Source: Spartobacteria bacterium | GTDB taxonomy: Bacteria; Verrucomicrobiota; Kiritimatiellia; RZYC01 | Assembly: GCA_009930475.1 (NCBI GenBank) | Contig: RZYC01000001.1 | Location: 17,062-81,061, forward strand | Reading direction: 5' to 3' | Length of the DNA stretch: 64,000 bases | Part shown: positions 1 through 64,000 of the stretch, piece by piece | Layout of the letters: the number at the start of each line of letters is the position of its first letter | Numbering within the stretch: position 1 is the stretch's first letter | Made by a program: the position numbers and the translations under genes | The notes under the pieces: generated by a model | What the model saw: only the letters and a program-made list of their open reading frames with translations | Told to the model about the DNA's origin: nothing | Databases searched by the model: none

Positions 1-141
1 GACGATTGGGCTGATCTGGAATTGGATAATGTGGAGGATGTTCAGTTACTGCGGGCACTGGATCTGATTAAGGGATTGGACACTTTTCAGACAAAAACGA
101 CCTCGCCATGCGACGAGATCCTCTTAAAAGCGGAGAAATAA
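1..141 (+). CDS. 3' end (46 codons) of an unidentified upstream gene, truncated by the window start
   Basis: The frame is open from base 1 to TAA at 139-141 (…DDWADLELDNVEDVQLLRALDLIKGLDTFQTKTTSPCDEILLKAEK*). The next gene starts 4 nt later. No family was recognised. Confidence 0.3.
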   Translation, partial: DDWADLELDNVEDVQLLRALDLIKGLDTFQTKTTSPCDEILLKAEK

Positions 142-144
142 GCT

Positions 145-1179
145 ATGCTGATACTGGGTATTGAAACGTCCTGTGATGAAACATCTGCGTCTGTGGTTCG
201 TGATGGCCGCGAGGTGTTGTCGAATGTCATATATTCGCAGATTGCAAAACATGCTCCCTATGGCGGAGTCGTTCCTGAAATCGCCTCCCGCTGTCATGTG
301 GAGGTCATCCACGACGTTGTCCGGCAGGCTGTTGTTAAGGCCGGTGTGGAATGGAATGCGTTGGATGCGGTTGCCGCGACGCGCGGCCCCGGACTGGCCA
401 GTTCCCTGCTTATTGGCTATACCGCCGCCAAGTCGCTCGCTCTATGCTTGAATAAGCCGCTGATCGATATCAACCATCTGGAAGCCCATCTGTACGGCAT
501 GTTTCTCGGCGACAGTGCCCCGGTTCCTTCCGAAGTGATGCCCATGGTTGCACTGCTTGTTTCTGGCGGTCATACCTGTCTGATACGCATGAATCATCTG
601 GGCCATTATCAATTGCTGGGGCAGACATTGGATGACGCAGCCGGTGAAGCACTGGATAAAGGGGCCAGCCTGCTGGGACTCGGCTATCCCGGTGGCCCAG
701 TCATAGAAAAAACGGCCCGCGACGGAAATCCCCAATTTGTGCGTTTCCCCAGGGGGTTGGCCTCCTCCCGCTCATCTGGCGATGACCGTTCCCTCTGCTT
801 TAGCTACAGCGGAGTAAAAACATCGCTTAAATACTACTTAAAAGATCATCCCGAAACAAAAACGGACGGAACCTTTGCCGATGTGGTGGCCAGCTATCAG
901 GAAGCCATCCTCGACGCCCTGGTCCAGCGATTTGAAGATGCCATACGCCGAGAGAACGTGCGTTATGCCGGATGTGGCGGCGGAGTAGTCTGTAATCAAC
1001 TTCTACGCAATAAATTGCAGGCCGCGGCTCAACGTAGTAACGTAACCCTGTTCACCGCCGGGCCAGGCTTCTGCACCGACAATGCAGCCATGGTCGCTGG
1101 CCTCGCGGCCCACCGCTTGAACCCCGACATCGACCCCTTCACCCTTGATATCCGCCCCAGCTTCCCCGTCGGCGCATAA
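145..1179 (+). CDS. tsaD: tRNA N6-adenosine threonylcarbamoyltransferase TsaD (Kae1/Gcp/YgjD family)
   Basis: The N-terminus MLILGIETSCDETSASVV… is typical of the family, the length is 344 aa, a GGAGA RBS sits 8 nt upstream of the ATG, and the product spans the full Gcp-like fold. Confidence 0.9.
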   Translation: MLILGIETSCDETSASVVRDGREVLSNVIYSQIAKHAPYGGVVPEIASRCHVEVIHDVVRQAVVKAGVEWNALDAVAATRGPGLASSLLIGYTAAKSLALCLNKPLIDINHLEAHLYGMFLGDSAPVPSEVMPMVALLVSGGHTCLIRMNHLGHYQLLGQTLDDAAGEALDKGASLLGLGYPGGPVIEKTARDGNPQFVRFPRGLASSRSSGDDRSLCFSYSGVKTSLKYYLKDHPETKTDGTFADVVASYQEAILDALVQRFEDAIRRENVRYAGCGGGVVCNQLLRNKLQAAAQRSNVTLFTAGPGFCTDNAAMVAGLAAHRLNPDIDPFTLDIRPSFPVGA

Positions 1180-1273
1180 TTTTACTCCCCCCCCTGTGCA
1201 CCGTGCACAATAAATAGTATAGTGACAGTCACATATTAGTTGACACGAGTTCGTGAGAATGTATATTGGCTGC

Positions 1274-2272
1274 ATGAGAAGAAAACGAATAAAACGGGCG
1301 CGGTTGGCTTATTACCACTGCATGACACGTGTGGTGGGACGTCAGATGTTGCTCGGGTCGTCGGAGAAGGAACACATGCGTGTCCTTATTCGGAAGGTCG
1401 AGGGGTTTACAGGAGTCCAGGTGTTGACGTATGCGCTGATGACCAATCATATCCATTTGCTACTGAAGGAACCCGAGAGGGATACGGTGGTGGATGAGGA
1501 TGTATTGGTGGAGCGGATGAGGTCGTTGTATTCTGAGGAGGAAATGGAAGAGGTTCTGCTGCGGTGGGCGGATTGGCGAGCGCAGGGGAACAGGATTGCA
1601 GTGGAAGAGGATATGATGCGTTACAGAAGGCGAATGCATGATATCAGTGAATTTATGAAGACGTTGAAGCATCGGTTTTCATTTTGGTATAACCGCCGCA
1701 ATGATCGTAAGGGGACGCTGTGGTCTGAACGTTTTAAGAGTGTCCTCGTTGAGGGCGGAGATGCGTTGAGAACCGTGGCGGGGTACATTGAGATGAATCC
1801 GGTACGGGCGGGTTTGGCCTGTGATCCGTCGGGGTATTTGTTTTGTGGCTTGGGCGACGCAGCGGCCGGGTCGGTGAAGGCACGTGAAGGAATTATGGAA
1901 TTGGTGGTGCAGAAGAATACTTCTTTTGGGACGCATGTGGGCAAATCTTGGTGTGTTTTGTCTGCCGCCTATTTTGATGATGTGTTGATGTATGGTGGGA
2001 CATGCCCTGCCATGCATGATGCAAGCATGAAGGATGGCGGGGGGTGCCTCCAAATACAAGAGGCTGAACTATTGTATCGTAATCGTTTTTTTTCTGATGG
2101 ACAAGTTATTGGTAGCAAAAGTTTTGTTGAGGAGTTTTTTGCAGAAAACAGGGATTATTTCGGGTCACGCCGCACGTCAGGCGGTCGCAGAGTTAAAGGA
2201 ATTACACGCGGCCTGTATGCGATACGGGATGTCGGACGCATTGTCGACAAACGAAACAAACAGCTTTCGTAA
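1274..2272 (+). mobile_element. RAYT/IS200-like Y1 HUH transposase paralog 1 (about 332 aa, with a conserved C-terminal extension)
   Basis: It carries the HUH motif TNHIHLLL and the RAYT-type tyrosine motif AGYIEMNPVRAG. The start was set at the ATG (MRRKRIKR…) that matches the three other paralogs; the ORF track begins at an upstream GTG at 1253. The C-terminal block …RNRFFSDGQV.G…FVEEFF..NRDYFG…LYAIRDVGR is shared by all four copies. Confidence 0.75.
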
Positions 2273-2285
2273 AAGGCGATCTCTA

Positions 2286-3314
2286 TTAACACTTGCGTCG
2301 TCGGGATATGAAGAAGGCTGCCAGTGATCCTGCAATGAACATAAACAAGGGTATTTTCCACCACAGTCCACGACTTGGTTCCGGTTTTTCCTCAATTGTC
2401 ACGACGTCAATTAAAGGAATTTCTTCCGTGGTCACCGCATGCATTATCGGCACGGGGGTCGGCGTGGGGACAATCGCCGGCAGGTTCATAAAGCCGGCAG
2501 AAAGGAATTCTTTCGCCGACTGATCACGAACTTTCTTTTGCTTGCTACCCATCACCACGGCGATAACTCGGCGATCATTGCGTGCAGCTGTTGCCGTAAT
2601 GGAAAATCCGCCCGCCCGAAAATATCCTGTTTTAAAGCCATCGCATCCTTCATAGCTTTTGAGCAAATTGTTATGAGTGCGCATAATGAAGGTATTGTCA
2701 CGAAATCCTTTTTCCTGTATCGAGGTGTATCTATATATATCCGGCATTTTTGTTAATGCCTGCCCGAGCAGCGCCATGTCATAAGGTGTTGATACGTCGG
2801 GCTTCTGCCCTTTTCCGGGCGGTAGACCATGCACGGAATGAATGTGTGTATCTTTCATGCCCAGTTCATCGGCTTTCTGCTGCATCATGGCTTCAAAGGC
2901 ATTACGGGAGCCCGCTACATGGATGGCCAGCGCGACGGCAGCATCATTAGCGGACTGAATCATCAGTGCGTAGAGCAGCTCGTCAATAGTAAATGTTTCG
3001 CCCTCTTTAAGATAAACCTGCGATCCACCCATGCCTGCGGCCTCTGCCGTAATTCTTACGGTTTCATCCAGTCGCAGATGCCCGCTCTGAATGCGTTCCA
3101 AAACAATCAGCGCATCCATCATTTTTATCATACTGGCCGGATATGCAACGGTATGTGCATTGTCTTCTTGCAGTACGCTGCCGGTATCGGCATCGATCAC
3201 GACGGCGCCGATGTAGGGATCTTGCGAAATGGTTTCGAGGGCTGCAGATGCCGAACAGGCCAGTAGAGCCACAGCAGCAAAAGCAAAAAATGAAGTCGTA
3301 CTGCGCGTAAACAT
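2286..3314 (-). CDS. D-alanyl-D-alanine carboxypeptidase (PBP5/6-like, peptidase S11)
   Basis: It has a signal peptide and the SxxK (SMIKMM), SxN (SAND) and KTG (KTGY) active-site motifs. The start was set at an ATG with an AAAGGA RBS; the ORF track extends to a TTG at 3332. Confidence 0.8.
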   Translation of the reverse strand: MFTRSTTSFFAFAAVALLACSASAALETISQDPYIGAVVIDADTGSVLQEDNAHTVAYPASMIKMMDALIVLERIQSGHLRLDETVRITAEAAGMGGSQVYLKEGETFTIDELLYALMIQSANDAAVALAIHVAGSRNAFEAMMQQKADELGMKDTHIHSVHGLPPGKGQKPDVSTPYDMALLGQALTKMPDIYRYTSIQEKGFRDNTFIMRTHNNLLKSYEGCDGFKTGYFRAGGFSITATAARNDRRVIAVVMGSKQKKVRDQSAKEFLSAGFMNLPAIVPTPTPVPIMHAVTTEEIPLIDVVTIEEKPEPSRGLWWKIPLFMFIAGSLAAFFISRRRKC

Positions 3315-3435
3315 GATAATTGTCCTTTTCAAATATTTTCTAAAACGTCACGTGCATCACTAAGACGGATTTGGCGGATAATATCAATCGAAACTTGCCA
3401 ATTTGGACACAATGCCTTATAAACGCATTTCTTTT

Positions 3436-3540
3436 GTGGGGCCGGGCCCTATGCAACGAAAGCGGGTGAACCACGTCAGGACCGGAAGGTAGCAGCGTTA
3501 AATCATGTCTTCCGGGTGCCGTAGGTAAACCTGGCCCCCT
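3436..3540 (+). ncRNA. ffs: Small (4.5S-type) signal recognition particle RNA
   Basis: It contains the conserved domain IV motif GUCAGGACCGGAAGGUAGCAGCG. The 5' GGGGCCGGGCCC pairs with the 3' …CUGGCCCCC, and a T-run follows (3540-3546). It lies immediately upstream of dnaX, as in many bacteria. Confidence 0.65.
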
Positions 3541-3589
3541 TTTTTATACTGATACTTATAATATAGCGATGCTTTGAGGTGTTTTAGTT

Positions 3590-5305
3590 ATGGCGTACGA
3601 AGTACTTGCACGAAAATGGCGACCACAGCAGTTTGATCAGCTGGTGGGACAGGAACACGTGGCGCGCACTCTGAGCAATGCCATTCAGACCGGACGGATT
3701 GCCCATGCTTATTTGTTCGTGGGGCCGCGAGGCATAGGTAAAACCTCGTCAGCACGTATTTTTGCAAAAGCACTGAACTGCATTAACGGACCAACGGTAA
3801 CACCCTGCGATAAATGTGAATCCTGTCTGGAAATTATGACAGGCAGCAGCATGGACGTGATTGAAATCGACGGGGCCTCCAACACCGGTGTGGATAACAT
3901 TCGTGATCTGCGTGAAAATGTGCAGTACGCTCCGGCCCGCGGTCCCTATAAAATCTATATCATCGACGAAGTACATATGCTAAGCACCGGCGCATTCAAT
4001 GCCCTGCTCAAAACGTTGGAAGAACCGCCGCCACATGTAAAATTTATCTTTGCCACCACCGATCCGCAAAAAGTTCTGCCCACGATTCTGTCCCGCTGCC
4101 AGCGATTTGATCTTCGTCCCATTTCTTCCAAAAAAATTATGCAGCACCTCCAGAAAATTTGCGCCGCCGAACAAGTCAATATCAGCGAGGACGCGCTGCT
4201 GGCCATTGCTCGCGGGGCGGAAGGCGGTATGCGTGATGCAGAATCTGCACTGGATCAGCTGATTTCATTCTGTGGCGGCGAAGTGGCTGAAGACGATGTT
4301 ATGTCGGTATTCGGCCTTGTATCCCGCAAAGTTCTCGAAGACCTCGTCACGGCGGTTCTCGTGGGTGATATTCCGCTTGCCATCCAACGAATCGATGAAC
4401 TGGATCGGGATGGCAAAGATATGCTTCGTCTTATTGTCGAGCTGATTCGCTATCTTCGCAATTTGCTGATAATCAAATTTACGCCCGATCAGATTGAGCT
4501 GCTCGACACATCGGAAGGCCAGATCGTGGCATTGCGCACTCAGGCAGAGAAAGCCGACGCCGATCAGATTCTGCGCATGATTCAGATTCTAACCGATGCC
4601 GACGAGCGGATGCGCTACGCATTATCTCGACGAACGCTCCTTGAAGTGGCGGTCATACAATGCGCCCGCGTTGCACAGGTTGTCCCTATCGCCAAGGTGA
4701 TGAAGACCCTCGAGCAGCTTAAAAAGGGATGCCAGATTGTTGCAGGTTCCCCCGTGAGCGAATCACCCGTTACGTATACGCCGCACCCGTCCATTCCCGA
4801 AAAAAAAAATGACATAGCTCCCCCTGAACCCGCTTCCGAACCGGCATATGACCCGGACGACTATGAAAAGGACCGTATCCTGCTCAACGATGACTGGGAA
4901 GAGATCAAGCAAAGCGCGTCGCGCTTTTCCATGCGCGCCGGAACCTGTCTGAAAGATGCACAGGTCGTCCATGTCAGTGAAGACCGTGTAACCATTGGTT
5001 TTGATCCACAGTTTGCCAATGAACGAAGCGAGATGGAAACGGTGCGGAACCGACGAGCCATTGTTATGGCCATCAAAGGCAAGCTTAACCGTCCCGTCGA
5101 TATTCAATTCACAACCATGGCCGTCAAAGAAATCCTTCCAAGCGATCAGGTTGTTGAAAAAAAAAACGAAGTGAAAGCCGGTAAAATGAAAATTACCGGC
5201 AAAAGTAGCATGTCCAAAGAAGATCGTGACAAATGGATGAAGAACGAACAGGTTAAACTCACGTTGGAAGAATTCAACGGCGATATCGTTGATATACGGT
5301 GCTGA
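3590..5305 (+). CDS. dnaX: DNA polymerase III subunit gamma/tau
   Basis: MAYEVLARKWRPQQFDQLVGQEHV…, the Walker A motif GPRGIGKTS, the zinc-module cysteines (CDKCESC) and an AAA+ clamp-loader domain are present, giving 571 aa. A TGAGGTG RBS precedes the start. Confidence 0.9.
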   Translation: MAYEVLARKWRPQQFDQLVGQEHVARTLSNAIQTGRIAHAYLFVGPRGIGKTSSARIFAKALNCINGPTVTPCDKCESCLEIMTGSSMDVIEIDGASNTGVDNIRDLRENVQYAPARGPYKIYIIDEVHMLSTGAFNALLKTLEEPPPHVKFIFATTDPQKVLPTILSRCQRFDLRPISSKKIMQHLQKICAAEQVNISEDALLAIARGAEGGMRDAESALDQLISFCGGEVAEDDVMSVFGLVSRKVLEDLVTAVLVGDIPLAIQRIDELDRDGKDMLRLIVELIRYLRNLLIIKFTPDQIELLDTSEGQIVALRTQAEKADADQILRMIQILTDADERMRYALSRRTLLEVAVIQCARVAQVVPIAKVMKTLEQLKKGCQIVAGSPVSESPVTYTPHPSIPEKKNDIAPPEPASEPAYDPDDYEKDRILLNDDWEEIKQSASRFSMRAGTCLKDAQVVHVSEDRVTIGFDPQFANERSEMETVRNRRAIVMAIKGKLNRPVDIQFTTMAVKEILPSDQVVEKKNEVKAGKMKITGKSSMSKEDRDKWMKNEQVKLTLEEFNGDIVDIRC

Positions 5306-5357
5306 GCAACATGTCGAACATGGGCGTTTTGTCGCAGACCAGCTGAAATGCGCATGG

Positions 5358-5400
5358 GCATTTTGTCATGAGCGGACAAAATGCACAGTGCTTTCGCACT
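5358..5400 (+). terminator. Stem-loops downstream of dnaX, a possible terminator
   Basis: A perfect 10-bp inverted repeat GCATTTTGTC/GACAAAATGC (5358-5384) sits 50 nt after the dnaX stop and is followed by a second small hairpin (AGTGC…GCACT). There is no strong U-run, so this is a weak call. A diverged copy of the same motif lies at 7725-7760. Confidence 0.3.
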
Positions 5401-5452
5401 TTCAATAACTCCATGTCGCAGACCACATGCTTTTATTTCCACTGCAAAAATT

Positions 5453-5540
5453 AAAAAGTTCCAATGATTGGAACTTTTAACTCTCTACTATTCCAATGAT
5501 TGGAACTTTTAATTTAAAAAGTTCCAATGGTTGGAACATT
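5453..5540. repeat. REP-like palindromic repeat cluster A (3 units)
   Basis: There are three units of the near-perfect palindrome AAAAGTTCCAATGATTGGAACTTTT: 5453-5478, 5491-5510 and 5517-5540. The cluster lies between the convergent dnaX and RAYT paralog 2. Confidence 0.85.
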
Positions 5541-5559
5541 GTAAATTCTTTCTATGGAT

Positions 5560-5870
5560 ATAAACTTGGCACGCCTACTGCTCCTTCAACGATGCATATT
5601 ATTTGTTCTTTAACATTAGCATTACTTAGGCTGGCAAGACCGACTGATTTATTCTCCGCCCTGAGGCTGGGGAGTGACAAGCAGGCCGCCGCAGACCCGA
5701 ACGCGCTGCAAGCCGCTTGCTCCACACACACACACCGTCACCCATAAAACAGTAAGCCAAACCAGTCTTGATTACACGTTCACGAGAAAACCTCAGCGCG
5801 TTATGCGCACTCCTTCATACACAATGCCGGGCCGGAGCGGGAATAACCCCGCCCCGGCCGGTGTCGTTTT
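5560..5870 (+). pseudogene. Diverged duplicate of the 5' region of the hsp20-like gene (relic copy of 7920-8330), including a relic sigma-54 promoter
   Basis: Nucleotide similarity of roughly 70-80% runs through 5567-5870 versus 7925-8330. For example TTGGCACGCCTACTGCT matches TTGGCACGCGTATTGCTG, and …ATGCGCACTCCTTCATACACAATGCCGGGCCGGAGCGGGAATAACCCCGCCCCGGCC matches 8262-8320. Internal stops and frame changes are present, and only short spurious ORFs (5496-5747, 5674-5994) remain. Confidence 0.45.
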
Positions 5871-5900
5871 AAGACTTGTTGTTTCTAAAATTACTCCGAC

Positions 5901-6950
5901 TCAGCACCAATGTCCCAGATCACGAATGGTATACAAGCCGTCCCACCCTCCGCGTATTTTTCGTGCTCCGGTTTTTCGTGCCGGAGCAAAATAATCCCTG
6001 TTCTCATCAAAGAACTGCTCCACAAACTCCTGAGAGCCGAAGACCTGTCCATCTGAAAAAAAACGACTCCGACATTGTAGTCGTTCGAACGAAGAGATTT
6101 TCATCCGTTTCTTTAATTTGTTTGGAATCATATTCTTATCAAGAAACGCGAAATTAGGGTTTTTACATAGCTCCTCGTACATCAATACCCGCTCCCAGTA
6201 AACATTCAAAGCCGCCGTCCATGAACCCACCTTGTCAGTCGCTCGAACCGTGTTATCCAGCTGTTTCACCCCCGATGCCAGCACCACAATCCCTCTTTGT
6301 GCGGAAAGGCTCCCGCCCATGGCCTCACCTAGCCCGCAAAAACGATATTTCTTGGGATCATCGACCATCCCCGCTCGAACCGGATTCATTTCTATATATG
6401 CCGCCATAGTACGCAGTGCCGTCCCATCCTCCACCAGTACGCTTTTAAAGCGTCGTTCCCACAAGGTTCCGCAACGGCCAGCTCTGCGATTGAACCAGCA
6501 GGAGAATCGCTGTTTCACCTGCTTCATAAACTCACTGATATCGTGCATTCGAACAAGATATCGCTGCTTATCCTCCGCAATAAAAGCTGTTAGCCCCGCC
6601 TGATCCCATGCTTGCCATCTACTACAAATTTCATCTACATCCTCTTTAGAATACAAACAGCGCAATCGATCTATCAACTGCGCATCCGTAATCAAAAGGA
6701 CGTCCGCGCGGTCTGGTTCCTCCAGCAGTAGATGGATATGATTTGTCATCAGCGCATACGTTAGAACGCGTACTCCGGAGAACCCCTCAACCCGTCGAAT
6801 CAAACGGCGCATGTGTTCTTTTTCCACAGATCCCAGCAGCATATCCCGATTCACAATGCGCGACATGCAATGATAGTAGGCCAAATGATCGCGTTTTATT
6901 CGTGTTTGTTTCATGAATCGATACAAGCATGGGAACATATATAAATGCAA
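5901..6950 (-). mobile_element. RAYT/IS200-like Y1 HUH transposase paralog 2
   Basis: MKQTRIKRDHLAYYHCMSRIV… carries the HUH motif TNHIHLLL, the tyrosine motif AAYIEMNPVRAG, and the conserved C-terminal block …SRFFSDGQVFGSQEFVEQFFDENRDYF…LYTIRDLGHWC. REP clusters flank it at 5453-5540 and 7813-7903. Confidence 0.75.
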
Positions 6951-7052
6951 TAAAATATATTAAATAATAGAATGTATATATAATTATATCTCTTCGATAT
7001 TTACAGCGCGATGTGTACTCGATATAAAAAGTGGCAATAACAAAGGCGGCAT

Positions 7053-7682
7053 GTGATGGATGCGATGATGATTTTTTCCGGTTTACTCTTGGTGATGGGG
7101 ATGGTGATTTCTGCGGGGGCTGGGATTTGGTTTCTGGTGATTGCTTTTAAGGAAAGTGTTTTGTGGGGGCTGGCGGTGTTGCTTCTGCCTGTTGCGGGGC
7201 TGGTATTCACGATTATGCATTGGTCGGATGTGTGGCGGACGGTGGTGGCGAATCTGGCGGGATATGCGGTGTGTGTGCTGGCGGCGGTGGTGATGTTTTC
7301 ATCGCATCCTGAATTTGTGGAGAGTATGGCACGATCCATGGAGGTGTCGGCGATGCAGCAATCGTCGGGCGGCGACGGGTCGGGGATGGAATTGAAGGAA
7401 ATGCTGCGGCAGGCAAAGCTGGAGGCGGAGCGGGCGAGGCAGGATGCGGCCGCTGAAAGAGAGACGCGCGAGCGTGTTGAGGCTGCTGAGGCTGCGCTTG
7501 CGGAGCAGGGAGAAGCTGGCGTGCAGGGGCTTATCGGTAAGTCACTGCACGAGGTGGTGCGTATTCTGGGCGAGCCGCCTAACACCTATCAGACCTCCAG
7601 GGGTAGAACCATTTATTTGTATGATGCCTATGAAGTCACATCGGCTGACGGACTGACGGTCAGTGATGTGACAGCGAAGTGA
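7053..7682 (+). CDS. Hypothetical membrane protein (3 TM helices plus a charged coiled-coil segment)
   Basis: There are three hydrophobic helices (IFSGLLLVMGMVISAGAGIWFLVIAF, LWGLAVLLLPVAGLVFTI, LAGYAVCVLAAVVMF) followed by an E/A/R-rich segment. The G-rich first and third codon positions are typical of genuine coding sequence. The antisense ORF 7001-7585 was rejected. Confidence 0.45.
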   Translation: MMDAMMIFSGLLLVMGMVISAGAGIWFLVIAFKESVLWGLAVLLLPVAGLVFTIMHWSDVWRTVVANLAGYAVCVLAAVVMFSSHPEFVESMARSMEVSAMQQSSGGDGSGMELKEMLRQAKLEAERARQDAAAERETRERVEAAEAALAEQGEAGVQGLIGKSLHEVVRILGEPPNTYQTSRGRTIYLYDAYEVTSADGLTVSDVTAK

Positions 7683-7812
7683 TCATCGGGCGGGCGATTT
7701 GTCCCATGGGAGGTCGGCGGAGTGCGGGCGTTTTGGCGCACTCGGACAAAAGGCACAGCGTAATGTTTATTTTGACGGGGAGATGTTTGAGGCGGGGCTT
7801 TTTATGGAAAAT

Positions 7813-7903
7813 AAAAAGTTCCAATGATTGGAAGTTTTAACATGTTGTTTTTCCAGTGGTTGGAAGTTTTGTTTTAAAAAGTTCCAATGATTGGAACTTT
7901 TTA
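7813..7903. repeat. REP-like palindromic repeat cluster B (3 units)
   Basis: Units are at 7813-7838 (…GATTGGAAGTTTT), 7851-7870 (TTCCAGTGGTTGGAAGTTTT) and 7877-7903 (AAAAGTTCCAATGATTGGAACTTTTTAA). Confidence 0.85.
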
Positions 7904-7925
7904 ATATTTCCTCTGAGCGTGATAT

Positions 7926-7942
7926 TGGCACGCGTATTGCTG
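7926..7942 (+). promoter_or_regulatory. Sigma-54 (-24/-12) promoter for the hsp20-like gene
   Basis: TGGCACGCGTATTGCTG matches the TGGCACG-N4-TTGCW consensus, with exactly 10 nt between GG and GC. It lies about 60 nt upstream of the ATG at 8005. A degraded copy (TGGCACGCCTACTGCT) is at 5577-5592 in the duplicated segment. Confidence 0.5.
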
Positions 7943-8004
7943 TGTTGAATGTCAGATTAAAACATTAAACGAAGTACAGCAGAAAGGATTTGGGGAAAGC
8001 GGAT

Positions 8005-8754
8005 ATGCGACAGTGGAACTGGACAGCACTCATACATAGTATCACGGCAGACCGCATTGTTCTTTTTACCGTTTTAGCTTTTCAGGTTGGTTTGGCCGGC
8101 TGGTTCTATACCTACACCCGCGAGGGTGACAAACAAGCGGCCTCAGAACTGAACACACCTGACGGCCGATTGTCGATCCAACACACACAAAACGTCGCTT
8201 CTCAGCCAGTCGGTCAACCAGCCTTTTCCGATTCATCATCAGTAATACCCTCATCAATGCGCTCAATGCGCACTCCTTCACACAGTGCTGGGATGGGGCG
8301 GGTGATAACCCCGCCCCATCCTGTGGCATTAATGGATGAATCGTTTATCACTCCGATATCTTTTACGGATTCGCGCGCCGTGATGGCTCAGATGCAGGAT
8401 CGTATGCGTCGCCGGATGGAAGCGTATCAGCAGAAAAATGCTCTTATTTATTCTGATGATGACTGGTCTGGACTGGCGCGGAGTCCCACGATGGATATGC
8501 GCGAGCGAGGGGATGTCTATGAAGTCACTTTCAGTATTCCGGATGCGAAAAATCGGGATATTACCACGGATTTGCAAGATCGTCTTCTGACGGTTAATGT
8601 GAATCAATCGAATGAATTTGACAGGGGGCATGCCCAGCAGTCGTTTACCAGTCGCATCCTTCTTCCGGAAGACATTGATAGCGACAAAGCCATAGAGACG
8701 CGTTTCAAAGACGGCAATGTGATTCTGAGTATTTCCAAGTCAGCGGCGCAATAA
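8005..8754 (+). CDS. Membrane-anchored small heat-shock protein (Hsp20/alpha-crystallin family)
   Basis: The C-terminus has an alpha-crystallin-domain pattern (…RERGDVYEVTFSIPDAKNRDITTDLQDRLLTV…SFTSRILLPEDIDSDKAIETRFKDGNVILSI…). The N-terminus has a TM helix (IVLFTVLAFQVGLAGWFY) followed by a P/S-rich linker. The ORF track starts at a TTG at 7990; an ATG lies at 8005. Confidence 0.6.
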   Translation: MRQWNWTALIHSITADRIVLFTVLAFQVGLAGWFYTYTREGDKQAASELNTPDGRLSIQHTQNVASQPVGQPAFSDSSSVIPSSMRSMRTPSHSAGMGRVITPPHPVALMDESFITPISFTDSRAVMAQMQDRMRRRMEAYQQKNALIYSDDDWSGLARSPTMDMRERGDVYEVTFSIPDAKNRDITTDLQDRLLTVNVNQSNEFDRGHAQQSFTSRILLPEDIDSDKAIETRFKDGNVILSISKSAAQ

Positions 8755-8778
8755 CGAATCCTATTCAAGGCGTTTTCT

Positions 8779-9513
8779 ATGCTGAACATCTACGATATAC
8801 ACAAGAACTTTGGGAAAATTCAGGCCGTTAACGGACTGTCATTTCATGTGGGCCGAGGTGAGATTCTGGGATTTCTTGGACCAAACGGTGCGGGAAAATC
8901 CACGACCATGCGGATGATTACAGGCTTTCTGAGGCCGAGTTCAGGAAGTGCCGCCATCGCCGGCTATGACATTCAGACCGATTCGTTGAAGGCAAAAAAA
9001 CATCTGGGTTATCTTCCTGAAAATGCACCGGTGTATGGCGATATGACGGTTCTCGCGTTCTTGCGTTTTGTGGCGTCCGTCCGAGGATATCGCGGGCAGC
9101 GTTTGCGTCAATGCCTTGACCGCACGCTGGAACACTGTTCCCTGACATCGGTCATTCATCGCCCCATCCACACCCTTTCCAGGGGATTCCGTCAGCGGGT
9201 CTGTTTTGCACAGAGCATCCTGCACGAACCGGATGTTCTGATCATGGACGAACCAACGGACGGGCTGGATCCCAACCAAAAATTTCTGGTGCGCAAAATG
9301 ATACGGGAGATGGCCAAAGAGAAAGCCATCGTCATTTCTACGCATATTCTTGAAGAGGTGGATGCTGTTTGCAGCCGGTGCATTATTATCAATAATGGAC
9401 AGATGGTTGCCGAAGGCACACCCGAAACACTGCGTCTTCAAAGCCCGGCCGGGCGGTTGGACGACGTTTTCAGACAATTAACGATTCCGAAAAGCGAGGT
9501 CATGGCAACATGA
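8779..9513 (+). CDS. gldA: ABC-2 type transporter ATP-binding protein (GldA-like)
   Basis: It has the Walker A motif GPNGAGKST, a signature region, the Walker B motif LIMDEPTDGLD and an H-loop (244 aa). It is followed by ABC-2 permease, GldG-like and DUF4340-like genes. Confidence 0.7.
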   Translation: MLNIYDIHKNFGKIQAVNGLSFHVGRGEILGFLGPNGAGKSTTMRMITGFLRPSSGSAAIAGYDIQTDSLKAKKHLGYLPENAPVYGDMTVLAFLRFVASVRGYRGQRLRQCLDRTLEHCSLTSVIHRPIHTLSRGFRQRVCFAQSILHEPDVLIMDEPTDGLDPNQKFLVRKMIREMAKEKAIVISTHILEEVDAVCSRCIIINNGQMVAEGTPETLRLQSPAGRLDDVFRQLTIPKSEVMAT

Positions 9514-9785
9514 ACGACGGCGAAGAAATTTCAAAAAAAGTACAGGTGGGGTGTCCGGAGGGTATCCATATGCGCATTGCCGCAGAACTGCTCATAGCGG
9601 CGAGGGGATTCAATGCCGTATGGCACATAGAAAAAGACGGGATGACCGCATCGGGGCAGAGCCTGCTGCAAGTACTGGCACTGGGCGCATGCCTGGGATC
9701 CCAGTTAACACTGTGGGCATCGGGTCCGCAGGCGGCCTCACTCATCGAAAAACTGTCACAAATCATTCAGCAGGGCATCGGGTAG
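9510..9785 (+). CDS. HPr-family phosphocarrier protein (HPr/NPr-like)
   Basis: The 91-aa product aligns along its whole length with E. coli HPr. The active-site His context GIHMRIAAELL matches GLHTRPAA, and the Ser46 context MTASGQSLLQVLALG matches KSASAKSLFKLQTLG. Its start overlaps the gldA stop (ATGA). Confidence 0.7.
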   Translation: MNDGEEISKKVQVGCPEGIHMRIAAELLIAARGFNAVWHIEKDGMTASGQSLLQVLALGACLGSQLTLWASGPQAASLIEKLSQIIQQGIG

Positions 9786-9825
9786 CGAATACAACGCACC
9801 CTGACGACGGCAAACAGGAAGCAAT

Positions 9826-10560
9826 ATGAGCAGAACGGGATCGCTTTTTCGTCGGGAATTCAAGGCCTTTTTCGAAACGCCGGTCGCGTATGTTTTCCTT
9901 GTCGTATTTCTGGTTATGACCGGTTTTTTGACCTTCTTTGTGAGTCATTATTATGAGGCTGGGCAGGCTGATTTAAGCGGTTTTTTCATATGGATCCCCT
10001 GGGTTTACCTCGTTCTTGTGCCAGCGGTCACGATGCGGTTATGGAGCGAAGAGCGCCGGACGGGAACCATCGAGCTGCTGCTGACGCTGCCCATAACCAC
10101 GACGCAGGCTGTGGCTGCCAAATTTTTGGCCGGCTGGGCGTTTATGATCTTGGCACAGCTGCTGACTTTACCACTGGTCGCGACCACGATGTGGCTGGGA
10201 GATCCCGATCCGGGGCCGATTATTGGCGGGTATCTGGGATGCATTATGCTGTCCGGGGCCATGGTGTCCGTGGGATGCGTTATGTCGGCCACCACGCGTA
10301 ATCAAGTCATCAGTTTTATTTTGTCAGCACTGGTTTCTCTGTTTCTGATACTGGCGGGGTGGCCGCCGGTAACAGACATGCTGGCGGCATGGGATCCGGG
10401 GTGGGTCATTCCTTTTGTGGCGAAATGCAGCGTGATGCCGCATTACGAAACCATGCAGCGGGGCGTGCTCGATTTACGCGACGGGGTATATTTTATCAGC
10501 ATCATACTGTTCATGCTCGCGGCGGCGGTCACCGTTATAAACGAACGAAAAACGGTTTAG
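9826..10560 (+). CDS. gldF: ABC-2 family transporter permease (GldF-like)
   Basis: It is 244 aa with 6 predicted TM helices, begins MSRTGSLFRREFKAFFETPVAYVF…, and the motif EERRTGTIELLLTLP is typical of ABC-2 permeases. Confidence 0.65.
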   Translation: MSRTGSLFRREFKAFFETPVAYVFLVVFLVMTGFLTFFVSHYYEAGQADLSGFFIWIPWVYLVLVPAVTMRLWSEERRTGTIELLLTLPITTTQAVAAKFLAGWAFMILAQLLTLPLVATTMWLGDPDPGPIIGGYLGCIMLSGAMVSVGCVMSATTRNQVISFILSALVSLFLILAGWPPVTDMLAAWDPGWVIPFVAKCSVMPHYETMQRGVLDLRDGVYFISIILFMLAAAVTVINERKTV

Positions 10561-10571
10561 CGGAACATGAC

Positions 10572-12407
10572 ATGAGACACAACGGCGCTCTGAACTGTTT
10601 CTTAAAAAGTTACCGGCTGCTTGGTCTGGCGGCCTTAGCCGTGGCCCTTGCTGCGATCAATATACTCATCAGTCCGTGGGTGATTCGTCAGGACATAACC
10701 GAAAACAAATTATACACGCTTTCTCAGGGAACCATTGATTTGGTGGCCTCGCTGGAGCATCCTGTGACGGTCAAACTGTATTTCAACAGCAGTGATCCGC
10801 AGATTCCCGTCATGCTGAAGCAATATGCACAACAGGTTCGCGAAGTCCTGAACGAATATGTTGTGCTTTCCCATGGAGACATCATTTTGGAAGTCTATGA
10901 TCCGGAACCTGATACCCGTGCGGAAGACTGGGCGCTGCGCTATGGGCTGCGTGGGCAGATGCTTTCACCCGCAGGGCCGGTATTGTATTTCGGACTGGTG
11001 ATGACCTGCGGGGACAAAGACGCGCTGATTCCCATGCTGGATCCCCGGGGAGCCTCCATGCTCGAGTATCGTATTGACCAGCTGCTGGTCAAGGTGACCG
11101 AAGAACGCAGGCCGGTGGTCGGCGTCATGTCGGAACTGCCCGTGCTGGGTCATCCTGTGGCGGACGTAATGGGGGCGACAGGAATCGACCGGGGATGGGC
11201 CCCATTTGTGGAATTACGGGACAATTTTGATTTACGATCGGTGAGCAGTGCGGCGACACATATCGATGACCATCTGTCGTCATTGATCATGGTCAACCCG
11301 CGACAGCTCAGTGACGATACGCTTCGCGCCATAGATACCTATGTAGGGCAGGGGGGGCATCTTATCGTATTTGTCGATCCGCTCAGTTATGCCGGCGGTG
11401 AAGCCGAAGAAATCCCTCGTGCAATGGACAGACATTGCAGTATGACGCAGCTGTTTGAAAAATGGGGTATCAGCTACAATCCACAGAAGGTTGTGGCCGA
11501 TCTACAGGCTGCATCGCCCATCAAAGGTCCGCGCGGACAATTGCTGGAGAACCCCGTCTGGTTGTCGTTATATCGGGGCGGCGTGCAGCCGGATCATATC
11601 ATCACATCGCAACTCGCAACCCTGCTTTTTCCGGCGGCGGGCGCGTTTACCTATGTTGTAACGGGCGACCTCACCGCGGTTCCGCTGCTGCATACATCCA
11701 AGTCATCCTACACCGTAGATGCACGCACAGCCAAAACACAGAATATGACCCGCCTGCGTGCACTGTACAAGGAAAGCGATACAGAAGAGCACGTGATTGC
11801 CCTGTTATTGCGCGGACGGTTTCCATCGGCTTTTGACTCAGAAAATCATGCGCTCGGAAAGACGGCGGCCGTCCTGCTCGTGGGCGACAGCGACCTGCTG
11901 TATAATCCTTTCTGTACCAAGCCTTCCAGCCGGTACGGTACATCCGTGGATCAACCCATCAACGACAATATCGCCTTCGTCCTCAATGCGGTGGAAAACA
12001 TGGCCGGCAGTGATTACCTTCTTAATATCCGGTCACGTGGAAATAACGTATATCCCTTCACCATTGTCCAGCAAATGCTGCGCGAAGTTCAGGTTCGCTA
12101 CATTGCACAGGAACAGGCGCTTGAGCAGCAATTGGCGGCCACCCGCGCCCAGCTGAAAGCCATCGAACAACAAAATGAGCAGGCACCGCAGCTGGTGTTA
12201 ACGGAAACCCAGCGAAATGCGTTGGAAACCTCCCGTAAACAGGAATATCAGATCAAACAGCAGCTGCGCACCCTGCGGCGGGAACTGACCGGCGACATCG
12301 AACGGCTGGGCATGTTGATCAAGGCCGTCAATATGCTGCTCATGCCCCTGCTGGTATGCCTGTTCGGCATCGGCTTCTGGCTGATTCGTCGTGTGCGGGC
12401 CTCATGA
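10572..12407 (+). CDS. gldG: GldG-like ABC-transporter-associated protein
   Basis: It has an N-terminal TM helix, a large extracytoplasmic domain, and a C-terminal coiled coil followed by a TM helix (…IKAVNMLLMPLLVCLFGIGFWLIRR). The start was chosen at an ATG (MRHNGALN…) downstream of the gldF stop; the ORF-track extension to 10359 overlaps gldF. Confidence 0.6.
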   Translation: MRHNGALNCFLKSYRLLGLAALAVALAAINILISPWVIRQDITENKLYTLSQGTIDLVASLEHPVTVKLYFNSSDPQIPVMLKQYAQQVREVLNEYVVLSHGDIILEVYDPEPDTRAEDWALRYGLRGQMLSPAGPVLYFGLVMTCGDKDALIPMLDPRGASMLEYRIDQLLVKVTEERRPVVGVMSELPVLGHPVADVMGATGIDRGWAPFVELRDNFDLRSVSSAATHIDDHLSSLIMVNPRQLSDDTLRAIDTYVGQGGHLIVFVDPLSYAGGEAEEIPRAMDRHCSMTQLFEKWGISYNPQKVVADLQAASPIKGPRGQLLENPVWLSLYRGGVQPDHIITSQLATLLFPAAGAFTYVVTGDLTAVPLLHTSKSSYTVDARTAKTQNMTRLRALYKESDTEEHVIALLLRGRFPSAFDSENHALGKTAAVLLVGDSDLLYNPFCTKPSSRYGTSVDQPINDNIAFVLNAVENMAGSDYLLNIRSRGNNVYPFTIVQQMLREVQVRYIAQEQALEQQLAATRAQLKAIEQQNEQAPQLVLTETQRNALETSRKQEYQIKQQLRTLRRELTGDIERLGMLIKAVNMLLMPLLVCLFGIGFWLIRRVRAS

Positions 12408-13468
12408 AACAGCTGCTGCTGATCATTGTTGCGGCAGGGCTGGCCTTGCTGGCGTATCGCGCGATAGAACTGGAAAAAAACGATATCCCTCCGGAAACGC
12501 AGACGGAAGAGCTCTTGCTGCCCCAGCTGACTAAACCGGGATTAGCCGATGCGATTCATCGCATGGAGTTCTATTTCAGTCATAGCACAACGATTGTTGC
12601 CCGTGTAGACGGCACATGGAGTCTTTTGGATCATGGCCGCTATCCCGTTCGAAAAGAGCTTGTTACTACGTTGTTCCGCACCCTGAGCACCCTGCGTGTC
12701 GGTCAGGTGGTGCATGTCCGGCCGGATCAATATGCCGACCTGCATCTGGTGGCGTCCACCAACGATCTTGACTCAGATTTTGTACAGCTTCGTCTGCTGG
12801 GCCGGGACTGGGAGGCCGTCATCGACCTCATCATTGGTTCTTCTCGCGAAGCAGCGGCTCAGGAATCAAAAGCATATCATGTACGTATGGGCGACCAGGT
12901 TTTTCTCGTAAGCGGGGCCTTGCCCGAACTGCAAAGCGACCCGATGGCCTGGGTGGATAATACCCTTGTGGACGTTGACCCCGAAAGCATTACTCGTATC
13001 CGCATCGTCCAGAGCGAACAGACGACCGTTCTGACTCGCCGCATGGACAAACAGGGATGGTATGTGGCCGGGATGGCTCCGGCACTGGATCCCGATCCTG
13101 AAAAAATCGATAAACTGAAAACCATACTTAAAAAGCTCTCTTTTCTGGATGTTCACAAGGTCGACCGGCGAGCCTTTTCCGGATCGCAGACAGAGGAGTA
13201 TACTTTTTGGACGGAAGACGGGTTGACGTACACGTTGTCCGTCGCATCCGACCACGTCATCGCATCCGGCAATCTGCGCATCATGCTTGATGTACAGGCA
13301 TCGCCCGAAGACGGGGTCATCTGCTCTGAGCTCACACTGCAAAAGGCCGAAGTGCTTCGGACGCAATGGCAGGATCGGGTCTTTCTCATTCCCGGCTACC
13401 GTACCTGCCATCAGGGAATCAAACCCGATGATTTTGGCATACCACGGAAACGCGGCGCACCGAATTAA
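12404..13468 (+). CDS. DUF4340-like protein (fourth gene of the gldAFG-type module)
   Basis: MKQLLLIIVAAGLALLAY… has a signal/anchor sequence, and the ATG overlaps the gldG stop. The position and size are typical of the DUF4340 partner. The family assignment rests on context. Confidence 0.4.
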   Translation: MKQLLLIIVAAGLALLAYRAIELEKNDIPPETQTEELLLPQLTKPGLADAIHRMEFYFSHSTTIVARVDGTWSLLDHGRYPVRKELVTTLFRTLSTLRVGQVVHVRPDQYADLHLVASTNDLDSDFVQLRLLGRDWEAVIDLIIGSSREAAAQESKAYHVRMGDQVFLVSGALPELQSDPMAWVDNTLVDVDPESITRIRIVQSEQTTVLTRRMDKQGWYVAGMAPALDPDPEKIDKLKTILKKLSFLDVHKVDRRAFSGSQTEEYTFWTEDGLTYTLSVASDHVIASGNLRIMLDVQASPEDGVICSELTLQKAEVLRTQWQDRVFLIPGYRTCHQGIKPDDFGIPRKRGAPN

Positions 13469-13486
13469 AAAAAGGGGCGGCGTCCG

Positions 13487-15664
13487 TCAGGATGAAATGG
13501 TGCGGCGAATCATTTGTTCCAGCTGACGAATATCTCTGATGTCGCGAATTCTTGGCGGAACGAAAAGGAGCGGTATTCTATTCTCTGCCCGCCAGAGGTT
13601 GAGCCGCTGTTGAAAAAGCAGCCCCCAACCGGGCAAACGATTTTCTGTCGCCACAATCAGGGTGTCCTCCGGCAGGTAATGCAGCGGGGCTCCATGATAA
13701 AGCTGGGTGGCCAGTAATTCCAGCCAATGGCACACCACCAGCAGTGATGTCTGCGGCTGGAGCTGCATCATCACCGCAGCATGAATCCAGTTTACCGGTT
13801 CGAGGATGATCAGGCCGTGTCGCGCTGAATCCCATTGGTTTTCGGCCAAAAAAGCACGGATATCGCGTTCGGCACAGGCTGGCGCATCCCATGGATGATC
13901 GGTCAGGGCCACGGAGCGGTCTTTCTGCAGGATTTCCACATAGGGAAAGACCTGCGCCTCCCATCGTAATCGCATGGATCGGGGTTGGTTTTCCGGGGAA
14001 ATAGATTCCAGAATACCGGCCAGATCGCTGTTATTTTGTGCGATACGCCGACATCCGGCATGGTAAAACGCACTGAAGATATACGGGGAGTATTCCGAAT
14101 GGGCAGAACGATCCGGACTGGGCGATACTTTTGTAAGAGCTCGGTCCACATCTTTTTTTACGTCTTCGCACAACGTATGAACGAACGAATAAAACTGGTT
14201 CAAATGCCGTTTTATCCCGACAGGCTGCATATCCTTCCATTCTGGTAACGGGGCATACAGCTGTTCGGCCGCCTGGCGGATAAATGTAAAAAGTGGATGA
14301 TTGGGAGACTTAATAAACAAATCCCGTTCTGCCCGGAGATAGGCTCGCACGCTTTCTTCCGAATCCTTATCCAGCGGAGCATCAGCCACATCGGTTAGAT
14401 CAGCAAGGCATCCTGCAATGCGTTCGTACTGGCGCAGATTCACCAGCATCTGATGGAGTGCGCTGTTGTCGTAGGCCTCCGTATAGGTTGTGGTGAACAG
14501 GGCGTGTTTCAGCGAGGTATCGAAGGAATGCGAGCGCAGCGGTTTGTATTCCGTGTGAGCAATGAGGGCGCCGCGATCCGAGGCGTTATAAAAAACAGGC
14601 CGTTGTTCTGCAGGCAGCACCGACGGGATGAAATCCATGTATTGATTCAGTGCATTCCACAGATCTACCAGATTATGTGTGGCATAAACCGCACTTCCAT
14701 TGTAGCCCGGCAACTTGCTCAGGCCATGTTGTTCCGCATCATCAGGACGCTGTCCGCCGGGGTATAGTGCTCCTGTTTCGGCCAGGGAACAATCTTGTCC
14801 TATCATAAAAATGGTGGAACAGCCCAGACGCACTGCGGTATCCAATGCGTGAATACTGACGGTTCGGCCGATGGTCATGGGCAGCAGTGGAATACGCAGG
14901 GTGTTGAGCATCTCATTGATGGGCATAAATGAGGAGGCACTCCATAAAATGTGACGAAAACGTGCCGGCACCGAAGAATCGACATCCGGAACGGTCACCA
15001 GTAAACTATCGGGCAGGCGAAGATCCTGCTGCCAATGCCGTCCGGCCCGGTTGTCGTTTTCTACAACAATATCCGGCGTGATATCAGCCGCCATGAGGGT
15101 TGGAACAGCATGTCCCACAGCAATGATCACGGCCTGACTGGAACGATGAATATGGCGAATATCCGGCAGTGCTTCTTTAAGGGAGGGGCCGGCCGCGCAG
15201 ACAATAGCACAGAGATGGTCGCGGGGAACCAGCCGGGTGCTGCGATTGGTGAACATCAATGGTAAATTTTGCAGGGCACAGCGCAGTCGCGTCATGCTTT
15301 TTACCGCATTTCCGGAACGGGCGGACAGGGCCTGTTTGATGGTCTGCTGCATCAGGGGCAGCAGGGTTTTAACCTGTTCTGACAAGACATGAGGAGTAAT
15401 CAGACGCAGATCTTTGTATCGCTGGTAATCCCCGATGGCCGCGACCAACTGATTGCGCCACTGCTGCATGGGATCAACCGTGATCCAGCGCGTATTTTGC
15501 GGTAAATTCCGGGGAACCGTTACATCTGTCGCCATGCACAAATAGATGACAGGAATCTGCGTCGGCAGTTGTTTACGAAGTTCAGCCAGATCCGCGAAGC
15601 CTTGTTCGCCCACACTGATAATTAATTCATTTTCACCGATCGACTGCGAATCCTGTCCTGTCAT
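13487..15664 (-). CDS. Motility-accessory-factor-like (Maf / DUF115, MptE-like fold) protein
   Basis: The 725-aa product contains a DUF115-like core: AIVCAAGPSLKE…AVIIAVGHAVPTLMAADITPDIVVENDNRA…HALDTAVRLGCSTIFMIGQDCSLAE. An AAGGAA RBS precedes the start. Confidence 0.45.
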   Translation of the reverse strand: MTGQDSQSIGENELIISVGEQGFADLAELRKQLPTQIPVIYLCMATDVTVPRNLPQNTRWITVDPMQQWRNQLVAAIGDYQRYKDLRLITPHVLSEQVKTLLPLMQQTIKQALSARSGNAVKSMTRLRCALQNLPLMFTNRSTRLVPRDHLCAIVCAAGPSLKEALPDIRHIHRSSQAVIIAVGHAVPTLMAADITPDIVVENDNRAGRHWQQDLRLPDSLLVTVPDVDSSVPARFRHILWSASSFMPINEMLNTLRIPLLPMTIGRTVSIHALDTAVRLGCSTIFMIGQDCSLAETGALYPGGQRPDDAEQHGLSKLPGYNGSAVYATHNLVDLWNALNQYMDFIPSVLPAEQRPVFYNASDRGALIAHTEYKPLRSHSFDTSLKHALFTTTYTEAYDNSALHQMLVNLRQYERIAGCLADLTDVADAPLDKDSEESVRAYLRAERDLFIKSPNHPLFTFIRQAAEQLYAPLPEWKDMQPVGIKRHLNQFYSFVHTLCEDVKKDVDRALTKVSPSPDRSAHSEYSPYIFSAFYHAGCRRIAQNNSDLAGILESISPENQPRSMRLRWEAQVFPYVEILQKDRSVALTDHPWDAPACAERDIRAFLAENQWDSARHGLIILEPVNWIHAAVMMQLQPQTSLLVVCHWLELLATQLYHGAPLHYLPEDTLIVATENRLPGWGLLFQQRLNLWRAENRIPLLFVPPRIRDIRDIRQLEQMIRRTISS

Positions 15665-15687
15665 AATATTCCTTCTTCGACAAATGG

Positions 15688-16809
15688 CTAAAGTAACTCT
15701 GCGATCACCGCATTGCTTATGAAATAGGCTTCGGGGGCGAGCCTGATCCCGTCCGGATTAGCAGTTATCATGCCGAGCGCGATCATTTGTGATAAACCTT
15801 CCCCGCATAACGTCTTCAGTGAAATCCCTGTTTTTTCACGAAACACGTCATAGGAAAGTCCCTCCATCAAACGCAATCCGAGCATGAGTGTATCTCTTGC
15901 AAATTGCTCTGGCGTATCGATTTCCTCATCAATACGCGGCGATGAACCGTTTTGTACACAGGCTGACCAGCGGGGCAGATCACGCATATTTCCCCAGCGG
16001 TGTCCCTTCCAGTGCGAACAGGCCGCCGGTCCGCATCCAAGCCATTGTCCATTCTGCCAATAGGTCACATTGTGCCGGCAGGCACGATCCGGGAGGCTGA
16101 AATTCGACAGTTCATAGTGTTCATACCCGTTATCACCGAGTTCCTGTCGCAGCATATCATATTGATCCCGCGTGATATCATCGTCAGGCCGGGCACAATG
16201 TCCCGTGTTTATAGACCGTTCCAAAGGCGTTCCCTGCTCAACACTCAACGCATAGGTTGCCACATGGGCGGGCTGCAGCTTCAGCATCGCTGTTACATCC
16301 GAGCGGCACTCCTCCAGCGACTCCCCAGGCAGTCCATACATCAAATCTAAATTAAAATTATCCAGACCGCAGGTCGTAAATACATCAATGGTCTCCAAGG
16401 TGTCACGCACCGTATGAATACGGCCTAGTGCCTGTAATACGCCGTCGCGCATAGATTGGGCTCCGATAGAAACACGATTAATCCCCGCCTGCACCATCAA
16501 CGCTGCCTTGTTCGCTGTCATCGTGCCGGGATTGACTTCACAGCTCCATTCCGTCACGGCATCCGGTTCAATGGTGTCCCTGATCATCGACAGCAACTCT
16601 TCCAGGTGCTCCACGGAAAGCGAAGACGGGGTTCCGCCACCCAGAAAAACCGTTTGAACCGTCAGCGGTGCCCATGAATCCAGTTCGCAGCGCAAGGCGC
16701 GTAAATAATCCGTGATAATTCGATCATTCTGCGCAGGACAGGAATAAAAATCACAATAAGCGCATTTCTTTACACAAAAAGGGACATGGATATATAACGA
16801 TGCAGTCAT
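15688..16809 (-). CDS. hemW: Radical SAM heme chaperone HemW (HemN-like, oxygen-independent coproporphyrinogen-III oxidase family)
   Basis: It begins MTASLYIHVPFCVKKCAYCDFYS with a CxxxCxxC radical-SAM cluster motif, and contains the GGGTPS motif and a HemN C-terminal domain. Confidence 0.85.
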   Translation of the reverse strand: MTASLYIHVPFCVKKCAYCDFYSCPAQNDRIITDYLRALRCELDSWAPLTVQTVFLGGGTPSSLSVEHLEELLSMIRDTIEPDAVTEWSCEVNPGTMTANKAALMVQAGINRVSIGAQSMRDGVLQALGRIHTVRDTLETIDVFTTCGLDNFNLDLMYGLPGESLEECRSDVTAMLKLQPAHVATYALSVEQGTPLERSINTGHCARPDDDITRDQYDMLRQELGDNGYEHYELSNFSLPDRACRHNVTYWQNGQWLGCGPAACSHWKGHRWGNMRDLPRWSACVQNGSSPRIDEEIDTPEQFARDTLMLGLRLMEGLSYDVFREKTGISLKTLCGEGLSQMIALGMITANPDGIRLAPEAYFISNAVIAELL

Positions 16810-16909
16810 GCGGTGAGTAAGCGTGCAAGAAGCGTTGCTGTCAATCTATTCCTTCTTGCACGCCTGTGTACAGCTCTGTACATTAGCGGAAACCTGGGAG
16901 ATTTTGATT

Positions 16910-17647
16910 ATGGACATGTTGGCACTGGAACATATTCGGGCGGTGTTGAGCCGTTTGGAAGAAACGATTATCTTTGGGCTGATTGAGCGGGCGCAGTTCG
17001 CTCAGAATAAAGTCATCTATCAACCCGACGGCGTCGGCCCGCTCCAGGGGAAAAGCCTTTTCGGCTTCATGCTGTACGAAACAGAATGCACCCACGCCAA
17101 AGTGCGACGCTATACCAGCCCGGACGAACATCCTTTCAACAGCAATCTGCCGGAGCCCATGTTAACCCGGCTGACCTTTTCAGACAGTCCGCTGTATCCC
17201 AATGATATTAATATCAATGACGAAATTCTGCCGATATATCAGGACAGGATCATACCCCGAATCTGTGATCAGGGCGATGACGGACAATACGGCTCCAGCT
17301 CTGTCAACGACGTACAATTGATTCAGTCCATATCCAAACGTATTCACTACGGGAAATTCGTGGCCGAAAGCAAATATCGCGCCGACCCCGCGCCTTTTGA
17401 TGCCTTTATTGCCGCTCGCGATGCCGATGCGATCATGTGCCACATCACCTTTGCCGCCGTTGAAAAAGCCGTCCTGGATCGCGTCTATATGAAGGCCTGC
17501 ACCTACAGCAAAGAGCTCAACGAAACCCGTATCAATTATAAAGTTGATCCCGAGGCTGTCCGCGATATTTACGCCAAATGGATTATTCCCATGAACAAGC
17601 AGGTTCAGATTCGCTACCTATTGGGGAAACAATGCGTATCGCAATGA
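16910..17647 (+). CDS. Chorismate mutase, AroQ class, eukaryotic (Aro7-like) type
   Basis: Motifs match yeast Aro7 across the protein: LALEHIRAVLSRLEETIIFGLIERAQFA, RRYTSPDEHPF, KRIHYGKFVAESKY and VQIRYLLGK, at about 246 aa. The ATG at 16910 was chosen; the ORF track starts upstream at 16823. Confidence 0.7.
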   Translation: MDMLALEHIRAVLSRLEETIIFGLIERAQFAQNKVIYQPDGVGPLQGKSLFGFMLYETECTHAKVRRYTSPDEHPFNSNLPEPMLTRLTFSDSPLYPNDININDEILPIYQDRIIPRICDQGDDGQYGSSSVNDVQLIQSISKRIHYGKFVAESKYRADPAPFDAFIAARDADAIMCHITFAAVEKAVLDRVYMKACTYSKELNETRINYKVDPEAVRDIYAKWIIPMNKQVQIRYLLGKQCVSQ

Positions 17648-17715
17648 TCCCCTAATTTAATAAATTATTATCCAGATGGTAACGTAACGAAGGGAGTTTG
17701 TTGCTCCGGTTGTCT

Positions 17716-18117
17716 TCAAAATGCGCAGCTCAACAAGCGTTTGCAATTCGCGCTGAAGTGTTCTCCGCGAAATATCGGAACAGATCGATTGGTAAAAAGG
17801 CGTTTGAAATCATATCCCGCACAGTACAGGCACAACGTGGAAAGCAAACGGGAAACCCGTCTATTGCCATCCCGAAACGGATGAATATGAACCAGCTCAA
17901 ACTGGGCAATGCCGCTTTTCAGTACGGGATACACATCATCTTTTTTATTCAGTCATAGTATCAGTTCCTGCAGCAGTTCCGGAACCTTTTCCGGTGCCGG
18001 AGGCGTATAAATCACCTTGCCTGTGGACTGGTTGACCACATAGTTCTGTTTGTGACGATACTCGCCGGGTGATGCACCCCCGCCAGCAACCGCTCGGATT
18101 GTTCCAGCGTCAGTTGT
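17716..18117 (-). pseudogene. Fic/Doc-family (AMPylase-like) pseudogene remnant
   Basis: The minus-strand translation contains the Fic motif [14 protein letters not shown] (G-to-R within the HPFx[D/E]GNGR consensus). Upstream pieces sit in two other frames (…GEYRHKQNYVVNQSTGKVIYTPPAPEKVPELLQELIL* and LTLEQSERLLAG…), so the gene is frameshifted and N-terminally truncated. Confidence 0.6.
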
Positions 18118-18120
18118 GTG

Positions 18121-18152
18121 CCTTCAATGATTGGAACTTTCGATGGTTGGTT
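18121..18152. repeat. Truncated REP-like remnant
   Basis: CCTTCAATGATTGGAACTTTCGATGGTTGG contains one near-complete REP core plus half of a second. It lies between the Fic remnant and the hppA stop. Confidence 0.45.
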
Positions 18153-20433
18153 ACTGAATCATGCCCAGCCAGGACTGTACAATGGGCGAGAATTTCACAA
18201 CGACCGGGGCAAAGACGACACTGACCATGGTCATCAGTTTGATCAGGATGTTCAGGGATGGTCCGCTGGTATCTTTGCAGGGATCCCCCACGGTATCACC
18301 TACGACACTGGCTTTATGGGTGTCAGAGCCTTTGCCTCCGTGATGCCCTTTTTCGACATATTTTTTCGCATTGTCCCAGGCTCCACCTGCATTGTTAAGC
18401 ATCGTGGCCAGCACAAAGCCGGAAACCAGTCCGCCTGCAAGCAGTCCCATCACTCCCGCAACACCTAGAATCAGACCGGTTGCCACAGGGACGATAATGG
18501 CAAGCAGTGACGGCAGAACCATTTCACGCTGCGCACCGGTGGTGGAGATCGCAACACAGCGGGCATAATCCGGCTTCTGTGTTCCCTTCATGATGCCGGG
18601 GAAGTCTTTGAACTGGCGACGAACTTCTTCAACCATTGCTCCGGCTGCACGTCCCACCGCCTTCATGGTCATCGCACAAAAGACAAAGGCCATCATGGCA
18701 CCGATAAACATGCCGCACAGTAGCAATGGATTCATAATATGTAATTTGTATACATCAATAAAATCAGTCAGTTCCATATGCAGCACCGGCTTGGTAATGC
18801 CGAGCATACTGGTGACATCCGGCATTTTGGCGACCCATATTTTTACTTCTTCGATGTAGGCGGCCAGCAGAGCCATGGCTGTGAGTGCTGCAGAACCGAT
18901 TGCAAAACCTTTTCCTGTGGCGGCGGTGGTGTTGCCAAGGGAATCCAGCGCGTCAGTGCGTTCACGCACTTCATGCGGCAGATGAGCCATTTCCGCGTTG
19001 CCGCCGGCATTGTCAGCAATAGGGCCATAGGCGTCGGTAGCCAGAGTCACGCCCAATGTGGCCAGCATACCCACAGCAGCAAAACCAATACCGTAAAGAC
19101 CCATGCCGATTTCATGGAAACCACCGGCGAAACCGAAGGCACAGAGAATACCGATGACAATGGTGATCACCGGAGCTCCTGCGGAATACATTCCCGTCGC
19201 CAACCCGTCGATGATGGTTGTAGCAGGACCCATACGGGCCTGATCAGCGATGCCTTTGGTGGGGGCATATTCATCCGATGTATAATATTCTGTTGCCTGA
19301 CCAATGACCACGCCAGCCATCAGACCGGCAATCACCGAACCGACAATGCCCCAGCTCGGAACCAGTCCTAAAAGTTTCAACACGATCAGGATCAGCACAA
19401 TGGCCACAGAACTGCCGAGCGTTCCGGTCAAAAGGGCGCGTAACAAGTTCTTCTGCGTGGCCCCTTCACGGCAGCGCACCACCATAATCCCGCCAATGGA
19501 AATGATCGTCCCGATACCCGCAACAATCATGGGAGAGGTAACCAGTCCAATGCCTAGCTTTGCATCGCCCGCCTGTGAGGCCACAGCCGCACCCAGTGCT
19601 GCCGTTGCCAGAATCGATCCGCAATAGGATTCATAAAGGTCAGCCCCCATACCTGCAACATCGCCGACGTTATCGCCGACGTTATCAGCAATCGTCGCCG
19701 GATTGCGCGGATCGTCTTCCGGAATGCCTGCTTCCACTTTCCCCACTAGGTCAGCCCCGACGTCCGCCGCTTTGGTATAAATACCACCACCGACACGGGC
19801 AAACAACGCCTGCGTAGAGGCACCCATCCCAAAAGTAATCATTGTCGTTGTAATCTGAACCAGTTTACCCGCCATTGTGCAGCCGGCCGGAACCAGCGTC
19901 AATCCGAACAGACTTAATCCCTGCGCCATGTTTGCGGAGGTATAGATAACTTTATCGAGGAACAGATACCAAATACAAATATCCAGCAGGCCAAAACCTA
20001 CCACGACCAGTCCCATCACAGCACCAGACCGAAAGGCGACCTGCAGACCTTCATTTAAACTGCTTCTGCAGCCGTTGGCTGTGCGAGAGGATGCCGCCGT
20101 CGCGGTTTTCATTCCTATATATCCGCATAGACCGGAAAAGAATCCGCCTGTGAGAAAGGCCACCGGGACAAAGGGGTTTTCAATATCAAACCAGGCAAGC
20201 GCACTCAGGATCACAAACAAAACGAAAAACACAAAGCCCACGACTTTGTACTGACTATATAAATAAGCCATTGCTCCCTCGCGGACATATCCGGCGATGG
20301 ATTTCATTTCCTCTGTTCCCTCGTCCGCCTCCAGCATTTTTTTATAGAAAACCCATGCAAAAATTAAGGCAAGCACAGACGAGACAGGTGCAATCCACCA
20401 GGCAGCGGGGATGACAGACATTGATTCATTCAT
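18151..20433 (-). CDS. hppA: Membrane-bound proton (or sodium)-translocating pyrophosphatase
   Basis: The 760-aa polytopic protein has the H+-PPase motifs [19 protein letters not shown] and DNVGDNVGD, and about 16 TM helices. Confidence 0.9.
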
Positions 20434-20558
20434 GATATCTTCCTAACATACAACAAGTTAACTATGATTATTAATATGACAACCTACTGCGATGATACTA
20501 ACGACACGGATGCATATATACAATGAATTATTTAATTCTGACTATATCATTATTGTAC

Positions 20559-20597
20559 ACAAAAAACCTGCAGAACATATTTCATGTTCTGCAGGTT
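20559..20597 (-). terminator. Rho-independent terminator downstream of the YHS-domain gene
   Basis: A perfect 14-bp stem AACCTGCAGAACAT/ATGTTCTGCAGGTT with a 5-nt loop is followed on the minus strand by a U-run (the A-run at 20561-20566 on the plus strand). Confidence 0.5.
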
Positions 20598-20628
20598 AAG
20601 TTAGAGGCATATGCCACGTTTCTATTTT

Positions 20629-20991
20629 CTATTCACATGATTTTTCCGCGCCACAGGAACGAGGTGCGCACTTTTCTTTGGGGCAGGCGGCCGCCGCACC
20701 GCAGGCTGCCGGGCGGCCGCAACGACAGGATGCTGCTTCCTGTTTTTCTGTCGACTGACCGCCGGCTCCCCATTGATCCAGGCATTTCTGAGGATTTTTT
20801 CTCACTTCATCTGCACAGCCCCGGCAGCAACCATAAACGCGCGGCCCTTCGGCATCGGCACCCAGGCTTCTGTTTATCGCTCCGCCCATGACCGGACAAG
20901 TGGTTTTTTCTGCCGCATAGGTGGCTGCAACCGTCATCATCATGACTCCAACGGCCAGAGCAGCCATCATTTTCATCATTCTATTTTTCAT
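20629..20991 (-). CDS. Secreted YHS/TRASH-type metal-binding domain protein, Cys-rich
   Basis: MKNRMMKMMAALAVGVMMMTVAATYA forms a signal peptide. A YHS-like motif CPVMGGAIN…YGCCRGCADEVRKNPQKC and a Cys-rich tail follow. An AAGGAG RBS sits upstream of the chosen ATG; the ORF track extends to 21144. Confidence 0.5.
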   Translation of the reverse strand: MKNRMMKMMAALAVGVMMMTVAATYAAEKTTCPVMGGAINRSLGADAEGPRVYGCCRGCADEVRKNPQKCLDQWGAGGQSTEKQEAASCRCGRPAACGAAAACPKEKCAPRSCGAEKSCE

Positions 20992-21386
20992 GATCGACTC
21001 CTTTTTTTCTTTTCTGTTCCTAAGTATACCCACCGCCCATCGCTTGTATAGAAAATAATTAGGCACACCTAATTTTGACACATCGCCCTGTTCTGGCGGG
21101 TGATGCACCATGCGGGTGGATTCATTAACCGGCCATGTGAACAATTGTTAACAACGATACATAAACAGTCGAAGGCCGCACCACTTATTACATTGTTTAT
21201 TAAGGACTTATTCATTGTTAACTATTTCGCCGATCCGTCTGTTAATAACTGCACACGCCTGTTAATAAAAAAGAGAGACCGCTATATCACCCCCACAAAA
21301 AAGCGGTTGCAGAACATTGTCATACTGTTCAAATCCTGTTAAGAATCGCGTGTCAAATGAAAACTATTTTAACGGAGGCATGACCA

Positions 21387-22202
21387 GTGACGGAAAATCC
21401 CATGGAACAGGTTCGTATTGTTTTAGTAGATCCGCTGTACAGTGGAAATGTCGGTGCGATCTGCCGGTGTATGGCCAACTGCGGGGTCCACGATCTGGTC
21501 ATTGCAGAAGGGTCGCGCGATATGGATACGGTGGACTGCCGAAAACGTGCCATGCATGCCGAAACCATCATGCAGAACCGCAGCGAGTGTTCCACGCTGG
21601 CGGAAGCGGTCGAAGACTGCATTGCGGTGATAGGGACAACGGCACGCAAAGGACTCTACCGCGCCCATTCAAAAACCATGCGCGAGTGGGCTCCTGATCT
21701 CGTTCAGCTTGCTGCAGCGGGCAGGGTTGCCCTTGTTTTCGGAACCGAGGACAAAGGCCTGAGTAATGATCACCTGCTGCTGTGTACTCATCTGGTACAG
21801 ATTCCTTCACATCCTGATTACAGCTCGCTCAATCTGTCGCACGCAGTGATGATCTGCCTCTATGAGATGTATGTGGCCAGCGGACATTTTGAACCGAGTG
21901 AAGAAATTTCCCCTCCTGCCCCGAGTGGCCAGCGAGAACGCCTCCTTATGGTATGGCGCGAAATGCTGCAGGATATCGGGTTCATGAATGAGGAGAAATC
22001 AGATCACATGATGCAGGGAGTCCGCCGCATCTTCACCCGCGACAACCTGACCCTTTCCGATGTCAAAATCATGATGGGTGTGGCAAGGCAGTCACAATGG
22101 AATGCGATGAAAGTAAAGGAACTCAAAACACAGCTTTCCGCATTGCAGGCGGAACTGGCAGCCGCGAAGAGCGCAACCCCGGATAAGGCCGCCGATGAAT
22201 AA
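21387..22202 (+). CDS. SpoU/TrmH-family RNA 2'-O-methyltransferase (TrmJ-like) with a C-terminal coiled-coil extension
   Basis: RIVLVDPLYSGNVGAICRCMANCGV is the TrmJ/SpoU N-terminal motif, and the SPOUT fold is present. A GTG start with an ACGGAGG RBS was chosen, with an alternative ATG at 21402. Confidence 0.65.
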   Translation: MTENPMEQVRIVLVDPLYSGNVGAICRCMANCGVHDLVIAEGSRDMDTVDCRKRAMHAETIMQNRSECSTLAEAVEDCIAVIGTTARKGLYRAHSKTMREWAPDLVQLAAAGRVALVFGTEDKGLSNDHLLLCTHLVQIPSHPDYSSLNLSHAVMICLYEMYVASGHFEPSEEISPPAPSGQRERLLMVWREMLQDIGFMNEEKSDHMMQGVRRIFTRDNLTLSDVKIMMGVARQSQWNAMKVKELKTQLSALQAELAAAKSATPDKAADE

Positions 22203-23229
22203 GCAGCCATGGTATTATTTCACAGGCATAGCACTGGTACTCCTGGCCTCTACGTTTTCCTGCCTGGCGATGGAACCGCAGGTAGAAAATATCGACGCAT
22301 TTATCACCGTGCTGCAGTCCCGGTTCACCCCGGAGAAACCGACGGTCTGCATGAACTACGATGTAACTTATCGCTTTCTGGGCATACGACTCGCACGCAT
22401 AGCCCGTGCGCAGCTGGAAGCCACTGAAGGGGCCTGGCAAACGCCCGATAACCGGGAAATCCCTGCGTGTATGATGATTATGACATTAAAATCATGCGAC
22501 CTGGGCACGCGTCAACGGGAGAAAAGTCGCGTGTGGCTTAATGACAGGATCGTCTCTGTTGTTACCATGCCCTCGCTCGATACGCTTTATTATATCAAGG
22601 ATACCGATGAGTATATCCGGCCCATACTGGGTCAAAAACGCGATGTTCATTTCTACTCCGTTTATAATCTGGAAGGAAATGAACTGGATTACTACGAGAA
22701 AAACTACGTTAAAAATACGGTCAAGACTCAGATCGAAGGAGCCAGTGCATTGGCGGGGCAGGGTAGAGAAGTGGCTGAAGTGCTCCGCATGCTCTCCGAG
22801 GTGTATCATGGCCTGCGTCCCATGGTTACAAAAGACTCCGATTACCGATTATTGATCAACTGTGATGGCAAAACGATCCCCTTTGCCGCTGAAACACAAA
22901 AAGACGAACTGCGGGTGCTGGGCGAAACATGCTCGACTGTTTATGTAGATGTCGAACTTGCTGAAGAAGCTCCGAAAATAAAGAATGCACGCGATTTTGA
23001 AATGTGGGCGACTTCCTTTAAAGATGCATCCATTTTATCTCAGGATCCCGTTCTCATTGATCTGTCGAACAACACGCTAGAGTGGGCCATGACCCCGCTG
23101 GTGGCCAATTACGGCATGGGAATAGGCTATATTCATACGGAAATATCCGAACTGAAAGCCATATTGCATACCCGTTCTGAAGACGTTGCATTCATAACAA
23201 AAACAAGGAGTTCGTACGATGCTGAATAA
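22195..23229 (+). CDS. Hypothetical secreted protein
   Basis: A signal peptide (MNKQPWYYFTGIALVLLASTFSCLA) is present. No family was recognised. The stop overlaps the start of the downstream flavin-reductase-like gene. Confidence 0.45.
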   Translation: MNKQPWYYFTGIALVLLASTFSCLAMEPQVENIDAFITVLQSRFTPEKPTVCMNYDVTYRFLGIRLARIARAQLEATEGAWQTPDNREIPACMMIMTLKSCDLGTRQREKSRVWLNDRIVSVVTMPSLDTLYYIKDTDEYIRPILGQKRDVHFYSVYNLEGNELDYYEKNYVKNTVKTQIEGASALAGQGREVAEVLRMLSEVYHGLRPMVTKDSDYRLLINCDGKTIPFAAETQKDELRVLGETCSTVYVDVELAEEAPKIKNARDFEMWATSFKDASILSQDPVLIDLSNNTLEWAMTPLVANYGMGIGYIHTEISELKAILHTRSEDVAFITKTRSSYDAE

Positions 23230-23791
23230 ACTGCCCGACAATAATATGTTTCTACCCATGACCAACTGCATTATCGGCACCATGGCTGATCAGATGCCCA
23301 ATTTTGCCGCCATTGCCTGGGTGACTCGAGCCAACATGCTTCCTCCCATGCTGGCAGTTTGCATTGGTAAAAAACAGCAGTCAGGGGAAGTTATTGCAGA
23401 TACTGGAACGTTTTCACTCAGTATTCCAGGAACGAAGCTCCTTAAAAAGTACGATTACATTGGAACGACATCCGGTCGCACAATAGATAAATCGAACGTA
23501 TTTCCGCATTTTTTCAGTGAAAAAACCGGGATGCCGATCATATCCGATGCCGCCATGGCTTGTGAATGCGTTGTCAACAAACAGGTTGAGCTGCCATCGC
23601 ATAACGTGTTTATTGGAGAAATACTGTCGACATGGTGCCAGGCAGACTGCATCACCGACGGTGCGCCGGATATCCAGAAAATGAATCCCTTCTTTTTGTC
23701 CATGCCCGATGATCGCTATTGGAGTCTGGGCGAAAATATCGGAAGGGCATGGGATTACAGCCGAACAGAAGCACCTTTCTCCAGTGAATAG
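23219..23791 (+). CDS. Flavin reductase-like (FMN-binding split-barrel) protein
   Basis: An AAGGAG RBS sits 8 nt upstream. …MPNFAAIAWVTRANMLPPMLAVCIGKKQQSGEVIADTGTFSLSI… resembles the flavin-reductase-like domain. Confidence 0.45.
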   Translation: MLNKLPDNNMFLPMTNCIIGTMADQMPNFAAIAWVTRANMLPPMLAVCIGKKQQSGEVIADTGTFSLSIPGTKLLKKYDYIGTTSGRTIDKSNVFPHFFSEKTGMPIISDAAMACECVVNKQVELPSHNVFIGEILSTWCQADCITDGAPDIQKMNPFFLSMPDDRYWSLGENIGRAWDYSRTEAPFSSE

Positions 23792-23801
23792 CATCCGCAC
23801 A

Positions 23802-24965
23802 TTACATCATACTCAGCAATGACGAGTTCATCGTCGTCATGGTGGCTCTCATCGCTGCTTCGTAGGCCGTCTGCTTCTCGCTGAGTTCCATGGCGGCCTT
23901 TGCTATATCGATGGATTCTTCGTCTTCCAGACGAATATTCAGCTGATTACTTTTGGTGAGCAGCACCGATTTATTAGCACTGACACGTTCTTCATAGGCA
24001 CCCAGACGCGTAAGCACATCAATCACCTGATCGGTATCCTTCTCGATGCAGGCCTGATGCTCCTGCGTGACTTTCAAATCACCCGTTCCTGCATCGGTAA
24101 AACTCAAAGCTATTCCGGCTCTGGCATTTTCGAGTGAATCGGCGAGTTTAATCTCTGTGTCAGATATTCGAATGGCATAGTATGTGGTATCGGCATCCAG
24201 TCCCGACGGCAACGTTCCGTCTGTAGAAAGACTTACTGCACCGCCCGTAGCGTAGATATCAGAAACCGTGAGCGTGCCGGTCGCTTCATCTGCCGTCGCC
24301 GCGTCCTCCTGTGCTAAATTCGTTCCTGCGAGTAATCGGTCACGAATCAGAATCAAATCGGCAAATACATCATTATCATTTGTTTGAAAAACGCCGTTAT
24401 CGCCCGTCATGTCACTGCCGACCAGTGTTCCCGGTACGTAGTCGTTTTCGCCTATTTCCACCATGCGGGTCTGATCGCTGCCCTGATAATTCACTTCACT
24501 GATACGCCCTTCATCATCACGAACGATTTCATAGGCCGGCGTATCCTGTCGCAATCCGGAATAAATATAACTTTCTCCGGGATGTGTATTGGCATTACCG
24601 ACGAGACTTTCAAGGTATTGATCGACCTCTTCGCCGAGTGCAATCAGGTCGTTGGGATTTTTCGAGCTGTCGCCCCCCTGAATCGTTATTTCAGAAACAC
24701 GCTTGAGTTTATCATGCACGTTCTGAAGATTCGCATCCATGGTGAGCAGATCGCCATCAAGCTGCGTTGTATTTTTATTGAATTGTGTGATCCGGCTCTG
24801 CTGCGTATACATACTCGAAATTCGGCTGTACGCTGCCGGATCATCCGAGGCATACTGAACTTTTTTACCGCTGGAAGTCTGCTCCTGCAAGCGATACAGT
24901 TCGTCCCTGTTTTTAAGCAGATACGACGTCATCGTCGATGTGTTCATTGAGTCCGTTATTCGCAT
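23802..24965 (-). CDS. flgL: Flagellar hook-associated protein 3 (FlgL)
   Basis: The N-terminus MRITDSM…SGKKVQYASDDPAAYSRISSM corresponds to the FlgL segment MRxSTxM…GKRVxxPSDDP. YIYSG corresponds to YIFAG, and the C-terminus is flagellin-like and helical. Confidence 0.55.
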   Translation of the reverse strand: MRITDSMNTSTMTSYLLKNRDELYRLQEQTSSGKKVQYASDDPAAYSRISSMYTQQSRITQFNKNTTQLDGDLLTMDANLQNVHDKLKRVSEITIQGGDSSKNPNDLIALGEEVDQYLESLVGNANTHPGESYIYSGLRQDTPAYEIVRDDEGRISEVNYQGSDQTRMVEIGENDYVPGTLVGSDMTGDNGVFQTNDNDVFADLILIRDRLLAGTNLAQEDAATADEATGTLTVSDIYATGGAVSLSTDGTLPSGLDADTTYYAIRISDTEIKLADSLENARAGIALSFTDAGTGDLKVTQEHQACIEKDTDQVIDVLTRLGAYEERVSANKSVLLTKSNQLNIRLEDEESIDIAKAAMELSEKQTAYEAAMRATMTTMNSSLLSMM

Positions 24966-24999
24966 AGCACGACCTCTCTTTATCTAAACGTATTGAGAC

Positions 25000-25152
25000 T
25001 TATTCGCCTTGATCCTGCGGTTTGGCGACAGGATTATGCCGCACGGGCACCGGACACGCCTGGGCCACCTGTTGCAGCGAAAACAGAAGATTTGTGTTTC
25101 TAAGCAAATATGACGAAATCATCTGCGCGATCTGTTGATCAGTGATTTTCAT
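25000..25152 (-). CDS. Small hypothetical protein (50 aa) upstream of flgL
   Basis: MKITDQQIAQMISSYLLRNTNLLFSLQQ… starts at an ATG with an AGGGAGAA RBS. No family was recognised. Confidence 0.25.
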   Translation of the reverse strand: MKITDQQIAQMISSYLLRNTNLLFSLQQVAQACPVPVRHNPVAKPQDQGE

Positions 25153-25466
25153 TAGTTGTTCTCCCTGAGCTATCATTTTTACCTCACCTTGTCCGGGTCG
25201 CATGGAGCATGCCAACATCTATTAACGTAGCATGCCCCCATATTTACTGGGGATAACGAACACGATTCCGGCTTAGACAGCGTTGCAGGGAACGACACTG
25301 ATGTCAAAAGCGACACCATAGCAGCGGTCTTTATATCACGGTCTTCATTCATCTGCGTATCCTTGTGGTTGACTCTTCCAAAGCAGGGTCAATGCCGCAC
25401 AAGATACACATGCATAAATTGCAGGGTCACAGGAAAACAAAACCTGCGGGCTGGAGATGAATCAAC

Positions 25467-26378
25467 TCACTGGGCACCGGCCAGTTGATCCGATATCGAC
25501 GACAAGCTTCCCTTCAATCGCCGAAAATTATCCAAATACAGCTGCGCCTTTTCTTCCTTCATAACGCGGGCTGTATTCTGCTTTGCAAACAGACGGAGCA
25601 GCCGACTCTGAAACAGGATGCGACGCGCTTTGCGCATCTCGACACGACAAATGCGATCAATCGATGCCCCACTATAGTGCTTCAGATAGAAAATATTGGA
25701 TGAAACCAGCTTCTTCCGTTCCAGCTCAAGACGGGCTGTTGCGCGCTCACTCTGCCCCTGATAATGCGTGACCACCACATCGGGAATCAACGCAATGCCA
25801 TACCCTTTTTTGCGCACACTCAGACAAAGATCTTCGTCCTCCCCATACATAAAAAAACGCGCATCAAATCCACCGATGTCCTTAATTAAATCACTGCGAC
25901 CAATCATACTCGCCCCCAAAACCCAGGCAATCTCTCCGGGCAAGCCCGAGAGCTCACCCTTCAACAGGTATTTCTGCCCATCATGACGATGTTTCGCCGC
26001 AGGCTGTGGACTGTTATCTGGGAAAACAAGTCCGGTACTGGCCATTCCGACGTCAGGATGCGCTTGCATGTATGATGTAATACCTGCAAGAGCATCAGGG
26101 GGAAGCACCGTATCCGGATTGAGAAAATAAACCAATGGAGCAGTCACTCGTTCCAACGCCCGATTATTTGCCCGGCCAAACCCCAGGTTTTCGCCAGTGC
26201 AATCCAGCTCCACGGATCTGAACTCTTCAGCAACCATCGCAGCACTGCCATCTTCCGACTGATTATCTACCACAAATATGCGATACGAACATCCCCTCTG
26301 CGACATAATGGACTGCAAACAGCTGCGCAGAAGAGCGCACACATTATAACTGACAATGATGATATCTATATCGGGCAT
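25467..26378 (-). CDS. Family 2 glycosyltransferase
   Basis: MPDIDIIIVSYNVCALLRSCLQSI…FVVDNQSEDGS…NLGFGRANN is a GT2 GT-A fold with a DxD-type motif. The start was set at an ATG with a GGAGG RBS. Confidence 0.75.
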   Translation of the reverse strand: MPDIDIIIVSYNVCALLRSCLQSIMSQRGCSYRIFVVDNQSEDGSAAMVAEEFRSVELDCTGENLGFGRANNRALERVTAPLVYFLNPDTVLPPDALAGITSYMQAHPDVGMASTGLVFPDNSPQPAAKHRHDGQKYLLKGELSGLPGEIAWVLGASMIGRSDLIKDIGGFDARFFMYGEDEDLCLSVRKKGYGIALIPDVVVTHYQGQSERATARLELERKKLVSSNIFYLKHYSGASIDRICRVEMRKARRILFQSRLLRLFAKQNTARVMKEEKAQLYLDNFRRLKGSLSSISDQLAGAQ

Positions 26379-26488
26379 AGCGAGCTCCTCACGGGTTACA
26401 CCTTTCTGATTACTGCCATAACGAACAAAAGCTAACAAAATAATTCAAACAATAACAAGTCATGGTGCGAAATAATACAAAAACAGCA

Positions 26489-26516
26489 TTGACTCTACGA
26501 TCTCGGTCTATATATT
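26489..26516 (+). promoter_or_regulatory. Candidate sigma-70 promoter for tRNA-Ala
   Basis: TTGACT, then a 16-nt spacer, then TATATT, lying 24 nt upstream of the mature tRNA 5' end. Confidence 0.35.
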
Positions 26517-26540
26517 TACGCCATATTTCACACAACGAGT

Positions 26541-26616
<76 letters not shown>

Positions 26617-26907
26617 CTCGTTTAACTTACACATTGCCAGCCACTTAGCAAAACAAAGACAGTCCCGAAAAACGCCACTTCTAACGGTAACTCATAACGC
26701 GTGTCATTTTGTGCTATGCTGTTTTTCCTGTAATTTTGCCCCTGATTTAATGCTTTTTTCACCTATGCAGAAATTTAATTTAAATTATTTTCAATTTCTT
26801 TTGATGTCATTAATAGCCTGGATATATTTAGACTTATTTTTCCTTTTTGCATTTGCTGGAGGACTGATATACACTCTCACCCAGTCATCGAATATGGAGA
26901 AAATCAC

Positions 26908-27864
26908 ATGTGCACAACTATACGACTTGGTATCAGTTCATGCCTGATGGGCGAAAAAGTTCGTTACGACGGACAACACAAACTGGATCATTACCTGCGG
27001 GATGAGCTGGGATCATTTGTTGAATATATTCCGGTTTGCCCTGAGGCCGAATCGGGGTTCAGTATTCCACGGGAGGCCATGCGTTTGGTGGGCGATATCA
27101 GCAATCCCAGACTTTTCACTGTGAATTCCAAAGTTGATGTGACGCAAAAGATGACGCAATGGATTGCGATGCGTATCAAGCAACTGGAGGGAGCGCGACT
27201 GGATGGCTATATTTTCAAGTCGAAGTCTCCCAGCAGCGGAATGGAACGGATCAAAGTCTACCCCAGCCCCGAAGGCGGAATGCCGACCAAAAAAGGAGTA
27301 GGCCTCTTTGCCCGTGCTTTTATGGATCACTTTCCTACTCTTCCGGTAGAAGACGAAGGACGCATGCATGATCCTGTACTTCGCGAAAATTTTATCGAGC
27401 GTGTTTTTGTACATGCGCGATGGCAGACGTTTTTGGGTGGTAAGCCAGACAAGGCCGGATTGATTGCTTTTCATCGCCGTCACAAATTGTTGCTTATGGC
27501 CCACGATGTGGCGTCCTATCGATCCATCGGAAAAATGGTGGCCCAACTGTCAAAAGCTGACGTCGATACCTTTTTAGTTGAGTATATTGCCTTGCTTATG
27601 AAGGGCTTGTCACACAAGGCAACGTTGGCGAAAAACACCAATGTTCTTCAGCATATTATGGGATATTTCAAAAAGCAGTTAAGCCATGACGAAAAACAGG
27701 AAGCGGTGGAATTGATTCAGCAGTACCATGATGGACTTATACCCCTAATTGTCCCCGTTACGTTGCTGAATCATTATGTGAGAAAATACCAGACAGAATA
27801 CCTCCTGGATCAGTACTACTTACATCCCCATCCAGCAGAACTGAAACTGCGAAATCATGCGTAG
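26908..27864 (+). CDS. DUF523 (TudS-like, Cys-rich) / DUF1722 fusion protein (YbgA-like)
   Basis: The N-terminus MCTTIRLGISSCLMGEKVRYDGQHK is typical of DUF523. The product is 318 aa with a helical C-terminal half. A GGAGA RBS precedes the start. Confidence 0.6.
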   Translation: MCTTIRLGISSCLMGEKVRYDGQHKLDHYLRDELGSFVEYIPVCPEAESGFSIPREAMRLVGDISNPRLFTVNSKVDVTQKMTQWIAMRIKQLEGARLDGYIFKSKSPSSGMERIKVYPSPEGGMPTKKGVGLFARAFMDHFPTLPVEDEGRMHDPVLRENFIERVFVHARWQTFLGGKPDKAGLIAFHRRHKLLLMAHDVASYRSIGKMVAQLSKADVDTFLVEYIALLMKGLSHKATLAKNTNVLQHIMGYFKKQLSHDEKQEAVELIQQYHDGLIPLIVPVTLLNHYVRKYQTEYLLDQYYLHPHPAELKLRNHA

Positions 27865-27967
27865 GATAGGGAGCGGAATGGGCGAATACCCAAACAAATG
27901 ACCCACTGGATTATTGCTGTCGATTGCGCCACCTATTTCTGCGACGAAACCTCATAGATTCCCGCCC

Positions 27968-28636
27968 TCACCCATTCCTGCGACGTAAAGGCAATCCAAA
28001 AGCCAGCCCCATCCATAATCCAATGGCACTGCCCACCAACACATCCGTGGCGTAATGCCCCTCCACATAAATCCGCGATAAGGCCACGCCACATTCAAAA
28101 ACCATCACCGGAACTGCAATCGCGGGATAAGCACAAGCCAAAACCCCTGCCGTAGCCATCGCAGTACATGAATGCGCCGAAGGAAAACTTTTATAATCAT
28201 TATCTCCCCAGTGCGATGGACCGCGAAACGTCGGCGGCATCACCTCTGAATTAGGTCGCGGACGCCCCGCCACATTCTTAATTATATTCACTGGCAAACC
28301 CGCAAACAAACACGCAAGCAAACAAGAAAGAACCACGCGCTTCCAGCGATTATCCCGCAGCCAAAGTCCCCCGGCCGCAATGATCCCGCAAAACAACAAT
28401 GTCGCTCGTTCAAACGCACCATAATGGCTCAATTCCCCCGCATAAAACCACCAAAAAGGAATCCTGCCGCGCGTCGACACCGCCGCCGTAATCGCCGTAT
28501 CATAAGGCCACAGCCAAAACGCCAGCACTCCGGTCACCAAGGGGAGCAAAACAAACAGTACCCAATATTTGCGCAGTACTCCCTTTACTTCCTGCATAAG
28601 ACCCGCAAGCAAAGTCAACATAGTCAACCAATCCAT
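27968..28636 (-). CDS. PAP2-family phosphatase (phosphatidic acid phosphatase type 2 / undecaprenyl-diphosphatase-like)
   Basis: It has the three PAP2 motifs: KNVAGRPRP (KxxxxxxRP), FPSAHS (PSGH) and SRIYVEGHYATD (SRxxxxxHxxxD), and is polytopic. The start was chosen at ATG (MDWLTM…); the ORF track extends to a TTG at 28705. Confidence 0.8.
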   Translation of the reverse strand: MDWLTMLTLLAGLMQEVKGVLRKYWVLFVLLPLVTGVLAFWLWPYDTAITAAVSTRGRIPFWWFYAGELSHYGAFERATLLFCGIIAAGGLWLRDNRWKRVVLSCLLACLFAGLPVNIIKNVAGRPRPNSEVMPPTFRGPSHWGDNDYKSFPSAHSCTAMATAGVLACAYPAIAVPVMVFECGVALSRIYVEGHYATDVLVGSAIGLWMGLAFGLPLRRRNG

Positions 28637-28676
28637 GTAAAAAAGAGTACTCAACTGAATTTTGTATAACCTCCGA

Positions 28677-29246
28677 TCATGAGGATATTTTAAAAAACAC
28701 CTCAAATCGGTTTCGACGTTCTATCGTTCCGGCAATAAATATGCCGGAATGAGACGTCGTTAATGACGCCGTATTTGTTGACGTTGCTGTCGGAGTCGCC
28801 GTAGGAGAAGTCACAACCGTGGCGGTTCCCTCCGCATAACCAACAAAGCCTGATTCAATCCACGAGCCCTGCAATGTTGCCGTTGAACCACTAACGTTGA
28901 TAGTTGCACTCAACGTACCCTCTGCGCCACTTTTTGAATGTCCATCCATATTAATCGAAACAAGCATTCCTCCATCAGACACACTACCAATAGAACCCCC
29001 AAAATGAATGCCATGATTATCATATCCCTGCAAATCATCCCCGGTCTGTTCAATATACAGCCAAGAAATGTCCGCATTATCACTTGTCTCAACCAAGGGA
29101 CTACCATCATAACGTCCCGTAATATTTGCATCCACATCGCGCGTCACCGTATCTCCCGACCCCACTTCGCAGCCGGCAACCAAAATTAATGCCAAAACAC
29201 ATCCGACCAATGAAACCAATCCAACAGCCACTTTTACTATTTGCAT
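28677..29246 (-). CDS. Hypothetical lipoprotein with a Thr/Ser-rich tail
   Basis: MQIVKVAVGLVSLVGCVLALILVAGC contains a signal peptide and the lipobox LVAGC. No family was recognised. Confidence 0.45.
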   Translation of the reverse strand: MQIVKVAVGLVSLVGCVLALILVAGCEVGSGDTVTRDVDANITGRYDGSPLVETSDNADISWLYIEQTGDDLQGYDNHGIHFGGSIGSVSDGGMLVSINMDGHSKSGAEGTLSATINVSGSTATLQGSWIESGFVGYAEGTATVVTSPTATPTATSTNTASLTTSHSGIFIAGTIERRNRFEVFFKISS

Positions 29247-29388
29247 AAATTCACCTATAAGTTTTCGATGAAAGTAGAACACAACATGACTGTTGGCAAG
29301 CTTTTGCCTATATATATGAATATCGCCAGGCTTTATTTATATATATTTATTGACGTCTCATTCCCCCATCTGCTAAACAGGGGTCATT

Positions 29389-30402
29389 ATGAGAAGAAAA
29401 CGAATCAAGCGAGACCACCTAGCGTACTATCACTGCATGTCGCGCATTGTGGGGCGAGGGATGTTACTGGGCGATGTGGAGAAAGTGCACATGTGCCGGC
29501 TTATTCGCCGTGTTGAAGGCTTTACAGGGGTTCGCGTTCTCACCTATGCGATCATGACGAATCACATTCATCTGCTGCTGGAGGAACCAGATCGTAATGA
29601 GATACATCAGATGACTCACGAAGAGCTTGTGAAGCGATTGCTGTATCTGTACTCGCAAGATGATGTCGACGAAATATGTGCTCGCTGGCGCATGTGGGAG
29701 AGGGAAGGCCTTCTGGCCCTGGTGACCGAGGACAAGCAGCGTTATTTGGTACGGATGCATGATATCAGTGAATTTATGAAACAGGTAAAACAGCGGTTAT
29801 CCTGCTGGTATAACAGAAATAACGGACGGTACGGGACGTTGTGGGATCGTCGCTTTACGAGCGTGCTGGTGGAAGATGGTGCGGCACTGCGCACGATGGC
29901 GGCGTATATCGAAATGAATCCGGTGCGGGCAGGAATGGTGGATGACCCGAAAAAGTACCAGTTCTGCGGATTTGGAGAAGCCATGGCCGGTGTAAAACGG
30001 GCGATGTGCGGCATTATGAAGCTGGCCAGCGGACTGGATTGCATGGATGATGCGGTGCGGGCTCGGGAACGGGCGGATTCATGGGATGTTGCGTCGTCGA
30101 TCTACTGGGAACGGATTTTGATGTACGATGAAGTAACGAAAAACCCTCATTTTGCGATGCTGGATATGGATATGATTCCAGATAAATTGCGTAAACGAAT
30201 GAAAATATCTGATTTTGAACGACTGCGATGTCGAAGTCGCTTTTTTTCCGACGGGCAAGTCTTTGGTTCGCGTGACTTTGTGGAAGATTTTTTTGAGCAT
30301 AATCCTGATCACTTTGGAATCACCCGCAAAACAGGTGCTCGGAAAATACGCGGAGGGTGGAACAGCCTGTACTCCCTTCGAGATCTGGGAAACTGGTGCT
30401 GA
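29389..30402 (+). mobile_element. RAYT/IS200-like Y1 HUH transposase paralog 3
   Basis: MRRKRIKRDHLAYYHCMSRIV… carries the HUH motif TNHIHLLL, the tyrosine motif AAYIEMNPVRAG, and the C-terminal block …SRFFSDGQVFGSRDFVEDFFEHNPDHF…LYSLRDLGNWC. It is about 75% identical to paralog 2. Confidence 0.75.
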
Positions 30403-30599
30403 TTCATTAATTATATATATCTTTAATATTTCACATATAGCCTCTTATTTTGTTTATGACATGGTTTTGAAGTAAGTCATTCATAAGTATGTATCACGTA
30501 TCCACATGGCGTGCTGTGTATTACCCGAATCGAATCTTCAGGTCGTTCACATGGCACACCCTGTGCGTCTTGTTTTTCAACACAAAACAAGAAGAGATC

Positions 30600-30800
30600 A
30601 TGGACGCATGTAACGAACAAATTCAAAAAGCAATGGAGTTATCTCGTCAGTTAATTATACTGGCGGACGACGGAGAGGCTGTGAGCGATGATGATGGTTG
30701 TATTTTACTGTATAGCATTATTCGTGATTGTGGGTATCGCATACGAAAGCAGGCAGATCACGAACGTGAAGCGCATAAGATGTCGAATAGATGGAAATAA
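30600..30800 (+). CDS. Small hypothetical Cys-containing protein (66 aa)
   Basis: MDACNEQIQKAMELSRQLIILADDGEAVSDDDGCILLYSIIRDCGYRIRKQ… ends 3 nt before the thioredoxin-like gene. The RBS is weak. Confidence 0.25.
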   Translation: MDACNEQIQKAMELSRQLIILADDGEAVSDDDGCILLYSIIRDCGYRIRKQADHEREAHKMSNRWK

Positions 30801-30803
30801 ACA

Positions 30804-31277
30804 ATGAAAGGTTGGGTTATGAAAAACGCAATATGGATTGGGGTGGCGATAGTGGCCGGAGTATTGATCTTATCAAACCGCGGTCGTGCCGCAGACATTG
30901 ATCATAGCGCATGGATGACGGATTTTCCTGCTGCGCAGGAACAGTCGAAGAAATTAAATAGACCCATGCTAATCGATTTCTCTGGTTCTGACTGGTGTGG
31001 ATGGTGCGTAAAACTGGACAAAGAAGTTTTTAGCCAGGGCGTGTTTAAGGAGTACGCCAAAGACAATCTGGTATTGTTTATGGCTGATTTTCCTCGGCGA
31101 ACACAGCTGCCGGAGGGCATAGCTCAGCAAAATGAAATGTTAGCTGAGAAATATAAAATACGCGGATTTCCCACAGTGATCTTGCTTGATCCGGACGGAA
31201 AAGTGATTGGAACCACAGGATATCAACGCGGGGGTCCAGAGGCATATATATCTCACTTAAAAACGTTTATGAAATAG
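30804..31277 (+). CDS. Secreted thioredoxin-fold protein (thioredoxin-like, WCGWC motif)
   Basis: It has a signal peptide and the CxxC motif in SDWCGWCVKLD, plus a thioredoxin fold (…GFPTVILLDPDGKVIG). An alternative start lies at 30819 (MKNAIW…) with an AAAGG RBS. Confidence 0.65.
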   Translation: MKGWVMKNAIWIGVAIVAGVLILSNRGRAADIDHSAWMTDFPAAQEQSKKLNRPMLIDFSGSDWCGWCVKLDKEVFSQGVFKEYAKDNLVLFMADFPRRTQLPEGIAQQNEMLAEKYKIRGFPTVILLDPDGKVIGTTGYQRGGPEAYISHLKTFMK

Positions 31278-31452
31278 TTTTTCACCGGATCAACTTCGTA
31301 CATACATCCGTAGCTGGTAGTGACAAGCATGTTGCTGCCAGCTGGAATTAATATACACGGTAGATATTGCGTGACATAATTTAGATGCTATAATTCGTCT
31401 ACAAGCGGAATGTTAACAAGATATATTTTTGAAGATATAAGACATACAAACA

Positions 31453-32655
31453 TTGAGGATCAGCACAGTGAATACAGAATTGAAAGAGAACATTTTTTGG
31501 GTTGGATTTGTTGACTGGAACGTAAGGGATTTTCACGGATACACGACAGATAAGGGTTCCAGTTACAATGCCTATCTTATTCGTGATGAAAAGACGGCCC
31601 TGATTGATACAGTAAAAGGACCATATGCCGGCGAGTTGCTGAGACGCATTGAAGCACTGGTTCCTTACGAAAAGGTGGATTACATCATCTGCAACCATGC
31701 CGAACCCGACCATGCCGGAAGCCTCCCGAAAGTAGTGGAAGCCTGCCCGAATGCGGTGGTGGTGTGCGACGCAAAATGCGAAAAAGCTCTGGGACTGCAT
31801 TTTGATACCAGCGAATGGACGTTTAAAATTGTCAAAGAAGGCGACTCCTTATCTTTGGGAAAACGGACTCTGCAATTTATTGAAACACCTATGGTTCACT
31901 GGCCGGAATCCATGTTCACCTACATACCTGAAGAAAAACTGCTGTTCTCCATGGATGCTTTCGGACAGCACTATGCAACGGTGAATCGCTTTGATGACGA
32001 AGCCAATCTGAACATTGTCATGGATGAAGCACGCACATATTACGCGAACATCGTGATGCTGTACGGACGGCAGATCAGCAAGGTACTCGACCGCAGCAGT
32101 GCCATAGACATTGAAATGATCGCTCCGAGTCATGGAGTTATTTTCCGCAGCCATATCGATTTGATCATGGAGGCCTATCGTAACTGGGTTGTATGCAAGG
32201 CACTGCCAAAAGTTGTGATCTTTTATGACACGATGTGGAAGAGCACAGAGAAAATGGCAGAAGCCATCCTGCACGGTGTCGAAGAATTTAATGTGGACGC
32301 CTCATTGATCAACGTGCGAGCCAGCAATATCACGGTACTGGCCACGGAAGTACTGGAAGCAGCGGTCGTTGCCGCGGGGTCGCCGACGCTGAACACCACA
32401 TTGATGCCTGCCATGGCTGGATCGCTCACGTATCTGAAGGGACTTCGCCCGCAGGACAAAAAAGGATTTGCGTTTGGCTCCTACGGGTGGGCTCAGGGCG
32501 GCGCGGCAGACGTGGAGAACTATTTGAAAGATATGAAATTTGAAATTCTGCGCGAACCATTACTTTCCAAGTTTGTGCCCACACCGGAAGTGATTGAAGA
32601 GTGTGTGGAAGCAGGACGTATGCTCGCAAAGGAAGCACTGAAAGTCGTTGAATAA
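31453..32655 (+). CDS. Flavodiiron protein (rubredoxin:oxygen/NO oxidoreductase, FprA/ROO type)
   Basis: It has a metallo-beta-lactamase-like diiron domain (…YNAYLIRDEKTALIDTV…CNHAEPDHAGSLP…) and a C-terminal flavodoxin domain. The probable true start is a GTG at 31468 after a GAGGA RBS; the ORF track starts at a TTG at 31453. Confidence 0.85.
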   Translation: MRISTVNTELKENIFWVGFVDWNVRDFHGYTTDKGSSYNAYLIRDEKTALIDTVKGPYAGELLRRIEALVPYEKVDYIICNHAEPDHAGSLPKVVEACPNAVVVCDAKCEKALGLHFDTSEWTFKIVKEGDSLSLGKRTLQFIETPMVHWPESMFTYIPEEKLLFSMDAFGQHYATVNRFDDEANLNIVMDEARTYYANIVMLYGRQISKVLDRSSAIDIEMIAPSHGVIFRSHIDLIMEAYRNWVVCKALPKVVIFYDTMWKSTEKMAEAILHGVEEFNVDASLINVRASNITVLATEVLEAAVVAAGSPTLNTTLMPAMAGSLTYLKGLRPQDKKGFAFGSYGWAQGGAADVENYLKDMKFEILREPLLSKFVPTPEVIEECVEAGRMLAKEALKVVE

Positions 32656-32657
32656 CC

Positions 32658-34340
32658 ATGGAGTCATCTCAAAAAACACGGGTGTCCGGAACAGAAGTCC
32701 GTATAAAAGGTGTCGCATTAAGCGAAGGCATTGCCATCGCGCGTATCTGCATGTTCAATGAACATCGCCACAGCAATCTCCCGATGTACAAAGTAACGGG
32801 TGATGGAGTAGAACGCGAATTGAACAGGCTGGAGCGGGCGCTTGACATCGCAAAAGAACGAATTGGTCAGTTGCAGGAATCTGTCGTCGAGAACATCGGC
32901 GCGGCGGAAGGAGAGATCTTTACGGCCCACAAGATGATTCTGGATGATCCGTCTCTCCACCAAAAAATCGTGCAGCAGATCGAAACAACTGGAATCAACG
33001 CAGAAACGGCCGTATCACAGGTTCTTGATTCTTTTGAGGCCCGCATGCGGTCGCTCGGCGACGAATATATGCGTGAACGCGCCTCGGATTTTGCTGAAAT
33101 TCGTGATCGGATACTCGATGTGCTGGGCAATATGCACCCCGCGCTGCAATGCGATGATCAGCACTGCCTGCATGGTAAAAACCGTATGGTGGTAGCGGAG
33201 GAATTGACGCCGAGCCTGACGGTGGATCTGGATACATCATCAGTATGCGGATTTGTGACTGAACGCGGCGGCGTGAATTCTCATGCCGCCATTCTTGCCA
33301 GGGCACTGGGTATTCCGGCGGTCAGCGGCATTCGGGGGATTCGTGACATGGTCGGATGCGGCATCGAATTGCTGGTAAACGGTTATGACGGTGAAATCAT
33401 CATCTGGCCCCATGAAAAAACCGTGCATGATATTCTGGAAGCGCATCCTCAGCATCTGCGTCGTCACGAGATCGTGGAGCCGATTGATGGGTTCTGCGTC
33501 ATGGGAAATATCAGTATTTCCCGAGAGACCAATCAGTGCTTAAAGATGCTGCCCGACGGCATTGGCCTATATCGAACAGAATTTGAACTGATGGATGCCG
33601 GACGGTTTCTTACAGAAAACGAATTGTACGAGCGCTTAAAATCAGTAGCACAGGCTTTTGACGGCAAGCCGGTCGTATATCGCCTTCTGGATATCGGCAG
33701 TGACAAGACGATGCCCTTCATGAATATTGATAAAGAGGAAAATCCTGCGCTGGGTTTACGCGGAGCCCGCTTATTATTGAGCCGCCCCGAACTGATTGAG
33801 ATACAGGCACGCGCACTGGCACGTGTTTCCAGGGACTACACCGTTCGTGTTCTGTACCCCATGATCGCCGATGTAGCCCAATTTGAAGCGGTAGACCGCA
33901 TTTTTTCTGCGGCCGCGCAGTCCTTGGGACAAGGGCGCATTCTGAAAGGAATCATGTTTGAAGTCCCCTCCGCCTGTTTAGTAGCAGATGAACTGTTTGA
34001 GCGCATTGATTTTGCAAGTATCGGAACCAATGATCTGTTGCAGTATCTTTTTGCTGTGGATAGAAATAACGAACATGTTGCGGCAGATTACAATCCGGAT
34101 CATCCGATTTTCTGGGGTGTGATACAGCGTATGGCGACCCTGGCTGATAAATATAATAAACCCCTGTCCATGTGCGGCGAAATGGCTGGAAATCCCCGAT
34201 TCATTTCCAAACTGATCGAATGCGGAATTCGCAGCGTAAGCGTAAGTCCCATGCGCATTCCGGACGTACGAGCTGCGGCGCAGAGCAGCCTGCAGCTTTT
34301 GGCAAAGACAAACTCATTTACCGGCTCTGTCGCCGGATAA
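32658..34340 (+). CDS. ptsI: Phosphoenolpyruvate-protein phosphotransferase (PTS Enzyme I)
   Basis: The active-site His region [21 protein letters not shown] matches [43 protein letters not shown] and [19 protein letters not shown] are further PEP-utilising-enzyme signatures. The ATG sits 3 nt after the FDP stop. Confidence 0.8.
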
Positions 34341-34359
34341 AACACAAAAGGAGAACATC

Positions 34360-34749
34360 ATGGCTAAACTAAAAGAAATATACAAATGTGAGTTGTGCGG
34401 AAATATAGTCGAAATCGTTCACGGCGGAGCTGGATCGCTGGTTTGCTGCGGTGAAGCCATGAAGCTCATTGGCGAAAATTCCACCGATGCCGCCACAGAA
34501 AAACACGTGCCCGTCATTGAAAAAATCGACGGCGGTTACAAGGTTAGCGTTGGCAGCACATTGCATCCGATGGATGAAAAACATTACATCGAATGGATTG
34601 AAATCCAGTTCGACAGCAAAGTCGGCCGCAAATATCTCAAACCCGGCGAAGCACCAGTAGCAATATTCAACGGCGTAGATGCCGCGAATGTCACCGCTCG
34701 AGCCTATTGCAATCTGCACGGCTTATGGAAAGCCGCTTACGGAGAGTAA
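34360..34749 (+). CDS. dfx: Desulfoferrodoxin (2Fe superoxide reductase)
   Basis: The N-terminal desulforedoxin-like domain is [34 protein letters not shown] (C-x2-C…CC), followed by an SOR domain (…HVPVIEK…[13 protein letters not shown]…) over 129 aa. An AAAGGAGAA RBS precedes the start. Confidence 0.85.
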
Positions 34750-34752
34750 ATT

Positions 34753-35271
34753 ATGATCAGTAAAACCATGACGGATGCCTTAAACCGGCAAATCAATGCG
34801 GAAGTATATTCTGCGTACCTATACCAGTCCATGGCCGCCTATGCCACATATACCGGCATGAAAGGGGTAGCCAACTGGCTGAATGTTCAGGCAAAAGAAG
34901 AAATGGCACATGCCCAGATTTTTTATCAATATATAAACAGTCAGGGCGAACAGGTCATCCTCTATGCCATTGAACAGCCACCCAGCGAGTTTGAATCGGT
35001 CGGTGATATTTTCGAACAGACGCTGGCTCATGAAAAGAAAATCACGGGACTGATCAACGATCTCGCCAATCTGGCACAGGATGAACGGGATCACGCCACG
35101 GCCAACTTCCTTCAGTGGTTCGTCGATGAACAGGTGGAAGAAGAAGGCAATGCCCGGGATATTCTCGATAAATTCAAACTGACCGGAGGCCAGGGCAACG
35201 GTTTGTTTATGATTGATAGTGAACTGGCTGCAAGAGTTTTTGTGATGCCTGCAAAGCTGTCACAAGGGTAG
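34753..35271 (+). CDS. ftnA: Non-heme bacterial ferritin (FtnA-like)
   Basis: The protein aligns with E. coli FtnA: ALNRQINAEVYSAYLYQSM, QAKEEMAHAQ and ANFLQWFVDEQVEEE. It is 172 aa, with the ATG 3 nt after the dfx stop. Confidence 0.8.
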   Translation: MISKTMTDALNRQINAEVYSAYLYQSMAAYATYTGMKGVANWLNVQAKEEMAHAQIFYQYINSQGEQVILYAIEQPPSEFESVGDIFEQTLAHEKKITGLINDLANLAQDERDHATANFLQWFVDEQVEEEGNARDILDKFKLTGGQGNGLFMIDSELAARVFVMPAKLSQG

Positions 35272-35310
35272 AATGACGGTGCAATCGATAAATACAAAAG
35301 GAGAAATAAA

Positions 35311-35472
35311 ATGAAAAAATATGTATGTAATATCTGCGGTTATATCTACGATCCCGAACTGGGCGATCCCGACAGCGGTGTTGCTCCAGGCACAGCCTTT
35401 GAAGACATTCCTGATGATTGGTGCTGCCCTGAATGCGGCGTAGGCAAAGACGATTTCAGTGCAGAAGACTGA
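35311..35472 (+). CDS. Rubredoxin
   Basis: The 53-aa product [53 protein letters not shown] has the CxxCG…CPxCG motifs. An AAAGGAGAA RBS precedes the start. It is not in the ORF track because it is under 60 aa. Confidence 0.85.
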
Positions 35473-35493
35473 TCGAACAACTGGAGAAAAATC

Positions 35494-36642
35494 ATGCGTG
35501 TAGGCATCATTGGAGCCGGACACGCGGGTGTGGCGGCAGCATGGGATCTGGCGAAGGCGGGGGTACAAGTAACCCTGTTTTCAGCCGAGCCTGTGCTGCC
35601 CTATTTTCGTCCCCGCATCGTCGCCTATGCCTTCGGGCAGGCGACTGCGGCAGAAATAGAAATGCATCCGCTGGACTGGTATGAAAAGCAGAACATCACC
35701 CTCGTCACAAACGAGGCCGTCACTGCTGTGGAAACACAGAATAGTGACTTTAACATTCGCACAGCAACGAGCGAAACACTGGTTGATCACGTCATCATCG
35801 CATCCGGTGCTGGACCGATTATGCCACCATTCGCACGCGGTGATTTTACTTCGGTGGTTCCCCTGTGGTCTATGCAGCATGCAGGACAGATCAGAAACCG
35901 CCTGCGGGATGGACTCAGAATGATGATTATCGGCGGAGGCGTCATCGGTATTGAAGCCGCACTGCGCGCGGCCGACATAGGCGTTAAGGTCAGTATCGTC
36001 GAGAAACTCGATACATTAATGGCCCGCAACTTCAGCCCGGAAGCATCGGAAATGATTCGAGAATTACTTCAGTCCGCACAGATTGATGTGCTGACCGGAC
36101 GTTCCGTATCGACATTGACCCAGACAGACAGCGAAACCGTTCAGGTGACCTTTGAACATCATGATCCGGTGAAAACCGACTTGGTGCTCATGTCCATCGG
36201 CGCCGCGCGTCAGGTCAACTTCCAATTACCAGACGACGTGACCTTTGATCGCGGCATCTGCGTCGATGACTGCATGCGGACCGCGCACCCGGGGATATGG
36301 GCCTGCGGCGATATCGCCCAGTTTACCCAGCCCCTGCCATGTACCGCCCGGGGGGCAACCATACAGGGGAAAGGCATCGCCGCCAACATCATCGCCGGCA
36401 TGGACAGTCAGGATGCAAAACCATATATCGTGGAGCCGGTTGCGATGTCACTGAAGTATAAAAACTATCAGTTCCATTCTGCGGGTGCCGTCGCCTCAGG
36501 CCCGTTGCATGAAGAAAAAATGGAGAGCGATCCCGGAACCTATCGAGTTCGTGTACTGGACGAAAAAGGTCAGCTCCACGGTGTTCAGATGGTGGGAACC
36601 GCACAGGACTTCCAGCAGATGTCAAAAGCTGTTGAATTCTAG
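35494..36642 (+). CDS. NAD(P)H:rubredoxin oxidoreductase (FAD-dependent pyridine nucleotide-disulfide oxidoreductase)
   Basis: MRVGIIGAGHAGVAAAWDLAKAG contains the FAD-binding GxGxxG motif. A second dinucleotide fold (MMIIGGGVIGIEAA) is present. It lies directly downstream of rubredoxin. Confidence 0.75.
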   Translation: MRVGIIGAGHAGVAAAWDLAKAGVQVTLFSAEPVLPYFRPRIVAYAFGQATAAEIEMHPLDWYEKQNITLVTNEAVTAVETQNSDFNIRTATSETLVDHVIIASGAGPIMPPFARGDFTSVVPLWSMQHAGQIRNRLRDGLRMMIIGGGVIGIEAALRAADIGVKVSIVEKLDTLMARNFSPEASEMIRELLQSAQIDVLTGRSVSTLTQTDSETVQVTFEHHDPVKTDLVLMSIGAARQVNFQLPDDVTFDRGICVDDCMRTAHPGIWACGDIAQFTQPLPCTARGATIQGKGIAANIIAGMDSQDAKPYIVEPVAMSLKYKNYQFHSAGAVASGPLHEEKMESDPGTYRVRVLDEKGQLHGVQMVGTAQDFQQMSKAVEF

Positions 36643-36682
36643 TCGACATCATCGATTATACATTAAATAACAGCCTGTTATA

Positions 36683-36770
36683 AAAGTTCCAATGATTGGA
36701 TGTTTTCGTTTTAAAACTTCCAGACATTGGAACTTTTTTTCTGGAAAGTTCCAACGACTGGAACTTTTTT
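36683..36770. repeat. REP-like palindromic repeat cluster D (3 units)
   Basis: Units are at 36683-36707 (AAAAGTTCCAATGATTGGATGTTTT), 36713-36739 (AAAACTTCCAGACATTGGAACTTTTTT) and 36744-36770 (GAAAGTTCCAACGACTGGAACTTTTTT). The cluster lies between convergent gene ends. Confidence 0.85.
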
Positions 36771-36776
36771 CGGGGA

Positions 36777-37115
36777 TCAATTATCCAGGAAAAAGATCTC
36801 ATTTCCCGATGATTCGGTCTTCACAGCACCACTGTCGATGACGGCATAGCCATAAGATATCCGAGCCTCATTTTTTAACTCGACAGTACGCTCGCTACCT
36901 CTGCCCACCAGCTGAAACGACGTCGTACCAACCCATTCTTCGCCGCCGTCACGATACACTTGAATCCTTTTATCCGTGTCATTGATGAAAACAAACTGCG
37001 CATACTCATCGTCGCTGGAATCCGCCCCAACGTCGCATCCGGACAACAGAGAGCACGTACCGCAAACCGTGCACAACAGCACCGCCCGCAACACATTATT
37101 AATATATTTTCTCAT
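36777..37115 (-). CDS. Small hypothetical lipoprotein
   Basis: It has a signal peptide and the lipobox LLSGC (MRKYINNVLRAVLLCTVCGTCSLLSGCDVG). No family was recognised. Confidence 0.45.
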   Translation of the reverse strand: MRKYINNVLRAVLLCTVCGTCSLLSGCDVGADSSDDEYAQFVFINDTDKRIQVYRDGGEEWVGTTSFQLVGRGSERTVELKNEARISYGYAVIDSGAVKTESSGNEIFFLDN

Positions 37116-37470
37116 TGAACTCCTTGTCTAGAGCCTGTTTCACAGGTCTATTATATTGCAGGCAAAGATGATGGATTAAATAAATCCGATCAGAAGAGGC
37201 CTTTTAGCCTCAATTGCCGAAAAAAGCGCCTTACACTTTAAGCTGCTAGCCAGAAAGGTATAAAACACATGGGCATTATTGGCATTCAAACTTAATTTCG
37301 TCCAGCACTTCCGACCGTTTATGCACCAAAAGATTATCATGAGTTCCGCCGGATTCTTGAAGAGATGGATCGGCTGTTATGTGAGTCGGGCGTGGAGAAT
37401 CAGATTGTTTGATGATTGAAAAACGATGTCTTATCCATATTGCAGATTCCATGATTTGGAATCTGGGTGG

Positions 37471-39297
37471 TTATTCGGGCGTCTTGAGGGGAAGCCGAAT
37501 ACTGAAGGTGGTTTTGCCGGATTTGCTGGTGCAGCTCATAAGACCGTCGTGAGATTCGATGATGTGCTGGCAGATGGACAGGCCGAGGCCGGTATTGGTT
37601 TTGCCGACTTTGGTACTGAAAAAGGGATCGAATATTTTATCCATCACTTCAGGGGGGATGCCGCTGCCATTGTCAGTGACGGTAATTTCGGCGTATTGAC
37701 CGTCATTCGGACAGGTGGCGGCGATGCGGATGGTTCCACCTTCGGGGACGGCATCCCAGCTGTTGACAATGAGGTTCATCAGGACCTGTTTGAGTTTATT
37801 TTCCTGTCCGGCAATGAAGATGGCTTCGCCGGGGTCACGGATGATATTGATGTTTTTCTGCCGCAGTTTGTGGTTGAGAAGGATGAGGATATCGTCGATG
37901 AGCGGCTGGACGGCGACGCGGCGCATAACGGGTATGCGGTTGATTTTTGAAAAGGACAGGAGGCTCTCTACAATACCGGCGATGCGTTTGAGTTCGGCGT
38001 CCACCTTTTCCAGTTTTCGGAGAGAATCTTCGTCCTGCATTTTCCGGCGCATGATGGCGACATAATTACTGATGATGCCCAGAGGGTTATTGATTTCATG
38101 AGCAACACCGGCGGCCAGTTCGGCGATGGATTCGATTTTTTGTGAGCGAAGCAGGTATTCATTAACCTGACGGTCACGCGTGATATCTTCGAAGATGATA
38201 ATGGTTCCGAGATAGCGGTCGTTTTCGTCTTTAAAGGGTCCGATGTGAATGCGCAGGTATTTATTATCGCCATGTTTGAATTCGTCCCATGATTTCTCTG
38301 TTCGCTCATCGATGGCCTTCATCAGTTCGGCCGCCTGTTCCGTGATTTCTCCGTCGGCATCTTTGGGAACGATCGCATCCATCGTCAGATTCATGATTCG
38401 GTCCTGATCGATTTCCAGGATTGCGGATGCGGCATAATTGGTAAGATAGACATGGTTCTTTTCGTCGAGAATCACGATGCCTTCAGGGATATTTTTAATG
38501 ATATCTTCGTTGTATTTTTTGAGCAGAAACAATTCCCGGTTGTGATGTTCCAGTTCTTCGCGCGACATAACAAAGGAATAGGTGAGCTTGATAAGCTTCA
38601 CCTTATCGATATCCTGAATTTCCTCGGTTCCGATATTACGTCCGTTCTGCATGATGGTGACACGATCGGCGAGGTCAAATATCTCGTTCATGTTGTGCGT
38701 AATATAAATCACACTGCGTCCCTGGTGGCGCAGACCGAACAGCAGTTTATAAACGCGCTCCATTTCCACCGGCGTAAGCTTAAAGGATATCTCATCGAAA
38801 ATGATCACTTCAGGATGATTAATCAGCACTTTTGCCAGTTCCACCATATGCTGATCGGCCTGCGGCATCAGGCTGAGAGGGATATTGAGATCGAGATCGA
38901 TTCCTAATGAATCCAGCAGCTGCTGCGCTTCTTTCTCCATGACACGCCGTCGCACGCCACCCCACCAGTAGCGCTTAAAATATCCGGCATACATATTCTC
39001 CACCGCATCCAGCGCATTGATCACGTTATTATGCTGATAGAACATGCTGATGCCGTCGCGCATGGCGGTATGCGGCGTGAAATAAGGCATATCAACGCCG
39101 CGATAATAGATCAGACCTTTTTTCATGCGCACTGCACCGCTGAGCACCTTGACGAGGGTGGATTTTCCGGAACGGTGTTCGCCGACAAGACCGTGAATTT
39201 CACCTTTCCGAAGATCAAAATCCACGCCCTTCAGCACCTGTGTGGTGCCGTAATTCACATGAATATTGCGCATCTGCACAATAAGGTCGGATGTCAT
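37471..39297 (-). CDS. Cytoplasmic sensor histidine kinase with an N-terminal ABC-transporter ATP-binding domain (NBD-PAS-HisKA-HATPase_c fusion)
   Basis: Residues 1 to about 240 carry the Walker A motif GEHRSGKST, a Q-loop, a degenerate signature LSLMPQADQHMVELAKVL, the Walker B motif VIIFDEIS and the H-loop YITHNMNE. This region is most similar to the N-terminal half of CUT2 sugar ABC ATPases such as the neighbour at 45117-46607. A PAS-like region follows, then an H-box AHEINNPLG, then HATPase_c (…DNGSGIPPEV…GLGLSICQ…). No TM helices are present. The start overlaps the response-regulator stop (ATGA). Confidence 0.8.
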   Translation of the reverse strand: MTSDLIVQMRNIHVNYGTTQVLKGVDFDLRKGEIHGLVGEHRSGKSTLVKVLSGAVRMKKGLIYYRGVDMPYFTPHTAMRDGISMFYQHNNVINALDAVENMYAGYFKRYWWGGVRRRVMEKEAQQLLDSLGIDLDLNIPLSLMPQADQHMVELAKVLINHPEVIIFDEISFKLTPVEMERVYKLLFGLRHQGRSVIYITHNMNEIFDLADRVTIMQNGRNIGTEEIQDIDKVKLIKLTYSFVMSREELEHHNRELFLLKKYNEDIIKNIPEGIVILDEKNHVYLTNYAASAILEIDQDRIMNLTMDAIVPKDADGEITEQAAELMKAIDERTEKSWDEFKHGDNKYLRIHIGPFKDENDRYLGTIIIFEDITRDRQVNEYLLRSQKIESIAELAAGVAHEINNPLGIISNYVAIMRRKMQDEDSLRKLEKVDAELKRIAGIVESLLSFSKINRIPVMRRVAVQPLIDDILILLNHKLRQKNINIIRDPGEAIFIAGQENKLKQVLMNLIVNSWDAVPEGGTIRIAATCPNDGQYAEITVTDNGSGIPPEVMDKIFDPFFSTKVGKTNTGLGLSICQHIIESHDGLMSCTSKSGKTTFSIRLPLKTPE

Positions 39298-40616
39298 AAC
39301 GCCATATCCAGCTTTTTCATACGGTTGTACAGCGTACGACGACTGATATTCAGGATATCGGCGGCCTTCTGTTTGACACCGCCGCTGCGTTCCAGTGCAT
39401 CTTCGATCATGGAACGACTTAACCGTTCGAAGGCATTTTCATAGGACTCCAATTCATCCTGCTGAAGCAGTTTGGTATATTGCGCGGCCAGATGTTCCGG
39501 CTCAATCAACGGCTTTTCACAGAAAATAACCGACCGCTCAATACAGTTCTTGAGTTCACGGACATTGCCCGGCCAGGTATGGACGCGGATGATCTCCTCC
39601 ACAGAAGGTGAGACGCCCTGAATATTTTTGCCATACACCTTGTTGTACTGCTCGATGAAATAACGGGTCAGCATCATGGCATCATCGGTGCGGTCACGCA
39701 GTGGCGGCAGGTGCAGCGTAATAACGGACAGCCGGTAATACAAATCCTCACGAAACCGCTGGTCTTCGATCAATTCATCCAGATCCTGATGGGTTGCAGC
39801 AATGATGCGGATATCGGTCTTGATGGTTTTATTTCCCCCGACTTTTTCGAATTCCTGTTCCTGAATCACCCGCAGAATTTTTGCCTGGGTTTTCAGACTC
39901 ATATCGCCGATTTCATCCAGAAACAGCGTGCCGCCATTGGCCATCTCGAAGCGCCCAATGCGTTCTTTTATCGCGCCGGTGAAGGCACCTTTTTCATGAC
40001 CGAACAATTCACTTTCCAAGAGTTCGTCGGGAATGGCGGCGCAGTTGATCTTGATAAACGGGGCATCGCTGCGCCGGCTCATCTGCTGGATCGCTCTCGC
40101 CACCAGTTCCTTCCCCGTTCCGCTTTCGCCGGTAATAAGAACCGGAGCATCGGTGGGGGCGGCCTTATCGAGCAGCGACAATACTTTTCTCATCTTCGCA
40201 TCATAAGTAACAATGCCGCCCTGCGGCAGATGAACTCGACCGCCTGCCTGCACCGCCTGTCGGGCATGTTCCCCTATTTCCTGCAGCAGCTGATCGAGAT
40301 CAATGGGTTTGGTATAGACGTTGACGGCACCATAACGCATGGCAAGGACGACATCCTGCACAGTGGGATATCCTGTCATCATCGTTACCGGTAAATCCGA
40401 GGCGATGGACTTGATTTTCTGCAGCAGTTCCACGCCGCCCATTTCAGGCATACGAATATCCAGCATCACCATATCGTAGTTGGTTACCGCGATTTTACCC
40501 AGTGCTTCGGACGGGTGCATGGTCCAGTCCGCGATCATGCCTTCGGATTCCAGCAGTTCCGAAAGCGAGCGGCACATTTCTTCTTCGTCATCCACAATAA
40601 GAATGCGGTAATTCAT
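39294..40616 (-). CDS. Sigma-54-dependent response regulator (NtrC family: REC-AAA+-HTH)
   Basis: The REC domain has a phospho-acceptor Asp (MNYRILIVDDEEE…VMLDIRMPEMGG). The AAA+ sigma-54 activator domain has GESGTGKE, GAFTGA and ESELFGHEKGAFTGA. A C-terminal Fis-type HTH is present. A GAGG RBS precedes the start. Confidence 0.85.
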   Translation of the reverse strand: MNYRILIVDDEEEMCRSLSELLESEGMIADWTMHPSEALGKIAVTNYDMVMLDIRMPEMGGVELLQKIKSIASDLPVTMMTGYPTVQDVVLAMRYGAVNVYTKPIDLDQLLQEIGEHARQAVQAGGRVHLPQGGIVTYDAKMRKVLSLLDKAAPTDAPVLITGESGTGKELVARAIQQMSRRSDAPFIKINCAAIPDELLESELFGHEKGAFTGAIKERIGRFEMANGGTLFLDEIGDMSLKTQAKILRVIQEQEFEKVGGNKTIKTDIRIIAATHQDLDELIEDQRFREDLYYRLSVITLHLPPLRDRTDDAMMLTRYFIEQYNKVYGKNIQGVSPSVEEIIRVHTWPGNVRELKNCIERSVIFCEKPLIEPEHLAAQYTKLLQQDELESYENAFERLSRSMIEDALERSGGVKQKAADILNISRRTLYNRMKKLDMAL

Positions 40617-40664
40617 AGTTAAAACCTCAATTTGAGACACAGATTAACGCTTTTGTGCCCCTTT

Positions 40665-43631
40665 TTAAAAGTTCCAATCATTGGAACTTTTTTCCGGAAA
40701 CCTTCCAATCATTGGAAGTTTTTTTGCTGAAAGTTCCAATGGTTGGAACTTTTCAGCTTCGTGCGCTGCGGCACATTTGAAGCGCGAAATAAGTTCTGTC
40801 AGCTGCGTCGACTGGTGATCAAGGGTTCCTGCGGTCTGAGCCGTTTCATCGGCACCGGCCATGGTTTGCTGGGTGACCTGATCAATCTGTTCCATTCCGA
40901 TCTGAATCTGACTCACGGCCTCGGCCTGTTCGCGGGATGCATCGGCTATATGCTGTACATGTTCGGACGACTTGGAAATACCGCCTACCATGGACTGGAA
41001 TGTTGCGGAAACAGCATGGACGGATTGCTGTCCGGCTTCCACACGGTTCACCGTTTCGTCGATGAGTTCAGCCGTTTCTTTGGCCGCTTTTGCACTGCGT
41101 CCGGCCAGGTTGCGTACTTCATCGGCCACGACCGCAAAGCCTTTGCCGTAGGTTCCGGCGCGGGCGGCTTCGACGGCGGCGTTCAACGCAAGCAAATTGG
41201 TCTGAAAGGCAATGTCGTCGATGACTTTATTGATCTTGGCTATTTGCTGACCCGATTCCTGGATGGCCTGCATGGCCTGCCCCATCATTTCAATTTCTTT
41301 TTCACCCACGCCGGCACTGCGCTGCACCGAAGCGAATTCACGGGAGGCCACATGGGCTTCATTGGCATTTTCATTGGCCTGATGGGATATCTGCGTCATG
41401 GAACTGCTGATTTCCTGCAGGGAAGAGGCCTGACGGGTAGCGCCCTCAGCCAGCTGCTGACTTGCATCATTAATCTGCTGTGCTCCTTCATGAACCTGTC
41501 CCGCCGTATCCGAGACCTGACTCAGGGCCTCACTCAAGTTGTCGAGCATGGAGTTAACATTTGCCTTAAGTTCCGCCAGCCGCCCGTTGTATTCACCGTT
41601 TACACGGATGGTTAAATCGTTTTCTGCCGCCGCGTTCAGTGCGTTGGCCGTTTCATCCAGTGGATCAATAACCGCATCCATGGTGTGATTGATGCCTTCC
41701 ACGATCTGACGGAAGGCCCCTTCATGATTTTCAGGGTCGGCCCGGAAAGACAAATCGCCTGACTGGCCGGCCTCGGCCAGCTGCTGTACATCCTGAATGA
41801 GCAGTCCGATGGCACCGATACATTGATTGATATCGTTCTTCAGTGTCTCGAATTCTCCCTTGAAATCGGCGGCAATGGGCTCGGGCAAAATGCCCGAACC
41901 CAATGCACGGATGCACGCAGCCGCTTTAGTTAGGGGAACGGAGACGGCATCAAGATTGGCATTAAATTCTTCAATGATCGTACAAAAAACGCCGCGATGA
42001 CCGGAGGCATCGGCTCGAACCTGTAATTGACCGGCTATCCCCGCTCTGGCCAGCGATTCGACGTCGGTGATCATATTTTCCAGCGACTCCATCATGGCGA
42101 TAAAACTGGGGGTAAGTCGATCGGCCTCGGATAATTTGCCCATTTCACGATAGGCGGCAAGATCTTCCAGACTGCCTTCGGCGATATGCTCGGCTGTATG
42201 CTGCAGCAGCAGAAAACGATCGCGCAAGTTATTGGCGGCCTTCGCAATCAGCAGATAATCGCCCGTACAGTTTTCGTCCATAGAGCCGGTCATATCATTG
42301 ACAGACAACCGTTCCATCATGCCGATCGCGTTATGAACGGGCGTGGCTACTTTGTCCATCATCTGATTCATGCGCTGGACCATTTCCTGAAAGACGCCAT
42401 CGAATGCTGACACGTTGCCGCGATAGGATAATTCACCCTGCTCGCAGGCCTGAGTCAGCTCTCCAACCTGCCCGATAATCGAGCGAAGGGTCTCTACAAT
42501 AGAACCGAAGGCTCCATATATCCGGCCGATTTCATCACGGCTTGAAGTCGTCAAATCAATATCAATATTACCATTGCGAATATGCCCCGCTGCATCGACC
42601 AATGCACGGATGGGACCAATTATACGACGAATCATGATACCTGCCAAAAAAATGGAAAGGATCAGACCTCCACATAACAGCAGCCCCATGTTGCGGATAC
42701 TGGTTCTGCTCATGGCTGCATCCGCCTCTGCAGCCTGCGCCGCAATATCCGAGCTGGTCTGGGCGACGGTGCGAGCCTTGTCGATGATCTCCTGTGAAAG
42801 GCTGCTCATCCTGGCCACATGGGATGCAAGGGTAACCGTGGTATCCATGCAGGTCTGTACGTTTTTCACGAAATTCATGACCTCTTTCTGCTGCCCGTCT
42901 ATGGCGGCAAGCATACTCCGGTTTCCCGTCTCTTTCTTCAATTCATCCAGCAGCGGTTCCACTGAAAGAGCGGTGGCCTCAGCCAGCTTCCCCATGTCTG
43001 GCTGCTGCGTATGGATGAACTGCATCAACTGCACCTGTGCCTGATTGATCGTGGCGGCAATTTGCTGAATGATATTCATCTGCGTGATGCGAATATCGAT
43101 CACTCTGCGATCGTAATCATAATCCAGTGCTTCGGTAAGTCTTTCTTCTGCATCAACTTTCTGCTTTGCTGCGCTGTCCGTTACCAGTGTTGCGGTTTTG
43201 GCGGCCTGTGCTGCGGCATCACTGCGCTCCGAGACCAGATCAGCGCACTCAATGTATAAATTCCGGTAATCCTTTTCCGCAGTCATCGCGGCCCGAATTA
43301 TCCCTTCCAGCTGTGTCAGTTCCATACTGGCTGCCAGAGAATCCAGCGAGGTCAGTCCTGCGCGCACCGCATCCAGTGCCGTGACACCTCTGTCATGGAC
43401 AGACGGATTTTGTTCCAATAAATAGCGTTTTTCACTGATAAGCACCTGTCCGACATGACTCTCCACTTCAAAGGCATCTTGTTGAAGAACATATGTGCGG
43501 GTTGTCAGCTGGTTGATTTCTTCGCTGAGGCGTACCACCCCGCTAATGCCCATCGCCCCAATGAGCATCGCCACCAATGTGCTTACCGCGAAACCAATCA
43601 CAATCTTGCTTTTTATCGAAACAGTTATCAT
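40665..43631 (-). CDS. Methyl-accepting chemotaxis protein with a periplasmic sensor domain and a multi-HAMP array
   Basis: It has two TM helices, several HAMP-like repeats, and a conserved MCP signalling domain (…[21 protein letters not shown]…[46 protein letters not shown]). A GGAGG RBS lies 9 nt before the chosen ATG (MITVSIK…). The last 30 codons are REP-derived. Confidence 0.85.
40667..40754. repeat. REP-like palindromic repeat cluster E (3 units, opposite orientation, centre base C)
   Basis: Units are at 40667-40693 (AAAAGTTCCAATCATTGGAACTTTTTT), 40698-40725 (AAACCTTCCAATCATTGGAAGTTTTTTT) and 40729-40754 (GAAAGTTCCAATGGTTGGAACTTTTC). The cluster lies inside the 3' end of the MCP reading frame. 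Confidence 0.85.
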
Positions 43632-43654
43632 ATCCGCCATCCTCCTTATGTGTG

Positions 43655-43692
43655 CAAAAAAATCAACCGGTTCGGAACGATGTCCGAACCGG
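43655..43692 (-). terminator. Rho-independent terminator after sugar ABC operon 1
   Basis: A hairpin CCGGTTCGGAACGATGTCCGAACCGG is followed on the minus strand by a U-run (A-run at 43655-43664 on the plus strand), 16 nt after the permease stop. Confidence 0.45.
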
Positions 43693-43707
43693 CTCCCGGC
43701 ATTAATC

Positions 43708-45105
43708 CTATTGATTAGTCGCCTTGTCACCTTGAAGCATTTTAAGAACACTGCTCATTTTCCACCCCTGTTTCTTAAGCATGTCCAGCAGCACCGCACC
43801 AAGGATCACCAGTCCCAGCACGACCATCTGCGTATAACTTTCCACACCCGTCAGATTCATCCCGTTCTGAATCACCGCAATAATAAACGATCCAATCAGC
43901 GTGCCAAGAATCTTTCCTTCGCCGCCCGCCAGACTGGTCCCGCCGACCACGACCGCCGCAATGACATACATTTCATAGCCAACACCATAGGTAGGTGCGC
44001 CGCTCTTGAGCTGTGAGGCCAGAATAATACCGCCGAACCCGGAAAGCAGTCCGCAGAGGATATAAACGAACATCAGAACTTTATTGACGGGAACGCCTGA
44101 CAGACGAGCCGCTTCTTTATTGCCGCCAACCGCGTAGATATAACGACCTAACACCGTGCGCGTCATCAGAATATGCGCTGCGGCATAGAGAATGATAAGC
44201 AGCCAGACGGTATTGGGAATGCCAAACAATCCCATGCTGCGTCCCAGCCAGGTGATACTGTCCGGCACCTGATAAATCGACTGTCCATCGGCAAAAATGA
44301 AGGCAAATCCACGGGCGACCATCATCATGGCTAACGTCACAATAAAGGGAGGAATCATAAATTTTGTGACCATGAATCCCGAAAAACAACCGGAAAGACC
44401 GCTCATCACCATCGCCACCATGGCAAAAAAGACCATGGCCATCACACCGGCATCTTCACCGCCTCCGTATTTACGAATCATTAACGTCCAGACCACCGCC
44501 GACAGGGCAATCATACTGCCCACCGACAATTCGATTCCCGTCGTGATGATCACCATAGTCATACCAATGGCGATCACAGCAATCACAACAATGCGGTCGG
44601 CGATGGCCAGTAGATTGGATTTTTTGAGGAAATCAGGATAGTTATAAGGCTCCGGTTTGATGATCGTCACCGCGCTGTAACTGGCGTTTTCCTCTCCCAT
44701 TTTAGAAAGATATTTCCAGTTGGCTGAATCCTGAGAACCGATGATCACATCGACAGTCCCCGCTTCGCCGTATTTGATCAGATCTTTCTTCACTCCCGGA
44801 GGAGTGCCCTGGAACAACGCAACTTTGGCTGCCCCTTTGGCCTTCATCTGTTTTTCAACGGCCTGACCAAAAGCCATATCATCTTTTCCTCTGGTCGTGA
44901 TAATGGCGAAATTCGCTGATTTACCGAACTGGCTCAGTGCCGTTTTCACCATCGGCCCCGCCGCGTCCAGTCCCTGCGGCGACTGCTCTTTCAGCGTTGC
45001 CAGACTGTAGTAGCCGCACAGCAGCAGCAATACAAAAATAATCCCGTAATCGGCGAAAAACCGCCGCATCCATAGTGAGCCCTTTGATGTCTTTTCTTTG
45101 TTCAT
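43708..45105 (-). CDS. Sugar ABC transporter permease (CUT2/ribose-xylose-galactoside type, BPD_transp_2) with a large periplasmic insertion
   Basis: It is 465 aa with about 10 TM helices and a roughly 130-aa hydrophilic domain after TM1. The conserved CUT2 loop region is present (…[24 protein letters not shown]…). A TAAGGAG RBS precedes the start. Confidence 0.8.
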
Positions 45106-45116
45106 TGTGTTTCTCC

Positions 45117-46607
45117 TTAAACGACTGCTAATTCCATAATTTGTTCCTGAGTGGCATTCTTTACATCGGTTATTTCTCCGGTGATACGACCGCCATGCAT
45201 AACCAGAATGCGTGTACTCAAACCTAAGATTTCGGGCATTTCTGAACTGATCAATATGATCACTTTGCCGGCATCCGCCAATTCGTTAATAATCTGGTAA
45301 ATTTCAAATTTGGCTCCCACATCAATTCCGCGGGTCGGTTCGTCAAAGATTATGACGTCAAAGTCACGATACAGCCACTTGGCTAAAACGACTTTTTGCT
45401 GATTCCCGCCAGAAAGGTTGCCCGCTAATGCCTCATTGGTCGGTATTTTTATCGACAGGCTCTTGACGAATTTAGAGAATTCCTTGTCCTCTTTTTTCAG
45501 ATTGATAAATCCTTTGCGGGACAAACGATCGAAATTCGGCAATCCAAAATTATCACGCACTGAATTTCCCATCACCAGACCTTCCAGTTTGCGATGCTCG
45601 GACACCAACAGGATCCCGTTGTCGATTCCATCTCTGGCCGATTTAATTTTAAGCGGTTTGCCGTCGAGCAGCAGCGTTTTGTATTCGCCCTTGTCTGCTC
45701 CGCAAAAAATGCGAACCGATTCACTGCGACCCGCCCCCACCAGACCCGTCAACCCCAGGATTTCGCCGGCACGCACCGTCATCGATACATCGTGCACCCA
45801 TTTCGGCCGATTCAATCCCGTGACTTCCAGACGAACGTCGCCGATTTTTGGATTTTTTCGAACGGGAAATTCATTTTCAAGTTTTCGTCCCACCATCATC
45901 TCGATAAGTCGTTCCCTCTTCAGCTCTTTCGTCGGCTTCGTGCCCACATATTCGCCGTCGCGCATCACCATCACCTGATCTGAAATCTGGAATATTTCGT
46001 CCATGCGATGACTGATGTAAATAATGCCAATGCCTTGCTTTTTCAGGTCGTTGATAATCACAAATAATTTGGACACTTCCTGATTCGTCAATGCGGCGGT
46101 CGGTTCATCCATCACCAGAATTTTTGCCTGCAGCGACAAGGCCTTGGCAATTTCAACCACCTGCTGCTGCGCCACCGTTAAATCCCGGCACGGTACATTC
46201 GGCGGAATATTGATACCAATGCGATAGAACAGCGCCATGGCCTGTCTGTATTCGTTCAGCATCCGAATAAATCCCCAGTTATGTACTTCGCGCCCCAAAA
46301 AAATATTTTCGCAGGCCGATAAAGCAGGTATCAAATTGAATTCCTGGTAAATAATGCCGATTCCATTTTTCTGTGCATACGCCGGTGTCGGAATGGATAC
46401 CGGTTTGCCTTGCACCTCTATGTGACCGCTATCCGGCTGATACGCTCCACCCAAAACCTTCATCAAGGTACTTTTCCCTGCCCCGTTTTCCCCCATAAGT
46501 GCCAGGACTTCTCCGGAACGAAGCATCAAATCAATCCCATTTAAGGCTTTGACTCCAGGGAACGTCTTCACAATGTTTTTCATCGTTAGTAAAATCTCGC
46601 CCGCCAT
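45117..46607 (-). CDS. Sugar ABC transporter ATP-binding protein (two fused NBDs, RbsA/MglA/XylG-like)
   Basis: The first NBD has Walker A GENGAGKST and the signature LTVAQQQVVEIAKAL. A second NBD follows (…LSGGNQQKVVLAKWL…IIFDEPTRGIDV). The product is 496 aa, and an AAGGAGG RBS precedes the start. Confidence 0.85.
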   Translation of the reverse strand: MAGEILLTMKNIVKTFPGVKALNGIDLMLRSGEVLALMGENGAGKSTLMKVLGGAYQPDSGHIEVQGKPVSIPTPAYAQKNGIGIIYQEFNLIPALSACENIFLGREVHNWGFIRMLNEYRQAMALFYRIGINIPPNVPCRDLTVAQQQVVEIAKALSLQAKILVMDEPTAALTNQEVSKLFVIINDLKKQGIGIIYISHRMDEIFQISDQVMVMRDGEYVGTKPTKELKRERLIEMMVGRKLENEFPVRKNPKIGDVRLEVTGLNRPKWVHDVSMTVRAGEILGLTGLVGAGRSESVRIFCGADKGEYKTLLLDGKPLKIKSARDGIDNGILLVSEHRKLEGLVMGNSVRDNFGLPNFDRLSRKGFINLKKEDKEFSKFVKSLSIKIPTNEALAGNLSGGNQQKVVLAKWLYRDFDVIIFDEPTRGIDVGAKFEIYQIINELADAGKVIILISSEMPEILGLSTRILVMHGGRITGEITDVKNATQEQIMELAVV

Positions 46608-46697
46608 GATATCCTCCTTTTGCGACTCGCGCCGTTTCGTTGTTTTATTCTGAAAAGAAGGGCCATACCTTTCGGCATGGCCCTTAGGAGGAGGAGA

Positions 46698-47627
46698 CTA
46701 TTTTACGGAAGGATCTTTGTCCGCATCTGCTTTTTTGTACAAGCCGGTGGGAATCAATACAACCGATTTAACATCGTCGCCATCGAGATATTTCATGATC
46801 GTTTTTACAGTGATCTGACCGATTTTGCTCGGGAACTGGATTGGATCAGCATAGATACGACCGTCTTTGATCGCTTTTTTGCCTTCAGGAGCACCGTCAA
46901 AACCAACAATAACCACGTCACGTTCTGCTATTTCAGCTGCAGCTACAACACCCAAAGCAGAAGGATCGTTGATAGCAAATACACCGTCCAGATTCGGATA
47001 GGCCTGAAACACTTCTTTGGCGACAGAAAAACTGATGTCCTTGCTGCCGCGACCAGGCCATGCGCCCACGATTTCAATATCCGCATTCTGATCTTTGATT
47101 TCGTCTTTGAATCCCTGGGTTCTCATGATCACAGATTCCACTTCAGGATGGTCAATGATAGCCACGGTGCCCTTACCGTTCAGCGCTTCAATCATGGCGC
47201 GACCAGCCTGACGACCACCTTCGTAGTTGTCTGTTGCAATATGCGTAACAACCGGAGCACCGCCCAGAGCAGCAATGTCAGCAGTAAAGACAGGAATACC
47301 AGAGTCAGCCGCTTTTTGAATCGCAGGACCAATCGCTTTTGAATCAGCAGGATTCAAAATAATCGCAGAAACTTTTTTCGTAATGAAATCGTTGACCTGA
47401 TTGTTCTGCATTGCCGGGTCAAATTCAGAACTCACGATGATTGTGTCATATCCGCTTTTCGCCGCTTCTGCTGTCACACTGTCTGCCATTTCTTTGAAGA
47501 ACGGATTCTGCAAGGTCAGCACCGACATACCGATCGTGCCATTCGATGCCAGCGCATCAAATGCCAAACCCGTCACGCAGCATGCTGCCATAGCCCAAGA
47601 CATCCATTTTCTTTTATTACTATTCAT
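46698..47627 (-). CDS. Sugar ABC transporter periplasmic substrate-binding protein (RbsB-like, Peripla_BP_1)
   Basis: A signal peptide is followed by a type I periplasmic binding fold (…IGMSVLTLQNPFFKEMADSVTAEAAKSGYDTIIVSSEFD…). The start was set at ATG (MNSNKRKW…) with an AGGAG RBS. Confidence 0.8.
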   Translation of the reverse strand: MNSNKRKWMSWAMAACCVTGLAFDALASNGTIGMSVLTLQNPFFKEMADSVTAEAAKSGYDTIIVSSEFDPAMQNNQVNDFITKKVSAIILNPADSKAIGPAIQKAADSGIPVFTADIAALGGAPVVTHIATDNYEGGRQAGRAMIEALNGKGTVAIIDHPEVESVIMRTQGFKDEIKDQNADIEIVGAWPGRGSKDISFSVAKEVFQAYPNLDGVFAINDPSALGVVAAAEIAERDVVIVGFDGAPEGKKAIKDGRIYADPIQFPSKIGQITVKTIMKYLDGDDVKSVVLIPTGLYKKADADKDPSVK

Positions 47628-47698
47628 ATCCAACTCCTAGTTTTGACATGGTTTCTTAACGTTGTTACAACTGCACTTTCGCAGCCGACAATCAACAT

Positions 47699-47715
47699 CG
47701 CATGTAGTGTGCCAA
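47699..47715 (-). promoter_or_regulatory. Candidate sigma-54 promoter for sugar ABC operon 1
   Basis: On the minus strand the sequence reads TGGCACACTACATGCG, with exactly 10 nt between GG and GC. It lies about 72 nt upstream of the substrate-binding-protein ATG. The -12 element (ATGC) is imperfect. Confidence 0.3.
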
Positions 47716-47873
47716 CCATTTCTAATAAAAGCAATGCACTTGTTATCCATTGCAAAACAGGACGATACACAACACGCCGTTCTCGCCGCATTACCACCGG
47801 CGATCGCCCCCACCGTGAAAATCCGTTCCCACAACTGTGCAATCATATGTGCACAATGAAATGGAAGGGAAAT

Positions 47874-47970
47874 AGTGACAGACACATAAATATTGACTTG
47901 CGATAGGGATTGTATACAGGGAAAGAGTGACAGACACATAAATATTGACTTGCGATAGGGATTGTATACA
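47874..47970. repeat. Tandem direct repeat (2 x 45 bp, 7-bp spacer) immediately upstream of RAYT paralog 4
   Basis: AGTGACAGACACATAAATATTGACTTGCGATAGGGATTGTATACA occurs at 47874-47918 and again, identically, at 47926-47970. The unit is related to the region upstream of paralog 1 (…AGTGACAGTCACATATTAGTTGACACGAG…, 1221-1250). Confidence 0.8.
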
Positions 47971-47979
47971 TTGGATGGC

Positions 47980-48942
47980 ATGAGAAGAAAAAGGATAAAG
48001 CGAGAACGGTTGGCTTACTACCATTGCATGACACGTGTGGTGGGTCGTCAAATGCTGCTGGGATCGGTGGAGAAGGAGCACATGCGTGTGCTGATTCGAA
48101 AAATTGAGGGGTTTACGGGGGTTCGGGTTTTGACTTATGCGCTGATGACAAATCATATTCATTTGCTGTTGGAAGAGCCGGATCGGGCGACGGTGGTAGA
48201 GGATGATGTGTTGGTGGAGCGAATGCGTGCGCTGTATTCGGATGCGGAAATGGAGGAGATTCTGTTGCGGTGGGCGGATTGGCTGGACCAGGGGAATGTG
48301 GCTGCGGTGGAGAATGATAAGCATCTTTACAGAAGAAGGATGCATGATATCAGCGAATTCATGAAGACGTTGAAACATCGGTTTTCATTTTGGTATAATC
48401 GGTTGCATGATCGCAAGGGGACATTGTGGTCGGAACGGTTTAAGAGTGTGCTGGTTGAGGGCGGAAATGCTTTGAGGACCGTGGCGGCGTATATTGAGAT
48501 GAATCCGGTACGGGCGGGTTTGTCATGTGATCCGTCGGAATATCCATTTTGCGGACTTGGTGACGCTGTGACTGGGTCGGGCGCGGCGAAAGATGGTATT
48601 ATGGAGCTGGTGGTTCAAAAGAATGCGGCTTTTGGAATACATGCAGTAGAGCACTCATGGGACGTTCTGTCGGTTGTCTACTTTGATGACGTATTGATGT
48701 ACGGGCGAGCAAAGAGTGACGGGCAACCTCTTGAGCCGGCGGTGGAGTTGTTGTGTCGCAATCGCTTTTTCACTGACGGGCAGGTTCTTGGAGGTAGGGA
48801 TTTCGTTGAGGAATTTTTTCGAGCAAACAGAGCGTATTTTGGACCGCAGAGAGTGGCAGGCGGTCGCAAAGTTAAGGGATGGACGGGATGTCTTTATGCG
48901 ATCCGAGATGTGGGACGAAGTGCGGACGTGCCCAAGAAATAG
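47980..48942 (+). mobile_element. RAYT/IS200-like Y1 HUH transposase paralog 4
   Basis: MRRKRIKRERLAYYHCMTRVVGRQMLLGS… carries the HUH motif TNHIHLLL, the tyrosine motif AAYIEMNPVRAG and the conserved C-terminal block. It is about 80% aa-identical to paralog 1. The ATG start was chosen; the ORF track starts at a TTG at 47962. Confidence 0.75.
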
Positions 48943-49908
48943 CTAGCGTCGTTTTCGACTGATAAAGACATTGATGACGACGGAGACGGCAATGAGCAGG
49001 CCGACTAATGCATCCTGAACATAGGCATTGGTACCCATGAGTACGAGACCCGTGCGAACCTGAGCAATGATGAGTGCGCCAAGGAAAGTCCCAAAAATAC
49101 CGCCGATGCCGCCATTCATAGATGTACCGCCAATCACGGCCGCAGCAATGGCTTCCAATTCAAGGCCTCCGCCCTGGGACGGTGTGGTGGTGCCAAGATA
49201 TCCCATGGAAATCAGCGAGGCACATCCGGCTGCGAAGGCGGTAATCAGGAAGCAGCGGCGCTTAATTTTGTCGGTGCGGATTCCGACCAGACCAGCGGCC
49301 TCTTTATTGTCGCCTGTGGCATAAACTTTTACCCCGAAAGACGTCCTGTGCATGACGAAATAAAAGATGCAGAGTGCTACGAAGAGCCACAGCACAGGAA
49401 TGGGGATAAATCCAAACAGCTTTGCATGTCCTGTAAATTCAAAGAAAAAGCCCTTGTTCAGTCCGGAGACCGACTGGGCGCCAGTGAGAACCATGGCAAC
49501 GCCCCGAAAAACCTTCATGGTTGCCAGTGTCCCGATAAAAGAATGAATGCCTGTTTTCGTAACAAGCAAGCCATTTACCGCCCCGAGAAGAAGTCCAATA
49601 CCCAGAGCACAACCGGCCGACAACCAGATATTATGCAGTACGTTTTTATAAAGCAGACCGGTTACTACACCGACGACGGCATAAATGGAACCCACCGATA
49701 AATCGAACTCGCCCCCAACGATCAACATACTCATGGCCATCGCCACAATCCCCAGCTCAGCCGTTTGTCGCAGCATGGTAAAAATGGTATAAGATGTCAA
49801 AAAATTAGGTGCGGTCAGAGAGAAAAACACCCCGACAACAATGGCTGAAATCAGCACACCGACATCGCGTCCACCGGCTTTAAATAATTTCAATTTAGTA
49901 TTTCTCAT
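48943..49908 (-). CDS. Sugar ABC transporter permease (CUT2 type), operon 2
   Basis: It is 321 aa and polytopic, with the conserved loop …KVYATGDNKEAAGLVGIRTDKIK…. It is paralogous to the permease at 43708-45105 but lacks the periplasmic insertion. Confidence 0.8.
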   Translation of the reverse strand: MRNTKLKLFKAGGRDVGVLISAIVVGVFFSLTAPNFLTSYTIFTMLRQTAELGIVAMAMSMLIVGGEFDLSVGSIYAVVGVVTGLLYKNVLHNIWLSAGCALGIGLLLGAVNGLLVTKTGIHSFIGTLATMKVFRGVAMVLTGAQSVSGLNKGFFFEFTGHAKLFGFIPIPVLWLFVALCIFYFVMHRTSFGVKVYATGDNKEAAGLVGIRTDKIKRRCFLITAFAAGCASLISMGYLGTTTPSQGGGLELEAIAAAVIGGTSMNGGIGGIFGTFLGALIIAQVRTGLVLMGTNAYVQDALVGLLIAVSVVINVFISRKRR

Positions 49909-49945
49909 AACGGCTCTTTATTCAGGGTTCTTTGTTCTTCGTTTA

Positions 49946-51430
49946 TTAAGCAGACGCCTTAATAATGGCTTCTTTCGTGATCGAACCACGGGACAGCGTG
50001 GTGATCAGTTTTCCGCGGTTCAGGACAATCAGCCGATCCGACAGTGCAATCAATTCTTCCAGTTCCGACGAGGCGATAATAAAGGTATATCCCGCATTAC
50101 TCATGCGCAGAATCACATCGCAAATTTCTTGTTTCGCACCCACGTCAATACCGCGTGTCGGCTCATTCATCAAAAAAAGTCGCGGTTCCAGCAAAATCCA
50201 GCGAGCCAGCAAGACCTTTTGCTGATTGCCGCCGCTGAGGGAATCTATTGATGCATGCGGGCTGTCGGCCTTAATATTAATTTGCCTGGTATATTTAGCG
50301 ACCAAATCCATCAGTTGACCGGTTTTCTGCAGTCCATGGGATATCCATCGTGTTAAACCGGCAATACCAACATTATATTTCAAATCCTGCCCATAAAAAA
50401 GTCCCTGCGTCTTACGATCCTCTGGGAGATATCCCAGTCCGGCAGCCATCGCATCCTGCGGCGAAGTAATCTGCAGAGGTTTTCCGGCCAGCTTGATGGA
50501 GCCCCCCGGCGTGCCGCCGATTCCAAACAGCGACTCCACCAACTCAACACGTCCAGAACCAGCCAGGCCAGCCACACCAAGAATCTCCCCTTTGTACACG
50601 GTCAAGTTTAACGGTTCATACCCGGTTCGGGCCGTATAATCGGTTAACTCAAGCAGCGGCTGTTCCCTATGAATATTGCGATCAGAAATCTGGCCCGCAA
50701 GTGTTCGCCCGGCGATAAGCGCCGCCAGATCATCGCGCGTATATTCCCCTCTGTATCGTTCACCCACAAGATCCCCGTCGCGCAACACCACGACGTGGTC
50801 GCACAAATCCAGCATTTCCTCCATCATATGGCTGATAAAAATGAAAGAAATACCCTTTTTCTGAAGGTTGCGAATGATCGTAAACATCTTTTTCACTTCG
50901 CCCGGCGTCAACGCGGTAGTCGGTTCATCCAGGACAATCAGACGTGCATCACGTGACAATGCTCGCACCAGCAAGGTCATCTGGCGTTCGGCAATGGTAC
51001 AGTCGGCCATACGGGCTGTCGGGTCGATAGACTCATTCAGTAAATCCCGAAAGAGTCGAATGGTTTCCGCATTCATCCACTTCCAGTCCGGCGATCCGTG
51101 ACGGGAAGGCATTTTGCTCGATAAAAACAAATTGGCGGCCACAGTCATATTTTCACAGATCGGAATTTCCTGATGAAAAACACTGAGGCCGGCCCGTTCC
51201 GATTCCTGAGGGTCAGCCGGTTCAAACGGCTGACCCTGCAGGTACGTACGTCCAGTATCGCGAGCGTGAATACCACAGAGAATCTTAACCAGCGTTGATT
51301 TGCCTGATCCATTTTCGCCAGCCAGCCCCAGAATTTCGCCGGGAGCCATGCTGAACGAAACGCCCTTCAGCGCCCGGGTTGCCCCAAAGCTTTTGGACAG
51401 ATTCTCAATGCATAATATGGTTTCTTCCAC
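49946..51430 (-). CDS. Sugar ABC transporter ATP-binding protein (two fused NBDs), operon 2
   Basis: It has Walker A GENGSGKST and a second NBD (…LSGGNQQKVLLARWI…). The product is 494 aa, with a GTG start after a GGAGGA RBS. Confidence 0.85.
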   Translation of the reverse strand: MEETILCIENLSKSFGATRALKGVSFSMAPGEILGLAGENGSGKSTLVKILCGIHARDTGRTYLQGQPFEPADPQESERAGLSVFHQEIPICENMTVAANLFLSSKMPSRHGSPDWKWMNAETIRLFRDLLNESIDPTARMADCTIAERQMTLLVRALSRDARLIVLDEPTTALTPGEVKKMFTIIRNLQKKGISFIFISHMMEEMLDLCDHVVVLRDGDLVGERYRGEYTRDDLAALIAGRTLAGQISDRNIHREQPLLELTDYTARTGYEPLNLTVYKGEILGVAGLAGSGRVELVESLFGIGGTPGGSIKLAGKPLQITSPQDAMAAGLGYLPEDRKTQGLFYGQDLKYNVGIAGLTRWISHGLQKTGQLMDLVAKYTRQINIKADSPHASIDSLSGGNQQKVLLARWILLEPRLFLMNEPTRGIDVGAKQEICDVILRMSNAGYTFIIASSELEELIALSDRLIVLNRGKLITTLSRGSITKEAIIKASA

Positions 51431-51444
51431 GCCCGTTCCTCCGA

Positions 51445-52437
51445 TTAACGGTATCCGTCTTTCGCCAGCTTAATGACATCAGTCACGTCGCCTTTGGTAA
51501 TAATGGCGGTACCGGTATCCATGCTTGAAGGAACCAGTTTATACTTAATATTATTATATAACTGCATGACCGTATAAAAACCCTGCATGTAGGGCTGCTG
51601 ATCAATAGTAAATGTAAAGTCACCATCATTAATGCCCTCAAGCAATTCAGGAACGAGGTCAAATCCGCCGGAAACAACCTTATCGCCAATCTCCTCGCGC
51701 CGCACAACCTGCATGATGGCAATCCCGCTGATTTCATCCACACCCACCATGGCTTTCACGTCTTTATTTGCCTGGTACCAAGAAGAGACCAGCGACGTTG
51801 CCTGAACCAGATCCTTGGTTGTAGCCACGACTTTCACATCGTATCCGCCCGCATCAGCCAGAGCCGCCTTGATTCCGTCCATGCGCTCGATCAAATTGGC
51901 TGCACCCAGTGAATGGATACCGATAAGCACTTTGCCGCCTTTCACCATGCTGACCACCTTTTTACCTACTTCGTATCCAGCACCGTAATTACTCTGGCCA
52001 ATATAGCAGAGACGACCGGTATTAGGCGCATCGGCATTCAGTGCAATCACAGGAATGCCGCGACTCATGGCCTCCTTGGTCACGTCATTAAACGCTTCTG
52101 CATCCGGCATCGTTGTTCCGAGTCCATCGATCCCCGAGGCAATGGCCCCTTCAATCAGTTCAACCTGTTTAGCGATACTAAAATCCGTCGGCCCGACTAC
52201 ATTCACATCAATGTTCAAGAGTTTTGCCGCATCTTCAATCCCGTTTTGAACGGGAACCCATGCCGGCACATTGGAATAGTGCGATGCAATTGTAAGACGA
52301 ATAACGTCCCCGTTTTCATTCAGATTGGCTCCATCTTTATCTTTCTTTTTTCCAAAGCCGAAACCGGATCCCAAAGTAAAGGCCAGACCGCAAATCAATG
52401 TTGCGCTCATCAGCTTTATCAGACTGTTCTTATTCAT
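51445..52437 (-). CDS. Sugar ABC transporter periplasmic substrate-binding protein, operon 2
   Basis: A signal or lipoprotein-like N-terminus (MNKNSLIKLMSATLICGLAF) is followed by a type I periplasmic binding fold. An AAGGAG RBS precedes the start. Confidence 0.75.
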   Translation of the reverse strand: MNKNSLIKLMSATLICGLAFTLGSGFGFGKKKDKDGANLNENGDVIRLTIASHYSNVPAWVPVQNGIEDAAKLLNIDVNVVGPTDFSIAKQVELIEGAIASGIDGLGTTMPDAEAFNDVTKEAMSRGIPVIALNADAPNTGRLCYIGQSNYGAGYEVGKKVVSMVKGGKVLIGIHSLGAANLIERMDGIKAALADAGGYDVKVVATTKDLVQATSLVSSWYQANKDVKAMVGVDEISGIAIMQVVRREEIGDKVVSGGFDLVPELLEGINDGDFTFTIDQQPYMQGFYTVMQLYNNIKYKLVPSSMDTGTAIITKGDVTDVIKLAKDGYR

Positions 52438-52497
52438 CACGTACTCCTTGTTCTAGTTATTAAACCGTACTGGTATAACTCCATTCTTCGAATTAAG

Positions 52498-52525
52498 ATT
52501 TATATTAACGGTAACACATTGTCAA
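52498..52525 (-). promoter_or_regulatory. Candidate sigma-70 promoter for sugar ABC operon 2
   Basis: On the minus strand the sequence reads TTGACA, a 16-nt spacer, then ATAAAT, about 60 nt upstream of the substrate-binding-protein start. Confidence 0.3.
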
Positions 52526-52707
52526 TTCATAATTAACGAGAACCAAAAGGCCGGGAATACCCGTTTTCATCCCGATTAAACCCTGCATTTAATGCTTTTA
52601 TCGGTGTATCATGACGGGGTCGTATTCCGTTGACTTTTTGTCTTGGAATTTTCTTTGTAGTCAAAGACACCGCTATGATAGTATAAGTCTGTTTTTTTGA
52701 GCAATCT

Positions 52708-54738
52708 ATGGACTTCGATCAAAACACCAGCCCCCTGCGCGAGACACACGAAGATGCCGGCACCACACGGAGCCTGCGTGCGGGTGCGTCGTCGCCTAAT
52801 GTCGCCACGAAAGCACTGTCGTCCTTTCTCTCATGGCTAGGTTACGGCAAAGAAGAACAGAGTCCGCATGAGACCACGCCAGAAAACAGTTCCTCGCCAT
52901 CACTCGCCGAAAAATCTGCGCAGCCGCTCATTCTGCGGCAGATATCCGCCGATGAACTCAAAGACGAAATGTCTCCGGAAAAAGAAGAAGATTTCACTGA
53001 CACCATGTCAGACATCATGCGGCAGCAGCGCGAAGAGCAGGATTTAATCGAACGCTGGCGAGACAGCTATCTACTTCATCAAACCCAGCGGGATCAGCGC
53101 AAGACGCGTTTTGCAGAAGTCACAGAAAGAAAACGCGAAGCCTTCGCGCACATGCTGGCGGCCTGTCGTGTGAACAACGAAAAAGAGCTGCTGCAGGAAT
53201 ATCCGCCCATGGATGGACGTCCCAAACCGGAACCAAAAAGTTCCACTGAAACGCCGGCCACGCCCTTGCCGCCGCCGCGTCAGACAACCCACGATCTGGC
53301 CGCTGCCTATAAATCCGGCGAATACAGCAATCCCTCCCCTGAACTGCTCAACGCTCATGAGAGCGGCGGACAATTCATGGTGTCGCAGGACGTTCTGGAG
53401 GAACAGAAGATCATGCTTCAGGAAACACTGGACAATTTCACGGTGGATGCACAGGTATGGGATGCGCTGGTGGGTCCTCGCGTCACCCAGCTACGCATTC
53501 GTCCGGGACGTGGCGTCCGTGTGGAAGCCATCAGTGCCCTGCAAAACGATATTGCGCTGTCCCTTTCGGCGAAAAGTCTGCGCATCCAGGCACCGATTCC
53601 CGGCGAGCCCTTTGTGGGCATTGAAGTGCCCAACGGCAATGAAACGCCTCTCTATTTACGACACATGCTCGAATCACCTGCCTGGCTCGAAAGCCGCGCC
53701 AAGATCCCATTGATTCTCGGCATGGATATCACCGGAGAAACCGTGGTCACCGATTTAGCCGCCGCCCCGCACATGCTGATTGCCGGAGCGACAGGCAGCG
53801 GTAAATCCGTCTGCATGAATGCATTAATCATGTGTTTACTGCAAAAATTCAATCCCGACGAATTACGCATGGTGCTCGTGGATCCGAAACGCGTCGAATT
53901 CAGTGTTTATTCCACGATTCCGCATTTAGTAACCCCGGTGGTCACCGACCCGAAAAAAGTCGTATCTGTTCTGGCGTGGGTCGTACGGGAGATGGAACAG
54001 CGTTACGAACTGCTTTCCCATCACGGCGCACGCAACATTGCCGCGTTTAATGCAGCGGCAGAACATAGAGGCGTGGATAAGCTGCCCTATCTCGTCGTCA
54101 TCATCGACGAACTGGCCGACCTCATGATGACCGCGCGCGGCGATGTCGAAACCGCACTGGCGCGACTGGCCCAATTGTCCCGGGCGGTGGGTATTCACAC
54201 CATTATCGCAACACAGCGTCCCAGTGTAAATGTCATCACGGGCATCATCAAAGCGAATTATCCCACCCGCATCGCGTTTCAGGTCACCTCGCAAATCGAT
54301 TCGCGCACCATTCTCGACGGAAAAGGAGCCGAACAATTACGGGGCCAGGGCGACATGCTGTTCAGCCCGCCGGGCATCGGACGCCTGATGCGCATTCAGG
54401 GACCGCTCATTTCTGACAATGAAATTGAACGGGTGGTCGACTACATGAGCGACCAGTGCGACCAGACCTTTATCGACAGTACCTGTGTGACTGAATCCAT
54501 TTTAGGCAACGGAAGTGTCAGTAATGGAGAAGAAGCCGATGACGAGCTGCTCGGCAAAGCGATCGAGATTATCATGCGCGACCGACGAGCCAGCACCAGT
54601 TATTTACAGCGCTGCCTGCGCGTCGGGTATAACCGCGCGGCCAATCTCATTGAAGTAATGGAAGCCCGGGGCATCGTCGGCCCGCAAGTCGGCAGTGCCC
54701 CGCGAGAAATCCTTCTCATGTCGGAGGATTCGGAATAA
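52708..54738 (+). CDS. ftsK: DNA translocase FtsK/SpoIIIE family (no N-terminal TM domain in this ORF)
   Basis: The motor domain has Walker A (LIAGATGSGKSV) and Walker B (LVVIIDELADLMM) motifs. A C-terminal gamma (winged-helix, KOPS-binding) domain is present (…TSYLQRCLRVGYNRAANLIEVMEARGIV…). Confidence 0.85.
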   Translation: MDFDQNTSPLRETHEDAGTTRSLRAGASSPNVATKALSSFLSWLGYGKEEQSPHETTPENSSSPSLAEKSAQPLILRQISADELKDEMSPEKEEDFTDTMSDIMRQQREEQDLIERWRDSYLLHQTQRDQRKTRFAEVTERKREAFAHMLAACRVNNEKELLQEYPPMDGRPKPEPKSSTETPATPLPPPRQTTHDLAAAYKSGEYSNPSPELLNAHESGGQFMVSQDVLEEQKIMLQETLDNFTVDAQVWDALVGPRVTQLRIRPGRGVRVEAISALQNDIALSLSAKSLRIQAPIPGEPFVGIEVPNGNETPLYLRHMLESPAWLESRAKIPLILGMDITGETVVTDLAAAPHMLIAGATGSGKSVCMNALIMCLLQKFNPDELRMVLVDPKRVEFSVYSTIPHLVTPVVTDPKKVVSVLAWVVREMEQRYELLSHHGARNIAAFNAAAEHRGVDKLPYLVVIIDELADLMMTARGDVETALARLAQLSRAVGIHTIIATQRPSVNVITGIIKANYPTRIAFQVTSQIDSRTILDGKGAEQLRGQGDMLFSPPGIGRLMRIQGPLISDNEIERVVDYMSDQCDQTFIDSTCVTESILGNGSVSNGEEADDELLGKAIEIIMRDRRASTSYLQRCLRVGYNRAANLIEVMEARGIVGPQVGSAPREILLMSEDSE

Positions 54739-54741
54739 TTT

Positions 54742-56187
54742 ATGGCCGTATTACTTACAACCGATGAACTTCTTGCGGAAATCCGTGAAAAAGGCATAGC
54801 GAAAACCGTTTCGTCGTATCGCAGAGAACCGCTTTCAAGTCGTACACTGCAGGATCTTTTTGAAACAGAAGACGTACCCGAGGCCCGTCTGTTTCTCGCC
54901 AGTTATCCCAATGTTCCCAGTTTGATTTTAGACCAAATTATTGCCGCAGGATCGCTGGACGAAGAACTGCTGACCGCCCTGGCCATTAATCCCAGAACAG
55001 CCAACACCTATCTCATCCAGCTGACACAGCACCCATCGGTTTCAGTACGGCTGTCACTGGCGGGAAACGACCAGCTGGGCAGCAAGGAAATCAGCCTGCT
55101 CATGCAGGATCCGGCACCGGAAGTCCGCGTGGCACTGGTACGGAATCGGGCACTGTCGGTCATGAATCATCTCCCGTTGCTGGCGGCCGATCCTGAACCC
55201 ATGGTGCGCATGGCGGCGGCACAGCATCCCAAACTTCCGGAAGAAGCGTTGTTTGAACTGTTAAACGACCCCAATCCACTGGTTGTCGCCCACACCGTGA
55301 TGTTTGCCAAAATCCCGGAAAAAATGATCGTCTATCTGGCCGATTCCGATAATCAGATCATTCAATCCCTGCTGCTCCAGCATAAGAATATCACCGAGCC
55401 GGTGTATCGGTCACTGACCCTCAGCGGGCATGCGCCGATACGCGCCGCAGCCAGTCGATTAAACGGGCTGGAACCCTCGGATCAATTTGCGTGGGCCTCG
55501 TCCGATTGTGAAGAAGACCGTCTGGCACTGCTTGACTTCCCCGAGCTGCATCCTCTGGTACAGAAAAAACTGGCAGCCGATGCCTCTGTCGATGTGCGCT
55601 GCAAGCTGGCGTCCTATCCGGATATTGATTTAGAGACCGTATTGCTTTTTGCTTTTTCCAACGATGTCCCGTCCTGCCGCAGACTGGCAATGAATCCCAA
55701 CATCCCGGAAGAAGCCTTGACGGAGCTGTGCCATAACGAACACACAGAAGTACTGAAAGTGCTCGCTTATCGCGATGATCTGACACTGAATCATCTCGAT
55801 TTACTGGTGAATCTTTCCCGCAACATCAGTGTCATCCAGCATTTGGCCTGGCGGAAAATATGGATGCCGTCCACCGATGCGGATCTGGTGGAAGAACTGA
55901 GCCATTATGCGTCACCGACACTGCGGGCGTTTGCCGCCGCGTCGCAACATATGACGAACCAGTTATTCCGACAGTTCATGCTCGATCCCTCGGCGCAGGT
56001 GCGCTTATGGACAGCACTGAATCCCCTGCTGCCTGCGGCCTGTATTCAGGTCATGCGGGACGATCCGGATAAATTGGTTGCCCGCGTTATTGCAGAGCGG
56101 GCCCCCGGTTCAACGCGGCAAAAACAAACGGACGCCCCCCGAACTCAATCACATTTTGTAAACAAAAATTCCTGGTTAACTCTATAA
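54742..56187 (+). CDS. Hypothetical repeat protein (leucine-rich-variant / HEAT-like alpha-helical repeats)
   Basis: The 481-aa product has recurring motifs of roughly 23-30 aa (…NP…VR.ALA.N…L..L..D). No enzymatic motifs were found. Confidence 0.4.
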   Translation: MAVLLTTDELLAEIREKGIAKTVSSYRREPLSSRTLQDLFETEDVPEARLFLASYPNVPSLILDQIIAAGSLDEELLTALAINPRTANTYLIQLTQHPSVSVRLSLAGNDQLGSKEISLLMQDPAPEVRVALVRNRALSVMNHLPLLAADPEPMVRMAAAQHPKLPEEALFELLNDPNPLVVAHTVMFAKIPEKMIVYLADSDNQIIQSLLLQHKNITEPVYRSLTLSGHAPIRAAASRLNGLEPSDQFAWASSDCEEDRLALLDFPELHPLVQKKLAADASVDVRCKLASYPDIDLETVLLFAFSNDVPSCRRLAMNPNIPEEALTELCHNEHTEVLKVLAYRDDLTLNHLDLLVNLSRNISVIQHLAWRKIWMPSTDADLVEELSHYASPTLRAFAAASQHMTNQLFRQFMLDPSAQVRLWTALNPLLPAACIQVMRDDPDKLVARVIAERAPGSTRQKQTDAPRTQSHFVNKNSWLTL

Positions 56188-56203
56188 CGAAAGGACAAAT
56201 CCA

Positions 56204-56551
56204 ATGGTAAGAAAACCTATCACACTCAGTTACATCGATATCATTCTCGGCGCCGATGCAGAAACCATCCGTCAAGCCTATGAGTCACGTGTAAAAATCG
56301 ACGAACTGCTCGACGAGCGCCGTCAGGCCTACGAACGCATTCACGAACTGGAAACACAGATCGAAGAAATCGTCGGAACACCGGGCACATTCATGTATCC
56401 CGCGCCGCCCATGGAAGTGGCCGGATATCCCAAACTGGAAGCCGCCTCTTTCCCCGTTCCGACGCCGCCTAAACGTCCCGCAAAACCGGCTGCACCCAAA
56501 CCCGAACCGAAACCGGTCAGCGATACAGTCAAAAATATGCCCTCTGAATAA
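56204..56551 (+). CDS. Hypothetical protein with a Pro/Lys-rich C-terminus
   Basis: The ATG has an AAAGGA RBS. The product is 115 aa with a coiled-coil N-terminal half. Confidence 0.4.
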   Translation: MVRKPITLSYIDIILGADAETIRQAYESRVKIDELLDERRQAYERIHELETQIEEIVGTPGTFMYPAPPMEVAGYPKLEAASFPVPTPPKRPAKPAAPKPEPKPVSDTVKNMPSE

Positions 56552-56591
56552 CTGAGCGGGCACACCACCAACAGCGCTTCCCCTGCACCAC

Positions 56592-57044
56592 ATGAATAAT
56601 ATCGAGCAAACCATCGCAATCAATGAACGGCTGATCAGCCGTGAAGAAGAGTTCATGCGTATTTATCGCATTGAGCGCGATATTGCCCGAATGATCGGTC
56701 AGGAATACCCCATCCCCGACCCGCCAGACGACCTGCCATCGCGAATGCGACCACAAAAAACGGCCAAAAAACCGGCGAAAACGGCGAAAAAAGAATCACA
56801 GAAAACGATCCGGCTGCGCTCCCTGCAATCTGATGAAACAGCCTATCGCCTCATCTATCGATACGACGGAGCGATTCGTGAAGAGATCCACCTCCACACC
56901 AAAACACTGCAAAACCTGCTCAACAATCAGGATGCATCGGGCTTACAGTTCATCCAGATAGACACGGTTTCACGCGCCACCGCGCCAACGGAATCCGATA
57001 TGGAAGAATGGGTCACCATGGAAACAATCTGGGTCAAAGAGTAG
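56592..57044 (+). CDS. Hypothetical protein
   Basis: The 150-aa ORF follows the previous gene. No family was recognised. Confidence 0.35.
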   Translation: MNNIEQTIAINERLISREEEFMRIYRIERDIARMIGQEYPIPDPPDDLPSRMRPQKTAKKPAKTAKKESQKTIRLRSLQSDETAYRLIYRYDGAIREEIHLHTKTLQNLLNNQDASGLQFIQIDTVSRATAPTESDMEEWVTMETIWVKE

Positions 57045-57094
57045 CGAACCGCGTCCTCCCCGCCCCGGCGACAGGAACCGGACTCTTCGGGGTG

Positions 57095-58300
57095 TTACAG
57101 GGGATCAATCACACGCCATTGTGTGAGCTCCACATAGTTTTTGGAAAAGCTGTCGAGAATACTGGTATCAATAAACACCTCTGACTGCGGCTGGAAACGG
57201 ACGGAATCCCCCCAGAACATACCTTTTTGCTCTCCTTGCGGCTGCAGGCGGATTTCCGCATAGGGCGCATATACAAAGGCACTAAAATCTGAGTCGGGCT
57301 GAATGCGTACCTCATCGGCCGTATCGCAGAAAAGAAGGAACGATCCGGGCCGTAAATCCGACAGGCTGACCGCTGACTGCGGCTGCATTCGAAAACTCCC
57401 GTGAAGCATTAAAACGACGGGATTATCCGGAGTCGCAATGACATGAACCTCCGATTGAGCACCCAGAGTAAAGTCCGTCAAGTAGTACACGCCACTGGTC
57501 AGATCCAGTGAATCATGCGGACCGGTATTCACCGTGTTGCCGACAATACCTGCCGCTGCATTATTGTTGTTCGTTGCATAATAGGTAAATAAATCAGCCA
57601 GTTCACCACCGACAGCACCCAGCGGATCGGGATCAATGCGGCCCACATAAGATGACGGATAACCTGATGGAGCAGCAAAAGAGTTGCCAAGCGTATCGGC
57701 ACCCATGATAAACCCTCCGTCCAATGTCACGTGATTCTGCATGGTGATAGGTCCGTTGGAACCAATCATCGCCTGCCCTGTTGAATCTGTTGAAACGGGA
57801 TTGGTTACCACACGTGAATCATAACTGTAAATATCCAGCTGTGGCTGAAGCGTGACAGCATCCCCGCCAAACACACCTATTCCACTAAAAACAGACGGCT
57901 GCTGGAAAGCCACTTCGATCACGCAGGAGGCATGATTATAATGCCCGGTGACAGTGAAGTAGAACTGACTGGTTTCTTCCACTCGTTCCAGTTTGCGCAC
58001 GGGGTCGAATTGATAAGGCGACGGCGTCGTAATCGTTATATCCAGGGAATGACTACCATTGAAATTTAGTGAACCGTCATCAAGCAGCCGGTTGATTTCG
58101 GAGATAGTATGGCGTACACCGGCCTCGGCGTCATAAAAGGCCAACTGCCGATGCCGAATATAGCCCGCACTGCGAAAATCGGCCACCGTGACCGCGACCA
58201 TCGACGTGGATATAAACGTCAGTAATGCAATAAACAACATGCAGCTGATCATGACAATCCCTGCCTTTTCCGGAACATGCTGTTTCATGATGGCTTTCAT
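57095..58300 (-). CDS. GspK/PilX-like minor pseudopilin
   Basis: A hydrophobic N-terminal helix is followed by …RHRQLAFYDAEAGV… (the PilX_N / GspK pattern RxxQAxxxAEAG). It is the last gene of the H-I-J-K-ordered pseudopilin cluster. Confidence 0.5.
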   Translation of the reverse strand: MKAIMKQHVPEKAGIVMISCMLFIALLTFISTSMVAVTVADFRSAGYIRHRQLAFYDAEAGVRHTISEINRLLDDGSLNFNGSHSLDITITTPSPYQFDPVRKLERVEETSQFYFTVTGHYNHASCVIEVAFQQPSVFSGIGVFGGDAVTLQPQLDIYSYDSRVVTNPVSTDSTGQAMIGSNGPITMQNHVTLDGGFIMGADTLGNSFAAPSGYPSSYVGRIDPDPLGAVGGELADLFTYYATNNNNAAAGIVGNTVNTGPHDSLDLTSGVYYLTDFTLGAQSEVHVIATPDNPVVLMLHGSFRMQPQSAVSLSDLRPGSFLLFCDTADEVRIQPDSDFSAFVYAPYAEIRLQPQGEQKGMFWGDSVRFQPQSEVFIDTSILDSFSKNYVELTQWRVIDPL

Positions 58301-58316
58301 AATAATCCTCTGGCAT

Positions 58317-59180
58317 TCAACTGTTGTTTCTCATGAATATCTCACTGGTCATATATTGCTTACGGTTCACATCGTTCGTGTGCTTCTGCCCGTAAATAAA
58401 ATCGACCTCTTTAGATTGAGCCCCCAGCGTCACGGCGATGCGTTCGCCGCTCTGCGAAATCTGTATGTCACATATATCGGTGGCCAACAAATGGCGCCAC
58501 CAATCCGACGTGGAATCTGCCTCATCGATGCGGCGCACATAATAATTGCTGTCATAATCACCATAAAAATTCTGCACCTCGTACGTATAGACTTTAACCA
58601 TTTCTATGGGCGAATTGGTTCCATGGTCGTACAGCAGCCCCTTACTGCTCACCGGGTCGGTACTGATGGTCAGCTGGTTGCCGTACATACTGATAATACG
58701 GGCCAGTTCGCAACGTCCGATAAAGACAACACTGCGTGATCCGGTATCGAATTTGCTGACAAGATTGGTCGGAACATACACCACCGCTGCGCCGCTGGTC
58801 GCTGCCGCATCCAGCATGCCGATGCGTTCGTACGCCGCAGCCACCGATATTTTGTCCGAGGCGCTCCCGTATCCGGGGGTGATCTGCGGATTTTGAGTGA
58901 GCGCAGTCGTCGTCCAGTTAATCCACTGAGGCAGTTCATTCGACGAAACACCAGTTAATCCATAATTGGCCATGGCCAGATCATGAATGAGGTAGTTCAT
59001 TGTGGTCCGCAGATTTGCATCCAGATTGCTTCGAATGCGCTGTGACTGCATGATTCTTTTGCACTGGAGAAACGTGGTCAGCACACTACCCATAATCAAG
59101 AGAGCCAGGGGCATAGATATCAGTAACTCGACCAGCGTAAAACCGCGTTTGCTTCGTATTTTTATAAGAGACGATTTCAT
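58317..59180 (-). CDS. Prepilin-type N-terminal cleavage/methylation domain protein (GspJ-like pseudopilin)
   Basis: The N-terminus …KRGFTLVELLISMPLALLIMGSV has the G/FTLVE prepilin peptidase motif. Confidence 0.6.
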   Translation of the reverse strand: MKSSLIKIRSKRGFTLVELLISMPLALLIMGSVLTTFLQCKRIMQSQRIRSNLDANLRTTMNYLIHDLAMANYGLTGVSSNELPQWINWTTTALTQNPQITPGYGSASDKISVAAAYERIGMLDAAATSGAAVVYVPTNLVSKFDTGSRSVVFIGRCELARIISMYGNQLTISTDPVSSKGLLYDHGTNSPIEMVKVYTYEVQNFYGDYDSNYYVRRIDEADSTSDWWRHLLATDICDIQISQSGERIAVTLGAQSKEVDFIYGQKHTNDVNRKQYMTSEIFMRNNS

Positions 59181-59208
59181 AGCGACCTGCGATGCATTTT
59201 CATTTTAG

Positions 59209-59724
59209 CTACTTGTCATTTCCTTTGCCATTATTAGTCTTGGTAGACGTAGCCGTGGGCTCAGGAGTTGCCGTTGCACCCGGAACCGCTGTTGCACCGG
59301 GTGTCGGCACGCTGCTCACAGCACTGGCAAATATGGTATCCAGTCCATTCCCTGCGTAGGTGGGGATCTCATTAAATATGATAGATGACAGTACCACTAC
59401 GTTGGTTCGCACGGCGGGGTACGTCCAGTTGATGGTTATGGCGACACGCTTTGCTTCATTGGACGTTTCGGAGACATCCCAGACGCGGGTGAACTGATTG
59501 ATACTGTCGCTTCCCGACGACACATTGGTGTAACTCAGCACGAGAAATTCTTCCATTTTTCGTTCAGCCAGCTCGATGGCCATATTGCTGTAGTACCCCT
59601 CGTAATTCGTCCGGGTAACCCAGCTAAGCAATCCCCAGATGCCGCCCATGGAAAGTCCCACAATAAAGGTGGAAACCACCACTTCAACTAATGAAAACCC
59701 GTGTTTTTTATACTTCTTTTTCAT
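59209..59724 (-). CDS. Prepilin-type N-terminal cleavage/methylation domain protein (GspI-like pseudopilin)
   Basis: It begins MKKKYKKHGFSLVEVVVSTFIVGLSM and has a Thr/Pro-rich C-terminal tail. Confidence 0.6.
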   Translation of the reverse strand: MKKKYKKHGFSLVEVVVSTFIVGLSMGGIWGLLSWVTRTNYEGYYSNMAIELAERKMEEFLVLSYTNVSSGSDSINQFTRVWDVSETSNEAKRVAITINWTYPAVRTNVVVLSSIIFNEIPTYAGNGLDTIFASAVSSVPTPGATAVPGATATPEPTATSTKTNNGKGNDK

Positions 59725-59750
59725 GACACACCAAGCTATGACGTTCCATG

Positions 59751-60284
59751 CTAGCCGTTATTATATTTGTAGGTAGACATTTGGCCCGAAGGCCACACCA
59801 TGACTGTATAACTGTTTTTTGCATTACCCGCCCGCAACCAGAACCACATGACGTTGTAGTAATCATCCCCCGACACAAAGGTGCCATCGGCATGGAATGC
59901 CACCGTATTTTGTGGCCAATAGCTGTATTCAACCTTGTTTAAGCCATCCACGGTGCGGGACAGGAGCTCATTATCCGTCTTCAGGTTATCATGATTCCTA
60001 TCCGCCCATATTTCGTAGGTGCTGTTGGTTGCATTCAGCGAAAGCTCCACACGGCAGGATTCCGCCATGGCCTGCGTGCGTGCACTGCGCATCAATGCAT
60101 TCAGCTGCCAGATGGTGTTGTTCAGGTGTATATCGGGGAGACGGGATACCAGCGACGGAATCGCCAGTGCCGACATAAGCCCCATAATGGAGATCACAAG
60201 CATCATTTCTATCAGCGTAAAAGCCGAACCCCCTCTAAAAGAGGATCCGTGCAGCGTATCAATCCCTCTACTACATATACTCAT
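59751..60284 (-). CDS. Prepilin-type N-terminal cleavage/methylation domain protein (GspH-like pseudopilin)
   Basis: The prepilin-like N-terminus is …GGSAFTLIEMMLVISIMGLMSALAIPS, in a 177-aa product. Confidence 0.6.
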   Translation of the reverse strand: MSICSRGIDTLHGSSFRGGSAFTLIEMMLVISIMGLMSALAIPSLVSRLPDIHLNNTIWQLNALMRSARTQAMAESCRVELSLNATNSTYEIWADRNHDNLKTDNELLSRTVDGLNKVEYSYWPQNTVAFHADGTFVSGDDYYNVMWFWLRAGNAKNSYTVMVWPSGQMSTYKYNNG

Positions 60285-60405
60285 ATCCGAACCTCTTAAA
60301 ACATGTCAAAGCAGGAGACCCTGTAAGAATATACTATGCGTTAGGCCACGGTTTTAATAGGGGTCAACGGTCTGATTGATCTATCAGACTTTGTCTGATA
60401 GTAGA

Positions 60406-60444
60406 CAAAAAAATCCCCCCCGGCGAAACGGAACACCGGGGGGA
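60406..60444 (-). terminator. Rho-independent terminator after the urea/branched-chain-type ABC operon
   Basis: A GC-rich hairpin CCCCCCCGGCGAAACGGAACACCGGGGGG (60415-60444) is followed on the minus strand by a U-run (A7 on the plus strand at 60407-60413), 28 nt after the ATPase stop. Confidence 0.5.
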
Positions 60445-60472
60445 GGGATCGGCAGCACAACACATACTGCTC

Positions 60473-61168
60473 CTACACAGAAAGATATCCTTTTATCTTC
60501 TCTTCATTAATGGATCCTTTGGCATCCGAATGAATGATATTTCCCGATTCGATGACATACATATGATCGGCAATATCGATGGTAAAACTAAGCACCTGTT
60601 CGGTAACGATGATGGACAGGTTTTTTGACTGCTTGATCTGATTCAGCAAGTACGCGATATCCTTGATGATGGAGGGCTGAATGCCTTCCGTCGGTTCATC
60701 AAGAATCAGTACTTTCGGTTCTGAAACCAGAGCTCTCGCAATGGCCAGCTGCTGCTGCTGTCCGCCGGACAAGTTGCCGCCCTTTCGTTTACGCATATCG
60801 TAGAGCACATGAAACATGCTATAGGCATCGTTCATCAGTTCCGCCTTATGCGTCGATTTGGGATTGAGACCGGACAGAATATTTTCTTCAACGGTCAGTT
60901 TCGAGAAAATCTGCCGTCCCTGAGGCACATAGGCAATGCCGGCTTTGACGCGCCTACTGCTGTCCCAGGACGCCACATCGGTCTCATCCAGCATAACACG
61001 GCCGGATTTGGGCTTCACCACGCCGATGATACTTTTCATGAGAGTGGATTTTCCCATGCCGTTTTTGCCCATAATGGCAATCACTTGCCGGGGTTTCGCC
61101 TCAAAGGAAATGCCATGGATGACTTCACTCTGGCCATAGGCGACATGTAGATCTTTAATTGAGAGCAT
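60473..61168 (-). CDS. HAAT-family ABC transporter ATP-binding protein (LivF/UrtE-like)
   Basis: MLSIKDLHVAYGQSEVIHGISFEA…GKNGMGKSTL…LSGGQQQQLAIARAL is typical of LivF/UrtE. The start was set at ATG with an AAGGA RBS. Confidence 0.7.
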   Translation of the reverse strand: MLSIKDLHVAYGQSEVIHGISFEAKPRQVIAIMGKNGMGKSTLMKSIIGVVKPKSGRVMLDETDVASWDSSRRVKAGIAYVPQGRQIFSKLTVEENILSGLNPKSTHKAELMNDAYSMFHVLYDMRKRKGGNLSGGQQQQLAIARALVSEPKVLILDEPTEGIQPSIIKDIAYLLNQIKQSKNLSIIVTEQVLSFTIDIADHMYVIESGNIIHSDAKGSINEEKIKGYLSV

Positions 61169-61199
61169 TGGATTATTCCTTTCGCTTAAATCGACGGGA

Positions 61200-61943
61200 T
61201 CAGTGTCCGAGATAGACATCGATCACTTTTTCGTTTTTCTCTACGTCTTCCATAGAGCCTTCGGCCAATACTTTGCCCTGATGCATCACCGTGACGCGGT
61301 GAGCAATTTCACGAACAAAATTCATGTCATGCTCAATCACCAGCACCGAACGGTCTTTGCATATTTTATCCAGCAGGGCGGCCGTCTTATTGCGTTCGTC
61401 CACACTCATCCCAGCCACAGGTTCGTCCAGCATGAGCAGACGGGGGTCGGACATCAGCAGCATGCCGATTTCCAGCCACTGTTTTTGTCCGTGACTCAGC
61501 AGTTCACCCTGGGTCTCCAGTTTATCTTCGAGATAGATCATTTTGGCGACGGCACTGATGCGCTCCATGATTTCTTCATCACGCCTGAAGGCCAGAGCTC
61601 CCCAAACGCCGCGCCCTCTGGGATAAGAAACCTCCAGATTTTCGAACACCGACAACGCCGGGTAGATCGACGGCGTCTGGAATTTACGCCCGACACCCAC
61701 CTGAACGATCTTCTGTTCCGCCATCGTGGTCAGCTGGTACTTACCAAACTCAATGGAGCCGGAGGTGGGCTTGGTTTTCCCGCAGATCAGATCCAGCAGC
61801 GTCGTTTTACCCGCGCCATTAGGTCCGATGATCACATGCACCCGTCCCATTTCCAGATAGAGCGACACATTGTCTACGGCCTTAAATCCATCGAACGATA
61901 CCGTCAGGTTTTCTACCGAGAGAACATATTTAGTTAAGCTCAT
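61200..61943 (-). CDS. HAAT-family ABC transporter ATP-binding protein (LivG/UrtD-like)
   Basis: It begins MSLTKYVLSVENLTVSFDGFKAVDNVSL and has GPNGAGKTTL, LSHGQKQWLEIGM and VLVIEHDMNFV. Confidence 0.7.
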   Translation of the reverse strand: MSLTKYVLSVENLTVSFDGFKAVDNVSLYLEMGRVHVIIGPNGAGKTTLLDLICGKTKPTSGSIEFGKYQLTTMAEQKIVQVGVGRKFQTPSIYPALSVFENLEVSYPRGRGVWGALAFRRDEEIMERISAVAKMIYLEDKLETQGELLSHGQKQWLEIGMLLMSDPRLLMLDEPVAGMSVDERNKTAALLDKICKDRSVLVIEHDMNFVREIAHRVTVMHQGKVLAEGSMEDVEKNEKVIDVYLGH

Positions 61944-63118
61944 GACAGCTCCTTTCCTGCTTTGAACTTGCCCTGCATGGGACAGCTCCGTTTATCCATG
62001 CCCGTCCATTTCATGCATTTTGAACCGACGGTTCCGCCATACTGCTCAATCAGACCGGCCAGTCCATCCGAACAGACCACCGTGGTCAGGATGAAGACAC
62101 CACCCATGATAAACATCCACAGTTCGGGGAACTGTTCTGAAAAATAGGTGCGGCCAAAACTGACAATCAGCGTTCCGTATACGGCGCCCACCAGCGAACG
62201 GCGACCGCCCACCGCACAGAAGATCACCATGTAGATGGATGGCGCAATCGTCACCAGCTTCGGCGACATAAAGCCCACATTCAGGGTAAACATCGCGCCG
62301 CCCACAGCGGAAATAATGGCTGCAAAACAGAAGATAAACGTCTTGAAGTTGGAGACATCATAACCGGAAAACCGAACCCGATCCTCCATGTCACGAATCG
62401 CGACGAGAATCTGTCCCATTTTGCTGTGCAATATACGCTTGCTCACCAGAATACCGCCCAGTAGCAATACCACCGTAATAAAGTACAGGATCGTGTGCGC
62501 CGAATCCGTTCGAAGATCCCAGCCAAGGCAGGTGCGCAGGTCAGTGATTCCATTGATCCCGCCGGTCCAGCCCTGACGCGTCACAAACAGAATTTCCATG
62601 ATCCAGCAGAGCACCTGCGTGATGATCGCGAAATACACCCCGTTCACACGCCGTTTGAAAATGGCGATACTGATAATGTAAGCCAGAAGCCCGGGTACCA
62701 CCAACATGCAGATCAAGGTCAGCGGAAAGCTTTTGAAAGGATACCAGATGTAGGGTAGCTCGGTGACCTGATTCCAGTCCATGAAATCCGGCAGTCCGAC
62801 GGTTGTAAGTGCTTTAATCTGATCAGTCCCGGCTTCGGCAGCAATATTCTTTGCCGCTTCCAGTTTCAGGAAGGCGGCCATGCAGTAGCCGCCCAGGCCC
62901 CAGAATACGCCCTGACCCAGACTCAGTATGCCGCCATAGCCCCAGCAGAGCACCAGCCCCACGGCCACAAAGGCCAGACTCAGGTATTTTGCCAGCATGT
63001 TCAGACGAAAGCTGTCCAATGCCAGCGGGAACAGAATCAGCAGTACAATCGCCAGCAGGGTGAACGACGCAACGGCCGAGCGATCTTTGAAAAAGGTGAA
63101 ATTCGTTTTTTTGTCCAT
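61940..63118 (-). CDS. HAAT-family ABC transporter permease (LivM/UrtC-like, with N-terminal extension)
   Basis: It is 392 aa and polytopic, with a roughly 90-aa N-terminal extension, as in UrtC. Start and stop overlap the neighbouring genes by 4 nt. Confidence 0.7.
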   Translation of the reverse strand: MDKKTNFTFFKDRSAVASFTLLAIVLLILFPLALDSFRLNMLAKYLSLAFVAVGLVLCWGYGGILSLGQGVFWGLGGYCMAAFLKLEAAKNIAAEAGTDQIKALTTVGLPDFMDWNQVTELPYIWYPFKSFPLTLICMLVVPGLLAYIISIAIFKRRVNGVYFAIITQVLCWIMEILFVTRQGWTGGINGITDLRTCLGWDLRTDSAHTILYFITVVLLLGGILVSKRILHSKMGQILVAIRDMEDRVRFSGYDVSNFKTFIFCFAAIISAVGGAMFTLNVGFMSPKLVTIAPSIYMVIFCAVGGRRSLVGAVYGTLIVSFGRTYFSEQFPELWMFIMGGVFILTTVVCSDGLAGLIEQYGGTVGSKCMKWTGMDKRSCPMQGKFKAGKELS

Positions 63119-63155
63119 TTTATTTTCCTCTCAGACTGTGATGAGTTCGAAATGA

Positions 63156-64000
63156 TTATTTCCGGACTTTGTTAGAGATAAGACCCTGTGGACGCAGCAT
63201 GAGAATGATGACCACGGTCGTCAGCACCCAGACTTTCGCCAGAACACCGCTCAGGAAGAACTCAAGAATGGACTGCGCCTGGGCAATACCGAAGGCCGAG
63301 ATAATCGTGCCCAGTAAGCTGCCCGCTCCGCCGAAGACCACCACAATAAAGGTGTCGACGATATACAAGGATCCTGCGGCAGGTGAAACCGAACCAATGG
63401 TGGTAAAGGCCGCTCCGGCGATTCCTGCAATCCCGCAGCCCAGCGCAAAGGTCATGCGGTCGACGTTTTTCGTATTGATGCCCACGGCATTGGCCATCGT
63501 ACGATTCTGTACGGTAGCGCGAACACAGAGGCCCCAGCGTGAGCGATACATGAGCAGGCAGATAATCAGCGTCATCACGATGGCTGTCCCGAGCAGGAAT
63601 AGTCCATTTATGGGAATATCAATGCTGTCTGTCGGAGCCCAGGATCCCATCAGCCACTCCGGCAGCTCCGCGCTGTCTTCACGACCGCCGAAGATAAGAC
63701 GGAACCCCTGCTGCATAATCATGCTCACACCCCAGGTGGCCAGCAGTGTATCCAGCGCCCGGTTATACAGGTGCCGCACCAGCAGATATTCGACAATGTA
63801 GCCCAGAATAAAAGCCACAATGAAGGCCATGACAATGGCGAAAAAGAAATAATAAGGGCGCATGGCCGGACAGTACGTATTGACCAGATCGGACATGAGA
63901 ACTGTGGTATAGGCCCCGGCGGTAAGAAATTCGCCGTGAGCCATATTGATCACTTTCATCTGACCGAAAATAATCGCCAGCCCCAGTGCCATGAGGAGAA
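63156..64000 (-). CDS. HAAT-family ABC transporter permease (LivH/UrtB-like), with its 5' end beyond the window
   Basis: …MALGLAIIFGQMKVINMAHGEFLTAGAYT… is the conserved LivH/UrtB region. The ORF is open to the window edge. The gene order B-C-D-E matches urtBCDE. Confidence 0.65.
   Translation of the reverse strand, partial: LLMALGLAIIFGQMKVINMAHGEFLTAGAYTTVLMSDLVNTYCPAMRPYYFFFAIVMAFIVAFILGYIVEYLLVRHLYNRALDTLLATWGVSMIMQQGFRLIFGGREDSAELPEWLMGSWAPTDSIDIPINGLFLLGTAIVMTLIICLLMYRSRWGLCVRATVQNRTMANAVGINTKNVDRMTFALGCGIAGIAGAAFTTIGSVSPAAGSLYIVDTFIVVVFGGAGSLLGTIISAFGIAQAQSILEFFLSGVLAKVWVLTTVVIILMLRPQGLISNKVRK

Follow-up and report, generated by a model that had tools for sequence, protein, structure and literature searches.

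A family of sensor histidine kinases with an N-terminal CUT2-type ATPase domain, encoded beside a sigma-54 response regulator and a sugar ABC transporter

The window is the whole stretch of DNA analysed, 64,000 nucleotides of contig RZYC01000001.1 from a Spartobacteria bacterium. The open reading frames described in it by the initial annotation, which was made from the letters alone, all lie on the minus strand. In the direction of transcription, the features of the locus are the following.

47699..47714 (-): candidate sigma-54 -24/-12 element, TGGCACACTACATGCG, about 70 nt upstream of the start codon of the sugar-binding protein
46698..47627 (-): sugar-binding protein (SBP), Peripla_BP_4, RbsB-like (Pfam, NCBIfam)
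45117..46607 (-): CUT2 ATPase with two fused nucleotide-binding domains, called NBD1 and NBD2 (Pfam, NCBIfam)
43708..45105 (-): CUT2 permease (BPD_transp_2) with an insertion (Pfam, NCBIfam)
43665..43694 (-): intrinsic-terminator-like hairpin, a 12-bp stem followed by GATTTTTTTG, between permease and MCP
40665..43631 (-): transmembrane MCP (Pfam, NCBIfam)
39294..40640 (-): NtrC-type sigma-54-dependent response regulator with REC, AAA+ (GAFTGA) and HTH_8 domains (Pfam, NCBIfam)
37471..39297 (-): soluble sensor histidine kinase of 608 aa, with ABC NBD, linker, PAS, DHp and CA (Pfam, NCBIfam)
38578..39297 (-): kinase NBD, residues 1-240, CUT2 NBD1 type (Pfam, NCBIfam, BLASTP, AF2, Foldseek)
39157-39183 (-): Walker A of the kinase NBD, GEHRSGKST (motif read directly)
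39034-39036 (-): Q-loop Q88 of the kinase NBD (motif read directly)
38833-38877 (-): signature-equivalent segment of the kinase NBD, LSLMPQADQHMVELA (comparison with CUT2 NBD1)
38791-38808 (-): Walker B of the kinase NBD, VIIFDE (motif read directly)
38695-38697 (-): H-loop H201 of the kinase NBD (motif read directly)
38488..38577 (-): NBD-PAS linker, residues 241-270, SFVMSREELEHHNRELFLLKKYNEDIIKNI (conservation in a 34-sequence alignment)
38173..38487 (-): PAS domain, residues 271-375 (Pfam PAS_4, E=2.4e-8)
37474..38172 (-): DHp/HisKA and HATPase_c catalytic domain (Pfam)
38098-38100 (-): phospho-acceptor H400 of the kinase (motif read directly)

Pfam and NCBIfam searches recovered what had been proposed to lie beside the kinase, namely a complete sugar ABC operon, a multi-HAMP MCP and a second CUT2 operon, and a Y1-transposase-like gene was found where a RAYT-like gene had been read. 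Better gene starts were recognized for the SBP (47627) and the MCP (43631), and possibly for the response regulator (ATG 40616). In the adjacent ATPase, NBD1 has consensus Walker A and B motifs and an H-loop, but its signature is not LSGGQ; in NBD2, GAGRSE and LSGGNQQK are found and the H-loop histidine is missing. The unusual insertion noticed in the permease is present as about 120 extra residues (about 38-155) that separate TM1 from the conserved core. A search for homologues of this insertion detected none, and the same permease frame was found in an independent assembly. The second CUT2 operon has a sigma-70-like promoter, and a motif scan revealed no sigma-54 site there. The MCP, about 990 aa long, has two TM segments, a helical periplasmic domain of about 280 aa, a HAMP domain, a poly-HAMP region and an MCPsignal domain. 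Because a terminator-like hairpin follows the permease stop, SBP-ATPase-permease and MCP-regulator-kinase are probably two transcription units, the MCP probably being co-transcribed with the regulator and the kinase.

The kinase had been described as a cytoplasmic protein with an ABC ATPase domain followed by PAS and kinase domains. This was confirmed by the absence of a TM segment (maximal Kyte-Doolittle 19-residue mean of 1.21) and by Pfam matches to ABC_tran (residues 22-169, E=6e-22), PAS_4 (269-376), HisKA (392-453) and HATPase_c (498-605). Pfam and the TM scan disclosed no other sensory domain apart from the poorly conserved PAS, which is the most variable domain of the kinase (mean pairwise identity 28%, versus 41% for the NBD). 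H400, N508, D542, G544 and G546 are kept in at least 86 of 88 kinase representatives. An AF2 model of the monomer had a mean pLDDT of 82, with values of ~90 for the NBD and <50 for the linker; the linker is among the best-conserved segments of the 34-sequence alignment. The stop of the response regulator gene, which encodes GAFTGA at residue 218, overlaps the kinase start (ATGA, within TTATGACA), in agreement with the noted translational coupling of the kinase to an NtrC-type activator.

We considered the possibility that the fusion was an assembly or sequencing artefact that had merged a piece of an ATPase with a separate kinase gene, the window being derived from a metagenome-assembled genome. 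No support for this was found. The identical 608-aa frame was present on an independently assembled contig (Logan, run SRR8327731), hundreds of full-length homologues from many sources have the junction at the same position, and few segments are as well conserved as the linker over the junction. The independent assembly and the full-length homologues refute an artefactual origin for practical purposes, leaving it a negligible chance, and the fusion is taken as genuine.

The resemblance of the N-terminal domain to NBD1 of sugar ATPases was borne out by Pfam, NCBIfam, BLASTP, an NBD tree and AF2/Foldseek. NCBIfam matched residues 6-237 to AraG positions 7-238 (E=3e-51) and also to other CUT2 ATPases. 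By BLASTP, identity to the adjacent ATPase was 34% for NBD1 (E=3e-49) and 27% for NBD2 (E=3e-16), and identity to NBD1 of the second ATPase in the window was 31% (E=1e-34). As judged from its predicted model, the fold of the kinase NBD is complete; Foldseek superposed it on LptB (TM 0.84-0.86, rmsd 2.9 A) and MalK (rmsd 2.5 A). In the tree, the kinase NBDs form a single clade whose sister group is CUT2 NBD1; their mean identity is 32% to NBD1 versus 22.5% to NBD2. Judged on this phylogeny, the data show that the kinase NBD arose once, from NBD1 of CUT2 (ribose/arabinose-type) ATPases.

The best 120 database matches to the kinase were all full-length fusions with 46-57% identity. A query spanning the NBD-PAS junction retrieved the family specifically, giving 156 representatives at 50% clustering, of which 90 were 560-700 aa long and 88 had an aligned NBD. 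The architecture thus forms about 90 clusters at 50% identity, mostly in Spirochaetota, and has diverged to 17-51% identity in the NBD. Among the loci examined are one from a cultured Oceanispirochaeta, two each from Ca. Vecturithrix and L010, and those of the most divergent members. The response regulator gene was directly upstream of the kinase in every one, usually with an overlap. Wherever the neighbourhood was readable, a CUT2 ATPase and permease adjoined the kinase and regulator, with one permease gene per adjacent operon, and most of these loci also had a recognizable SBP gene. In two-module genomes, each kinase is paired with its own transporter. By gene order, then, kinase, sigma-54 regulator and CUT2 transporter are a conserved module, and such fusions recur beside CUT2 transporters in other genomes. 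The MCP is not a conserved part of the module to which it had been assigned: it does adjoin the regulator and kinase in the window, but the terminator separates it from the ABC operon and it was absent from 13/13 other loci with a readable neighbourhood. Full-text literature searches found no published description of the NBD-kinase fusion, in agreement with the initial annotation, so that the family is apparently undescribed.

The sigma-54 element proposed for the ABC operon of the window matches 9/12 specified positions. It is weak if taken alone, because about 4.4 sites of that quality are found per 10 kb on both strands. Yet, its position corresponds to that of the sites at the 15/15 orthologous operons: a -24/-12 element matching 10-12/12 positions was found directly upstream, and in the right orientation, of all 15 other CUT2 operons lying beside such kinases, against a background of 0.78 per 10 kb. 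At 9/15 of them the score was at least 11/12, for which the background is 0.14 per 10 kb (17 in 1.22 Mb). In some genomes, the CUT2 operon also includes downstream sugar-catabolism genes. From these elements, the kinase and the regulator are very probably a two-component system dedicated to switching on the neighbouring sugar-transporter operon.

The nucleotide site of the kinase NBD appears to be under constraint. Over the 88 representatives, the Walker A Lys (81/88), the Walker B Asp (83/88) and the catalytic Glu (79/88) are kept in 90-94%, whereas the Q-loop Gln (69/88) and above all the H-loop His (only 47/88, 53%) are relaxed. This pattern suggests ATP binding without fast hydrolysis. LSGGQ was found in 0/88 representatives. 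The initial annotation had taken the 'degenerate' signature for a peculiarity of the kinase, but it is a trait common to CUT2 NBD1s, including those of the adjacent ATPases, which read L[ST]VAQQQxVEIAKAL; the kinase motif is therefore inherited. We considered whether the NBD might be largely vestigial, a fragment of the neighbouring ATPase that was fused and serves a structural or solubility role, the input acting elsewhere, for instance through a partner on DHp/CA as PII on NtrB. Adjacent genes could readily give rise to such a fusion, the canonical signature is absent, and the H-loop His and Q-loop Gln are lost in 47% and 22% of representatives. Yet, the NBD is better conserved than the PAS, its Walker residues persist in divergent proteins, and family-specific substitutions adjoin the nucleotide site (GE-H-x-xGKS, and DE-[IAV]-[SL] where NBD1 has DEPT), pointing to purifying selection on nucleotide binding and making a vestigial domain unlikely.

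We propose tentatively, with a probability of about 0.4, that the NBD is a signal-input domain that couples the kinase to the transporter by docking on the permease. A kinase dimer would offer two NBD1-like domains and the permease homodimer two identical docking sites, so that the kinase dimer could replace the ATPase on the permease. When sugar-loaded SBP binds, it would make the two kinase NBDs close in an ATP-dependent manner, as in a normal importer, and closure would be relayed through the conserved linker and the PAS to the DHp helices, changing autophosphorylation. In an NBD1:NBD1 pair, a consensus Walker A would meet a non-canonical signature at both composite ATP sites; ATP should therefore be bound by the complex but hydrolysed poorly. 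If this is true, the kinase-permease complex would be a signalling rather than a transporting complex. There is a precedent for signalling from an NBD to a PAS kinase in PstB-PhoU-PhoR (PMC6978683). Docking is plausible from the Q-loop/helical-subdomain consensus of the kinase NBD, YQENPLIPNLSVAENIFLGR, which is the same as that of transport-competent NBD1, YQELNLIPDMSVAENLFLGR. Against docking, each adjacent transporter already has a complete two-NBD ATPase and so does not need the kinase as a subunit, the Q-loop and H-loop residues are relaxed in part of the family, and adjacency alone is explained by the regulator-target relationship. A low-powered co-variation analysis gave no specific signal for the kinase NBD with the permease (r=0.44; 0.46 with the ATPase), the kinase C-terminus and the regulator reaching 0.60 and 0.61 with the permease, as compared with 0.92 and 0.90 for the true partners ATPase-permease and kinase NBD-regulator. 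A sequence search found no CUT2 transporter structure.

With a somewhat lower probability, the kinase instead senses in the cytoplasm, independently of the transporter. Its PAS would bind the imported sugar or a derived metabolite, and the NBD would be an ATP-dependent dimerisation clamp or an ATP/ADP gate, sigma-54 control of the adjacent operon being retained. A soluble kinase with a PAS, the commonest cytoplasmic ligand-sensing fold, agrees with this, as do the variability of that domain, expected if the ligand differs between modules, the lack of specific NBD-permease co-variation, the transporter's own full ATPase, and the Walker and H-loop pattern, which fits an ATP-binding switch. However, PAS divergence followed that of the SBP (r=0.52) no better than did NBD, DHp and CA (0.55-0.56). 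Cytoplasmic sensing leaves unexplained why a CUT2 NBD1 was retained with its transporter-type Q-loop/helical-subdomain consensus in so diverged a family, and a generic energy gate need not be duplicated for each transporter in two-module genomes.

Alternatively, the kinase could be an energising subunit, its NBD powering the permease alone or with another NBD while the role of the kinase part is confined to reporting on it. In favour of this, the NBD has the catalytic Glu, the window protein also has the H-loop His, and the NBD belongs to the same subfamily as the transporter's catalytic NBD1. Yet, the sole consensus site of CUT2 ATPases needs the LSGGNQQK of NBD2, which the kinase lacks; a stand-alone NBD2 gene was seen in no locus examined, a complete ATPase is encoded at every locus, and half the family has a relaxed H-loop. 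This role is highly improbable.

Several known systems share features with this module. For the MCP only, the comparison is with Trg-type chemoreceptors (PMC8050422), which sense sugars via RbsB/MglB. The MCP of the window likewise spans the membrane, has a helical periplasmic domain and has an RbsB-like SBP encoded beside it, but it is much longer, with its poly-HAMP region, and is not conserved at other loci; chemotaxis to the same sugar by way of the SBP may reasonably be guessed at. In XylFII-LytS/YesN, ChvE-VirA and LuxP-LuxQ (PMC8050422), a two-component system detects sugars by means of RbsB-family (Peripla_BP_4) binding proteins, and XylFII-LytS induces the CUT2 operon xylFGH (PMC8050422). 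Their kinases span the membrane and make direct periplasmic contact with the SBP, whereas the present kinase has no TM or periplasmic part, so that any SBP signal would have to go through the permease.

The C-terminal 350 residues of the kinase align with AtoS (NCBIfam, E=2.6e-76) and with ThkA (PDB 3a0r, E=3.4e-41), and the regulator with AtoC and NtrC, but the NtrB/NtrC and AtoS/AtoC classes have no member with an N-terminal ABC NBD. All NCBIfam scores are far below the equivalog cut-offs (257 versus 646 bits for AtoS), which makes the JGI 'AtoS' labels an over-annotation.

CbrA works with an NtrC-type sigma-54 regulator, CbrB. In CbrA/CrbS (PMC7096432, PMC5715377), as here, a transporter-derived domain is covalently fused to a sensor kinase; the fused part is a complete SLC5 membrane permease, joined via a STAC domain, whereas here the fusion is limited to the soluble ATPase half-domain from an ABC system, with no membrane segment.

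In systems of the BceAB-BceS type, transporter and kinase co-sense by flux sensing (PMC6978683, PMC3023708). There too, the genes for an ABC transporter lie with those for a two-component system, the kinase has no conventional extracellular sensor and the system controls the transporter's own genes. BceS, however, is membrane-bound and separate from the BceB permease to which it binds, the transporter being a MacB-like exporter and the regulator OmpR-type, whereas the present kinase is soluble, carries its ABC NBD covalently and is associated with a sigma-54 activator and a CUT2 importer.

In the PstSCAB-PhoU-PhoR system, the state of the PstB NBD is relayed to the cytoplasmic PAS of a kinase that lacks a periplasmic sensor (PMC6978683), and this path from NBD to PAS to DHp is the domain order of the present kinase. 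No PhoU-like gene was found in the NBD-kinase module. In the Pho system, the NBD, the adaptor PhoU and the membrane-anchored kinase PhoR are separate proteins, whereas in the present module a single soluble chain comprises both the NBD and the PAS-kinase, and the transporter retains an ATPase of its own.

The initial annotation had described the 608-residue kinase as a cytoplasmic protein in which an N-terminal ABC nucleotide-binding domain (NBD) precedes a PAS-like region and a histidine kinase core, and profile searches, hydropathy and structure prediction agreed in bearing this out. Pfam returned ABC_tran (E = 6e-22), PAS_4, HisKA (E = 4e-12) and HATPase_c (E = 4e-26). With NCBIfam, residues 6-237 matched positions 7-238 of the arabinose ATPase AraG (E = 3e-51), the same part also matched AlsA, YtfR, RbsA, MglA and XylG, and residues 255-606 matched AtoS; the ABC_tran and AraG matches thus identified the N-terminal region as an ABC NBD. 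No NCBIfam model spanned the full architecture, all matches being partial and far under the family cut-offs, which indicates that no curated family covers this kinase. It contained no hydrophobic or transmembrane segment (maximal hydropathy 1.21). AlphaFold2, with 34 homologues as input, gave a model that was confident for the NBD (pLDDT of about 90 over residues 1-235), the PAS domain, the dimerization domain (DHp) and the catalytic domain (CA), and without confidence for the linker (residues 240-265). The modelled NBD had a complete fold, with RecA-like and helical subdomains, and was aligned by Foldseek with LptB (TM-score 0.84-0.86, rmsd 2.9 Å), MalK (rmsd 2.5 Å) and FtsE (TM-score 0.84), the rmsd for the three being 2.5-2.9 Å. 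The C-terminal half, with long DHp helices at 372-450, superposed on the PAS-kinases YF1, ThkA and VicK.

We considered the possibility that the fusion was an artefact, a frameshift or misassembly having joined an ATPase fragment to a separate kinase. Yet the identical 608-aa open reading frame was present in a separately assembled contig from run SRR8327731, and the best 120 matches among 5.8 billion proteins were all full-length fusions, with 46-57% identity. A query of 91 residues spanning only the NBD-PAS junction, run against 1.84 billion clusters (50% identity), also found relatives: it retrieved 156 representatives, 90 of them 560-700 aa long and 88 aligning across the NBD, where their median identity to the kinase of the window was 31%. 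The independent assembly and the abundant full-length homologues rule out an artefact, the probability of which is virtually nil, and the fusion is genuine.

The family comprises about 90 clusters at 50% identity, mostly from Spirochaetota. Its named sources include Treponemataceae, Spirochaetaceae, Sediminispirochaeta and the cultured Oceanispirochaeta sp. M2; those outside Spirochaetota are Ca. Vecturithrix and the metagenome-assembled genome of the window itself, whose label, 'Spartobacteria', is odd beside a module otherwise found almost only in Spirochaetota. In databases the homologues are named 'ATP-binding protein' or 'ATP-binding cassette domain-containing protein', or 'AtoS' by JGI. 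The catalytic residues of the kinase domain were essentially invariant among the 88 representatives: H400, N508, D542, G544 and G546, as expected for the HisKA class, were each kept in at least 86.

In the window, the kinase gene is the last of a series on the minus strand, listed here in the order of transcription:

46698-47627 (-), RbsB-like sugar-binding protein (Pfam; NCBIfam RbsB, E = 1.7e-52)
45117-46607 (-), RbsA-like ATPase with two NBDs (Pfam; NCBIfam RbsA, E = 8e-173)
43708-45105 (-), RbsC-like permease (Pfam; NCBIfam RbsC, E = 6e-75)
43665-43694 (-), intrinsic terminator with a 12-bp stem, 3' of the permease gene and before the chemoreceptor gene
40665-43631 (-), long poly-HAMP chemoreceptor (MCP)
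39294-40640 (-), NtrC-type regulator (REC, AAA+ with GAFTGA, HTH_8)
37471-39297 (-), 608-aa kinase, with an ATGA overlap with the regulator gene

The transporter belongs to the ribose/arabinose type (CUT2, TC 3.A.1.2), with a Peripla_BP_4 binding protein, an ATPase of two fused NBDs (NBD1 and NBD2) and a BPD_transp_2 permease; its RbsB, RbsA and RbsC scores were all under the NCBIfam equivalog cut-offs. The regulator is of the NtrC type, with REC (E = 2.5e-26), Sigma54_activat (E = 1e-74) and HTH_8 (E = 1.7e-15) domains in Pfam and the GAFTGA motif at residue 218.

This neighbourhood was compared with 13 other readable loci, taken from nine species-representative genomes, Oceanispirochaeta sp. 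M2, Ca. Vecturithrix (two modules) and two of the most divergent members of the family; a tenth genome locus (L005) ends at the kinase and has no readable neighbourhood. A sigma-54 regulator gene lay directly upstream of the kinase gene in every locus, and a complete CUT2 operon adjoined the pair, divergently or in tandem, in every readable one, so that the association of NBD-kinase fusions with CUT2 transporters, for which the initial annotation had proposed a synteny search, was found in 13/13. Two genomes (L010 and L082) carried two kinase-regulator pairs each, every pair beside its own transporter. In divergent members the CUT2 operon ran on into SDR, RpiB, Dak1/Dak2 or transketolase genes.

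In L010 (1284-14747) and L082 (8685-21815), both modules are complete and fit within 20 kb. Their paralogous kinases are only 43-52% identical, and the module was thus duplicated as a unit and kept. In one of the most divergent members (L085, 16149-17507), an rpoN gene, encoding sigma-54, lies 6 kb from the kinase gene.

The loci were scanned for sigma-54 promoters with the pattern TGGCACG-N4-TTGCW (12 specified positions, with GG of the -24 and GC of the -12 element obligatory). Sites matching at 10-12 positions were found directly upstream of 15/15 CUT2 operons of the 13 other readable loci, on the correct strand, when the background of sites with at least 10 matches in 1.22 Mb of fetched DNA was 0.78 per 10 kb, or about 0.01 for a single strand of a 250-nt upstream region. 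At nine of the 15 operons the site had at least 11 matches; the whole 1.22 Mb contained only 17 sites of that quality. The candidate of the window itself (47699-47714, TGGCACACTACATGCG) keeps GG and GC but scores 9/12, a level common by chance; it occupies the equivalent place, some 70 nt ahead of the start codon of the binding-protein gene. We consider it very probable that the transporter operon next door is activated through a sigma-54 promoter by a dedicated system consisting of the kinase and the regulator. Membership of the second CUT2 operon of the window (48943-52440) in this regulon was not supported: no sigma-54-like site was found there, and a sigma-70-like promoter (TTGACA/TATAAA) is present instead.

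The window has several other notable features. A 52-nt unit at 47866-47969 is present as two tandem copies with 98% identity, the only ones in the window, at a distance of 150-270 nt on the upstream side of the sigma-54-like site. With TTGACT in each copy, it may represent a duplicated promoter; an enhancer serving the sigma-54 activator or an element of REP type would also be conceivable. The repeat overlaps the start of an open reading frame at 47962-48942 (+) resembling REP-associated tyrosine transposases (Y1_Tnp), which has a paralogue at 5901-6950 (-). Both genes are unusually long (326 and 349 aa), the Pfam match (E of about 6e-13) being confined to the first 60 residues. A site at 7926-7941 (+) matches the sigma-54 consensus perfectly (TGGCACGCGTATTGCT) and precedes an Hsp20-domain gene (7990-8754) by about 50 nt; a second site (11/12) lies at 5567-5582 (+), the two together showing that the sigma-54 regulon of this organism extends further. 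Beyond the Hsp20-domain gene comes an ABC-2 type cluster (ABC_tran, ABC2_membrane, ABC_transp_aux/DUF7088, DUF4340) resembling gliding-motility-type ABC systems. The genes flanking the module at 32658-36642 (+), for a PEP-utilising enzyme (PTS enzyme I-like), desulfoferrodoxin, ferritin and a pyridine-nucleotide disulfide oxidoreductase, form an oxidative-stress set typical of anaerobes.

The initial annotation had also counted the MCP as part of a possible signalling module, a view that did not survive the comparison. The MCP gene is absent from all other readable loci, none of which has the MCP-regulator-kinase arrangement, and it is placed after the terminator that separates it from the ABC operon; it is therefore a local addition and not a component of the conserved module. 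It is probably co-transcribed with the regulator and kinase genes, the gap to the regulator gene being 24 nt. The protein, of about 990 aa, has two transmembrane segments, a helical periplasmic domain of about 280 aa, one HAMP and at least three HAMP_2 units (an Aer2-like poly-HAMP arrangement) and a C-terminus ending in NDWNF. By analogy, we would guess that it may be a Trg-like chemoreceptor using the same binding protein (PMC8050422).

The permease of the window (465 aa) also has a peculiarity, an insertion of about 120 aa (residues ~38-155) between the first transmembrane segment and the conserved core. The same open reading frame, insertion included, is present in the separately assembled contig of SRR8327731. 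By topology, the insertion would be periplasmic, and it looks like an alternating beta-alpha-beta structure (...VDVIIGSQD). It had no Pfam match, and the permeases of the other loci lack it. A word-indexed search also returned no homologue, but missed the source protein too, which makes its sensitivity doubtful.

To which type the NBD of the kinase belongs was assessed in an alignment of the kinase NBDs and the two NBDs of each neighbouring CUT2 ATPase. These transporters are themselves asymmetric. NBD1 has the Walker A motif GENGAGKST, DEPT in the Walker B region, the H-loop histidine and a non-canonical signature (L[ST]VAQQQxVEIAKAL), whereas NBD2 has a deviant Walker A (GxxGAGR[ST]E), DEPTRG, no H-loop histidine and the canonical signature LSGGNQQK. 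The kinase NBD matched the NBD1 pattern at every motif. In the window, its Walker A (GxxGxGK[ST]) reads GEHRSGKST at residues 39-47, and Q88, VIIFDE (D168, E169) and H201 are all present. Among the 88 representatives, the Walker A lysine was found in 81, the Q-loop glutamine in 69, the Walker B aspartate in 83, the catalytic glutamate in 79 and the H-loop histidine in 47. BLASTP aligned the NBD of the window kinase with NBD1 at 34% identity (E = 3e-49) and with NBD2 at 27% (E = 3e-16), and the mean identity of the kinase NBDs was 32% to NBD1 and 22.5% to NBD2.

Could the NBD be vestigial? The 'degenerate' signature, stressed in the initial annotation, might have been read as a mark of decay: canonical LSGGQ occurs in no family member among the 88 representatives, the window kinase having LSLMPQADQ. 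However, LSGGQ is equally missing from every neighbouring, genuine CUT2 NBD1, so that its absence is inherited from the NBD1 type and is no argument against NBD membership. Furthermore, the consensus of the Q-loop and helical subdomain is unchanged from that of transport-competent NBD1s. The kinase NBDs also have their own conserved substitutions. The Walker A motif follows the family-specific form GE-H-x-xGKS, and its fourth position is R or G, where NBD1 has an invariant G; Walker B is followed by DE-[IAV]-[SL] instead of DEPT. Retained Walker A and B motifs, a relaxed H-loop and these substitutions together suggest that nucleotide binding is under selection in the kinase NBDs and that rapid hydrolysis is much less so. 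A vestigial domain appears improbable.

In a neighbour-joining tree, the kinase NBDs formed one clade, sister to CUT2 NBD1. Each was only 26-36% identical to the NBD1 encoded next door. Monophyly and low identity between cognate pairs rule out a recent capture from the adjacent ATPase and point to a single, ancient fusion event.

How the kinase might sense can be read in two ways. Its only classical sensor fold is the poorly conserved PAS domain, and it has no membrane or periplasmic part. We favour, with a probability of roughly 0.4, the reading in which the NBD couples the kinase to the transporter, since no other reading accounts for the persistence of a CUT2 NBD1 whose nucleotide-binding residues are intact. 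The initial annotation had put forward such a coupling, which is refined here; the consensus of the Q-loop and helical subdomain, being that of transport-competent NBD1s, is in keeping with it. In this scheme, a kinase dimer with its two NBD1-like domains would dock on the CUT2 permease dimer, which the single permease gene per locus implies to be a homodimer with two identical docking sites. By taking the place of the ATPase on a fraction of the permease dimers, it would turn the importer into a transmembrane receptor. Docking of the sugar-loaded binding protein outside would close the two NBD1-like domains around ATP inside. In such an NBD1:NBD1 pair, a consensus Walker A would face a non-canonical signature in both sites, and closure with little hydrolysis would be expected, a prediction that fits the conservation pattern of the kinase NBDs. 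Closure would be relayed through the conserved linker to the PAS domain and switch the kinase, and hence sigma-54-dependent transcription of the transporter operon. PstB-PhoU-PhoR, where an NBD signals to a PAS-kinase, offers a precedent (PMC6978683). The full picture, that of a receptor holding ATP without hydrolysing it, as both sites would lack a canonical signature, and signalling via linker and PAS, is somewhat less probable. That the kinase NBD energises transport is very improbable.

Alternatively, the PAS domain might bind the imported sugar or a metabolite, the NBD serving as an ATP gate or a dimerisation clamp; this is a real, though tentative, possibility. Co-variation between module components was assessed by Mantel tests on 13-14 modules with crude identity distances. 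The known partners gave r = 0.92 (ATPase and permease) and r = 0.90 (kinase NBD and regulator). Yet the kinase NBD and the permease gave only r = 0.44, no better than the C-terminus of the kinase (0.60) or the regulator (0.61) against the permease, which counts mildly against a tight, specific interface. Nor did PAS binding of the sugar fare better, as the PAS domain and the binding protein gave r = 0.52, no better than the NBD, DHp or CA domain against that protein. Co-variation therefore favours neither reading specifically. A sequence search of the PDB yielded no CUT2 ATPase, and no match to the CUT2 permease at E ≤ 1e-5, and hence no solved CUT2 transporter.

Both the architecture and its very clean regulatory setting come as a surprise; the mechanistic reading is a proposal. 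The naming of the family as 'AtoS' is an over-annotation and deserves correction even if the NBD does not dock. Owing to the unusually clean genomic context, the predicted chain from kinase to regulator, sigma-54 promoter and CUT2 operon is directly testable, and a cultured host of the module is at hand in Oceanispirochaeta sp. M2. Docking of the NBD, if it occurs, would make the kinase a covalent and genetically simple model of how substrate occupancy of an ABC importer is relayed to signalling proteins, a question still argued for PstSCAB-PhoU-PhoR and the Bce systems, and the asymmetry of CUT2 ATPases, in which one site is catalytic and the other degenerate, would prove reusable for a non-hydrolysing signalling complex. 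Should the receptor reading hold, an ABC NBD would here serve for the first time as the covalent input of a two-component sensor; without docking, the family would still represent a new type of cytoplasmic sensor gated by ATP.

The classification of two-component kinases rests largely on their input domains, and, as far as we found, an ABC NBD is absent from those described: searches of openly accessible full texts, and papers including a survey of two-component domain organisation, yielded no ABC-NBD/histidine-kinase fusion, in line with the initial annotation, which knew of no description of the architecture. In the trigger-transporter or co-sensor type (Bce-like, DctA-DcuS-like), the kinase needs and physically contacts a transporter; the present kinase is tied to its CUT2 transporter by genomic linkage, while co-variation gave no support. 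Bce-type co-sensing has a similar link between transporter and kinase, but the proteins are separate and the kinase is membrane-bound. PstSCAB-PhoU-PhoR follows the same NBD-to-PAS logic with three proteins. CbrA and CrbS are covalent fusions too, though with a whole SLC5 permease; the present kinase showed no transmembrane segment and no SLC5 or STAC match in Pfam, and its likeness to them is conceptual only. In XylFII-LytS, sugar sensing likewise induces a CUT2 operon, there through a periplasmic contact. None of these systems has an ABC NBD as covalent kinase input. A two-component system linked to a transporter is thus known; what is new here is the input domain.

Follow-up and report, generated by a model that had tools for sequence, protein, structure and literature searches.

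The reading frame of a chemoreceptor gene (a methyl-accepting chemotaxis protein, or MCP) was found to run without a stop through an array of three palindromic units (c4) located at its 3′ end. We conclude that c4 is probably one copy of a palindromic array family distributed across the class Kiritimatiellia, and that the read-through tail is most likely a tolerated by-product rather than an adapted domain. The features discussed below, numbered from the first letter of the window (the whole 64,000-nucleotide stretch of DNA that was analysed), are as follows:

40665 to 43640, minus strand: MCP gene, 991 amino acids from the NCBI start (ORF list and Pfam)
40668 to 40775, minus strand: C-terminal tail of the MCP after ...LISRFK, 36 codons (direct reading)
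40665 to 40667, minus strand: TAA stop codon of the MCP, immediately beyond the last unit in A/T-rich flanking sequence (direct reading)
40667 to 40759, no strand assigned: array c4, three 31-nt units at 40667–40697, 40698–40728 and 40729–40759 (repeat search)
40733 to 40749, minus strand: first unit met by the MCP frame, read as TTC CAA CCA TTG where a canonical centre would give TTC CAA TGA (stop)
39294 to 40616, minus strand: NtrC-type sigma-54-dependent response regulator (Pfam Response_reg, Sigma54_activat and HTH_8; gene call in L001)
37471 to 39297, minus strand: histidine kinase with an ABC-ATPase-like N-terminus followed by PAS, HisKA and HATPase domains (Pfam)
5451 to 5541, no strand assigned: array c1, three units (repeat search)
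7811 to 7901, no strand assigned: array c2, three units, paralogous with c1 in a ~500-nt segmental duplication
36678 to 36768, no strand assigned: array c3, three units, sharing 78% identity with c4, spacer 2 included

The MCP is identical to NCD31832.1 (P0066), the 991-residue protein of the NCBI annotation. Its longest open reading frame extends from 40665 to 43751 (minus strand), with the NCBI start corresponding to position 43640, and contains a HAMP domain, three HAMP_2 domains and an MCPsignal domain (ORF residues 810–960) according to Pfam. The signalling domain ends at the lysine codon 40776–40778, and similarity to other MCPs stops at the RFK-type motif when homologues are compared. 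An earlier, sequence-only reading of this DNA had held that the frame stays open through all three units, and that the peptides KFQPLE, KLPMIG and SSNDWNF are each a translated repeat core. Direct reading of the minus-strand codons confirmed both points: the unit at 40733 reads AAG TTC CAA CCA TTG GAA (KFQPLE), the unit at 40702 reads AAA CTT CCA ATG ATT GGA (KLPMIG) and the unit at 40671 reads AGT TCC AAT GAT TGG AAC TTT (SSNDWNF), such that the last ~28 codons (approximately 40668–40754) correspond to a genuine copy of a multi-copy palindrome.

The behavior of the frame within the array follows a simple rule. Only one of the three frames of a canonical unit can contain a stop, a TGA at the dyad centre. 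The MCP comes into its first unit in precisely that stop-capable frame but meets a variant centre (CCA), and the 31-nt period (3n+1) then shifts the second and third units into both of the stop-free frames. Translation therefore continues to the TAA in the A/T flank, with a gain of ~28 repeat-encoded residues. Open frames across such clusters are not rare in themselves, given that 7 of 24 frames are open over the four clusters of the window and that open frames amount to 53% in three-unit arrays elsewhere, versus 60% in random segments of equal length.

The window contains 12 units in total, arranged in four clusters of three. A search with the palindrome returned 21 strand-matches at two or fewer mismatches, versus 0.13 expected for the 64-kb window, placing its abundance far beyond chance. 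The family core is a symmetric TTCCAAT-S-ATTGGAA sequence, forming a perfect 17-nt dyad that A/T flanks extend to ~23–25 nt; in c4 the cores correspond to positions 40671–40687, 40702–40718 and 40733–40749. Array c3 is located 44 nt past the stop of a plus-strand oxidoreductase gene, between convergent ORFs, and together with c4 brackets the genes of the response regulator and histidine kinase.

Complete arrays of two or more units are present in at least 39 Kiritimatiellia-type genomes, with paired units at no fewer than 120 loci; a second complete unit accompanied none of the chance hits outside Kiritimatiellia. The density of arrays is four in the 64-kb window and 58 in 263 kb of bin-1020 DNA, the latter drawn from loci chosen for containing arrays. 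Flanking genes in the other genomes were called by ORF length and GC3 rather than by a trained gene finder, so the following positional statistics are approximate. By those calls the majority of arrays lie between ORFs, in 68 tandem, 16 convergent and 17 divergent gaps (divergent gaps are thus not avoided), the median distance from the array to a stop codon facing it is 26 nt, and 19 of 103 facing ORFs end inside or beyond the array. The flanking genes are functionally unrelated and include housekeeping genes, and among 108 genes with their 5′ end towards an array no Pfam family was enriched (at most three members). A search of the literature found no relevant record of the motif and no paper on Kiritimatiellia repeats.

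Several other genes end in or cross such arrays. In other genomes, three real genes take their stop from the first unit's central TGA, ending in ...FQ*, in the same frame in which the MCP reads its first c4 unit; their products are CoaBC (L060), a DinG-like helicase (L064) and a phosphatase of the Cache-SpoIIE type (L006). L023 contains a further MCP gene whose end is normal, the array following ~40 nt later. ORFs that span an array were retained only if they carried Pfam domains on both sides, most other spanning ORFs being spurious; this left in-frame arrays within the PRAI domain of TrpF from two genomes (L105 and L121) and within the AAA_12 domain of a Dna2-like helicase (L110). Alignment of TrpF with 1DL3 and 1LBM revealed a difference of one residue over the array, and the helicase array occupies a variable linker whose length does not exceed that in Dna2. 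Neither protein has gained length, indicating that simple insertion is not the only route by which arrays enter genes; the TrpF case in particular agrees poorly with a simple insertion model of the family. (An indel and a supposed ‘second array’ in the L105/L121 pair proved unrelated to the repeat family.) The same peptides, FQ(S/P)LE, SN(D/H)WK, SNDWN and P(M/I)IGK, recur wherever an ORF crosses an array.

The sequence-only reading had named the units REPs, a term that does not apply in its strict sense: they carry no GTAG/CGTC tag and have no cognate RAYT, and they are fully symmetric, phased at 31–32 nt and conserved across the class. Proteobacterial REPs and BIMEs are GTAG- or CGTC-tagged and RAYT-associated (PMC3733652, PMC2817692, PMC12306157). 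The arrays resemble them in being short palindromes in many copies that are mostly extragenic, often clustered, apparently close to the 3′ ends of genes and occasionally intragenic. They differ in that they are untagged and perfectly symmetric (as position frequencies over 373 units and 16 nt on either side show), are strictly phased at 31–32 or 21–22 nt with no evident alternation of orientation, retain their core class-wide where REPs are species-specific, and are associated with no unit-flanked RAYT that we could find. No REPtron (a RAYT flanked by array units) was detected, either in the window or in the ~930 kb of DNA around arrays in other genomes. We examined a link to RAYTs by tblastn, by an HMM of the four window paralogues run against all loci, and by a census of the family. 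Of the window's four Y1-transposase-like genes, only one is located between arrays, at distances of 364 and 868 nt and within a segmental duplication; this MAG contains ~80 or more diverged Y1 paralogues, so such proximity is expected by chance. The ~930 kb of DNA from other genomes yielded two weak Y1 matches, neither flanked by arrays, and the NCBIfam RAYT model gave a score of 63.7 (cut-off 80). None of the three approaches indicated an association, and the link was rejected.

Rickettsia palindromic elements (RPEs) and intragenic MITEs offer a second comparison, as these palindromes are likewise carried in frame by unrelated genes and give rise to recurrent, tolerated peptides (PMC10969869). 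In-frame carriage by unrelated genes holds for the arrays as well (MCP, TrpF and the helicase). However, RPEs are single elements of ~100–150 bp that add length, whereas the arrays are composed of phased 17–25 bp units, mostly at gene ends, and no length has been added in TrpF or the helicase.

We consider it possible, although on balance unlikely, that the arrays, rather than selfish or mobile REPs, are selected double-stranded DNA binding sites of a conserved dimeric Kiritimatiellia protein (nucleoid-organising or similar), with the MCP tail as collateral. The spacing of the units across loci (31–32 nt in 181 cases and 21–22 nt in 23 cases) corresponds to three or two helical turns, and the core is invariant in genomes ranging from ~50 to more than 60% G+C where the spacers vary. 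The units are symmetric apart from the centre base, and neighboring unit centres show no excess of inverted or complementary pairs (GG+CC 65 versus GC+CG 39), which argues that long hairpins are not under selection. Genomes that are ~70% identical still have arrays at orthologous positions, and the units within TrpF without change in length, as well as the lack of both a tag and a linked transposase, are also consistent with this reading. Against it stand the want of a candidate protein, the high copy number and indiscriminate context of the arrays, and the likeness of spacers within one genome (49%, versus 32% when shuffled), which suggests copying; furthermore, short-read assemblies break at the arrays, c4 included, as they do at dispersed repeats. 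With similar reserve, one may suppose that the arrays represent an undescribed, class-wide Kiritimatiellia system of helically phased (two- or three-turn), putative protein-binding sites rather than selfish REPs driven by RAYTs, a system preserved at orthologous sites through deep divergence and, as in TrpF, accommodated in coding sequence at constant protein length, in which case the MCP tail and the gene ends at central TGAs might be footprints of DNA-level selection that overrides protein-coding optimality.

A second alternative, which we find very improbable, is that the tail is functional and was co-opted from the repeat as a flexible linker of ~36 residues whose aromatic end, NDWNF, tethers CheR/CheB. 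A linker of ~35 residues followed by a pentapeptide is found in about 10% of all MCPs, the E. coli linker being ~35 residues long, and the accepted form of the pentapeptide is a C-terminal xZxxZ, where Z is F, W or Y (PMC7390727). The tail resembles such NWETF-type appendices in its length (36 residues past the signalling domain), in its prolines and charged residues and in its aromatic W-x-F end. Moreover, at least 12 of the 39 listed MCP homologues carry tails of 30–90 residues after RFK-type ends, with termini of the DWEEF, EWEEF, GWEEF or EFERY type. A tail as such is therefore not abnormal, and the earlier statement that an MCP usually stops soon after its signalling domain does not hold for this family. 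The terminus itself does not conform: N-D-W-N-F has D at position 2 and misses the xZxxZ pattern by one register. In addition, the tail derives from repeat DNA rather than from a conserved protein sequence, its DNA matches a canonical repeat copy and shows no trace of divergence driven by the protein, and the same peptides (SNDWK/N, FQSLE and PMIGK) turn up each time an ORF runs through an array.

The proposal of the sequence-only reading, that insertion of the array replaced the original stop of the MCP gene, is plausible. A search of 5.8 billion proteins with the MCP returned only itself and matches at no more than 32% identity (the nearest homologue being 32% identical and not syntenic); P0003 and P0004 are not syntenic, and a metagenome scan found no relative. 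The cluster members P0067 and P0068 are unrelated fragments.

The operon comprises a sugar ABC transporter, the MCP, the response regulator and the histidine kinase, with c4 directly at the MCP 3′ end and the response regulator starting 48 nt past the MCP stop. The earlier reading had the cluster occupy the whole intergenic space; c4 takes up the greater part of the ~160 nt that separate the last signalling-domain codon from the response-regulator start (40616). The histidine kinase belongs to a widespread family (top match 57% identical), and the orthologues of the two-gene pair (up to 57% identity) occur in other taxa without arrays. In those loci an ordinary terminator usually stands ahead of the pair, and one of them (L128) also has a sugar ABC transporter next to it.

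Enhancers of the NtrC family offer a further comparison, with, for example, paired sites three helical turns apart at glnAp2. It is conceivable, but very improbable, that the arrays are enhancers for sigma-54 activators (possibly for the adjacent NtrC-type regulator), with three dimers nucleating a hexamer and the 3′ end of the MCP gene merely overlapping the regulatory region of the regulator and kinase genes. In favour of this reading, each cluster in the window consists of three 17-bp dyads at 31-nt intervals (three turns), the general spacing of ~31–32 bp on one face of the helix being shared with NtrC-family sites, c4 is directly upstream of a bEBP gene, and good -24/-12 promoters lie ~38 bp downstream of c1 and c2 (TGGCACGCCTACTGCT at 5567 and TGGCACGCGTATTGCT at 7926). 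Those two cases nevertheless belong to one ~500-nt segmental duplication and count as a single independent case. The sequence-only reading had supposed that c4 may carry or disrupt the promoter of the regulator and kinase genes; scans of c4 and the sequence after it revealed neither a sigma-70 nor a sigma-54 promoter, the GG-GC spacing being wrong for a -24/-12 element in GGGGCACAAAAGCG, and c3 is likewise followed by no -24/-12 promoter. Among the 143 arrays of all loci, a loose version of the motif occurs within 150 bp at five, versus ~2.5 expected, and c1 and c2 are two of those five. The genes flanking arrays share no common function, as members of a coherent regulon would, and arrays are found in convergent gaps and inside genes. 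Finally, the sigma-54 promoter of the ABC operon (47699–47714, minus strand) has upstream dyads of a different kind, TGTGCA-N8-TGCACA, unlike the array core. The duplication, the lack of enrichment, the lack of a regulon and the different dyads led us to reject this reading.

An artefact of sequencing or assembly at the repeat, which the sequence-only reading had named as a potential refutation and which the breaking of short-read assemblies at c4 might suggest, is exceedingly improbable: Logan contigs built from two runs (SRR8327731 and SRR8327730) with another assembler agree with the window letter for letter over 40664–40691 and over the whole MCP gene (contig L123 corresponds to 40664–47903, and contigs L001 and L002 end at 40691), and the NCBI protein is the same.

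We return to the reading we favour, in which c4 is a copy of a class-wide array family and its translation is probably tolerated. The family appears to populate the intergenic DNA of Kiritimatiellia-type genomes, usually abutting the stop of the upstream gene, and the MCP tail would be a tolerated appendix, probably disordered, located where unstructured linkers are natural in MCPs. The main effect of c4 is probably exerted at the nucleic-acid level. As RNA, it is predicted to fold into one long hairpin (MFE −58.1 kcal/mol, z = −7.0). Within that fold, the ...RFKCA codons of the MCP and the sequence just past the array share 11 bp of complementarity, conceivably a terminator remnant, although it may be due to chance. 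A search for a canonical terminator (a G+C-rich stem and U-tract) in or after c4 found none, its sole weak hit lying on the plus strand, antisense to the operon, at the level of shuffled sequence; an Rfam search returned only sub-threshold miRNA-hairpin look-alikes. REPs that lie no more than ~15 nt from a stop codon influence translation of the upstream gene (summarised in PMC12306157). By analogy with REPs, a ~40-bp hairpin between the MCP and the regulator and kinase genes could serve as a barrier to 3′ exonucleases or as a partial decoupler of expression, and translating ribosomes would have to melt it.

The consequence for the chemoreceptor is probably small, amounting to an extra floppy tail where MCPs tolerate one. 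For this poorly studied class as a whole, the family shapes gene ends, in that it provides stops (...FQ*), extends proteins where the central TGA is lost and can reside in essential enzymes. It also illustrates a rule by which a palindromic array can become ‘invisible’ to translation, namely a single stop-capable frame combined with a 3n+1 period. Annotators of these genomes should be aware that C-terminal extensions containing FQSLE, SNDWK or PMIGK are repeat-derived. Should the phased arrays turn out to bind a protein, a new chromosome-level system in the PVC superphylum would be defined by them.

The minus-strand chemoreceptor gene (MCP) is read through the whole of c4, one of the four arrays (c1–c4) in the window of a palindromic repeat with the core TTCCAAT-S-ATTGGAA. 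The features concerned are as follows.

40665..43751, minus strand: MCP open reading frame, from ORF calling and Pfam (HAMP, three HAMP_2, and MCPsignal at ORF residues 810-960)
40665-40667, minus strand: MCP stop codon TAA, from direct reading
40667-40697, 40698-40728 and 40729-40759: 31-nt units of c4, from a repeat search
5458-5537: c1, three units
7818-7897: c2, three units
36686-36764: c3, three units
40671-40749: c4, three units

The repeat search gave GTTCCAATCATTGGAAC, CTTCCAATCATTGGAAG and GTTCCAATGGTTGGAAC as the palindromic cores of c4, and coding-strand translation of its units gave KFQPLE, KLPMIG and SSNDWNF. A sequence-only reading had described the frame as passing through all three units and these peptides as unit-encoded, with which our direct reading agrees exactly; its description of the tail as repeat-derived also stands, the last codons being translated units of a multi-copy palindrome. 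A local artefact at c4, such as the sequencing error which that reading had raised, is unlikely: across the array the window and the Logan contigs of two sequencing runs match as exact substrings, and the NCBI protein (NCD31832.1, 991 aa, from a MAG labelled 'Spartobacteria bacterium') is identical.

In a canonical unit the sole stop-capable frame is the one that reads the TGA at the dyad centre (..TTC CAA TGA TTG..); the other two (..TCC AAT GAT TGG.. and ..CCA ATG ATT GGA..) stay open in every case, and the stop is lost entirely from units with C at the centre. The period of 31 nt equals 3n+1, which shifts the reading frame by one from each unit to the next. At the first unit that it meets (40733-40749), the MCP is in the stop-capable frame, where the variant centre CCA gives AAG TTC CAA CCA TTG GAA; units 2 and 3 are read in stop-free frames, and termination occurs at the TAA of the A/T flank. 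Three genuine genes from other genomes share this entry frame and end in ...FQ* on the first unit's central TGA.

L060, ~2680: CoaBC
L064, ~7171: DinG-like helicase
L006, ~2602: Cache-SpoIIE phosphatase, with its domain ending 7 residues before the stop

Open frames across arrays are common. By approximate gene calls, the median distance from stop to array at gene 3' ends facing arrays is 26 nt, and for 19 of 103 ORFs the end lies within the facing array or past it. Genes running into arrays are therefore recurrent and statistically unremarkable, since the arrays abut gene ends. Another MCP (L023) has an ordinary end, ...VSGFQV*, with an array ~40 nt downstream.

The statement that MCPs end shortly after the signalling domain did not hold up. 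Homology among 39 listed homologues stops at an ...(L/V)xxF(K/R) motif, and at least 12 of the 39 run on for 30-90 residues, ending in DWEEF, EWEEF, GWEEF, DWKEF or EFERY-type motifs. These long tails are the known linker-plus-pentapeptide arrangement, which is present in about 10% of MCPs and has a linker of ~35 aa in E. coli (PMC7390727). The tail studied here is 36 aa long, and its last five residues (N-D-W-N-F) miss, by one register, the pentapeptide pattern xZxxZ (Z = F, W or Y). No orthologue of this MCP was found in any collection searched; the sequence-only reading's proposal, a REP insertion taking the place of the original stop, is a plausible one. The 3' end of a permease gene contains, ~250 nt before the MCP start, a sigma-54 −24 element close to consensus whose −12 partner is defective (TGGCACGCTGATTGGA, 43891-43906, minus strand); this could be an internal promoter or have arisen by chance.

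Within the window the palindrome gives 21 strand-matches where chance would give 0.13. A scan with a two-unit pattern, using one genome per species, matched at least 120 loci, and complete arrays of two or more units were present in at least 39 genomes among the matches listed, labelled Kiritimatiellia, Kiritimatiellales, Pontiellaceae, Tichowtungia, Lentisphaerae, Verrucomicrobiota or bins. Nine chance matches outside Kiritimatiellia (Streptococcus, Bacteroidetes and other taxa) served as an internal negative control, and a second complete unit is absent from all nine, among the matches listed. The distances between units cluster sharply at 31-32 nt (181 cases) and at 21-22 nt (23 cases), corresponding to three or two helical turns; spacers vary, but those of a single genome have a loose pattern in common. 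Flanking genes share no common function (Phe-tRNA synthetase, shikimate dehydrogenase, RuvB, glycogen synthase, CoaBC and MurJ are among them), and the arrays occupy 68 tandem, 17 divergent and 16 convergent gaps by approximate gene calls. Arrays keep orthologous positions in genomes only ~70% identical in DNA. A second 'Spartobacteria' MAG, RZZM01, also carries the repeats, which otherwise occur in Kiritimatiellia-type genomes; the label 'Spartobacteria bacterium' is probably wrong.

The name REP, used in the sequence-only reading, fits the element in the broad sense (PMC12306157), but it lacks the features that define classical REPs (PMC3733652, PMC2817692). The consensus of 373 units (AAwT-TTCCAAT-S-ATTGGAA-AwTT) is symmetric and contains no GTAG or CGTC tag, and no preference for inversion was found between adjacent units. 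The window does encode four Y1/HUH transposase-like paralogues of ~330 aa (54-71% amino acid identity), with an HUH motif (NHIHLLL), a YIEMNPV motif and a long C-terminal extension.

1253-2272, plus strand: Y1/HUH paralogue
5901-6950, minus strand: Y1/HUH paralogue
29389-30402, plus strand: Y1/HUH paralogue
47962-48942, plus strand: Y1/HUH paralogue

A link between the arrays and such a transposase (RAYT) is argued against by several observations: by homology search the MAG (EOL87_ locus tags) has some 80 or more diverged members of the family (48-77% identity); of the four in the window, only one is close to an array; and ~930 kb of array-bearing DNA from other genomes yielded only two weak Y1 matches, neither array-flanked. 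With no tag and no RAYT link found, the element is not a classical REP; the closest precedents for the finding are REPs near or inside genes and the Rickettsia palindromic elements (PMC3733652, PMC10969869). No two Y1/HUH paralogues of the MAG are nearly identical, and the family looks like a massively expanded, possibly domesticated one rather than an active IS. Two members carry the wrong NCBI annotation 'chemotaxis protein CheW'. A 52-nt tandem duplication (98% identical, 47866-47969), inside which a Logan contig breaks at 47903, lies between the upstream region of a sugar ABC operon and the start of a Y1-transposase-like gene.

We also considered the arrays as enhancers for sigma-54 activators. 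Both c1 and c2 lie ~38 bp upstream of a good −24/−12 promoter (TGGCACGCCTACTGCT at 5567 and TGGCACGCGTATTGCT at 7926), and c4 precedes an NtrC-type regulator gene. Against this, c1 and c2 sit in the two copies of a single ~500-nt segmental duplication (5430-6010 and 7790-8480, 72% identical), which also takes in the promoter and the 5' part of an Hsp20-type gene; no −24/−12 promoter was found after c3 or c4; and a loose sigma-54 motif lies within 150 bp of 5 of 143 arrays, against ~2.5 expected (all loci, among the matches listed). The neighbouring ABC operon has its own sigma-54 promoter (TTGGCACACTACATGCG, 47699-47714, minus strand), ~65 nt upstream of the sugar-binding-protein gene (46698-47633), with upstream dyads that differ from the arrays (TGTGCA-N8-TGCACA and GCAATG-N11-CATTGC, 47760-47860); these dyads are likely the true enhancers on which the adjacent NtrC-type regulator acts. 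We therefore rejected an enhancer role. In the duplication the palindromes are more conserved than their flanks, and the first copy is cut off where the Y1-transposase-like gene at 5901-6950 begins. The perfect promoter TGGCACGCGTATTGCT (7926-7941, plus strand) precedes an Hsp20/alpha-crystallin gene (7990-8754), implying putative sigma-54-dependent expression of a heat-shock protein.

Downstream of the MCP on the same strand are an NtrC-type response regulator (39294..40616) and a histidine kinase. The predicted RNA fold of 40640-40800 is one long hairpin, in which units 3 and 1 pair and unit 2 forms the tip (−58.1 kcal/mol; shuffles −32.6 ± 3.6; z = −7.0), lying within the last 30 MCP codons; 48 nt separate the MCP stop from the regulator's start codon. 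A scan of this region detected no sigma-70-like promoter or canonical terminator, and Rfam gave no real match. Relatives of the regulator–kinase pair in other taxa follow ordinary terminators, without arrays. The most economical reading is that MCP and pair are co-transcribed across a structured element. By analogy with REPs, the hairpin could make the upstream mRNA more stable or weaken expression downstream of it, and ribosomes completing the MCP would have to melt it; ribosome stalling at REPs within ~15 nt of stop codons is among the reports summarised in PMC12306157. The kinase (37471-39297, minus strand) has PAS, HisKA and HATPase fused behind an N-terminal domain resembling an ABC-transporter ATPase. 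This ~605-aa architecture is widespread (thousands of matches, including Spirochaetia and Vecturithrix), always accompanies an NtrC-type regulator and in one locus (L128) adjoins a sugar ABC transporter. The arrays c3 (36678-36768) and c4 (40663-40753), on either side of this ~4 kb module, are 78% identical including spacer 2, in direct orientation, which may reflect duplication or recombination at arrays.

Translated units also occur inside genes. In two Kiritimatiellales MAGs a two-unit array (L105, 2228-2273; L121, 4216-4261) is read in frame as ...VVQIHLSSNDWKIDRPIFHGLEVW... within the single PRAI domain match of TrpF (PRA isomerase); a Dna2-like helicase (L110) has an array in its AAA_12 region, and a large surface protein (L057) carries one between its domains PA14 and PATR. 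Alignment with Thermotoga TrpF (1DL3/1LBM) shows residual similarity and, over the array, lengths that differ by only one residue, the array standing in place of a helix-coding segment with length kept. The helicase array occupies a variable linker no longer than in Dna2. Since these lengths are nearly unchanged, units are not always simple insertions, and the DNA motif itself may be under selection.

The array family, tagless, symmetric, helically phased and class-conserved, appears to be undescribed in the literature searched. With an array located on the 3' end of the MCP gene, the single stop-capable frame and the 3n+1 period would let translation cross it, and the repeat-encoded tail would be tolerated as a by-product, an account of the tail that we regard as probable.
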